DNA from: an uncultured Candidatus Sumerlaeota bacterium
GTDB lineage: Bacteria > Sumerlaeota > Sumerlaeia > MWCT01 > JAUWMI01
Direction: 5' to 3'
Assembly (NCBI GenBank): GCA_964630455.1
Contig: CAZVVA010000005.1
Location: 1 to 40,848, forward strand
Length of the DNA stretch: 40,848 nt
Both the position numbers and the translations under genes were made by a program. Positions 1 to 40,848 of this stretch are shown piece by piece (within the stretch, counting starts at the first letter, position 1; each line of letters begins with the position of its first letter). A model generated the notes under the pieces. The model was given only the letters and a program-made list of their open reading frames with translations, did no database searches and was not told where the DNA came from.

Positions 1-160
1 TTTTCAACTTCGCTCATATTGGGCATCACGTTCCATGAGAATGAAGCTGTCTGACAAATATGCTTTGTCTCTGCAATTCCCCGATGCCCTCGGAGTACGC
101 GCATGTTGGGAGAATCGTAGAAGAAAGCCGTAGCTCTGTCAACCTTATTAGATATGCAGC

Positions 161-385
161 ATGTAGGGGCGTTTAATTAAACGCCCCTACAACTACCCAC
201 TATGGAATGCCAAGAACCTCTTTTTGTTCTATGCGTGGCATCCGTCCAGGCGGATGAATCTCCACGGGCAGGTTGAAAATGCGCCTGTGGCGTGATGTCC
301 GTGCCACTTTCTTATTAAAGTTCCGAAGTATGTAAGCCCTGTAGATATTCAAAACATTCATTTTGCTTGGGGCTCTTAGATATCT
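161..385. repeat. Structured intergenic repeat family, copy A (all three modules)
   Basis: 161-307 matches 3686-3822 almost base for base, apart from a 10-nt indel (AACTACCCAC, 191-200). 261-381 matches 32786-32884 (roughly 80% by eye). Contains a perfect 28-bp palindrome GTAGGGGCGTTTAATTAAACGCCCCTAC (163-190), a CATCCG..CGGATG hairpin, and a CACGGGCA (263-270) / TGTCCGTG (296-303) hairpin with one G-U wobble. Confidence 0.8.
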
Positions 386-425
386 GGGAAGAATCAGAAA
401 AAGCTAAGTGCAGGTTGGAGTAGTG

Positions 426-1196
426 TTAATCCTCGGGCAGGAATTTTATGAGAACCAGTGTAATATTATCCAGGCCTCCATATTCGTTGGCCTTTTGCAC
501 GAGCGTCTGACCGGCTAGCTCAAGATTATCTCCCATGCTGCATACGACTTCTCTGATCTCCTCATCTTTGACCATGCCTGAAAGTCCATCAGTACAGAGC
601 AGGAGCCGATCGCCGGGGGCTACGTCTACGGTGTTCACGTCAATCTCTACACTGTTACGGTTGCCCAGAGCGCGGGTAATTACATTTCTCCAGCGATGAT
701 TACGCGCCTCTTCTTTTGTGATGAGTTTTTTTTGCAGTTGCTCGCTCACCCAAGAGTGGTCAACCGTAAGTTGGAGTATTTCATCGCCCCGAATACGATA
801 GATGCGCGAATCACCCACATTCACCACGCACGCCTTATCGCCGTCCATAAACACTCCGGCAATGGTGGTTCCCATGCCACTATAGTTGGGATCCTGGGTT
901 GCCAGCTGGCAAAGCTCTTTATTGGCCAGGCGTATTGAAGTGAGAAACATATTTTCGGCTTCTGAAATGTTTGCATCAACGCCAAATGGCCAGGTGAGCT
1001 GCGAGTCTGCCAAACAGCGACGGATGAACTTTACGATAGTATTAATGGTCGTGCGGCTCGCGACCTCACCGGCATTGTGGCCTCCCATTCCATCAGCCAC
1101 AAGATACAGGCCGAGATCATCAACAATGGTATAGTTATCCTCGTTGTGAGTCCGCTTCAAGCCAATGTCAGTTTTTCCGTAAGCCTCTTGGTTCAT
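426..1196 (-). CDS. PP2C-family Ser/Thr protein phosphatase
   Basis: 256-aa ORF with PP2C/PPM motifs: KRTHNEDNY, VADGMGGHNAGEVAS, LLLCTDGLSGMV, GGLDNITLVL. Confidence 0.9.
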   Translation of the reverse strand: MNQEAYGKTDIGLKRTHNEDNYTIVDDLGLYLVADGMGGHNAGEVASRTTINTIVKFIRRCLADSQLTWPFGVDANISEAENMFLTSIRLANKELCQLATQDPNYSGMGTTIAGVFMDGDKACVVNVGDSRIYRIRGDEILQLTVDHSWVSEQLQKKLITKEEARNHRWRNVITRALGNRNSVEIDVNTVDVAPGDRLLLCTDGLSGMVKDEEIREVVCSMGDNLELAGQTLVQKANEYGGLDNITLVLIKFLPED

Positions 1197-1606
1197 GTCG
1201 CAAAATTCACAAAAGTCTCCTGTATTTACTGTTATGAAAATGTAGCTAAGAGGCTATCCATGTCAAGAGTTTATTGGCTAACGATTTGGCAGCTCAAGTT
1301 TCAGAGAAGCTGAGCGGCGAATATTTGCCCAAAATTAGAGCACAAATGCCTCAAGCGTGCCAAACCAACGTTTCGAGTGCACCAATTCGTATCAAGAAAA
1401 TTTCTTGCGTCTCTGTTATAAAACTATATTATAGCACATTAGCGCGTATCTGTCAGAGAGAAAAACCGTGCGTGCAACGGTTTTTTTGAGACAGAGCGCA
1501 TTGCCAATAGGTGCTCTATTGAGGGCGGAAAAACCACTTTTCGCCTCGTCGCTTCTCGGATAGTAGCGTCGCCACGTACACGCAACGGCAAGGAACCTTT
1601 TCGTCA

Positions 1607-2743
1607 ATGCAATACCGACCGCTTGGCATTACAGGGCTTCAGGTCTCCATGCTGGGGTTTGGCGCTATGCGCCTGCCTGAGAATGAGGATGAGGCCATTG
1701 CTGTTATTCAGCGCGCCTTTGATCTTGGCGTGAATGTGATTGATACTGCCCCCTACTATTGTAAAAATCGTAGCGAGACCATTGTCGGCAAGGCGCTCAG
1801 GGGCTACCGTGATAGCGTATTGCTCTCGACGAAAAACCCGGTGCAGCAAAACCCAACGGCCGCTGCCTCGCGCCGGCAGCTCGAAGGGTCGCTTCGCACC
1901 ATGGGCGTGGAAACGATTGACCTCTATCACATGTGGAGCCTCAATAAAACAATGTGGGAGACGATCCTCTTGAAGCCTGACGGGCCTCTTGCAGTTGCCA
2001 AACAGGCGAAGGAGCAAGGGCTGATCCGGCATATCTGCTTCTCCTGGCATGACGCGGTTGAGCACGCCATTCCCCTGATTGAATCCGGGGAATTCGACTG
2101 CATGACAATTCAGTATAACCTGGTGAATCAGTCGCAAGCACAGGCAATTGAGGCGGCGTATCGCCATGGGCTCGGTGTATTCGTTATGGGGCCAGTTGCC
2201 GGCGGTATGTTGGCCCAACCCTCGCAGGTAATTAAGAGTCTTAAACCCGTGAAGGCGCAAAGTAATGCAGCACTGGCCCTGCGCTTCGTGTGGGCAAATC
2301 CCGCAGTCTCCTCGGCCCTGTCAGGGATGAGTAGCATTGCCCAGGTGGAAGAGAATGTTGCTACAGCAAACCGCTCTGCCCCTCTCTCAGGCGAGGAACT
2401 CGCGGCCATCCAGGCGACTCTGGAGCAGCTCAAGGCGCTCGGCGACCGCTTCTGCACTGGATGCGACTATTGCATACCGTGCCCACAGAAAGTGAACATC
2501 CCCGAGATTTTTAGGTATCGCAACTACGCTATTGTCTATGATTTGACAGATTGGGCGAGAACCAATTACCGGTTGCTTGGATCAAAAGGACATTGGGTCC
2601 CGGGTTTCAGCGCGGACGCCTGCACCGAGTGTGGTGAGTGCGAACCGAAATGTCCTCAGCAAATTCCAATTGTTGAGCAGCTAAAAGAGGTTCACGCACT
2701 GCTCGGCACCTTGGCTGCCAGATCAAAATCGAAATCCTCCTAA
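1607..2743 (+). CDS. Aldo/keto reductase-family oxidoreductase with C-terminal 4Fe-4S ferredoxin-type domain
   Basis: 378-aa ORF. The N-terminus is AKR-like (LGFGAMRLP, NVIDTAPYY, LLSTK). The C-terminus has two Cys clusters, CTGCDYCIPCP and CTECGECEPKCP. Confidence 0.85.
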   Translation: MQYRPLGITGLQVSMLGFGAMRLPENEDEAIAVIQRAFDLGVNVIDTAPYYCKNRSETIVGKALRGYRDSVLLSTKNPVQQNPTAAASRRQLEGSLRTMGVETIDLYHMWSLNKTMWETILLKPDGPLAVAKQAKEQGLIRHICFSWHDAVEHAIPLIESGEFDCMTIQYNLVNQSQAQAIEAAYRHGLGVFVMGPVAGGMLAQPSQVIKSLKPVKAQSNAALALRFVWANPAVSSALSGMSSIAQVEENVATANRSAPLSGEELAAIQATLEQLKALGDRFCTGCDYCIPCPQKVNIPEIFRYRNYAIVYDLTDWARTNYRLLGSKGHWVPGFSADACTECGECEPKCPQQIPIVEQLKEVHALLGTLAARSKSKSS

Positions 2744-2765
2744 CCCTGCTTCGTGGGAGGTCTCT

Positions 2766-3620
2766 ATGCATCCTATTCTATTCTATGTGACCAAAAATTT
2801 TTACATCGGCACGTATGGTGTGCTTGTTGGGATTGGCGTGCTGCTGGGAGTAATCCTGGCAGTCCGCCATGCTCATAAGGCACACATCAAGGAAAACGTC
2901 ATTATGGATTTAATTTTTTTCTGTATCCTCGGAGGAATTGTTGGTGCCCGGCTGCTATATATTATTGTCTATTTCCCTGCATTTCTTGAGTCGCCATTCA
3001 AGATACTTTTCGCGCGGCAAGGTTTTGTATTCCTCGGGGCAATTGGAGGCGCAGTTGCTGTGGGCATGATCTACATCCGGCGACATCAGTTGCCGTTCTG
3101 GCAGGTCGCCGATGTGATTGCCCCCTCAATTCCGCTTGCACATTTCTTTGGTCGCCTGGGCTGCTTCTCTGCTGGCTGTTGCTATGGGAAGCCTGTTGGT
3201 GCCGGGTTGCGCTTTCTTGGAGTCCGGTTTCCCGCTGTATTTGATAAATCAGGAGAGTACGTGGGTAGCGGAGCTTTTGTTGACCACTGGAGCGATGGAC
3301 TGCTCGACGCGGGGGCTACGCACTCCCTGCCCGTTTATCCCACGCAGTTGTTTGAGAGCGGCGCGAACCTGCTGATTTTTGTGATACTTATGCTAGTAGC
3401 GCGCAGAAAACACTTTGATGGTCAGCTCCTGCTTCTGTATCTGTTGCTTTACTCTGGGGTGCGATTTCTTATCGAATTTTTCCGGGGCGATCCTGACCGA
3501 GGCATCTGGCTTAATGCCCTCTCTACCTCGCAGATCCTCTCTGTCATTATAATTGGCCTTGCTCTGTACTTCTGGACAACCCGCCACAAGGCCGGTACGC
3601 AGCACAAGACCGCCGATTAA
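2766..3620 (+). CDS. lgt: Prolipoprotein diacylglyceryl transferase
   Basis: 284-aa multi-pass membrane ORF with Lgt signatures (GRLGCFSAGCCYGKP, YPTQLFES, RFLIEFFRGD). It starts 23 nt after the upstream stop, so is probably co-transcribed. Confidence 0.9.
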   Translation: MHPILFYVTKNFYIGTYGVLVGIGVLLGVILAVRHAHKAHIKENVIMDLIFFCILGGIVGARLLYIIVYFPAFLESPFKILFARQGFVFLGAIGGAVAVGMIYIRRHQLPFWQVADVIAPSIPLAHFFGRLGCFSAGCCYGKPVGAGLRFLGVRFPAVFDKSGEYVGSGAFVDHWSDGLLDAGATHSLPVYPTQLFESGANLLIFVILMLVARRKHFDGQLLLLYLLLYSGVRFLIEFFRGDPDRGIWLNALSTSQILSVIIIGLALYFWTTRHKAGTQHKTAD

Positions 3621-3685
3621 TGGGTGCTGAAAGTCGAAGTCATTGCGACCTGTTCTGTTTAGATTTCTATAGATAACGGTACAGT

Positions 3686-3822
3686 ATGTAGGGGCGTTTA
3701 ATTAAACGCCCCTACTATGGAATCCCAAGAACCTCTTTTTGTTCTATGCGTGGCATCCGCCTAGGCGGATGAATCTACACGGGCAAGTTGAAAATGCGCC
3801 TGTGGCGTGATGCCCGTGCCAC
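3686..3822. repeat. Structured intergenic repeat family, copy B (modules 1+2)
   Basis: Same 28-bp palindrome (3688-3715). CATCCGCCTAGGCGGATG is a perfect 18-bp palindrome here. CACGGGCA (3778-3785) / TGCCCGTG (3811-3818) hairpin. Lies between the convergent lgt and symporter genes. Confidence 0.8.
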
Positions 3823-3964
3823 GTTGAATGGCACAGTTGAAGGCCAAGCATTCGCACAAAAATAAGCTCTTCAGCGGCTTTGGCTGTTTCTTTATTTATG
3901 CGAAAAGCAATAAGACCTCACATTACATTGCGCTCCGAAGTAAAGCACCGAGATTGGAGTCTTA

Positions 3965-5353
3965 TTAAACATTGTAGCGTTGCAGATAGCTCCTGGTCTC
4001 TGCCGCCATAACACCTGAAAGCCCAAGCAAGGCAACCAGATTTGGGAAAGCCATAAAGGCATTCATGATGTCCGAGATATCCCACACATGCTGAAGCCTC
4101 ACCACTGCTCCAACAACAACAAACACGATGAACAGACAGCGGTAAGGCATGATCGCTTTGGGCCCAAACAGATATTCACTGCATCGATCGCCGTAGTATG
4201 ACCAGCTGATCATCGTAGAATAGGCAAAGAAAATCAGTCCAAAGGAGACGACATACTTGCCGAGGCCGTATATGGGGAGTCCAGTCTCGAAGGCCATCGC
4301 CGATAGCGAGGCACCGGTTTCGCCGCTGTTCCAAACGCCGGTTAAGATAATCACAAGTGCGGTCATCGAGCAGATGATGATGGTATCAATAAATGGCCCG
4401 ATCATGGCTACAAATCCTTCGCGCGCCATTTCCCGGGTCTTTGCGGCTGCGTGTGCCATAGGCGCACTACCCAGACCCGACTCATTGGAGAATACGCCGC
4501 GGGCAACGCCGAAACGGATCGTCTGTTGCACCACCACTCCCATAAAGCCTCCGCCTGCTGCATAAGGTGTAAAAGCATAGCGAAAGATCATGCCAAATGC
4601 CTCGACAATCTTATCCGCATGAATGACAAGAATAACCAGGGCGCTCAGAACGTATACGACGCACATGAACGGAACAATGCGAGAGGCTACCTTGGCGATC
4701 CGGCGAATTCCGCCAATGATAACAAGACCCACGAGCAGGGCAAGCACGAGGCCCACAACCCACTTATAAACGGGAATGGAGAAGAGAGTAACCTCGCCAA
4801 TCTTCGCAGGCAGAATAAACCCCAGGCCGTCAACCACAGAGTTGGCTTGCACCATGTCGCCAATTCCAAACGAAGCGATCATTGCGAAGAAGGCAAACAT
4901 CGCGCCCAGCCACTTGAAGCCAAGCCCACGTGCGAGAAAATACATCGGCCCTCCGCTAGCACTGCCGTCTTTATGAATTATACGGTATTTAAGCGCCAGG
5001 GAACAGGAAGTATACTTTGTGGCCATGCCGACAATGGCAGTCACCCACATCCAGAAGACCGCCCCTGGCCCGCCCGAAGCAATGGCTGTGGCGACACCTG
5101 CAATATTGCCTGTGCCGATTGTTGCGGAGAGCGCGGCGCACAGTGCCTGGAAGTGCGTTATATCGCCTGCTTCTCGCGGATCGTCATACTTCCCTGAGAT
5201 GCATTCAACGCTGTGGCGCAGCTTGCGAATTTGGAGAAACCTCAGCCGTACACTTAGAAACAAACCGGTTCCAACAAGCAAAATCACCATGTGCGGGCCC
5301 CAGGCCCAATTGCTCATCTCACTCAACAGATTGGGAAGAAAATCAGCCGACAT
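3965..5353 (-). CDS. Alanine/glycine:cation symporter (AGCS family)
   Basis: 462-aa polytopic ORF with the AGCS block FQALCAALSATIGTGNIAGVATAIASGGPGAVFWMW and SNESGLGSAPMAHAAAKT. Confidence 0.9.
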   Translation of the reverse strand: MSADFLPNLLSEMSNWAWGPHMVILLVGTGLFLSVRLRFLQIRKLRHSVECISGKYDDPREAGDITHFQALCAALSATIGTGNIAGVATAIASGGPGAVFWMWVTAIVGMATKYTSCSLALKYRIIHKDGSASGGPMYFLARGLGFKWLGAMFAFFAMIASFGIGDMVQANSVVDGLGFILPAKIGEVTLFSIPVYKWVVGLVLALLVGLVIIGGIRRIAKVASRIVPFMCVVYVLSALVILVIHADKIVEAFGMIFRYAFTPYAAGGGFMGVVVQQTIRFGVARGVFSNESGLGSAPMAHAAAKTREMAREGFVAMIGPFIDTIIICSMTALVIILTGVWNSGETGASLSAMAFETGLPIYGLGKYVVSFGLIFFAYSTMISWSYYGDRCSEYLFGPKAIMPYRCLFIVFVVVGAVVRLQHVWDISDIMNAFMAFPNLVALLGLSGVMAAETRSYLQRYNV

Positions 5354-5391
5354 TATCTACCTCCTCTCCATGAAGTTGTTGGAAAACTCAA

Positions 5392-7614
5392 CTAGGGCAC
5401 CCGTGCAATGTAAAGCTGAGGCCCACCTTCACGCCCCTCCTGAAATATAACGGACTGGCGCAGAAGCCACAGAAACTGTCGTAGCTTTCCCTCGTGCTGT
5501 GGATATTCTGGATCCAGGAAATACGGCGCGTAGAACTCCGGGTAACTAATCAGATGATGCGGCGCTAATTCCAGCAACGGCTCAAGTCCACGCTCTCGGA
5601 GCTCATCCCGTGGCCCGTAGAACTGAATAAGGCGCTTGAGTTCATGCTCGTTTACAAGACAGTGGGTAAAACCCTGTGCTTTTAGCAGGCCCGCTAGAGC
5701 TTGGGCAGAAGAAACCTGTTTTGCCATGAGCAACATGGGACTTTGGTCAAACACCGTGTTGACAAGCACCGATCTGTCGAACGGATACGTCCGTGCTTCG
5801 TAAATGAACAGCAGTTTGGCATCCGGCTCCAGCTGCGTGTTGACATAGTTTGCAGCATCAGCGAGCGGCCACAGAAATCGCTTCTGAAACTCGCTGCGGG
5901 ACTCGATGGCCAGAGCTACCTGGGGAATGTGGAAGGCTTGAGACTTGGCAAAGAGTACATACATCCCGGCAAGGCCGAAGAGTGCGCATCCGGACAGTAC
6001 AATAGGGCCTATAACGCGCCATGAGCCGACTTCGCTGATCACCAGTATTGCCACAATAACAGCCACCGCAATGTAGGACGTGAGAAACCTATCTGCGCTC
6101 TGCGCCAGGAGGTTCCACACCAGGAATCCCAGCACACCGTATGCCATCAATCCGGTCTCGATGGATACGACTTTACGCAAAAAGAGAACCAGAACAGGCA
6201 CGGCCAGAAAAAAGATGCCCGGGACCACGGTGCGCTGCAGAACTGTCACGACGTATGTAGAAGATAAAAGCGGAACGGGATGATGAACATTCACCAGAAA
6301 CTCGGCCTGCTCCGATGTCCAGCCCGACATGGGAAAAATCGTGGAAAGAAATGGGTAAACGGGATTACCAGTTGAAATGAGATTCTTGATCGCAATTGGC
6401 GCAAACACAAGCACGACAATCCCGACCAAACAGATCAAAGAGATAATATACGCCCTAAAAAATCGAGTGACTTGAGCTTTAGCGGCTACGTTACTGCCGG
6501 CTGCTCTGATACCTGGAGTGACGTCCTGGGCCGGTGATTCTGTCGGGCGACTGCTGATACCACACAAAAATAGCCCCAGGGGAAGAAGTACCATGCAATA
6601 TGGGATAACATAGAGACCTATAGCTGTGTATTTCGTAGCAATGGCAAATCCTAAGCACACCCCGCTCAGCAGAAAATACGATCTTTGGCGCTCCTGGATC
6701 CAAAACACCAACGCCAGAAGCGCTGCAATGATAAAGCCACTGGTGCCAAGATCATTAAATGCATCAAGACCGCTCTTGAAGACGATCGGATGGATGGAAA
6801 ACAAAACAAGCCCAGCAAGGCACCACATGCGCTTCAGCCCCAAACGCGATAGCATCAGAAAGATTCCCATCCCGCTCAGTGCGTAGAAGACAAAGGTGAT
6901 CAGGTGAGGCGTGCCATTACTTACTTCCCCTTCCAACAACAATCCCAGAACGTAGAGCATTTCAACACTACATGGTAGGCTGCTGAAGAAGTTGTACGGG
7001 ATAGGACAAATCCCTCCGTGTTGGATATATGTCTTCGGCACACCAAGATGATACTCAAGCACATCGTAGTCTACGGGTGGCATCATGGCAGCAGCGAGAT
7101 ATATGATCACACAAATCGCCACGAGAAATAGCAGCAGCATTTCGCCAGCCTGCCATGGGGACACAACCTGCCTACTCACCCATTGCCAAAAAAGACGGAA
7201 AAACGTTGCGATTCGCCTGGCCACGGCCAGAAGCCCGATCAACATTGCAAACATCACCCAGTGATGCCGGTAACCGTGCAGCAGGCCCATGAACAGCACA
7301 GCATGCGACACTATGCCAAGTCCCAGCAGGGCTGAGAAATAATACTCGTAGCGATGTCTGGAAAAAGACAGCCGGAGTATCTGCAATGCGGCATGGCCAA
7401 TGCCGATGCTGAGCATCACTATCAGAAAAACGATTGCCGCAGGGTACAGAAGAAGGTAAAATCCCAGGAAAAGGCTTGTTGAAGCAAATCGGGTGCCGAA
7501 GAGATGAAAACTGCCGCCAAGAATTCCAAGAAACACAAATCCCAGAATCCACGTTAACGGCCGTGACCGTGCATTATGCAAAGCCTGCATAGTAGAGGAG
7601 TTCCTTGCAGACAC
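5392..7614 (-). CDS. Large polytopic membrane protein with a soluble C-terminal domain; possibly a GT-C-fold glycosyltransferase
   Basis: 740-aa ORF with more than 12 hydrophobic segments. An acidic first-loop motif (PPVDYDVLEYH) resembles GT-C loop-1 motifs. The ~150-aa C-terminus is hydrophilic. The functional call is weak. Confidence 0.45.
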   Translation of the reverse strand: MSARNSSTMQALHNARSRPLTWILGFVFLGILGGSFHLFGTRFASTSLFLGFYLLLYPAAIVFLIVMLSIGIGHAALQILRLSFSRHRYEYYFSALLGLGIVSHAVLFMGLLHGYRHHWVMFAMLIGLLAVARRIATFFRLFWQWVSRQVVSPWQAGEMLLLFLVAICVIIYLAAAMMPPVDYDVLEYHLGVPKTYIQHGGICPIPYNFFSSLPCSVEMLYVLGLLLEGEVSNGTPHLITFVFYALSGMGIFLMLSRLGLKRMWCLAGLVLFSIHPIVFKSGLDAFNDLGTSGFIIAALLALVFWIQERQRSYFLLSGVCLGFAIATKYTAIGLYVIPYCMVLLPLGLFLCGISSRPTESPAQDVTPGIRAAGSNVAAKAQVTRFFRAYIISLICLVGIVVLVFAPIAIKNLISTGNPVYPFLSTIFPMSGWTSEQAEFLVNVHHPVPLLSSTYVVTVLQRTVVPGIFFLAVPVLVLFLRKVVSIETGLMAYGVLGFLVWNLLAQSADRFLTSYIAVAVIVAILVISEVGSWRVIGPIVLSGCALFGLAGMYVLFAKSQAFHIPQVALAIESRSEFQKRFLWPLADAANYVNTQLEPDAKLLFIYEARTYPFDRSVLVNTVFDQSPMLLMAKQVSSAQALAGLLKAQGFTHCLVNEHELKRLIQFYGPRDELRERGLEPLLELAPHHLISYPEFYAPYFLDPEYPQHEGKLRQFLWLLRQSVIFQEGREGGPQLYIARVP

Positions 7615-7912
7615 GTTCTGTTATTTGCAACTTGTTTCTTCTGCTCTCAAACGCGAGAAGAGCGCTTCAGCCAAAGTCAGACGTAAAATACAGACGATCT
7701 TGAATGCAGTAAAGCAAAAAAACGTGGAAATATGCAAAATTTCCACACTAGCCGCACCAGCCGTCAGTTGCTTAAACGGTTGACATCTGCCACTGGGGTG
7801 CGCAAAATTATTAGCATTAAAGCAGACATATATTCAGGGCCGCTCAAGAATTTTCGTCAGTCCTTGCGCAGTGTGCCGCAGTATATAAACCGATCTCGAG
7901 ACGATTGTAGGA

Positions 7913-10900
7913 ATGGCGCTCCAGCAGTTTGTCCATTGTCACGTTCATAGTCACTTCAGCCTTAGCGATGGTGTTCCGTCAGTTTCCGCGTTGGTGCATA
8001 AGGCCGAGCAGCTAGGCATGAGCGCCATGGCACTGACGGATCATAACTCCCTCGGTGGGATTATTGAATTTACCCGAACGGCCCGCAGTTGCGGGCTTCA
8101 GCCAATCATCGGATGTGAACTCGACGTTCTTCCCTTTGAGACCTCCCATTATTCTGGCACAACACATCACCTTACCCTCCTCGTAGAGAGCGAAAAAGGC
8201 TATCGAAACCTCGTCTCTCTAATAACGCTGGCACATAAGAACGCTGGTACGGGCAAGCCTCATGTAGCGTTTAGCGACCTTGCGCGACATAGCACAGGGC
8301 TCCTGGCCCTGACAGGCTGCATCCGGGGTGAACTCGCACACCTGCTTCTCGGACGTAATCCTGAGGTAGCTGAGCGATACCTGGAGGCACTGGTGTGCGC
8401 GTTCGGGAAGGCAAATGTCTATTTCGAGCTTCAGGAAACAGGAGAACCGCAGCGAGGAGTTGTGAACAATCGCCTGATTCAGCTTTCACATTTCCTCGGC
8501 ATTCCAACCGTGGCTACGAATAACGTGCATCACCTGCATCCAGAAGAAGAACTGTGCTTCCAGTTTCTCAAGCGCACACCTGTCCGACCTGACGCGACAG
8601 TGGATGCTTTCTACCGCCCTGGTAAGGTCACCCGCCATTTAGCCAGCGAAACAGAGATGAGCGAGAAATTTGCTGCGCATCCGAGGGCGATCCAGGCAAC
8701 GGTGGAGATTGCACAGCGCTGTGGCTTTGTGCTCGAGCCACGTCCACCGCGTTTTCCGCTACTGGACTTTGATCGGGGACAGGACGCTGAGTCGTTTCTA
8801 TGGGATCTGGCATTTCGTGAAGCTACAAAAAAGTATGGTTTCCTCAGCAACGAGCTGAAAGACCGCTTGAACGAAGAATTCGACTACATCAAAAATAACG
8901 GCTTAATTCATTGCATCATCCTTCTTCAGAAACTCACGCAGTTTCTTCGTGAAAAGCACATCATAAAAGGGATCGGGAAGGGAAATATTGTCTCCAGCGT
9001 TGTTGCATACGTGCTGGGCCTTACAGACATTGATCCTCTTGAGTACCATATCAAGTTTCAGGGATTCATTGTAGGGGAAGCGTCCTCTCCCATGCTGACC
9101 ATTGAGGTGCCAACTAAGCACCTTACGACTATCACGACCTATCTGCAACAGCTGTATCCGGAGTCTTGCCTTGCAGCCGTGGGGAAGTACCAGTATTGGC
9201 ACAAAGGAACACTCTTGACGGAACTGTGCCTGTGGGCAAACGTGCCGAAGCACCGCATCGGGGGATTGCTGGCCTCACCTGCTTTCCAGTCGCAATCATC
9301 GTGCTCGCCTGGCTCGTTAGGGGATCTAGTGAGTCAAAATTCGCAGGGACTGGCGCTTACAACTCCGCGCCTCCTTTCCTGCATCATCGCCTCGCTGCAT
9401 CCGCGACCGCGCGCCTTGAAGCCAATGACAGGGCACCTGGTGATTTCCGGCGAGCATCTGAACGAGTTGGTGCCACGCGAGTTCAGCAACACTCCGCTCG
9501 GTGTGACTCAAATGGAAGCTGCATCCCTCGATCTACTTGGACTCCCTCATCTCAATATTATTGCTCGTCCCCTACTCGACATTCTTGACGATACGATATT
9601 CTGGATCCGCAACCAGGAAAACCGCTCGTTCAGCCTCGAAAAAATCCCTTTGAACGACGTGCCCACGTTTCAGCTCCTCAGCCGTGGACTCACGAACGGC
9701 ATTCCGCCGTTCCACTCCATAACGTTGAAATCTCTGCTGCGCGTTCATCGGCCCCGTAACATTCTTCAGCTTCTGAAGGTAAAAACCGAGAGCGCCCGGA
9801 ATCGAACAAAGACAAGCGCAAGCGATCATAATATTGTCCACCAGATTTCTGATTGTATCTTGACCTACTGGTGTGCGTATCTAAAAGCTCACTATCCGCT
9901 TTCCTTCATGACTGCCATCCTGACGAACTCGCATCAGCATCGCAAGCGATTCACTATTCTCCTCCGCGAAGCACGCTATATGGGGATAAGAATTCTGCTT
10001 CCCGACGTCAATCTCAGCAGCTATACGTTTACTCAGGAAGGCAAGGCCATCCGCACAGGCATGATGATTGTGCACGGCATGGGTGAAAAAGCCTTTCATG
10101 AGATCGAAACCGTCAGGAAAGGTGGAGCATTTAACGATCTGGAAGATTTGTGTAAGCGGACAGATCCAAAACTTCTGCATGCTCGTCTGATTGTCAGTAT
10201 GATTAAAACTGGTGTTTTGGATTCGTTTGGCACCAAGCGCTCACAGATGCTGCAAATGCTTCCGGGGCTGATCCAGACTACGCGTCAAAAGGAGGAGGGG
10301 GAGGAGGACCTTACGCCGTCTTTCTTTGATTTGCCCGGCGTTAAGGTACAACCAATCACAACCTCGGACGCCGGGACATCAGAGGTGGCAGAGCTCCCAC
10401 TTGAAACCCTTATCAAGTATGAAATTGACGCTGCCGGATACGCCATAACCTACGATCCATTGTCGCCGTATCAGGATCTTATCCGTAAAATACGGGCGAT
10501 CAGCCCGTATGGTATCATGCCAAAACTCGAAGGGACTTATCAATATCTGGTAGGTTACATTGACCACATTGATCGCGAGGGCCCCCTGGTGGGCAGCGAC
10601 ACCGCACTCATTCTTGACTTCGAAGGCTATCTGGTAAGCGTCCCACCAAGAGTTGCTAAACGCGCTGGACGGGCTCTTACGAGCACCCTACCTGTATTGA
10701 TCGGTGGACGCATTTGTGGCAACAAAGACCAGAGCATGATAAGAGCTCACTGCATCCATACCCTGGCGGAGGTGCAAAAAGCTGCGGAGGTGACTATAAA
10801 AATTGCGCTGAATCTGGACGGCGAGAATGTCAAAACACTGAAGATGCTCAAACATCTCGCGAAGACCTATCCAGGCAAAACAAAAATTGAGGTGAGAAAT

Positions 10901-11092
10901 TATTCCGGCAAAGGCAAGCGACTTCTCCACAAGCTCAATAGTACCTCAGTGTTCTTCTGTCCTCCTCTTCACAAAGAGCTTAAGAAAATGCTTCCTGAAA
11001 AGAACATCCTTATCCATACACTCCGGCCGCATCCCTCCAAAGATGACTTCCTTTCTTACCACCATGAGAATGTCACCAGGGATGTAAGCTGA
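7913..11092 (+). CDS. dnaE: DNA polymerase III alpha (DnaE/C-family) homolog with an apparently degenerate polymerase active site
   Basis: 1059-aa ORF. Family landmarks: PHP motifs FVHCHVHSHFSLSDG and ALTDHNSLGG; GKGNIVSSVVAYVLGLTDIDPLEY; LKAHYPLSFMTAILT; a clamp-motif-like PSFFDL; an OB-like tail. The expected SMPDxDxDF motif reads SSPMLTIEVP (nt 9083-9112). Confidence 0.8.
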   Translation: MALQQFVHCHVHSHFSLSDGVPSVSALVHKAEQLGMSAMALTDHNSLGGIIEFTRTARSCGLQPIIGCELDVLPFETSHYSGTTHHLTLLVESEKGYRNLVSLITLAHKNAGTGKPHVAFSDLARHSTGLLALTGCIRGELAHLLLGRNPEVAERYLEALVCAFGKANVYFELQETGEPQRGVVNNRLIQLSHFLGIPTVATNNVHHLHPEEELCFQFLKRTPVRPDATVDAFYRPGKVTRHLASETEMSEKFAAHPRAIQATVEIAQRCGFVLEPRPPRFPLLDFDRGQDAESFLWDLAFREATKKYGFLSNELKDRLNEEFDYIKNNGLIHCIILLQKLTQFLREKHIIKGIGKGNIVSSVVAYVLGLTDIDPLEYHIKFQGFIVGEASSPMLTIEVPTKHLTTITTYLQQLYPESCLAAVGKYQYWHKGTLLTELCLWANVPKHRIGGLLASPAFQSQSSCSPGSLGDLVSQNSQGLALTTPRLLSCIIASLHPRPRALKPMTGHLVISGEHLNELVPREFSNTPLGVTQMEAASLDLLGLPHLNIIARPLLDILDDTIFWIRNQENRSFSLEKIPLNDVPTFQLLSRGLTNGIPPFHSITLKSLLRVHRPRNILQLLKVKTESARNRTKTSASDHNIVHQISDCILTYWCAYLKAHYPLSFMTAILTNSHQHRKRFTILLREARYMGIRILLPDVNLSSYTFTQEGKAIRTGMMIVHGMGEKAFHEIETVRKGGAFNDLEDLCKRTDPKLLHARLIVSMIKTGVLDSFGTKRSQMLQMLPGLIQTTRQKEEGEEDLTPSFFDLPGVKVQPITTSDAGTSEVAELPLETLIKYEIDAAGYAITYDPLSPYQDLIRKIRAISPYGIMPKLEGTYQYLVGYIDHIDREGPLVGSDTALILDFEGYLVSVPPRVAKRAGRALTSTLPVLIGGRICGNKDQSMIRAHCIHTLAEVQKAAEVTIKIALNLDGENVKTLKMLKHLAKTYPGKTKIEVRNYSGKGKRLLHKLNSTSVFFCPPLHKELKKMLPEKNILIHTLRPHPSKDDFLSYHHENVTRDVS

Positions 11093-11103
11093 TAGGCGGC
11101 TTC

Positions 11104-12918
11104 TCACCGCACGCTTTTCAGGTACTTATTCCAAAGCGTCCGGAGTTCCTTCCACGCGGCATCCGGAATCCGTTGGCCGGTCGTGTCAATGTGCGTGAGA
11201 TAATAAAGCGAGGGAACACCATAGCGTGGCTGCACACGCATGTATTCACGCCAGGCTCTCAGGCTTGGGCAAGGCCAGTTATCCATATCAATTAGCCAAT
11301 GTGGGTTGGCCAACCTGGCCATACGCGCACGAAAGCGCATTTTCCCAACTATAGATTGTCGTGCGTTACAGATGTCGTTCAGACGTAACATATCAATGAC
11401 AGAGGCAAAATAGGGATTCGCTGCATGGGCAATAATCAGGGCATCGTGCTTAACTTGCTTAGCCGTCGAATAGATGAGATCCAGATAGACTTTCAGAAGC
11501 TCGATGCCCCAGATTGAGCCATGAAGACGGCACCCATAACCGGTCGGAATATTTGCCGTAAAGTCAATCTTAAATCCGTCGGCGTTCAAACAACCGCGAC
11601 CAGAGGAAAGCATGAATCGGATTGCATGCCTGAGCTTGCGCTGAAACTCCGGATGGGTCGGATCCTCACTCAGCTTTCTGCCGTTTTGGACAATACACAT
11701 CTCGCTGGGCACTCCTTCGCCCGTAAAGAGCCCCCACCAGAGAAGCACCCTCTTTCCCTGCCGATGCATACGGTCAATGAACCCGCGCAGATCAGGCCAT
11801 TTTCCAAGGTCCGTCGCTGGAAGGCCCCGTTCGCTCTGCCACTTATCGTCAATGATCAATATGCGATACGGCAACCGCCGGTGCTTGAGTAGCCGGACGA
11901 ACTGCTCGTAATTGGCCTGATTAGCGTACATGGGAGCGGATTTCTCCTCAGCCCTATCCTTTGCCCCCTTGAGATTAAAAAAGTCGCTCTGATAGCATTG
12001 CTCGCCCCAGCCACACACAATCGGGCCGCGCCACCAACCTGGCTGTCGCTTTGGGTGAAGCTCAACCCGGCCGTGTTCTGCCAGCCGCTCGACATAGCGT
12101 TTCACTACCTCTGCCCCTGAACTCCCGAAGGTAAACAGGAGATGGGGCGACTCGAAACGTCCCTGAACTTTTGTGTATCCGAAGTAGCGCAGGGCAAGGC
12201 CAAAGCCTGTGCCACCGCGATACTCATAGTCGCTAAAGTTATAGCTGCCGGGACTAACAACGAGCCCTGCCCCAAGCCAATGCCGATCTGCGGGCTTGCC
12301 AAACGCAAAGCAGAGAATACCGGGGGTAAAAAACCAATTCTGGCCGCAGTAGGCCGGATCGTTATTCACGCTGATCTTTGCATTTTGTTTTGCGCTGATA
12401 ATCTGCTGATCGTCACCGTTGGGCTCAGGATTGAACACCGCGTCAAACCGCACAGGAGAAGCCAACCGCAGAGTGCGCTGGTGGGTCCGGGTTCGTGAAC
12501 GGCTTTGAATTCCCCATGCCTTGCGCATGGTGGCCGATGGGGCTGCTTCAAAAAACCGCAGCGTGTCAATTCGCCCCTTCCCATACAGTATGTAGAAGTA
12601 TTCGAGCACATCTTCCCTGCACACGAACACATACTCTTTGCGCGTCCATCTACTACTTTTGCCACTCCACTGCAAATGCAGCTCAGACGAAGATTTGTGC
12701 GTCACTAGAGGCTGCTGGTCCAGTTTCATCTCGTAATCTTGTTTGTGAGGAGGCTGGCATGCAGAAGGAATTAACAGCGGCTGGTGAAATCCGGAGGTGT
12801 GCAGAAAGACGTAGAGCCCCTTTGCTGCCTGCCAGTGGAGTGAATAGCGTGACGTCTGAATCACCAATGACTCTTTACGCTGAATAATCTCCATGTTGGT
12901 CTTGCGGTCCTTCCACAC
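11104..12918 (-). CDS. Putative glycoside hydrolase, (beta/alpha)8-barrel, GH31/GH36-like
   Basis: 604-aa ORF. ILIIDDKWQ...GKWPDLRGFIDRMHRQGKRVLLWWG and NADGFKIDF resemble the DDxW / FPd..lv..lh..G.k / DG.K.D pattern of clan GH-D/GH31 enzymes. The listed start is GTG; an ATG lies 8 codons downstream (12894). Confidence 0.45.
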   Translation of the reverse strand: MWKDRKTNMEIIQRKESLVIQTSRYSLHWQAAKGLYVFLHTSGFHQPLLIPSACQPPHKQDYEMKLDQQPLVTHKSSSELHLQWSGKSSRWTRKEYVFVCREDVLEYFYILYGKGRIDTLRFFEAAPSATMRKAWGIQSRSRTRTHQRTLRLASPVRFDAVFNPEPNGDDQQIISAKQNAKISVNNDPAYCGQNWFFTPGILCFAFGKPADRHWLGAGLVVSPGSYNFSDYEYRGGTGFGLALRYFGYTKVQGRFESPHLLFTFGSSGAEVVKRYVERLAEHGRVELHPKRQPGWWRGPIVCGWGEQCYQSDFFNLKGAKDRAEEKSAPMYANQANYEQFVRLLKHRRLPYRILIIDDKWQSERGLPATDLGKWPDLRGFIDRMHRQGKRVLLWWGLFTGEGVPSEMCIVQNGRKLSEDPTHPEFQRKLRHAIRFMLSSGRGCLNADGFKIDFTANIPTGYGCRLHGSIWGIELLKVYLDLIYSTAKQVKHDALIIAHAANPYFASVIDMLRLNDICNARQSIVGKMRFRARMARLANPHWLIDMDNWPCPSLRAWREYMRVQPRYGVPSLYYLTHIDTTGQRIPDAAWKELRTLWNKYLKSVR

Positions 12919-12926
12919 GTGGTATG

Positions 12927-13228
12927 CTAGCGAAGCGAGTAGATCTCAAAGCGGAAGTCATCAAACCACACGTACCCGGTCTCAACTGTCGGCATCACAC
13001 TGTTCGGACAAATGGCAAAGCCAATAATGGCGGCGCGGATCCCTTGGGGCACAGGCCGAAAATAGAGCTTGAACGCGCTCGACCTGGGACCTGCGACGAT
13101 GCCCGGCGCATCCATTGCAAGCAAGCATTTCTGTCTCGTTTATCTTTTGCGCTAGCATTTGAGTTGTCCGACGCTAACTCGTTGGACCAAGCAAGGGGAT
13201 TGAACTTGACGGAGACCCAAGGCGACAC
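12927..13228 (-). pseudogene. Frameshifted duplicate of the C-terminal CBM-like domain of the upstream 995-aa protein
   Basis: Two overlapping minus-strand ORFs in different frames. The second ends ...AAIIGFAICPNSVMPTVETGYVWFDDFRFEIYSLR*, which parallels the end of the 995-aa protein, ...ATIGFTVYANSINYYPESGKVWIGDFRFEPY*. The first is in frame with the 995-aa CDS, separated only by its TAG stop. Confidence 0.6.
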
Positions 13229-13243
13229 CTTGATGATTGCGGA

Positions 13244-16231
13244 CTAGTATGGCTCAAACCGAAAATCGCCGATCCACACTTTCCCTGATTCCGGATAGTA
13301 GTTGATGCTGTTGGCATAGACCGTAAAGCCGATAGTTGCTTGAGTGGCACCCTCAGGAACGCTGTACAAATAGACTTGTCTCACCCAGTCAGTACTGCCG
13401 GTGATTCCTTCCATGTTCACCCATTGCTGCGCGATGGGCTGGCCGCCTTTATCAAAATACACCATGGCGATATTGGCGGACTGATTAGCCAGACTCTGTA
13501 CACGAAGTTTGGCAGAAAAATACATCAGCGCGCGCGGCTGAACTGGAAATGTGGGTGTCAACAGCGTTAGCCCATCCTCATCACGATCAACATCAATCCG
13601 GATAGCTGCCTCGCCTTCCAGCTCATCAATTGCTTCGAATCGATACTTTACCGGCTTCATGAATTGCCATCCCAGAGGTAAGCCAGTGGGTTGATTCGTA
13701 TCTTCCAGAACCACGCGGCCTGGAACTGGTGGTAGCATCAACGACTTGCTGATATCAATGCGATCATCCTCAATTATCTCACCTTGTGATATCTGCCGCA
13801 GTGTGAAGTAATCAAGCACGGCGTCATTATCCTGCTCAGGGAGTAATCCTGCGTCCACGGACATCTCATTGACAAACTGCAGCGTCAGCGTATGCCTACC
13901 GTTGCTGAGCTGGAGCGGGAAGGTTTGGGTACTCCATGTGTCGTCTGCTTTGCTGAACGACAGAATCCCCTTGACCCGGTCATCCACTAGCACCTCGAGC
14001 AACACCGGGCCAGGCCGATCATTCTGAGCACAGAGCGCAAAGGCATAGATTCCATCAGTCGGAATCACGGTCTCATAGTCAGCGAAACTGTTGCGTTTCA
14101 TGACGAAACTCATGCGGTCGCCAATTCTCCGAATCTTGTTAAACGACGTGGGATGCGTTTGCCAGGGAGCCTCAGCCTCGAGGCGCCATGGCACATCAGC
14201 CGGTGGTGCAATTTCAAGCCATCCAATAAGAAGATCCTGCGGCTCGGAGTTAGTGGAACGTTCCAGTTGCAAGCTTACAGTGTGCACTCCGCTTTCAATC
14301 GGAACACTCGTCAGAGCCTGCACTTGAACCCTGTTCATGGGCCTTATAGCAAGAGTTCCAATCTGGCGGTCATCAAGAGAAATGTGAACCGGGATCTGCG
14401 TTTCGCCTTTATTGATTGCCGCTAGCCGAATAGTGTAGGGAAAAGTGCTCTCAAAGAGGAGCTCGTGCCGCAGTTCCCCGGATTGAGGAAAGGAGACGAA
14501 GGTATTCTCCACTTCAGCATCTATGATCCCGTGCTCAGGCAGCGCGGGGAGGTCGTCCACCTGACGCTTCGTCGCGAACAGATATCGGTAGACTGCTGGC
14601 GGATAGACGTAATGCTCCGGGTATTTCCAGCGGTAAACGACCACCTCTTTCTGTTCTCGGTTAATCTCCATGGGATGAAGCGAGGGTAAGTAGAGCTCCT
14701 GGGTGAAGTACTTCTCCACCCATTCAAAGAGTAAGCGTGGCTCATAGCGTCTGTATGACGAACACAGCCACACACCGGGCTTCTCATAACAGAGCCGCTT
14801 TAGCTGATTAAGCGCCATAACGGGAATTCCGTATACCTCGCGCAACTTAAAGAGCTGCGATTTATCCATGTGCAACAAATTGTAGTAAAAGTGGAGACTC
14901 GAATTATCACAATAGAGGTAACTCGTCACTGCTTCCCTTGGTTTGACATGCGTTCGCAAATGTTCCACTGCTCCTCGCCAGTTCTGCTTGTTTCCCGTAT
15001 AGTAGCGATAGAGATTAGGAAAGAATCCCGCCAGAAATGCAATCACAAGACACACCAGGACTACGTTTGATACCCGGTTCTGGCCGGCGCCGGAGGTCAG
15101 GCGCTGTGCAACCCATCCCGCAGATAACCTGAAACCCTGGCTGATGCAGAGCAGGTAAAGCGGGACAATGAAGCTGGTGTAGCGCGGGTGAAAGAAATGC
15201 CCGACTGGTTTGACCATAAGTGCAACAAACGGCATGGAAAAGAGTATGAGCACAAGAAACAAGAGATCGCGGCGACGAAGCGCACAATAGCCAAGGCCAA
15301 CGAGGAAAAAGAAGACAACCACGCCAGTAAGGACAAGATTTCGCACCGAATAATCTTGAAATGCGATGCCATAATCAGTGGCGAGCTTCCAGAAAAATCC
15401 GAAACTAAACTCTACATTCTCAGCCCGCCCAGGCCCGAGATCCACCACGGCAAGACGCAGCACCTTCCCAATTGCAAGATAAGCAACGTATGCCATCCCT
15501 GCCAGAAATACTCCAACCGCAGGGACTGCAACCGCCCGAGCGCGCTGGAAGAGCCGAACGACTTCAGCGGCCTTCTCACGCAGGAATCTTCCGTCAATGA
15601 TCAACCATCCGAGCAGAACTAACCCTTCGCTGATAACTACGAAAATGTTCGATAGATGTACTTTGAAATTTACCATATTCGCCAGAATAAGCAAAACAAG
15701 CAGGCTGATTGTCCGCTTGTCAAAAAAGGCGAACAACAAGTAGTACGTTAGCAGTGAGAAGAACATCATCTCAGAATAGTAATTCGCGTCCTGTGAATAG
15801 TAAATATGGTAAGGGGAAAAAGCGAGGAGCACGGCAGCGACGTAGGCCGTCTGCAGGCCGAAAAGCCGCCTGGCCAGCAGAAACATAAAGGGAATGCTCA
15901 GGATACCGACAAGGGCACTTGGAAGGCGCAAGAAGAATTCCGAGTGTCCAAGCGCCATACTCAGGCGGGCCAGTAGAAATGTCACCGGATGTACCGTTCT
16001 GGAGATTCGCTCCAGCGTGCTGAGCGAATCGTTGTAAACACACATCTCGTCAATCCAGAGACTCTGGCGCCCAAGGTCGGGCAGCCGCAGTAAACAGGCA
16101 ATCACGATAATACCGAGTATCAGCCTGTCTATGCGAATCTGCTGAAAGAAAGACGCAGGTCGGGTCTTATGCCCTCTGCGCCCGCGTTGCTTTTTGCGCT
16201 GTTCGTCTCTGGATGCCATACTTCGACTCAC
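13244..16231 (-). CDS. ArnT/PMT-like (GT39/GT-C) membrane glycosyltransferase fused to C-terminal CBM-like beta-sandwich domains
   Basis: 995-aa ORF. The N-terminal ~450 aa are polytopic with the loop-1 motif SLWIDEM typical of PMT_2/ArnT-type enzymes. The C-terminal ~450 aa are soluble, with repeated CBM6/CBM4_9-like segments (WRLEAEA..., GRHTLTLQFVNE, VWIGDFRFEPY). Confidence 0.65.
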   Translation of the reverse strand: MSRSMASRDEQRKKQRGRRGHKTRPASFFQQIRIDRLILGIIVIACLLRLPDLGRQSLWIDEMCVYNDSLSTLERISRTVHPVTFLLARLSMALGHSEFFLRLPSALVGILSIPFMFLLARRLFGLQTAYVAAVLLAFSPYHIYYSQDANYYSEMMFFSLLTYYLLFAFFDKRTISLLVLLILANMVNFKVHLSNIFVVISEGLVLLGWLIIDGRFLREKAAEVVRLFQRARAVAVPAVGVFLAGMAYVAYLAIGKVLRLAVVDLGPGRAENVEFSFGFFWKLATDYGIAFQDYSVRNLVLTGVVVFFFLVGLGYCALRRRDLLFLVLILFSMPFVALMVKPVGHFFHPRYTSFIVPLYLLCISQGFRLSAGWVAQRLTSGAGQNRVSNVVLVCLVIAFLAGFFPNLYRYYTGNKQNWRGAVEHLRTHVKPREAVTSYLYCDNSSLHFYYNLLHMDKSQLFKLREVYGIPVMALNQLKRLCYEKPGVWLCSSYRRYEPRLLFEWVEKYFTQELYLPSLHPMEINREQKEVVVYRWKYPEHYVYPPAVYRYLFATKRQVDDLPALPEHGIIDAEVENTFVSFPQSGELRHELLFESTFPYTIRLAAINKGETQIPVHISLDDRQIGTLAIRPMNRVQVQALTSVPIESGVHTVSLQLERSTNSEPQDLLIGWLEIAPPADVPWRLEAEAPWQTHPTSFNKIRRIGDRMSFVMKRNSFADYETVIPTDGIYAFALCAQNDRPGPVLLEVLVDDRVKGILSFSKADDTWSTQTFPLQLSNGRHTLTLQFVNEMSVDAGLLPEQDNDAVLDYFTLRQISQGEIIEDDRIDISKSLMLPPVPGRVVLEDTNQPTGLPLGWQFMKPVKYRFEAIDELEGEAAIRIDVDRDEDGLTLLTPTFPVQPRALMYFSAKLRVQSLANQSANIAMVYFDKGGQPIAQQWVNMEGITGSTDWVRQVYLYSVPEGATQATIGFTVYANSINYYPESGKVWIGDFRFEPY

Positions 16232-16465
16232 CGACGTTGTCTCGCGACGCGACTACGCTAATATAGCGTCGTAGTGCGCCTCACAAATCTCCGGCCAGCC
16301 ACCTCTATTAAAAGACTGGCTCGCCGCTACATCTTCCTTGCTTCCGGCAACCCATTAACAAGGAAAAAATAGCCCAGCACGGTTCAAAAGCAGTCTTTTC
16401 CACTCAACCATGGAGATACACACTGATCACCTGGGCACAACGCTATGATAAATCCGCCAGGAACC

Positions 16466-17461
16466 TCACACCACATAGTCCCGGCTGGCTTTGTAATAGT
16501 TCCGATGATCGCGAAACCATTCAAAGGTACGGCGAAGCCCTTCGTCCAGCTCAACTTCAGGTTGCCAGGCAATGAGCTCGTGCGCCCTGTGAATGTCAGC
16601 GCAGAGCCGCTCCACCTCACTCTGCTCGGGCCGGAATCGTTCCGCACTCTGCGTAATGCGAAATTGCCTACCGCACAGCCTTTGCACACGATCTACTACA
16701 TCGCGGATCGAAATTTCGGTTCCGGTGCCGATGTTAACTATTTCACCCTTCGCGGATTCTGATTCCGCAATGCGAATAAATCCCTTAACTGCATCAGGAA
16801 CGTAAAGAAAGTCACGGGTCGGATGCGTAGCCCCCAGGGCGATTTCGTTGCCACTTCCCAGGCATTGAAGAATTACTGTAGGGATAATGGCACGGGCCGA
16901 CTGGCGAGGACCGTACGTATTGAACGGACGAATCACCGCCACTGGCAAATCGTACGATCGGTGAAAGCTCAGCGCCAGCATATCTGCAGCCAGTTTTGAT
17001 GCAGCATAGGGCGACTGAGGCCGTGGCAGCTCATCCTCGCGAATCGGGAAATTCCGCGCAGCGCCATATACTTCACTCGTTGACGTATGGATGACGCGAC
17101 ACACTCCAGCAGCGCGCGCCGCCGTGAGAACGTGCAACGTACCCCGAATGTTCGTGTCAATGTAGGATTCCACAGCAGAATATGAATACGGAACGGCAAT
17201 TAGTGCTGCGAGATGGAAAATGTATTCGATCCCTTCGCTTGCCTCACGAACTTTTTCTGCATCACGAATGTCACCCACAAATACTTCCATTGCGCCTCTG
17301 ATTTCATCAGGGAACGTATCAATCCAACCATAGCTGTTCCGGGAATTGTAGCGGACAAACGCCCGAACCCTGGCTCCAAGAGCAACAAGGTGCTCCACCA
17401 GATGACTGCCGATAAACCCCCCTGCCCCTGTCACCAGCACTTTCTTCCCGCTCCAGTCCAC
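16466..17461 (-). CDS. NAD-dependent nucleotide-sugar epimerase/dehydratase (extended SDR; 4,6-dehydratase/decarboxylase-like)
   Basis: 331-aa ORF: VLVTGAGGFIGSHLVEHL (Rossmann), TSTSEVYG, catalytic YAASK. Confidence 0.85.
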   Translation of the reverse strand: MDWSGKKVLVTGAGGFIGSHLVEHLVALGARVRAFVRYNSRNSYGWIDTFPDEIRGAMEVFVGDIRDAEKVREASEGIEYIFHLAALIAVPYSYSAVESYIDTNIRGTLHVLTAARAAGVCRVIHTSTSEVYGAARNFPIREDELPRPQSPYAASKLAADMLALSFHRSYDLPVAVIRPFNTYGPRQSARAIIPTVILQCLGSGNEIALGATHPTRDFLYVPDAVKGFIRIAESESAKGEIVNIGTGTEISIRDVVDRVQRLCGRQFRITQSAERFRPEQSEVERLCADIHRAHELIAWQPEVELDEGLRRTFEWFRDHRNYYKASRDYVV

Positions 17462-17465
17462 AGTG

Positions 17466-18164
17466 CTAGACCTCCGTTCCGTAATTTACATAGTCGGTAT
17501 TGGCCTTGTCGTAATCCTCGGGCCGACCGATGTCGAGCCAGAATCCACGATGCGGATAGGCGCGAACAGGCTCGCCAGACCCGAGAAGAGCCAGTACCAG
17601 ATGGTCAAATCCAAATAGCGTACCCTCAGGGATAAACCTCAGAACCTTCCGATTCAACGCATAAATTCCCATACTGACGTCAAACGTATAGGTGGGCTTT
17701 TCCTTGAAGCCCGTTATCTGCTGGCTCTCCCCCATCGTTAGGACACCGAAATCAACAGGGGCCTCTCGCTGAATTGTCGCAACAGAGAGCATTGCCTGAT
17801 CACGCAGGTGGGATTCATAGAATTTACCAAAATGGAAATCCGTGAGCACATCGCCATTCATCACCAGGAAATTCTCTGGCAAATCTGCAATCAGCTTTAA
17901 CGGACCCATGGTTCCAAGCGGTGTGTCTTCGATTGAATAGCTGATACGCACACCCCATTTGCTGCCGTCGTTAAAAAAGGCCCGAATCAGCTCCGACAAA
18001 TGACTGACGGCCAGAGTGATGTCATTAAACCCATATTTCTTGAGCTGCTTGAGAACGATCTCAAGGATCGGCGTTTCGCCAATAGGCATCAGTGGTTTAG
18101 GCAGACTCGTCGTAAAGGGCTTAAGCCGGGTTCCCTTTCCTCCGGCTAGGATCACTGCGCGCAT
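17466..18164 (-). CDS. Sugar-1-phosphate nucleotidyltransferase
   Basis: 232-aa ORF starting MRAVILAGGKGTRLKPFTTSLPKPLMPIG, the canonical NTP-transferase signature. It ends 4 nt before the SDR start. Confidence 0.85.
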   Translation of the reverse strand: MRAVILAGGKGTRLKPFTTSLPKPLMPIGETPILEIVLKQLKKYGFNDITLAVSHLSELIRAFFNDGSKWGVRISYSIEDTPLGTMGPLKLIADLPENFLVMNGDVLTDFHFGKFYESHLRDQAMLSVATIQREAPVDFGVLTMGESQQITGFKEKPTYTFDVSMGIYALNRKVLRFIPEGTLFGFDHLVLALLGSGEPVRAYPHRGFWLDIGRPEDYDKANTDYVNYGTEV

Positions 18165-18232
18165 TCGTTTGTCCCCTTCCTGTTTCTTATAATATGTTCA
18201 AAAGCGGCTTCCTTGAGCTTAGAAATTACAAG

Positions 18233-19723
18233 TCAGTCCGATCCGTGGCCCGTACCCGTGGTGGCGAATTGCCGCAAGTATTGCTCCCACATGCCGATGA
18301 TTTCAGCGCCGGTGCCGCAGAAGACACGTTCACTATGCAGATGGTCTAAGAAGTCCTCGAAAACCCTCTTCCATCCAGCCCACAATTGCTCGTCAAACGA
18401 TGAGTTATGCCATACGATCACAAACACGCCCCTGAAGCGTTTCACCGTCTCCAGGAGAGCCAGGATGGTCTTGAAGGCTTGGTCGGCGCTAAGCCCACGA
18501 TGGAATCTGAGCGTCGTATCCATCACGATCAACGGAATCTCCCAGATGTCAATTTCCCGATTTCCCAGAAGATCATAGGGTCGAAAAGGAACGCACAATC
18601 CTGAGCGAAAACCCTCGTTATCAGCGAATCCAAGCGTTGCATCGTATTGCAAGCCAGCCTGTGCGAGATAGCGCCACGTGTCTGGAATACAAAATCGCAG
18701 GTAGTGGAAGCGGTTTCCCACGATTGGCTGTCTGGCGACGGATTCCAGACGAGCTTTTTCGCGCTGCAGTTTGTGCAACGAGTGGGCGCTGTGATAGCTG
18801 CCGTGCAGCCCGATTTCACACCCGTGTGCCTGAATCGCTGAGAGCGCTGAGCGCACCGTCCGGCTGCGCAGATACGTCGGCCCATCAAGCGAACTTCCCC
18901 TCCCGGCGCGGAAGTAAAAACTTGCACGGCATCCTGCTTGGGCCTCTCGGTCAAGCAGGTAACTGAAGCTTTGATATGGATCCTGCTGTCGATGAAAACG
19001 AACTCGCATAAACCCGGAATAGAATTGTCTTAGCTCATCGCTACCACAGCTGCGGTTCCCCGCTCTGCCAAGAAGACGTCCCAAGAGCGAGCGCGTCGAA
19101 TATTTCCAGAACACGTCCACATCGTGGCTCACCAAAACAGCAAAGTCAGCATCAGGCAGCCAGGTGCGCCGATTGGCTTCAGGGACGAGGCGCTTTATCT
19201 GCACCCAGAGCAGCTGAGCATACTCGTGCGCAAGCGGCCGCTGCAAGAAATTTTCGCGCAATGCCAAACTAGCTGACGCGGGAAATCGGCCGTGCTGATC
19301 GCGCTCCCCCTGTACCACAGCCTCATACTGCGTGGCCAGAAAAAAGACCGAAGCAACAATATCAATAAGGAGCTCAGCACGGCGATCCTCTTCATTCACA
19401 AACTGCTCGCCTTCAGCTCGGGTTGAGTATAAGACTGGAAGATCATGGTAACGAAGCAGTGGTCGTTGCGGTAGCGAAGCTTCAGTCAAGTACCCCTTGC
19501 TCCAGAAGTCGGATTCATAGATATGAATATGCGGCGCCCCAGTAATGTCCGGCTTCACTAGACCGTAGGAAATGATTGGTTTATTGCCATGTTCGGTTCG
19601 CGCTTCGATCTCAGCAAGCGGAACAAATGTTACCCTCAGACCTAACAGGTTACATATAAGCCGAAAGCTATACTCAATATGGCTTTTGAAACATTCATTC
19701 GCATATGTTACACAGATTTCCAT
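18233..19723 (-). CDS. Putative polysaccharide deacetylase-like protein (CE4/NodB-like core) with an extra N-terminal domain
   Basis: 496-aa ORF. LVSHDVDV, EIGLHGSYHS, GNRFHYLRF, YDATLGF and IWEIPLIVMD resemble the divergent polysaccharide-deacetylase family common in EPS loci. The N-terminal ~190 aa are unassigned. Confidence 0.5.
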   Translation of the reverse strand: MEICVTYANECFKSHIEYSFRLICNLLGLRVTFVPLAEIEARTEHGNKPIISYGLVKPDITGAPHIHIYESDFWSKGYLTEASLPQRPLLRYHDLPVLYSTRAEGEQFVNEEDRRAELLIDIVASVFFLATQYEAVVQGERDQHGRFPASASLALRENFLQRPLAHEYAQLLWVQIKRLVPEANRRTWLPDADFAVLVSHDVDVFWKYSTRSLLGRLLGRAGNRSCGSDELRQFYSGFMRVRFHRQQDPYQSFSYLLDREAQAGCRASFYFRAGRGSSLDGPTYLRSRTVRSALSAIQAHGCEIGLHGSYHSAHSLHKLQREKARLESVARQPIVGNRFHYLRFCIPDTWRYLAQAGLQYDATLGFADNEGFRSGLCVPFRPYDLLGNREIDIWEIPLIVMDTTLRFHRGLSADQAFKTILALLETVKRFRGVFVIVWHNSSFDEQLWAGWKRVFEDFLDHLHSERVFCGTGAEIIGMWEQYLRQFATTGTGHGSD

Positions 19724-20487
19724 CTCATGCCACTACAAATTGAATGCCTATGCATCTGATAAGAGCCGCACAATAAATCCCGCTGCTCCACGTACAACCA
19801 TTCTGATGTACCAGAAGGTACGAACGTGTCAATTCTAAAATCATATCTTAATCAAAAGCATCCTTCCCAGTATATGCAAGCTCATAATGCCGTCAGAATG
19901 CTCAACAACTTTCAGGGCATCGACCTATTTGAAGTAATCACGGCAGTCCAGTGCACAAGGATAGAAACTAACAGTGGCAAATCGCGGTAATAGTGAAGCT
20001 TCGAGTTAAAGCAACGGCACCCCCCGATGTAAGTAGAAGAACGACCGCAAACCCGCATAACGACTTCCTGAAGGCTTGCAGCAACAAGGATGCCTGAGTA
20101 ATAAAAAAGCGCCTTCCTTTCCCTCTTATCGTAGATCAAACCTTGTCAACCTCTTATGTAATAGTATAGACGCGAAGGCGAAGGATTTGCTAAATTGGCT
20201 GGAAATTATGAGAATTTGCTTGAATCTTAGCAAAAGCTCTGCCAGACATAAGTAAACTGTTTTGATATTTGATGTGGCAAGTTTACGGTGAACCTCATTA
20301 AGTTTTCTTGCTTCTGAATCCCCATTGCTATAACAGAGATGTAACTCTGCATTACGGAAGCAAGTAACTTATACAGGAGCAATTTCACATCCTATTTCTC
20401 AAGCCCAGATAATCCTACAATAGGGAATAAGTAAATAGCACTCAAGACAATAGCAAAAGATTAATCCTTTTTCTTTAATCAGGAAAA

Positions 20488-21267
20488 ATGACCCTTAAAT
20501 CGCTAATCAATAAAATCGCATTCAAAGTAATCTGCTTATTCATTCCAAAGAGTGTGCATTATAAAGATATGATCCTTCCAGCAAACCACCTGCGCTTCTG
20601 TGGACCAGACTTTCTAGATGACGAATACTTCGTTACATCAGCTCTGGCAGAAGCTGATCGATTAGTTGAGCGTTTTAGGCTAACGACTAGTAGTCGTGTC
20701 TTGGATGTTGGGTGTGGTGTGGGCCGACTCCCTATTGGTATATTGGGTCGAATTGGAGAAATTCAACATTATCGAGGTGTTGATGTTAGCAAGAAATCTA
20801 TCCGATGGTGCCAACGCTATATATCCGGACGACATCCGAGCTTTCGGTTTATCCATATTGACGTGAAAAATCCCCGTTATAACCCACGCGGAAAAACAAT
20901 GGATATCGATTTTCGGCTCCCATTCGAGCACCAAGCATTTGACATCATCTATCTTTACTCGCTTTTCTCCCATATGACTACAGAAGAAATAAGGACGTAC
21001 TTAAACGAATTTCAACGCCTATTAGCGCCTTCGGGAAAAATTTTCTTGACTGCCTTCATCGCAGAAGGAGTACCCAAAATGACAATCAATCCGCAAGATT
21101 ATGTGAAGAACTGGAGTGGTGCATTACATTGCGTTCGGTATGACAAAGATTTTTTTGAGTCATTATTAGCTGAGAATAGTTTCAGCGTTGATTGTTTTAC
21201 TTACGAAAAGGAAATTGACAGACAGAGCGCTTTTTATATTTCCAGAAGGGGGAAAGATACTTCTTAG
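20488..21267 (+). CDS. Class I SAM-dependent methyltransferase
   Basis: 259-aa ORF. Motif I is RVLDVGCGVGRL; post-I/II is FDIIYLYSLFSHM. AT-rich codon usage. Confidence 0.8.
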   Translation: MTLKSLINKIAFKVICLFIPKSVHYKDMILPANHLRFCGPDFLDDEYFVTSALAEADRLVERFRLTTSSRVLDVGCGVGRLPIGILGRIGEIQHYRGVDVSKKSIRWCQRYISGRHPSFRFIHIDVKNPRYNPRGKTMDIDFRLPFEHQAFDIIYLYSLFSHMTTEEIRTYLNEFQRLLAPSGKIFLTAFIAEGVPKMTINPQDYVKNWSGALHCVRYDKDFFESLLAENSFSVDCFTYEKEIDRQSAFYISRRGKDTS

Positions 21268-21305
21268 CCTCCAACGGCAATGATCATTGAGCAAGGAGAG
21301 AACCT

Positions 21306-22445
21306 ATGAATTCAAATTCAAAAAAAGTTCTCGTCACAGGCGGAGCGGGATTTATTGGCAGTCATATTGTGGATAGGTTGGTTGACCAAGGTTATGAAGT
21401 AATCATATACGATAATCTCGATCCGCAAGTTCACAACGGGAAACCGGATTATTTAAACGAGAAAGCGGAGTTCATCGAAGGTGATGTTAGAGATAAAAAG
21501 AAACTGAAGAAAGTGCTCAGAGAAGTTACTATAGTCAGCCATCAGGCAGCTGTTGTTGGAGTGGGGCAATCTATGTATGAAATAGAAAGATACGTGGATG
21601 TGAATACGAAAGGTACGGCTGCATTACTCGACCTTATCGTTAATGAGAAAGATATCAAAATTGAAAAGCTGGTTGTTGCAAGTAGTATGAGCACCTATGG
21701 CGAAGGGGCGTACTATTGTAACAGATGCAAGGAGTACAAATATCCAAATCTTCGCGACGAAGCTCAAATGAAACGAGAAGAATGGGAACATAAATGTCCC
21801 AATTGCGGCACTACTTTAGAACCAAAGCCTACCTTGGAAACCAAGCCCCTGAATACAACAAGTATTTATGCTCAAACTAAAAAAGACCAGGAGGAGATGG
21901 CCCTGATGATTGGCCGTGCCTATGGTATCCCAACCGTTGCCCTTCGGTATTTCAATGTTTATGGCCCCAGACAAAGTCTCAATAATCCATATACCGGTGT
22001 TTGTGCAATCTTTAGCAGTCGGATCAAGAGTGATCATCCCCCATTGATTTATGAGGATGGAAATCAAATGAGAGACTTCATTTATGTCTCCGATATTGCC
22101 GGGGCTAATCAGCTAGCCATTGAAAAACCAGAGGCTGATATGAAGACCTTCAATGTGGGGACCGGAAATCCTAGAACCATCAAGGAAATAGCCCATCTTT
22201 TGATAAAGCTGTATGGAAAACAAGACGACTTAAAGCCCGAAACAGTTGCAAAATTTAGAGAAGGAGATATCAGGCATTGCTATGGCGATATCTCCAAGAT
22301 AAGTGGCATCCTTGGCTTTGAGCCCAAGGTTAGTTTCGAAGATGGAATGAAAAAGCTGATCGAATGGGGTAAAAAGCAGGAAGCAAAAGACAAGTTTGAA
22401 CAAGTTGAGACTGAGCTAAAAGAAAAGGGGTTGTTAAAGGGTTAG
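21306..22445 (+). CDS. NAD-dependent epimerase/dehydratase (extended SDR) with an inserted Cys4 zinc-ribbon
   Basis: 379-aa ORF: VLVTGGAGFIGSHIVDRL, ASSMSTYG, YAQTK. About 35 extra residues lie between the catalytic Ser and Tyr, containing CNRC...CPNC (nt ~21711-21821). Confidence 0.85.
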   Translation: MNSNSKKVLVTGGAGFIGSHIVDRLVDQGYEVIIYDNLDPQVHNGKPDYLNEKAEFIEGDVRDKKKLKKVLREVTIVSHQAAVVGVGQSMYEIERYVDVNTKGTAALLDLIVNEKDIKIEKLVVASSMSTYGEGAYYCNRCKEYKYPNLRDEAQMKREEWEHKCPNCGTTLEPKPTLETKPLNTTSIYAQTKKDQEEMALMIGRAYGIPTVALRYFNVYGPRQSLNNPYTGVCAIFSSRIKSDHPPLIYEDGNQMRDFIYVSDIAGANQLAIEKPEADMKTFNVGTGNPRTIKEIAHLLIKLYGKQDDLKPETVAKFREGDIRHCYGDISKISGILGFEPKVSFEDGMKKLIEWGKKQEAKDKFEQVETELKEKGLLKG

Positions 22446-22449
22446 AAAG

Positions 22450-23589
22450 ATGAAGATTTCGATGTTAGTATTCAATCTTTCAAGCAATTGTATAGTGAGA
22501 ACTTACCCCATTGCAAAAGTGTTAGAAAAGTATTGCGAAATAGAAGTTATCGGCCCTACCTCTGAGAACGGAATTTACGAGCCATACCGGAATGAATTCC
22601 AGTATAAAGGATATCCCGTAAATATACATGGTAGTATGGCTTCAAGGATAGTTAGCGGACTGCGGGCAGTTCGGGAAATGGTGAAATCTATTGAAGGCGA
22701 TATTATATACGCGTTCAAGCCAAGATTTACTAGCTTTGGCATTGGTTTATTCGCTAAGTACTTGAAGAAAATCCCGCTTATATTGGATATAGAAGACTGG
22801 GAGGCAGAGCCTTATCATAGTTCTTCCGTTGCTAAAAGGCTATGTTTGGTTAGAAACTTAACCAATCCCGATAGCGATCTATATAACAGATTACTGGAAC
22901 CGCTTACGAAGTTGGCGGATGAAATTACCGTAGTTTCTAACTTTTTACAAAATCGATTTGGCGGAATAAAATTGCCGCATGGGGCTGATTGCTCCTATTT
23001 CGATCCTGCTAAGTATGATCGCGAAAGCCTTCGAAAAAAATGGGGATTTGACTTCAACGACAAATTAATACTTTTTGCTGGTACCCCCTTCCCTCATAAG
23101 GGTTTGGAGGAGGTAATTAAATCTCTAGAAATCATAGGTTCAGATTTCATCCGGCTGGTAATTGTGGGAAAGCAAACAGATTATGCAGAAAAACTAAAAA
23201 AGCTCGCCGGAGATTCAATGATTTCCATAGCTCCCCAACCTCATTCAAGCATGCCGGAATTCTTGAAGCTTGCAGACCTTGTGGTATTGCCTCAAAGAAA
23301 AACTGCTTTTGCTGAAGCTCAAGTTCCGGGAAAAGTTTTTGAAGCCATGGCAATGGCAAAACCTATAATTGCCACCAATGTGTCTGATTTGCCCGAGATT
23401 CTAAATGGTTGCGGTTGGATTGTTGAATCGGAAAATCCTAAGCAATTGGCGGAGACTATCCAGTATGTTTTAAATAATGGCGATGAAGCTGAAGAAATGG
23501 GCTGGAGGGCTCGGCAAAAGTGTATAGAAAAATATAGTTGGGATTCGATGGAAAGAACGTTGCTAAAGGTTTTTAAGAAATATGAGTGA
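22450..23589 (+). CDS. Glycosyltransferase family 4 (GT-B)
   Basis: 379-aa ORF. The C-terminal EX7E-type region is VLPQRKTAFAEAQVPGKVFEAMAMAKPIIATNVSDLPEIL. It starts 4 nt after the SDR stop. Confidence 0.8.
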   Translation: MKISMLVFNLSSNCIVRTYPIAKVLEKYCEIEVIGPTSENGIYEPYRNEFQYKGYPVNIHGSMASRIVSGLRAVREMVKSIEGDIIYAFKPRFTSFGIGLFAKYLKKIPLILDIEDWEAEPYHSSSVAKRLCLVRNLTNPDSDLYNRLLEPLTKLADEITVVSNFLQNRFGGIKLPHGADCSYFDPAKYDRESLRKKWGFDFNDKLILFAGTPFPHKGLEEVIKSLEIIGSDFIRLVIVGKQTDYAEKLKKLAGDSMISIAPQPHSSMPEFLKLADLVVLPQRKTAFAEAQVPGKVFEAMAMAKPIIATNVSDLPEILNGCGWIVESENPKQLAETIQYVLNNGDEAEEMGWRARQKCIEKYSWDSMERTLLKVFKKYE

Positions 23590-23970
23590 ATTCAAAGGGC
23601 ATGAGGTCCAAGGATTTAAAAATCTTGTGTGGGCGCGATGCTTTTCCCATCCTGGCGAATCGAGCATTCCTTATTAATTACTGCAAGCAGGCAAATCTCG
23701 TAAAAGAGCCTTCCTCATTGTTCAGCTATGTGTAGTTTTTCATAACATTGCATCGTGTTTCAGCTATAACCAAGCAATAGACCAGTGCTGCCCCAATCAC
23801 CAGCTATGGAATGCAGATGACCCTGCAGAGCTAATGCGTCTGCACTCCTTTATCACGAATATCAATTTAGTTCAAAGAAACGTACTCCTATTCTGATCTA
23901 CAGATGAGTCGAGCATGTGAGTGCCAAAATTATACTTAAGTCAAAAGCATTCCTGCGATTGTGTTAATAC

Positions 23971-24486
23971 TCAAAATGACCTTAGCAGGCCCAGTAATTT
24001 CTCTGCTGTTCGCTCCCAGGTGAACTGTTGGGCGCGTGACAGTCCCTTTTTAATCAGAGTCTGCCGCAGTGACTGGTCGTTCAGCAGTTGAACGATAGCA
24101 TTGGCAATATCTTTAACATCATAGGGATTGACTTGAACAGCAGCGTCTTCAACAATTTCCGGAAGCGACGACGTATTTGAGGTAATGACCGGAGTGCCGC
24201 AAGCCATTGCCTCGATAGCGGGTAAGCCAAAGCCTTCAAGCAGCGATGGAAACACAAAGCCACGGGCAAGCTTATAGAGTGCAGGTACGTCGTCATCTTT
24301 AACGTAGCCCAGAAACTTGACGTGACATGTAAGACCGAGATTGACGCCAGACCCAGTGCATAGGGATAGAGATTGACAGCCCCAAGCTGCGGTGATAATA
24401 AACCCTCGAGTTAAGCCAGCGGCGATAGGCACAGACGAATGGTCATGAGCCGCAATTAATGTTTTCTTCGAGTTAATTAAAAACAA
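23971..24486 (-). pseudogene. Truncated GT4 glycosyltransferase (C-terminal domain only)
   Basis: 171-aa ORF with a clear GT4 C-terminal half (FVFPSLLEGFGLPAIEAMACGTPVITSNTSSLPEIV). There is no room for the N-terminal Rossmann domain, because the plus-strand flippase starts 38 nt away. Composition resembles the flanking core rather than the surrounding AT-rich genes. Confidence 0.65.
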
Positions 24487-24524
24487 ACTGTCCTTACCCT
24501 AAGCAGTTCTGCTGAATTAATCAA

Positions 24525-26003
24525 ATGTCACAAAAAAAAGACAAAACTTTGCGCACTATTTTCAGTCTTTCTTTTTCGATGAATATAAACAGTTTTTGTC
24601 TCTTTGTCGCAGGATTAATAATTAACAGAATAATTGGACCCACCTTAGCAGGAATATTGAACTTTCTGAATCTTGTCTATTCCTACTGCAGTTATGCCTA
24701 CGCACCATTTCAGCTTTCCCTTTCCAGAGATTATCCGCAACTCATTGGCAGAAATGAACAGGAAAAGGCAAGCCTCCTATATAACAGTACGTATAGTTTA
24801 ACAATTATGACCGCTTCGGTTATCAGTATCGGGCTTCTCGTCTGTTCACTTTTTTTCCGCCATAATAAATTCCTACAGTATGGTTTTATCGCATTATCAA
24901 TAATACATCTGGGGCGAGGGACAAATTTTTTCCTGACAACGGCTGCACAAGTAACAAAAAATTTCCGAATGCTATCCGCTTATTATATTTTATTCGGCCT
25001 ATCTAATTTATTTATTGTGACCTTTTCTACATATTTATTCAGCTTTTATGGCACGATATTTGCCCTCGCACTTGTGCAATTTACTGCTTGTATTATTTTT
25101 TCGATTAAACTCAAGGTCACGGTAATGGTAAGAAGAGCAATTTTAAATTTGAAGCCTTCTTTTATTAGAGGTTTACCTTTACTAATTTTTACTTTTGTTT
25201 TTATGAACTTGATGCAGGTTGACCGTCTCCTGATAGCTATCTTTCTTGATTTCACGGAACTTGGTTATTATGGTCTGGCAGTGTCAGCGATCGGTTTCGC
25301 ACTCCTTATTCCAAACAGTATTTGGTCTGTAATATACCCAGAATTTATGGAGATGGGTGCAGCAAATAAAGACAACAGGGAAAAGATTAAAGGCGTTGCA
25401 AAACATAATACTATTAACTCGGGCGCATTTATAATATTCCCGCTGCTATTAATGTCGCTGGCGGTCCCTTTGGTTATCAACAACGTATTGCCGGCATTTC
25501 AACCAAGCATAATTGTTGCACAAATCTTACTATTCGCGCTTTTTTTTCTGGGTGTATATCAGATGTACTATTATGTTTTTATCCTGTATGAGCAGTTACC
25601 TCGTATTATAATGCTAACGTCTTTCTGTCTGCTCATTGACATTATTTTGAACTATTCATTCATAAGAAGAGGGCTTGGAATCAATGGCGTGGCTCTTGGC
25701 ACATCCGTTGCATTTTTCCTGTTCTGTTTTGCTACAATTGTCGAAGGAGGCAAAATTATAAATCAAAAACTCGCTGAGACAGCCATTTTATTGCTCAAGC
25801 TCCTATCTCCCTTTTGCTATGCGATAGCGATCTTTTTGCTAATTCATAAAATCAACCTTCTGGAACACAGATCTCTGTTGAATGATGTCAAATCGTTTTT
25901 ACTGGCAAGTGTCATTTCTTTCTTCCTGTATTCACCTGTTTTATTGTATCTAAATTATAGGTCCAAAATCATTACGAGGCTTGTAAAGTCAATATTTCAA
26001 TAA
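24525..26003 (+). CDS. Polysaccharide flippase-like MOP/Wzx-family membrane protein
   Basis: 492-aa ORF, almost entirely hydrophobic (~12-14 predicted helices). The size and glycan-locus context are typical of Wzx. The call rests on topology and context, not on a specific motif. Confidence 0.6.
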   Translation: MSQKKDKTLRTIFSLSFSMNINSFCLFVAGLIINRIIGPTLAGILNFLNLVYSYCSYAYAPFQLSLSRDYPQLIGRNEQEKASLLYNSTYSLTIMTASVISIGLLVCSLFFRHNKFLQYGFIALSIIHLGRGTNFFLTTAAQVTKNFRMLSAYYILFGLSNLFIVTFSTYLFSFYGTIFALALVQFTACIIFSIKLKVTVMVRRAILNLKPSFIRGLPLLIFTFVFMNLMQVDRLLIAIFLDFTELGYYGLAVSAIGFALLIPNSIWSVIYPEFMEMGAANKDNREKIKGVAKHNTINSGAFIIFPLLLMSLAVPLVINNVLPAFQPSIIVAQILLFALFFLGVYQMYYYVFILYEQLPRIIMLTSFCLLIDIILNYSFIRRGLGINGVALGTSVAFFLFCFATIVEGGKIINQKLAETAILLLKLLSPFCYAIAIFLLIHKINLLEHRSLLNDVKSFLLASVISFFLYSPVLLYLNYRSKIITRLVKSIFQ

Positions 26004-26464
26004 GAATCTCACGGGCAACACGATAAATAAACAGAGGATTTTTGGGGAAAATCGAAGCATTTTAATCCTTTTGGTGGGAAGCCTGGGTGTGATCTTGGTT
26101 ACAGAAGCTGGGCCGTGCCTTTGGTGAATAACTATGCGTAAGGGCATAAAGGTCACAGACAGAAACTTGGTGACAATGATGAAAAGACGAATTCTAATTG
26201 CAGCAATCATCGTACTGGCAGGTTTGGTGCTATGTGTTTGGCCGGAGCTGATGCTTCAGCCAGCAGCGCAGGAGCAAAGCATCCGGTAGAGCAATAACCT
26301 CGGCGATGTGGTCACCCGGCAAATGTGGATCATATGCGGCTCCCTGTGAAGTTGCAGTAGAGCAGATAGGAGAGTACCCGAAATAGCACAAAACCCCAAC
26401 AAGCGGATATTAATTATCGAACGCAATCCTCCAATGGGCCTTTTTTTGAAAATCCAATGAGTAA

Positions 26465-27334
26465 ATGAATATGCGAAAAATACTGTTAGCAGCGTACAAA
26501 ATTTGCCTGAAGATTTTTTCAGGACGTAGAATTGGAACATTTTATCCGATAGCAGTTGCCCATAAGTTTGTAATCTCTCTTCTGAAATCAAGGTTCACTG
26601 AAGTTGAGGGACATAAAATGTTCCTAGATTCGAAAGATACTCTTGGGCTTTCAATTAACGAATTTTACGAATCTCTCGAAACGGAGATTGTGAAGAAAGA
26701 AATTAAAAAAGGTGATGTTGCCGTAGATATTGGAGCTAACATTGGATATTATACTTTGATCTTTGCAAAACTTGTGGGTGACGAGGGGAAAGTTTTTGCC
26801 TTTGAACCAGATCCCACTAGTTTTGCTTTGCTTAAGAAGAATGTAGAAATAAACCGTTATCAAAACGTTATATTGGTGCAGAAGGCAGTCTCAAATGAAA
26901 CTGGTAAGATTAGACTGTATCTATGCGATGACAATCTCGCAGACCACAGAATATACAACTCACACGATGGTCGTAAGTCTATCGAAATCGAAGCCATACG
27001 ATTAGATGATTACTTCAAAGGTTACACAGGCAAGATTGATTTCATTAAAATGGACATACAAGGAGCTGAGGGGGACGCACTTCAAGGGATGTCGCTTCTT
27101 TTGCAAAAAAACAAAAATCTCAAGATGATTACAGAGTTCGAGCCCGTTGCGCTTAAAAGGTTTGGCATGGAACCAGAGGAATACTTAAAACTACTCGTAA
27201 AGCATGGCTTCGCATTGTATCATATAAATATGCAAGAAAAGAGAATAGAGCCAGCTGACATCGTCAAATTGCTAAAAACGTATACTCCTGAAATTGGGAA
27301 TTATGCGAATTTATTATGTCTAAGAGACGAATAG
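26465..27334 (+). CDS. FkbM-family SAM-dependent methyltransferase
   Basis: 289-aa ORF: VAVDIGANIGYYTLIFA, VFAFEPDP, IDFIKMDIQGAEGDAL. An alternative ATG lies at 26471. Confidence 0.85.
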   Translation: MNMRKILLAAYKICLKIFSGRRIGTFYPIAVAHKFVISLLKSRFTEVEGHKMFLDSKDTLGLSINEFYESLETEIVKKEIKKGDVAVDIGANIGYYTLIFAKLVGDEGKVFAFEPDPTSFALLKKNVEINRYQNVILVQKAVSNETGKIRLYLCDDNLADHRIYNSHDGRKSIEIEAIRLDDYFKGYTGKIDFIKMDIQGAEGDALQGMSLLLQKNKNLKMITEFEPVALKRFGMEPEEYLKLLVKHGFALYHINMQEKRIEPADIVKLLKTYTPEIGNYANLLCLRDE

Positions 27335-27760
27335 TTTTTGCTTCTTGGTTTACCATACAAAGAAAGATGGCCTGGGGCCTTCCGGCGAGCTTTGAAGTCC
27401 CCCTGTTCCATTGAGCAATGCCAACATCAGATAACACCAAGACGAGTCGGTGGGAAGGAACGTCGGTTTTATTCCTTGCGGAATTTCTCCCTTCTCTCAT
27501 CAAGCACCAATGCAGACGAGCCAGACCATAAAGAAGATTTTTTGCGAGGGTCGTGATCGTAGGACTGTGAAAGGCAGCCCAAGCCAAAACAATGAGAGTA
27601 ACTGACGCGTATATTTTGTAAAATAAGTTCCTATTTCTTTATATAGTGACGCTATTTGCGTTTGAAACCTTCAATACTCGCTGGAAGCATAAGCACACGG
27701 ACGAGTTTCCCTTCACGGCCACCTGCATAAAATGGGGGCAAATGTTTTGCGACTTGCTGT

Positions 27761-28540
27761 ATGAGCGACAAGAAGATGAAATTATTCAAAAGATTACGAT
27801 TGATTTCAAGAAAACTAAATATACTGATTCATTTAAGACTATATCCGCATATTTTCTTTACTTTTAATCCCTTCAAAATATACGAATTTGAAGAGCTCAA
27901 AAGAGGAATCACATTTTCAAAAGATGATGTGATTCTTGATCTGGGCTGTGGGCACGGTCTCCATACTCTACTTCTCGCTGAGAAGTGCAAGAAGGCAATT
28001 GGAACAGATATATCAGAAGAATGTATAAAATTTGCGAAGCTCCTGTCCCACTACATGAGAGGGGCCATTGACACTGAGTTCTATTGCGCGAAGCTTCAGG
28101 AGGCAAGATTTGAAGATGAATTCTTTGACAAGATCTACTGCGCTTGCGTGCTCGAACACGTGCCTGACTATGTTGAGGTACTAAGAGAGGCGCATCGAAT
28201 TTTGAAGAAAGATGGACAAATGATATTCTCTGTTGATAGCTTAGAAGCCATTGAAGATAAAGAAGCCATCGAAAAGCACAAGAAAGAACATTTTGTGGAA
28301 AATTACTTCAGCAGCGAGGAATTGCAAAAACTCTTAGAGGAAATAAATTTTAAAAAAATTACTATCTATCCTATTTTTCGGAGCGACTTTGCCAGAAATC
28401 TCTTTATTAAGGGAATTAATAACGAATTTCACTACGGTCGCCTGCCGTCACTTTTGGCATATATCCTTCTTAGATATAAAGAATCTCATTGTGCCGAGAA
28501 AGACAAAGGTATATTTCTAATTGTAAAATGCAGCAAATAG
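27761..28540 (+). CDS. Class I SAM-dependent methyltransferase (Methyltransf_11-like)
   Basis: 259-aa ORF: VILDLGCGHGLHTLLLA, DISEECIKFA, FDKIYCACVLEHVPD, LKKDGQMIFSV. Confidence 0.85.
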   Translation: MSDKKMKLFKRLRLISRKLNILIHLRLYPHIFFTFNPFKIYEFEELKRGITFSKDDVILDLGCGHGLHTLLLAEKCKKAIGTDISEECIKFAKLLSHYMRGAIDTEFYCAKLQEARFEDEFFDKIYCACVLEHVPDYVEVLREAHRILKKDGQMIFSVDSLEAIEDKEAIEKHKKEHFVENYFSSEELQKLLEEINFKKITIYPIFRSDFARNLFIKGINNEFHYGRLPSLLAYILLRYKESHCAEKDKGIFLIVKCSK

Positions 28541-28699
28541 ATATAGCAGCCACTGTAGGTTAATTTCTTTCTCTGACATGGCACGATAAAGCACAGCGGG
28601 AGAGATCTTCCCTCTCGTTTTAATTCAAGACGCGGGCATGAGCGAATTTTCCCTGGCGATGAAACAAGTACCGGGCTCTCTGATACGAAGGCATAAAGT

Positions 28700-29032
28700 G
28701 TGCTTCTGCCCTGGAATTTCGAGCCACACTTTCGCGTGCAACTGCCTGGGCTTTTCAGCAATGCATTAGAACTACTGATCGCTGCGTCTTTTGGTCCAGA
28801 TAAGGCATCTATGCATTCTTTTCCTCAAAACCGCGCTACTTTAAGGTTAGAAGGTTTTGGGGCATACGCGAAGGAGTGGTTGACTGAGTTCAATGGTGTT
28901 TCCAAATACTATTTCCCTCTCTATCTGAAAGACATGGAATTCAGACACAGGCATAGACGCCAAGATTTATTTGACCATTTGGTTAAATGCCTCTGCAATT
29001 TGGGATGGGATCTTTTACAATTGCCAAAATGA
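28700..29032 (+). mobile_element. Relic of an IS1595-family (ISXO2-like DDE) transposase, C-terminal tail only
   Basis: The ORF translation ...LRLEGFGAYAKEWLTEFNGVSKYYFPLYLKDMEFRHRHRRQDLFDHLV (core nt ~28808-28996) matches the characteristic IS1595 C-terminus (N.iEgfWs..Kr.l..f.Gvs...f.lYlkE.eFRfNhR). No DDE core and no inverted repeats are recognisable. Confidence 0.6.
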
Positions 29033-30231
29033 GAATCTTATTTTTCAGTGCTAAAGTTCCACATTCACGAAGTAAAACTGCCGGACAAGTGGAAATATAT
29101 AGGTACATTAATGGCCTGGTAGCAAAAGGGCTTCAGGTAGATCTGGTCAGTACCAGTGCGCCTGGTGAGGAAGTATTCTTTGAAGAAATGCGGCAAATCT
29201 GCAGGAGAGTTTACGCGGTAAGGAGAAGCGTAACCTATCTGCAGAAGGCTAAGCAGGCGCTGGACTGGCTAATTCACGCGTGCCGAGGGCCCCTGGAACA
29301 CAGACCCGCGGTAATTTTTGTAAACAACCTGATTCGCGAAGGCGACTACGACATCGTACAGGTGGAGTTCGCCGAGGCAGGAAGGCATATCAGGAGACAT
29401 GGCAAGACCAAGCTGGTGCTGGATGCTATTGATATTGAGATCAAGCCTGCACTGAGACGATGGCAAAGGGAAAAAAGGATGTGGCCAAAACTCTGGGGCG
29501 GGGTTTGGTATTTATACTGGCGCTGGAAAGAGCCCAGAATCTATCGCCAATATGATATGATTTTTACTCGCTCAGATTACGACAGGGAATACATTTTGAG
29601 GATCGAATCTAACCTCAGAGTGCGGGTGCTACCACATCTTGTTCCCATCGAGAAAAGTGAAAACGACAACGAGGGAGGAAAAGAACAGAACAGCATAATT
29701 TTTATGGGAGCATTCTCGCGAGATGTTAATATTCAATCGGCGCGTTTTATAGTTAAGCAGATACTACCCCGCCTGAAAAAGAAGCTCCAAGTAGTCAAGG
29801 TCTATCTCGTGGGCAGTGATCCTCCTCAAGAATTTAGCGAATGGGCTAAGCAGGACACCAACATCGTGGTTACCGGATACGTGGACGATATATATGGCTA
29901 TTACAAAAAGGCGCAGGTGATGGTAGCGCCGATGTTCATTGGTGGAGGAATTATGACTAAAATAATTGAGGCGATGGCATCCGGACTTCCTGTTGTCACT
30001 ACGGCTATAGGAAACGAAGGAGTAGGAGCAAAGGACGGCGAGCAGATATTGCTGGCGGAGACAGCAGAAGAGTTCGCCGAAAAAATCCATATGCTTCTCC
30101 AGAACGATGAATTGCGCTGCAAGATTGGCGAGCGGGCACGTGAGTTTGCTCTCAACAGGTTTGAGTTCAACAAAGTGATTGACATGCTGGAAGGATACTA
30201 TCGAGAACTACTCGCACGAGGATGGCGATGA
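29029..30231 (+). CDS. Glycosyltransferase family 4 (GT-B)
   Basis: The ORF track opens at 28987, but the GT4-typical N-terminus MRILFFSAKVPH begins at 29029. The upstream 14 codons overlap the transposase relic. The C-terminus has VMVAPMFIGGGIMTKIIEAMASGLPVVTTAIGNEG. Confidence 0.8.
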   Translation: MRILFFSAKVPHSRSKTAGQVEIYRYINGLVAKGLQVDLVSTSAPGEEVFFEEMRQICRRVYAVRRSVTYLQKAKQALDWLIHACRGPLEHRPAVIFVNNLIREGDYDIVQVEFAEAGRHIRRHGKTKLVLDAIDIEIKPALRRWQREKRMWPKLWGGVWYLYWRWKEPRIYRQYDMIFTRSDYDREYILRIESNLRVRVLPHLVPIEKSENDNEGGKEQNSIIFMGAFSRDVNIQSARFIVKQILPRLKKKLQVVKVYLVGSDPPQEFSEWAKQDTNIVVTGYVDDIYGYYKKAQVMVAPMFIGGGIMTKIIEAMASGLPVVTTAIGNEGVGAKDGEQILLAETAEEFAEKIHMLLQNDELRCKIGERAREFALNRFEFNKVIDMLEGYYRELLARGWR

Positions 30232-31178
30232 ATAATCCACTAGTATATCTAATTGTACTAAGCTGGAATCAGAAACAAGATACCCTTATGTGTTTGGCAA
30301 GTGTTTCGCGGGTAACATACCCTAATTTTCGGGTTGTTCTGGTGGATAACGCTTCAGTGGATGGTACCGCCGAGGAGGTTCGCGAAAAATTTCCCGGGGT
30401 TAAAGTAATCCGTAACAATAAGAACCTGGGGTTTACCGGCGGAAATATAAAAGGTGCGGAATATGTCTGTGCGCAGGGAGCCGATTATATAATGCTTCTG
30501 AATAATGACGTAGAAGTTGCGCCCGATTTCCTTGAGCCACTAATCAAAGTGGCAGAAACCGATGCTGCAATTGGTGCCATCGCTCCTTTAATACACTTCT
30601 TCGAACCCCGTGATCGCGTCCAGTCTGCCGGATGTAATAGGAAATGGCTTGGGTTGAACAATCAGAAGCTTTTTTACGGAAAAAGCGATAAGAATATCCC
30701 CGAACTTCTGGAATCGGATATGGTCTCGGGGGCAGCTTTATGTATCAAGCGCAAGGTAATCGAAGAGGTGGGATTCCTGGATAATATTTATTTCGCTTAC
30801 AATGAAGATATGGATCTGTGCTATCGGATAAGAAAAGCCGGTTACCGGATAGTCACTGTAAAGGCATCCCGCATATGGCATAAGATTTCCGCTTCTACAG
30901 GTGGTTATAGGAATCCAGCGAATCAGTACTTAATGGCGCGGGGGGCGGCGATTTTCATGCGCAAATATGGCAGGTGGTGGGAAAAACTCCTCTTTTTCCC
31001 CCTAGCATTCACGGCTAGCACGATTGTTATTCTCAGAGATATTTGGTACGGTCTTGCCCGTGCGGATTTGCCCAGGTATGAGGGATATATTGATGGTTGG
31101 TTCTTAAAGGCTGTGGACGATGAGAAATTGTCAGCCATAAAATCAAGGCATAAGAAAGAAGTATCATTTATCCAGTAG
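30222..31178 (+). CDS. Glycosyltransferase family 2 (rhamnosyltransferase-like)
   Basis: 318-aa ORF: YLIVLSWNQ, VVLVDNASVDGT, LLNNDVEV, SGAALCIKR, YNEDMDLCYRIRKAGYRI. It overlaps the GT4 stop by 10 nt (ATGGCGATGA). Confidence 0.85.
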   Translation: MAMNNPLVYLIVLSWNQKQDTLMCLASVSRVTYPNFRVVLVDNASVDGTAEEVREKFPGVKVIRNNKNLGFTGGNIKGAEYVCAQGADYIMLLNNDVEVAPDFLEPLIKVAETDAAIGAIAPLIHFFEPRDRVQSAGCNRKWLGLNNQKLFYGKSDKNIPELLESDMVSGAALCIKRKVIEEVGFLDNIYFAYNEDMDLCYRIRKAGYRIVTVKASRIWHKISASTGGYRNPANQYLMARGAAIFMRKYGRWWEKLLFFPLAFTASTIVILRDIWYGLARADLPRYEGYIDGWFLKAVDDEKLSAIKSRHKKEVSFIQ

Positions 31179-31515
31179 AGTCTACGTTGTATTAAGCTGG
31201 CAGAATTATTGTCTGGACTTGCGTCTAGCGATTGAACTGTTGGGCGATACCATTGTCCAACCCCTCATGCTGCTCAGCGCTTACCGCCCCCTACCTTCTT
31301 ACACAGTACAGGTTTCTTCTTGCCTTTAGAGGCCCGATTCGATAGATTTAGAATCTTAGCGGCTTCTTTGTTTTCTGATTCACCATTTCAAAAATTTACC
31401 GTTTGACCAGATTCAAGAAGGCGTCTCAATTTTCAACTAGATTTGGCAGGCTCTTCGTATGTCAATGCTTGACCTTTTGAAAAACGAGTAATGAACCTTA
31501 CTGAACGGATTAAGC

Positions 31516-32379
31516 ATGATTACAGTTGCTGATATTTTAAGAAATATTGAGATTCTAAGAAATCTGAATCGAATCCAAAAAAATCGCAGGTTGTGGCTTA
31601 AATTTAGATTTCTTAGTCTTTTTTCTAATATGGAGTATTTCAGATTTCGTTGTAACTTATGCGGGCAGTTTTCTACTTCTCCTTTGATTGAAATTTGCGC
31701 AAGAGAATCTGCGTCCTGCTATCATTGTGGTTCTAGCTTAAGATATAGATCAATCATTCATATATTATCATTAGAATTATTTGGAGAAAGTCTGATACTT
31801 CAAGATTTTCCTAAGGCCGAGATCGTGGGCATTGGCATGAGCGATCCAGACGTATATGCCATCCCCTTAAGCCGAAGACTTTCTTATACAAATACTTTCT
31901 ATCATAAGGAACCCAAGGTTGATATAACTTCAATAGAACCTCAAATGAAGAGTTCTTGCGATTTCATAATTTCAAGTGAAGTCTTTGAGCATGTTCCACC
32001 GCCCATCGAATTAGCGTTTCAAAATATATACAGTTTATTAAAACCTGGTGGGGTGTGTGTCTTTACTGTTCCGTGTACAAAAGACGTTTCGACCAAAGAA
32101 CATTTCCCTGATTTGCATGATTATAAGCTAGTCAAAAAATGGGGAAAGACTATGTTGATTAATAAAACAAAGGATGGAGTTGACCAAATCTTTGACAACT
32201 TGATATTTCATGGTGGCAAAGGTTCAACGCTGGAAATGCGTGTTTTTTCTGAATCATCTTTGATTGAAAATATTTCCAAAGCTAGCTTTAAGGACATAGA
32301 GATTCATAAATGTCATAAACCTGAGTATGGTATTATTTGGAATATAACCGAATCTCTTCCAATATCAATGAGACGGTAG
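31516..32379 (+). CDS. Putative SAM-dependent methyltransferase with an N-terminal Cys4 zinc-ribbon
   Basis: 287-aa ORF. CNLC...CYHC (nt 31651-31728) is followed by an MTase-like core (IVGIGMSD, DFIISSEVFEHVPPP, LLKPGGVCVFTVP). Motif I is atypical. The start may instead be the Met at codon 39. Confidence 0.6.
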   Translation: MITVADILRNIEILRNLNRIQKNRRLWLKFRFLSLFSNMEYFRFRCNLCGQFSTSPLIEICARESASCYHCGSSLRYRSIIHILSLELFGESLILQDFPKAEIVGIGMSDPDVYAIPLSRRLSYTNTFYHKEPKVDITSIEPQMKSSCDFIISSEVFEHVPPPIELAFQNIYSLLKPGGVCVFTVPCTKDVSTKEHFPDLHDYKLVKKWGKTMLINKTKDGVDQIFDNLIFHGGKGSTLEMRVFSESSLIENISKASFKDIEIHKCHKPEYGIIWNITESLPISMRR

Positions 32380-32434
32380 AAGCCTAACATTGTAATCGGC
32401 TTGACGGCTTGCGTCTGGTGACGATTAAAGCGTT

Positions 32435-32760
32435 TTGTGCATTTCCGAAAGTCTTGACTTAAATCCAGAAGTTTGTCTTATCCTCGTCACCCACCAGGTT
32501 AGCTCTGCGGTAAGCCAGGAGACTGAAATAAACTTTGCAAATCGAAAACGAAACGACTCGGCTACGAAGCCCTTCTGCCTGGTCGCTGGTGGGAGAAACT
32601 CATCTTCTTCCCGCTGGCCTTTGCTGCCACTACGGTAGTGCTTCTCAGGGAAAGTCTGCATGGTCATGCGCGCGCAATCTTACCCAGATATAAGGGATAT
32701 ATTGATGGCTGGCTTTTTAAAACCTTTGAATGCGAAAAGAGTGAAAACACTCATTGTTAA
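32435..32760 (+). pseudogene. Orphan, frameshifted 3' remnant of a GT2 glycosyltransferase paralogous to 30222-31178
   Basis: 32581-32760 translates GRWWEKLIFFPLAFAATTVVLLRESLHGHARAILPRYKGYIDGWLFK...*, versus GRWWEKLLFFPLAFTASTIVILRDIWYGLARADLPRYEGYIDGWFLK... in the intact gene. Upstream, THQVSSAV (32489-32512) parallels WHKISAST but in another frame. The spacing is 89 nt where 90 would be expected. Confidence 0.75.
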
Positions 32761-32785
32761 CTGTCAGTAGGGAGAATTTCTTCGC

Positions 32786-32884
32786 CTCCACGGGCAGGAT
32801 GCCCGTGCCACCTCCTTATTAAAATTCCGAGATATCTAAGCCCTGGAGATGTTCAAAATATTCATTTTATTAGAGGCCCTAGGT
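32786..32884. repeat. Structured intergenic repeat family, copy C (modules 2+3, hairpin interior deleted)
   Basis: Matches copy A 261-381. The CACGGGCA (32789-32796) / TGCCCGTG (32800-32807) stem is retained, but the 22-nt interior present in copies A and B is replaced by a GGA loop. Confidence 0.75.
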
Positions 32885-33205
32885 AAAAATAATTACCGCT
32901 CACTGGGATCGTCTACCACGTTTTGATGGGCAGGGAAAGACAGTTGGAGAAAACTCCTAAGCAACTCATAGCAGGTTTCAAATGGCGCAGACATGTCTTG
33001 CAAAATACGGATTTCCAGAGCTGCCATATCTCCACCCATGGGAACCTCTCTCTACTCCTGCGGCGCCATCGGTGGAAGTATTATCTATTAAGACAACATG
33101 CCAATTTGGATAAGTTATTTTTCTCTGAACTCTCAAGAAATCCTAGGGTATCTTCTTTTCAGTTCCAGGTTAACGTGACTATATAAACCAGAGGTTTCTC
33201 CATAA

Positions 33206-34468
33206 TCATCTACCTCGTGCAAACGAAATTTCCATAAATTCCAACAATTTATCAATGATTCCTGCTTCCCAGGCAAAACACTCATATGCTAAACGAGACC
33301 GCCTCCTCTTCCCTTCCTCGCTTAATAATTTCTCCTTATCCCTCAACAACTTTTCTGCTGTATTTTCCAAATCTTCCTTTCTTAGACTGCTGATGTAACC
33401 TAATCCTGTATCTTCTTTTACCATTGTCGATAAATCACCTATACCTTCAGTCAAAACTATTGCGGGACCACATCGCAAGTATTCAGCGAACTTTGTCGGA
33501 CAAGCCACTTTGTTAACAATGTCTCGTTCCCTCAGAAGCAGCCCGACATCGGCCGCCATTAAATAAGGAGCCATCTCTTCCAGGGCAAGTGAGATTATAT
33601 GGAAGGGCATAAGTTTACCTTCTCTACTCAGCAGGTACTCAAACTTTCTTTTATCACGAGTGATAATAAGAAAAATAACATCTTGCTCTCTTCTATAAAT
33701 GCAGCTTAAAAGTTCCAAGATTTTACCAGGCATCTGCCACCTTCGCATTGAGCCACTGTAAGCAATAGCCAGCTTTTTATCCAACCCTAACTTCTTTCTA
33801 ACCCTTTTCCTTTCTTCGCTATCGAAGTAAAATAATCGATGATTAACACAAGAGGGAACAACGAGTATCTTTTCCTCTCTTACTCCATATTGTTCTATTA
33901 TAAGCTCCTTAAATCGCTGCGACACGCAGGTAAGCATGTTACAACGCGGGATTATGAATTTTTCCATCTTTAATGCCACGAGATACCTTAAAAAACGGCG
34001 CGGTAAAATCCCTCCTTCATAATGAAGCTCTTCTGGTGGTAGTATCCCTTTTAAGTCACCAAGTACATTTAATGCTACCCCTTTACCTTTTAGACGTTCA
34101 TTGTTTCTTTGCTTCCAGCTAAGTAAACTATATAGCATTAAATAGCTATTTGACTCTATTAATATTTTTTCCTGTTTATCCTCTTTCAAAAGAAGCTTCT
34201 CCAGTTCCTTACCCAAAGCATTGACAACTCCTCTTAGACCGAAGTAAATAGGAGGTTCGCGAAAGTAATAGCTCCTCCCTTGAGTTATCTCATTTATTTT
34301 GGCCAAAGTCTGGTGCAATGTTCTCTCGTGAACCTTGCGGTGCCATATGGTTACAAAGTCTATTTCCCAGTCCGGTTTCCGCTCCCTCACTAAGCGAAGG
34401 TACTCTAATACATGAGAGGAGAAAACACTATTTGTAATCTTTGTCCCGTTGACGAAAACCAAACGCAT
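33206..34468 (-). CDS. GT-B-fold glycosyltransferase (GT4-like, divergent)
   Basis: 420-aa AT-rich ORF. Its two-Rossmann-domain size and C-terminal KVACPTKFAEYLRCGPAIVLTEGIGDL region resemble the sugar-donor-binding helix of GT4 enzymes. Confidence 0.55.
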   Translation of the reverse strand: MRLVFVNGTKITNSVFSSHVLEYLRLVRERKPDWEIDFVTIWHRKVHERTLHQTLAKINEITQGRSYYFREPPIYFGLRGVVNALGKELEKLLLKEDKQEKILIESNSYLMLYSLLSWKQRNNERLKGKGVALNVLGDLKGILPPEELHYEGGILPRRFLRYLVALKMEKFIIPRCNMLTCVSQRFKELIIEQYGVREEKILVVPSCVNHRLFYFDSEERKRVRKKLGLDKKLAIAYSGSMRRWQMPGKILELLSCIYRREQDVIFLIITRDKRKFEYLLSREGKLMPFHIISLALEEMAPYLMAADVGLLLRERDIVNKVACPTKFAEYLRCGPAIVLTEGIGDLSTMVKEDTGLGYISSLRKEDLENTAEKLLRDKEKLLSEEGKRRRSRLAYECFAWEAGIIDKLLEFMEISFARGR

Positions 34469-34532
34469 GCGCCTTGCACCTCTTTATTTCTACCTGATCA
34501 AGCCATCACATTTGCCCGAGCTTATCCCTTAT

Positions 34533-35660
34533 CTAACATTTTAATAGTAGATCGTGATATTTCTCTGCTGTCCTCCGCCAGGAGTATTGTTCGGCTTTCT
34601 TTCTCGCTTTCTCTCCCATCTTGTGCCGGAGCTTCTCATCGAGCACTTTTTCTAACAGACTTTTCAATGCGTTTACGTCACCGGGCTCAAAGAGCAATCC
34701 GTTTACCCCATCCTCTACCAGGTCCACATTACCTCTGATTCTTGTGACAACCACGGGCATACCAGAAGCCATCGCCTCCAACACCACATTGGACATTCCC
34801 TCATCTATTGACGGCAATACAAGTATATCGGCTTCACTATAGATAGTGCGCATCATTGACCTATCCACCCATCCACGAAAGTTCACCACATCCAGAAGCC
34901 CCATTTGTTTAACCATAGACACCAGTCGTTCACGCTCGGGACCATCACCCACAATTTGCACCTCGATTTCTCTTCCACTCTTTACGAGCAAGTCTGTAGC
35001 CCTTAGCATAGTAGGTAAATCCTTTTCCACATTTAACCTGCCTGCAAAGAGTATCTTTATTCTGCTTCGAGTTTTTCGCTCAGAAGGTGTGAACCATTCG
35101 GTATCCACGCCATTAGGAATAAGTTGAAACGGCAATTCTGGTATTGTCCTTGTTGCAAGCTCAAGTAAGCCCTCCGAGTTCGCCACAACAAAACGGGCTT
35201 TCTTCCAGATCAATTTCGTTAATGGCTTTGCTAACGAATGATAAAAGGCCAATTGCCGCTCCATAGACCCGGGGACGTCACCCCCTCGCAGAGAAACAGT
35301 GTAAGGCGTTCCATAAAGCCACTTTGCGAGCAATCCCACATGCCCGCAAGGGATACCAAAAAAAACCAGCATTGCCTCTGCCTTTAATTTTTTAACCAAG
35401 GGGACAGCTATGAAGCAGCTGCTTATCATAAATGTTACCATTTCTGGAACACTACATCTATCTATCCTTCGCCGCCAGACAGGAAGCCGAATTATTCTTA
35501 CGCCCTCTTGCGTCTCTTGTCGAGGAAGATTCTTAAAATGTGAAGTAATCACCACCGTCTCATCGCCCATTCTAACAAGTTCCCTGGCGATATAATAGCT
35601 AGCTGTCGCTGCCCCACCGCCCAACGGCGGAAATTCATAGTTTATGATCAGAATTTTCAT
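34533..35660 (-). CDS. Glycosyltransferase family 4
   Basis: 375-aa ORF: MKILIINYEFPPLGGGAATASYYIAREL and VLPSIDEGMSNVVLEAMASGMPVVVTRIRGNVDLVEDGVNG. Confidence 0.85.
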   Translation of the reverse strand: MKILIINYEFPPLGGGAATASYYIARELVRMGDETVVITSHFKNLPRQETQEGVRIIRLPVWRRRIDRCSVPEMVTFMISSCFIAVPLVKKLKAEAMLVFFGIPCGHVGLLAKWLYGTPYTVSLRGGDVPGSMERQLAFYHSLAKPLTKLIWKKARFVVANSEGLLELATRTIPELPFQLIPNGVDTEWFTPSERKTRSRIKILFAGRLNVEKDLPTMLRATDLLVKSGREIEVQIVGDGPERERLVSMVKQMGLLDVVNFRGWVDRSMMRTIYSEADILVLPSIDEGMSNVVLEAMASGMPVVVTRIRGNVDLVEDGVNGLLFEPGDVNALKSLLEKVLDEKLRHKMGEKARKKAEQYSWRRTAEKYHDLLLKC

Positions 35661-35669
35661 AGTACGAGT

Positions 35670-38006
35670 TCACTCATCCTCGGCAGCCCCAAGAGAATTT
35701 TGGATCGTAAATCTCTGCCGGACCGCTTGTCCACTCTTGTTCACCACCTCGACCGCCACATTTGTCTTCTCCTCGCCTTCTGTTACAGGCAATATCCCGG
35801 AAATCAGCCCATTCTGTGAATTAATGCGTAACCATTCAGGTGCTTCAACCAGTAAGAACTGGAGCTCTTCCTTGTTCCAGAACCCGGTGAAATATTTCCC
35901 CTTGTCCCATCTGCACCGCAGATCGCCGATGGAGCACAGCGATTTCACCTGGTACGCATAGTGGGCACCGGGCGATGCCATGGTGACCGGCCTGGAGTAA
36001 ATGAACGGATGATCCAATTCGATGAAATCCGATGGCCCGCTCCGGACCTGACCTTGATCAACGGCGACAATGCGGTAAAAGACACGGTTCATGTTCGGAT
36101 GAAGGGCCTTCGCATCAACAACAGTAAAGGTGCTACTTGTGCTGGTGGTGATGAAATTTGCTTCAACCGTCCCCAGGTCGCGTACTTCGTACGCTTCCTT
36201 GCTGATACTAAAACCCTGCTCGTTACTCCCATATAGCTCATAGAACATAGGAGTGGCCCCCTGGGGATTTGGCTTCCAGCTTATGCGAATTGTGCGGCCT
36301 TGAACGGTTTTTTGCAGATCAATGGGCACACCAGGGCCGTCTGGAACGAAGGACCACACGGGACTCCATACTCCCCACAAACCACGCTCATCGCGCGGTC
36401 TGACTCTCCAGTAGTAACGCGTGCCAGGATTCAGAAGCCCGTTGTATGGAGGACGCCATTCCGATTTCACGCCTGCAAGAGTTCTGCTCATCAGTTTGTT
36501 GAAATTCCCTGACAGAGGCCAGCGCATGTCCGGGCGATCGCTAAGTTGAAAATGGTAGTCCGCGATGGTGTCGCCGTCGGCATCCGAGGCATCCGGCCAG
36601 TCAAATAGCGGCTGCAATCCATTGCAGCGCTCCCCATCCGGAGGGAAGATCGGCTTAGCAAGAATCACAGGAGCGGAGTTACTATCATCTTCCTGCCATA
36701 CATAGGTAATGCGAATCTGGCGCGGGCCAGTATTCTTATCAGTGTATCGTATCGCGTTCCGGCCAAGTTCAAGCGCGGGCAAAGAGAGTGGCGCCATTTG
36801 AATATCCGTATCGAGGAGCACGTCGGAAATCAGAACATCGCTCACCTGGTTCTTAGCCAGAAACTCAAACCGGACAAAGTACGCGTACTTTGCGGCCGAC
36901 GTGTTCGGATCAATGTAGCGATCCAGCGCCTCGTCGCACTGAAGAACACCCGTTCCCGAAGCTTCCCAGACCGGAATCCAATGCTTGCGGTCGAATGAGA
37001 TGAAAGCTCGGACAGTATCTGCTTCCGAAAGGCGTTTCACCGTGACATTAAGTCGCGCGCCAATCATGACATACGGACTGCGCACGCTGAACAGAACAGT
37101 TGATCGCTTCCCCGCGAGTTTGCTTCGTAGAAACACCTGGTTTGCCTCATCCACGTACAGCTCCACATTTACAGCACTCTCTGCAATCTTCCTAAGCGCA
37201 GAAGCTCTCTTCAAAGGCCGATAAATCAGTTTGCCGTTGCAAATGCAATGCCAGGCTTTCCATCGTTTCGGATTCTGACGGCCAAAAAACTTTCCAATGT
37301 TATCCCATTGGTAAACCAGCGCCTCGCCAGGCCGTAAGGTCAGTGTCATCTGGTGCCCGTGCACGGGCTTAAGACTACGATACGCGGTAGATGGGCTTAC
37401 ATATAGTGATGCAACAAATTCATCGCGATCCCGATTATCGCGGGCAAGAATCCCATAATTATGTGTGCGCTTCGTCAGATCGTGATCCCTAACCAGGCCA
37501 GGGTTGCTGAGAATCGTAGAATTGTCGCGTCCGAGATAGAAGGTTCCCAAGTCCCCATCCAGCAAGTGATACGCCCCATCGTAAAAAACCTCTGAGATAC
37601 AATGGCCTACGGGGAAGTATTTCGCAACCTTCAGCCCTGCCAGCTGCCACAGGGTGCCCAACACGATGTAGTCATCATAGCATAGGGTAAAGCCAAAGAT
37701 ATTGTATACTTTCACCGGATCGCGATTGTCTGGCATGTCAACAGTCGCATGAAGGCGATGGGCACAGTGAAATTCAAGAATAGCCCGTGCCTTTTCAGCA
37801 TCAGTCATTCCCTCTTCAAGGATTTCGGCCAGGATCTCCTTGACTGATCTCCAATTGCGTTTGCCGTTCACGGTAATATATGGATCTACAATCGGTTCGC
37901 TGCCAATGTTCTCCAATACCACTTGAATATTCGGCTCAAAGGTCTTGGAAAATGCTCCATATCCTATTGGCCCCCGGGTATTAATGCCGTCCATTGTCCC
38001 GTCCAT
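35670..38006 (-). CDS. Multidomain, probably secreted protein: transglutaminase-like Cys-His-Asp core plus FN3-like and Ig-like domains
   Basis: 778-aa ORF. FGFTLCYDD...VGHCISEVFYDGAYHLLDGD fits the transglutaminase-core C/H/D spacing. GVPIDLQKTVQGRTIRISWKPNPQGATPMFYELYGS is FN3-like. The C-terminal WLRINSQNGLISGILPV... is putative-Ig-like. The true start may lie upstream (up to 38165); see findings. Confidence 0.55.
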   Translation of the reverse strand: MDGTMDGINTRGPIGYGAFSKTFEPNIQVVLENIGSEPIVDPYITVNGKRNWRSVKEILAEILEEGMTDAEKARAILEFHCAHRLHATVDMPDNRDPVKVYNIFGFTLCYDDYIVLGTLWQLAGLKVAKYFPVGHCISEVFYDGAYHLLDGDLGTFYLGRDNSTILSNPGLVRDHDLTKRTHNYGILARDNRDRDEFVASLYVSPSTAYRSLKPVHGHQMTLTLRPGEALVYQWDNIGKFFGRQNPKRWKAWHCICNGKLIYRPLKRASALRKIAESAVNVELYVDEANQVFLRSKLAGKRSTVLFSVRSPYVMIGARLNVTVKRLSEADTVRAFISFDRKHWIPVWEASGTGVLQCDEALDRYIDPNTSAAKYAYFVRFEFLAKNQVSDVLISDVLLDTDIQMAPLSLPALELGRNAIRYTDKNTGPRQIRITYVWQEDDSNSAPVILAKPIFPPDGERCNGLQPLFDWPDASDADGDTIADYHFQLSDRPDMRWPLSGNFNKLMSRTLAGVKSEWRPPYNGLLNPGTRYYWRVRPRDERGLWGVWSPVWSFVPDGPGVPIDLQKTVQGRTIRISWKPNPQGATPMFYELYGSNEQGFSISKEAYEVRDLGTVEANFITTSTSSTFTVVDAKALHPNMNRVFYRIVAVDQGQVRSGPSDFIELDHPFIYSRPVTMASPGAHYAYQVKSLCSIGDLRCRWDKGKYFTGFWNKEELQFLLVEAPEWLRINSQNGLISGILPVTEGEEKTNVAVEVVNKSGQAVRQRFTIQNSLGAAEDE

Positions 38007-38204
38007 ATGAATCCAGTAGGTATGCGGCGACTCGGCGATTACTTCTGTATGCGATTTCGCACCAAACCCGGTAAGAGGGGAGCTAACAATGAGGAGTAAG
38101 ACAAGCGTCTTGCATAGCAGGCTAAGGCTGCGAGATTGGCTCTGATATCCGATATTCCGATGAATCGCCCGGCTCCTTTACACGGAATTGCCCGATATCT
38201 CGGC

Positions 38205-40112
38205 TCACGAACAGTACTTCTCATACCATTTTGCGAACATAAACAGCGTCCACAGCTGTTTGCGATTGTCCTTACGGCCAGCAAAGTGCTCATCCATCAG
38301 ACCACGGACGTATGCCGGTTGAAACAATCCCTGCTGCTTGAGCTTTGACTCCTGAAACAAGTCGAGCAACACAGGTTTCAAATCATGCTTAAACCACTCA
38401 GCAATAGGAACACCAAATCCCTTTTTTCGCCGATGGATAATGTCACGGGGAAGCTTCGACTGCATCGCCCGTTTTAATATGTATTTCGTTGTAAACCCAC
38501 GGAGCTTCAGGTCGTGCGGAATAGTATTAACAAATTCCACAACGTTCACATCGAGGAACGGCGCACGCACTTCGAGTGAATTGGCCATGCTGGTCCGATC
38601 AACTTTCACCAGAATGTCGTCCTGCAGATAGAGTTTGCAGTAAAGATAGATGATTCCATCGAGCTCATGCTTAATGGGAATCTGGCGCAGATAGTTGTCA
38701 ATAACACAAAACGGATTATGCGAATTAGTAGCCACGTATGCATCCGGGGTGAGAAGTGGACGCTGGCGGTCCGGCGGAAACGAACCGAGCCAGGCAAAAT
38801 GGCGCTGCCCGTAATGATAGTCCATTTCAGAGAGAAACTGTTTGACAATGAAGTCGAGACTAATGTTCCGGGACGATACCGGGAGCATCCGTGCCACACT
38901 GCGCAGCCCCTTGATCATAAACATAGGCAGCTTCTCCAGGTACTTTGCCGGATAATGGGCGAGAAAAGGATCGTAGCCTGCAAAAAGCTCATCTCCCCCA
39001 TCGCCGCCCAGCGCCACAGTTACGTGTTTGCGCGTAAACCGCGACAGGAGAAACGTGGGAATGACGGAAGGATCGCCAAACGGTTCATCCAGATTATCGC
39101 AAACTTCGGGCAGGATGTCGAGCAGCGTTTCCGGCTTCAGCACTTCTTCATAGTGGTCTGTTTGAAAGAGATTAGCTATCCGCCGGGCATATGCAGATTC
39201 ATCAAATGATTTCTCACTAAAACCAATGGCAAAGGTCTTAATGTCCTTTGACGGCATGAGCTCCGCCATCATAGCGACCACGGAGCTGGAATCAATACCG
39301 CCACTGAGAAAAACGCCGAGCGGCACGTCACTAATCAGGCGCAGCTGCACTGCTTCCTTAAATCGCCGAAGGAATTCTTCCGTAATCTCCTGGATAGGCC
39401 GCTGCACAGGTTTAAATTCTATGTCCCAGTACTGCCGTGGGATGATTTCTCGCCGGATCGCCCATGGCTGCTTCATATCAACGACAAAATAGTGGCCGGG
39501 TTCCAGCTTAAAAATCCCTTCGAAAATCGTTGCCGGGGCTGGAACGTATTCAAAAGCAAGATACTTGCTGAGACTCTCGAGCGAGAGTGATCTGCGGACT
39601 TCGGGATGCAGGATCAGAGCCTTGAGTTCAGACGCAAACACCATATGATTATTCATCACGGTATAATAGAGTGGCTTTTTGCCCATGCGGTCGCGTGCGC
39701 AGAACAGCCGCTCCTGCTTCTTGTCCCAGATAGCAAATGCAAACATACCATTGAGCGACTTGAGGCAATCTACATCTTCCTCTTCGTACAGATGAACGAT
39801 GACCTCGGTATCCGAGTGAGTCTTGAAGACGTGGCGTCCGGTTTTCTCCAGGCGGGCTTTAATGTCGGGGAAATTGTAGATCTCGCCATTAAAGACGATG
39901 GCAATGCTGTCATCTTCGTTAAAGAGCGGCTGGTGTCCGCCGGCGAGATCAATAATGCTAAGGCGGCGCTGTCCGAGCGCCACATAACTATCAAAAAAAA
40001 CCCCCTGGTCATCAGGCCCGCGATGCCTGATTGCCAGGCACATTCGCTCGAGAACTTCAGGCGGTGGAATTGCTCCCCGATTAAGATGCAAATATCCGCA
40101 AATGCCACACAT
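38205..40112 (-). CDS. asnB: Asparagine synthase (glutamine-hydrolysing), EPS-locus type
   Basis: The ORF track opens at 40172, but Ntn-amidotransferases need Cys2, and MCGICGY begins at 40112. Other motifs: IVFNGEIYN, FLSGGIDSS (PP-loop), LGGDGGDELFAGY. Confidence 0.9.
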   Translation of the reverse strand: MCGICGYLHLNRGAIPPPEVLERMCLAIRHRGPDDQGVFFDSYVALGQRRLSIIDLAGGHQPLFNEDDSIAIVFNGEIYNFPDIKARLEKTGRHVFKTHSDTEVIVHLYEEEDVDCLKSLNGMFAFAIWDKKQERLFCARDRMGKKPLYYTVMNNHMVFASELKALILHPEVRRSLSLESLSKYLAFEYVPAPATIFEGIFKLEPGHYFVVDMKQPWAIRREIIPRQYWDIEFKPVQRPIQEITEEFLRRFKEAVQLRLISDVPLGVFLSGGIDSSSVVAMMAELMPSKDIKTFAIGFSEKSFDESAYARRIANLFQTDHYEEVLKPETLLDILPEVCDNLDEPFGDPSVIPTFLLSRFTRKHVTVALGGDGGDELFAGYDPFLAHYPAKYLEKLPMFMIKGLRSVARMLPVSSRNISLDFIVKQFLSEMDYHYGQRHFAWLGSFPPDRQRPLLTPDAYVATNSHNPFCVIDNYLRQIPIKHELDGIIYLYCKLYLQDDILVKVDRTSMANSLEVRAPFLDVNVVEFVNTIPHDLKLRGFTTKYILKRAMQSKLPRDIIHRRKKGFGVPIAEWFKHDLKPVLLDLFQESKLKQQGLFQPAYVRGLMDEHFAGRKDNRKQLWTLFMFAKWYEKYCS

Positions 40113-40192
40113 AAACTTCGCTATACCATTCTCGCCAGGCCGAATGGCGCAGTGACTTTGCCCTTCTGCCAATTACCCGGCAGTGGGCATCA

Positions 40193-40848
40193 TCACCGCG
40201 GCCCTGCTGGCTGGTCACTGGTTTTCTCTTCTAGATTGTGCTTCTCTCGAACTAAATATGTCGGTTTGTCTTGTGATTCATAATACAGCCGTATGGAAAG
40301 CTCAGCTATCAAACCCATAAGGATCGAGCTAAAACCGAGCACAAAAAGCAGTACTGTCAGCAGTGGGAGTGGGGTTTCAATGAACGAGGTGCCGCGAAAA
40401 CACTTCAGGTACACTGCGTAGAGTCCCGACAAAAACCCTCCTGCGAAGCATAAGAGGCCCAAGCCTCCAAAGACATGGATTGGCCTATGGGCGTAATCGC
40501 TCAGGAATTTAACCACAATCAAATCGAGAATCACTTTAGGAACTCGCCAGAAGCCATACTTTGAGCGGCCAAACTTGCGCGGGTTATGATGTACCACCAC
40601 TTCAGCCACCCTTGCTCCTTGCCAGGCAGCAAAAATAGGAATGAATCGGTGCATTTCGCCATACAGCCGAACGTCCTTGATTGCATCCCGCCGATATGCC
40701 TTCAGCGTGCACCCATAGTCGTGCAGATGAACCCCACTAATCACTGAAATGATCTTGTTGGCGATCCTTGAAGGCAGCACACGCGTAAGCGCCCGATCCT
40801 TGCGATCCTTGCGCCAGCCACTTGCAACGTCGTATCCCTTCGCTAATT
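40193..40848 (-). CDS. GT2 polyprenyl-phosphate sugar synthase-like glycosyltransferase (GtrB/ArnC/DPM1-like); 5' end lies outside the window
   Basis: The reading frame stays open to the window edge (...LAKGYDVASGWRKDRKDRALTRVLPSRIANKIISVISGVHLHDYGCTLKAYRR...). This is followed by two C-terminal transmembrane helices, as in GtrB/ArnC-type enzymes. Confidence 0.75.
   Translation of the reverse strand, partial: LAKGYDVASGWRKDRKDRALTRVLPSRIANKIISVISGVHLHDYGCTLKAYRRDAIKDVRLYGEMHRFIPIFAAWQGARVAEVVVHHNPRKFGRSKYGFWRVPKVILDLIVVKFLSDYAHRPIHVFGGLGLLCFAGGFLSGLYAVYLKCFRGTSFIETPLPLLTVLLFVLGFSSILMGLIAELSIRLYYESQDKPTYLVREKHNLEEKTSDQPAGPR

Follow-up and report, generated by a model that had tools for sequence, protein, structure and literature searches.

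Results

The open reading frame and its predicted fold

The window analysed in this study is a stretch of 40,848 nucleotides from an uncultured Candidatus Sumerlaeota bacterium (contig CAZVVA010000005.1). It carries an intact ORF coding for a protein of 1059 aa, as an earlier reading of the DNA, made without database searches (the sequence-only reading), had described. That reading had also placed the motifs GKGN (aa 355-358), SSPMLTIEV (aa 391-399, nt 9083-9109) and PSFFDL (aa 802-807) correctly. The features of the locus are listed in Table 1.

Table 1 Features of the dead alpha locus, in coordinates of the window
Feature	Coordinates	Strand	Evidence
Sigma-70-like promoter candidate, TTGACA-17-CAAAAT	7780..7808	+	Consensus scan match alone; conserved intergenic region
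Complete ORF for the dead DnaE1-type Pol III alpha homologue (1059 aa)	7913..11092	+	ORF confirmed
PHP domain (aa ~6-280), metal ligands HHDHEHCNH, 8/9	7928..8752	+	Pfam PF02811, 6.4e-42, residues 8-175
M394-L395-T396, palm strand at the site of the first two catalytic Asps (E. coli D401/D403)	9092..9100	+	Alignments; strand E395-399 kept in AF2
H546-L547-N548, palm strand at the site of K553 and of the third catalytic Asp, D555	9548..9556	+	Alignments; strand E546-551 kept in AF2
Junction (aa ~626-645) left by a ~100-aa deletion of the fingers core	9788..9847	+	Alignments; Pfam finger model 2-69/166
Helix-hairpin-helix (HhH)/beta-binding domain (aa 691-779)	9983..10249	+	Pfam HHH_6, 1.5e-21
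TPSFFDL (aa 801-807), clamp-binding-like motif at the internal Q-x-S-L-F site of canonical alpha	10313..10333	+	Alignment
OB-fold domain (aa ~876-950)	10538..10762	+	Beta-rich in AF2; Foldseek partial matches to OB folds
DnaE1-type C-terminal domain (aa ~951-1036), family-specific motif VFFCPPL..LKK.LPE	10763..11020	+	Profile alignment

The ORF is a genuine DnaE1-type Pol III alpha homologue, in which PHP, palm/thumb, HhH, OB and C-terminal domains follow one another. A profile-HMM search, which the sequence-only reading had proposed as a check, returned the Pfam models PHP (6e-42), DNA_pol3_alpha (1e-17) and HHH_6 (1.5e-21), together with a match to the finger model that is limited to positions 2-69 of 166. 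The best NCBIfam models are those of DnaE1. The highest score against the DnaE equivalogs, 481 bits, is far under the cut-off of 1260, and only the superfamily model TIGR00594 was passed (443 vs a cut-off of 434). The DnaE2 model PRK05672 scored 283 bits against a cut-off of 939, lower than the DnaE1 models.

Structure prediction, the second check proposed, gave an alpha-like fold (pLDDT 85.7, pTM 0.77) in which the palm strands are kept without the catalytic aspartates. Foldseek aligned this AF2 model to Taq alpha (3e0d) with a TM score of 0.69 and to M. tuberculosis DnaE1 (7pu7) with one of 0.68. The overall fold of an alpha subunit, including the HhH, OB and C-terminal domains, is found by the AF2 model, Foldseek, HHH_6 and the alignment to DnaE1 alike. 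Upstream of the ORF, the -35 block of the promoter candidate, TTAAACGGTTGACATCT, is identical in five orthologous loci, one of which, L007, has diverged to a dS of 1.28 in its CDS.

Loss of the catalytic residues and of the fingers core

The catalytic columns were located with HMMER against PDB chains (Taq and E. coli alpha), with MAFFT, including one alignment of 39 relatives and 9 canonical enzymes, and with hhalign, which aligned the profile of the dead family to that of the canonical enzymes with a probability of 100%. None of the three carboxylates of a functional Pol III alpha was found by any of these methods. In E. coli numbering, D401, D403 and D555 (Taq D463, D465 and D618) correspond to M394, T396 and N548, respectively, and K553 to H546. 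The replacement of the first two palm aspartates, already proposed from the sequence, was reproduced in four independent alignments. The third aspartate is lost too, as the sequence-only reading had concluded, but it had relied on the wrong column: the catalytic residue is not that of TQFD but that of K-x-D-F-L-G-L. Taq D618 lies in LLKMD-FLGL (E. coli K553-F-D555), where the query reads LPHLN-IIAR. The column is thus corrected, yet the conclusion of catalytic death holds. The alignments also bore out the substitutions of GRGS by GKGN and of NKSH by NIVH, and the HAAG palm motif is absent. The description of aa 440-520 as unalignable was overstated, this region being the thumb, which the model shows as helices, a pLDDT below 50 being confined to residues 461-465.

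In the fingers, about 100 aa of the core are deleted, and with them the nucleotide-binding motifs YRPGP, YQEQ, LRRAMGKK and GFNKSH. The core comprises 14 residues in the 1059-aa protein vs 116-127 in canonical enzymes, so that the complete fingers of a functional Pol III alpha are lacking. The deletion has the same boundaries throughout the family, and its junction is the least conserved stretch (14% mean pairwise identity). This deletion, the largest lesion in the protein, had been overlooked by the sequence-only reading. The two-metal site is abolished, while the overall alpha fold is kept.

Some acidic residues do persist in the palm: E398 occupies the non-catalytic third position of the PDxDxD strand and is acidic in most members, and D/E540 of TQMD/E is nearly invariant. 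Both would suit a protein that still polymerises, namely a divergent replicase of the phylum with non-canonical catalytic residues. However, the columns of all metal ligands and of K553 hold variable, mostly non-acidic residues across the relatives, the fingers core with its motifs is physically missing, HAAG is lost, and the palm shows the largest conservation drop of all regions when compared with canonical enzymes. We regard a divergent replicase as extremely improbable.

Distribution and selection

The loss of all three aspartates and the deletion in the fingers were found in all of the ~90 relatives examined, which include 17 named Sumerlaeota genomes and ~53 clusters at 50% identity; the orthologues thus share the substitutions, a point that the sequence-only reading had left to be checked. 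In contrast, the ~150 canonical enzymes examined all have the three aspartates and full fingers, and no intermediates were observed. A profile search of genome contigs gave the same division: all 16 full-length Sumerlaeota loci lack the triad and have a fingers core of 7-18 aa, whereas, in the same alignment, the matches from outside Sumerlaeota show DDD in 51 of 51 cases and fingers of 116-127 aa in the 50 that reach that region. When the 150 best-matching representatives of 1.84 billion proteins were sorted, ~53 proved dead, with short fingers, and ~97 combined DDD and full fingers; no mixed case occurred. All named family members, including those of the most divergent subgroup, belong to Sumerlaeota or BRC1, the others being labelled 'bacterium' without a phylum, and no sampled subgroup of Sumerlaeota lacked the dead alpha. 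When BLAST and profile scores were summed, they leaned only marginally towards a Bacillota/Clostridia-type DnaE as a possible origin of the family.

Catalytic residues that are lost and an internal deletion are the signs expected of a decaying pseudogene, or of an assembly artefact. Nevertheless, the frame is intact and the length similar (~1000-1140 aa) in ~90 sequences drawn from independent assemblies, the fold is predicted with confidence, and the deletion boundaries are those of the whole family. Moreover, comparison with the 81%-identical orthologue gave a dN/dS of 0.08 at a dS of 1.28, uniform across all domains, the corresponding values of six syntenic neighbours being 0.09-0.18. Decay or artefact is refuted by this ratio and by the lesions shared across the family, and its probability is negligible. 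The gene is under strong purifying selection, as tight as that on the neighbouring housekeeping enzymes. The suggestion of an inactivated DnaE-family protein is supported, and it extends to a family that has lost the three carboxylates and the nucleotide-binding fingers throughout and is strongly selected.

Retained modules

The best-conserved parts of the family are the HhH/beta-binding domain, the flanks of the fingers, the clamp-motif-like peptide, the OB fold and the DnaE1-type C-terminal domain. The HhH domain ranks first, with a mean pairwise identity of 51% and a dN/dS of 0.03. TPSFFDL, which lies within a loop modelled as disordered (794-821), aligns to QIGLF, QLSLF and QVSLF of canonical DnaE1 enzymes, the expected glutamine being missing. 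In an alignment of 85 non-redundant family members, ~60 have x-x-x-[LMF]-F at this site, some of them a perfect QLQLF. Since ~25 of the 85 members have no such motif and that of the P0013/P0016-type subgroup is degenerate (VQMEFEF), clamp binding, which is predicted from the motif, may not be universal in the family.

The OB-like tail noted from the sequence was recovered by both the AF2 model and Foldseek. Beyond it, the family profile runs to the C-terminus of DnaE1 (hmm 641-1028 to 745-1132 of P0147), whereas in DnaE2-type proteins the same profile reaches the OB fold only. Tau binding is a property of the homologous domain in the alpha subunits of E. coli and Taq.

At the N-terminus, the PHP domain expected of an alpha subunit is present and is among the better-conserved regions of the family. 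Its site is almost intact in the lineage studied, with eight of the nine ligands in the 1059-aa protein (D204N) and all nine in P0002, the 81%-identical orthologue. These observations could point to a clamp-tethered PHP nuclease, with the polymerase core as a DNA-binding platform and the PHP domain as a 3'-5' exonuclease or phosphoesterase, active in proofreading in trans or in end-processing. Most relatives, however, hold only one to seven ligands (family range 1-9). In the GC-rich subgroup (A3), with its consensus FVHLGARSE...LALxDVMTLAG, the H-x-H motif and the TDH histidine are gone, along with nearly all ligands, and the proteins are still full-length and conserved; PHP catalysis is therefore not the common function of the family. 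In the 1059-aa protein, moreover, the eighth ligand is Asn rather than Asp. Taq chain 3e0d, presumably an engineered exonuclease-deficient variant, has Asn at this position and at one further ligand. A precedent for a nuclease is described in the available excerpt of PMC12926913: PolX1, in which the polymerase site is inactivated and the PHP site conserved. The same excerpt counts a PHP domain with any deviation from the nine-ligand motif HHDHEH[C/H]DH as inactive, which would make that of the 1059-aa protein inactive as well. A PHP nuclease thus appears unlikely to us.

Because the PHP ligands are eroded in most relatives, no enzymatic site is conserved family-wide. Of the three modules that the sequence-only reading had regarded as kept, the OB fold and the clamp-like motif stand. 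The PHP domain does so for this protein, with its eight ligands, but not as a site conserved across the family.

Gene neighbourhoods and other C-family genes

The contexts of the dead alpha gene are housekeeping and variable. When the ORFs within 4 kb were clustered for 39 loci, no conserved operon partner was found, and only local synteny emerged, with a GFO/IDH/MocA oxidoreductase, PMT_2 glycosyltransferases, a cyclophilin and, in one subgroup, an FtsB-like small coiled-coil protein. An origin in a defence system or a phage was rejected: PADLOC gave no match, and the PHROG matches are C-family polymerases of phages.

An intact DnaE2-type gene lies on the same contig as the dead alpha in MAG GCA_019695055.1, and one further Sumerlaeota MAG contains an intact DnaE2-type polymerase; such genes were met twice in all. 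In one of these, the Sumerlaeaceae MAG SSF23, the dead alpha is found 33 nt from a cassette of a Y-family (IMS) gene and a DnaE2-type gene with an intact active site. This adjacency, together with the two respects in which the protein resembles ImuB (dead polymerase and clamp motif), might suggest a mutasome accessory that bridges the clamp to the DnaE2-type polymerase and the Y-family protein in damage tolerance. The arrangement is convergent, however, and is therefore no operon, and it was seen in 1 of ~46 family loci. The protein also resembles DnaE1 and retains its C-terminal domain, which is missing from DnaE2, visual inspection of the conserved upstream region revealed no SOS-box-like palindrome, and the dead alpha is far more widespread in the sampled subgroups than the DnaE2-type genes. 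A mutasome role of this kind seems improbable.

No canonical Sumerlaeota dnaE1 was found among the best canonical matches to the query and to the family profiles, these being Bacillota or Proteobacteria by name or synteny and otherwise unassigned, and neither dnaE or K02337 entries nor Sumerlaeota genomes were contained in the supplements of the 2026 survey of polymerases and of papers on Sumerlaeota. The missing dnaE1 would favour a divergent replicase; the intact-site C-family genes in Sumerlaeota MAGs argue against one. The same data bear on the term 'paralog' used in the sequence-only reading, which is backed by the intact DnaE2-type polymerase of two MAGs but not by any canonical dnaE1 retrieved from the phylum.

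The dead alpha might even be the sole DnaE1-lineage gene of the phylum, with a PolC-like or DnaE2-like enzyme replicating the genome and the dead alpha serving as tau/clamp scaffold, which we consider highly improbable. Were this the case, bacteria would have their own equivalent of the inactive half of eukaryotic Pol epsilon, and the rule of an active DnaE-type polymerase (DnaE1 or DnaE3) in every bacterium, which rests on ~2000 and on 3070 complete genomes, would be broken.

Discussion

Comparison with known proteins

The dead alpha shares with DnaE1 (Taq 2hpi/3e0d, E. coli 2hnh/5fku, M. tuberculosis 7pu7) the order PHP, palm, thumb, fingers flanks, HhH/beta-binding, OB and C-terminal domain, a comparable fold (Foldseek TM 0.6-0.7) and the clamp-like motif at the homologous site. 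It differs in lacking the Asp triad, K553, GRGS (replaced by GKGN) and the ~100-aa fingers core. DnaE2/ImuC, a non-essential C-family homologue, is of similar length (~1050 aa) and often has a degenerate PHP domain, but it keeps the triad and full fingers and ends at the OB fold. In the 1059-aa protein, by contrast, the best model is not that of DnaE2, the chain continues beyond the OB fold and the triad is not intact. The family also aligns far better to DnaE1 (650-690 bits) than to DnaE2 (200-370 bits).

The comparison with ImuB made by the sequence-only reading holds as a concept. ImuB, too, is a non-catalytic subunit that is devoid of the catalytic carboxylates and, as the dead alpha appears to do judging from its sequence, retains a clamp-binding motif. 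The analogy would be functional, as ImuB has the unrelated Y-family fold. Furthermore, the gene for ImuB shares a cassette with imuA and dnaE2, but that for the dead alpha has no conserved partner, the single SSF23 locus being its one linkage to genes of this kind.

A further parallel is offered by the inactivated B-family modules, i.e. archaeal inactivated PolB and the C-terminal half of eukaryotic Pol epsilon, in which the active site is disrupted although the polymerase fold is of full size, and which have structural roles in the replisome. They belong to another polymerase family and another domain of life, and the dead alpha has, in addition, partly deleted fingers. Scaffold-type inactivated polymerase homologues are known in bacteria from the Y family (ImuB) and the X family. 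PolX1 is the bacterial example given in the excerpt of PMC12926913; PolX1 and PolX-like proteins have, as described there, lost polymerase activity and remained PHP-containing proteins, but their PHP site is the conserved element, whereas the PHP ligands are eroded in most dead alphas.

Proposed function and significance

The explanation we favour, with a probability of roughly 0.6, is that the gene product is a DnaE1-derived Pol III alpha homologue that does not polymerise and is kept across Sumerlaeota as a functional, non-catalytic DNA- and clamp-binding scaffold. Binding to the clamp, tau and DNA is suggested by the homology of the motif and domains. The dead alpha would contact duplex DNA through the HhH domain and single-stranded DNA through the OB fold, would hold the sliding clamp through TPSFFDL and might hold the clamp-loader tau subunit through the C-terminal domain. 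It could occupy the docking sites of polymerases, or organise them, at the replisome or on repair intermediates while making no DNA itself, in a role perhaps akin to those of ImuB and of the inactive half of Pol epsilon.

The sequence-only reading knew of no described class of this kind. This agrees with the C-family surveys of 2013 and 2026 (PMC3919608, PMC12926913), whose available excerpts recognise four groups, DnaE1-3 and PolC, make no mention of an inactive polymerase site or a dead C-family class, and treat the PHP site alone, not the polymerase site, as prone to inactivation. Likewise, no C-family counterpart of ImuB is described in the portions of the literature surveyed. A dead alpha selected phylum-wide would add a fifth kind of C-family protein. 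It would show that selection can maintain the alpha scaffold (HhH domain, clamp motif, OB fold and C-terminal domain) for a function of its own, and would offer a natural separation-of-function variant for the roles of alpha in the replisome other than synthesis. PGAP names the orthologues merely 'PHP domain-containing protein', and automatic annotation otherwise gives 'DNA polymerase III subunit alpha'; for a dead alpha, both names are misleading.

Loss of the polymerase active site

This analysis revealed that the uninterrupted reading frame at the head of the table encodes a 1059-aa homologue of the Pol III alpha subunit that lacks the catalytic residues, hereafter called the dead alpha. 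Pfam detected PHP (6e-42), DNA_pol3_alpha (1e-17) and HHH_6 (1.5e-21) domains, whereas the fingers model was matched at its first 69 of 166 positions only. With regard to NCBIfam, the DnaE1 models scored highest (481 and 469 bits, against cut-offs of 1260 and 1002) and the DnaE2 model reached 283 bits; the sole cut-off passed was that of the superfamily model TIGR00594. An AlphaFold2 model built from 38 relatives (pLDDT 85.7, pTM 0.77) superposed over its full length on Taq Pol III alpha (3e0d, TM 0.69), M. tuberculosis DnaE1 (7pu7, 0.68) and also E. coli alpha, while OB folds were partial matches.

The published catalytic residues of the Taq enzyme are D463 and D465 in S-M-P-D-I-D-T-D-F and D618 in L-L-K-M-D-F-L-G-L. 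Catalytic columns were counted from a HMMER alignment to the Taq chain. The first motif corresponds to S-S-P-M394-L-T396-I-E-V, with M394 and T396 in the first two aspartate columns. The second corresponds to L-P-H546-L-N548-I-I-A-R, in which the third aspartate is replaced by asparagine and the adjacent lysine (E. coli K553) by histidine. MAFFT alignments and profile-profile hhalign (probability 100%) gave identical columns. The sequence-only reading had already recognised the replacement of the first two palm aspartates and the changes of GRGS to GKGN and NKSH to NIVH, all of which the alignments confirm. Its third catalytic aspartate, that of TQFD, belongs to a separate non-catalytic column, the real site being N548, and residues 440-520, which it had described as unalignable, form the thumb and are mostly well modelled.

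That reading listed substitutions but overlooked the largest lesion, a deletion of the fingers core. Between residues ~626 and ~645, 14 residues are found, compared with 116-127 in canonical enzymes, and the YRPGP motif, the YQEQ segment, LRRAMGKK and GFNKSH are absent. In the Taq ternary complex, the block deleted here bears the arginines that contact the triphosphate. The two palm strands are still present in the model (E395-399 and E546-551). A non-canonical polymerase is highly improbable.

Table. Coordinates of the dead-alpha gene and of other features
Feature	Sequence	Positions	Strand	Remarks
Dead-alpha ORF	window	7913-11092	+	
Divergent promoter region	window	7615-7912		Conserved blocks TTAAACGGTTGACATCT and GGTATATAAACCGATC..GAGACGATTGTAGGAATG
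Polysaccharide/O-antigen-type cluster	window	20000-34500		GC 40-44%, about 50% elsewhere in the window
Y-family + DnaE2-type cassette	JAIBAT010000141.1, Sumerlaeaceae MAG SSF23 (GCA_019695055.1)	L087 13217-17965 (= L015 9217-13965)		
Partial DnaE2-like polymerase gene	L076, Sumerlaeota MAG Zod_Metabat.321	4481-6643		Contig stops short of the fingers
~125-aa protein gene	L003	9533-9958	same as dead alpha	Directly upstream; also L017, L023, L094-L096, L103
Cyclophilin-type peptidyl-prolyl isomerase gene	L002	13212-13835	same as dead alpha	Immediately 3'; equivalent in L011, L012, L014, L019

A discrete family under purifying selection

The first homology search identified 39 proteins of about 1040-1090 aa, with scores of 500-2340 bits and identities of 33-96%; ordinary DnaE1 follows after a gap, at no more than 393 bits. 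The three aspartates are missing from every one of the 39, and each carries the fingers deletion. When each GTDB species was represented by a single genome, a scan yielded 17 family loci, every one titled Sumerlaeota or BRC1; the non-Sumerlaeota loci aligned afterwards retain the three aspartates (51 of 51) and, where they reach the fingers, the full core (50 of 50). An exhaustive profile search covered 1.84 billion representatives, and its best 150 matches fell into about 53 dead, short-fingered clusters (at 50% identity) and about 97 with intact aspartates and full fingers, with no mixed case. The most divergent, GC-rich subgroup is likewise labelled Sumerlaeota (P0156, P0274), and a metagenome scan added 17 further full-length members. 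Sumerlaeota assemblies identified in this analysis are GCA_019695055.1, GCA_037138735.1, GCA_030156535.1, GCA_020444065.1, PHCB01, MWCT01 and JAUWMI01. PGAP annotates the orthologues as 'PHP domain-containing protein', and other pipelines call them 'DNA polymerase III subunit alpha'. Among the profile matches, six canonical DnaE proteins (P0148, P0170, P0188, P0192, P0199 and P0256) carry 470-580 residues where the fingers core normally spans ~118, which would fit inteins or large insertions at that site.

Comparison with the orthologue at L007 (81% identity) gave a dS of 1.28 and a dN/dS of 0.08, alike across all domains including the dead palm; six syntenic neighbours showed 0.09-0.18. The upstream intergenic region is also conserved, including a -35-like TTGACA. 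The ORF is a working gene; loss of all three aspartates might suggest a pseudogene, a reading of negligible probability. The gene is flanked by a divergently transcribed gene for a PMT_2-type membrane glycosyltransferase and by a GH31-like gene in convergent orientation. Across orthologous loci, even at this coding dS, conservation of the divergent promoter region is unusually strong, and no SOS-box-like palindrome was recognised within it.

The available portions of the C-family surveys of 2013 and 2026 (the latter PMC12926913) describe groups DnaE1-3 and PolC and discuss inactivation for the PHP site only; the 2026 dataset holds no Sumerlaeota genomes. Literature text searches found no inactive DnaE class. 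Inactivated polymerase homologues are a known kind, and, measured against those portions, we rate this as the first instance in family C.

Retained modules and possible function

As the most likely mechanism we propose, with a probability of about 0.6, that the dead alpha is a non-catalytic scaffold which may have kept the ability to bind DNA, both duplex and single-stranded, as well as the clamp and perhaps tau, and which would hold or arrange polymerase-docking sites. Within the family, mean pairwise identity peaks in the HhH/beta-binding domain (51%), followed by the fingers flanks (44-50%). The palm is lowest relative to canonical enzymes (34-38% versus 55-57%), a comparison confounded by setting within-phylum against cross-phylum sequences. 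A disordered loop carries TPSFFDL where DnaE1 has its internal clamp motif (QxSLF); at this position about 60 of 85 non-redundant aligned members carry x-x-x-[LMF]-F and some a perfect QLQLF. The family profile also extends over the extreme C-terminal domain found in DnaE1 but missing from DnaE2-type proteins, which identifies the ancestor as a DnaE1.

Of the nine PHP ligands, the dead alpha keeps eight (pattern HHDHEHCNH) and its 81%-identical orthologue P0002 all nine. A clamp-tethered PHP nuclease is thus conceivable in the window's own lineage only, and we consider it rather unlikely. Most relatives retain 1-7 of the 9 ligands, and neither the H-x-H nor the TDH histidine survives in the GC-rich subgroup; there is therefore no family-wide catalytic site.

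Other C-family genes and gene context

In SSF23, a 390-aa Y-family (IMS) gene is followed by a 1189-aa DnaE2-type gene, which is convergent with the dead-alpha gene at a spacing of 33 nt. The DnaE2-type protein has an intact triad and full fingers, with PDIDLDL, KMDLLG and GRGS. At least one genome therefore encodes a C-family protein besides the dead alpha. Such an arrangement could point to an ImuB-like mutasome subunit; however, this linkage is weak, as only one of ~46 loci adjoins the cassette, and we regard that role as improbable. The remaining neighbourhoods are variable and of housekeeping type. The partial DnaE2-like protein of L076 has an intact site and a degenerate PHP domain with about four copies of the tandem peptide repeat RERGTKGVRGLP.

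No canonical replicative dnaE1 of Sumerlaeota was present among the nearest canonical sequences, which belonged to Bacillota or Proteobacteria. We infer that one exists in Sumerlaeota because every bacterial species covered by a 3070-genome survey carries at least one DnaE1 or DnaE3 (PMC12926913), and because synthesis by the dead alpha is physically impossible.

In one subgroup, the conserved ~125-aa upstream protein combines a basic N-terminus with a single predicted membrane helix and a coiled coil (LKKENE.LREEN.RLREQLKRT...); it resembles FtsB/DivIC, with no Pfam match on record. The cyclophilin gene is possibly co-transcribed with the dead alpha in Sumerlaeaceae-type loci. Elsewhere in the window, the polysaccharide cluster comprises several SAM methyltransferases, GT1/GT2/GT4 glycosyltransferases, an epimerase/dehydratase and a Polysacc_synt_3 flippase, and looks like a variable surface-glycan island, possibly acquired horizontally.
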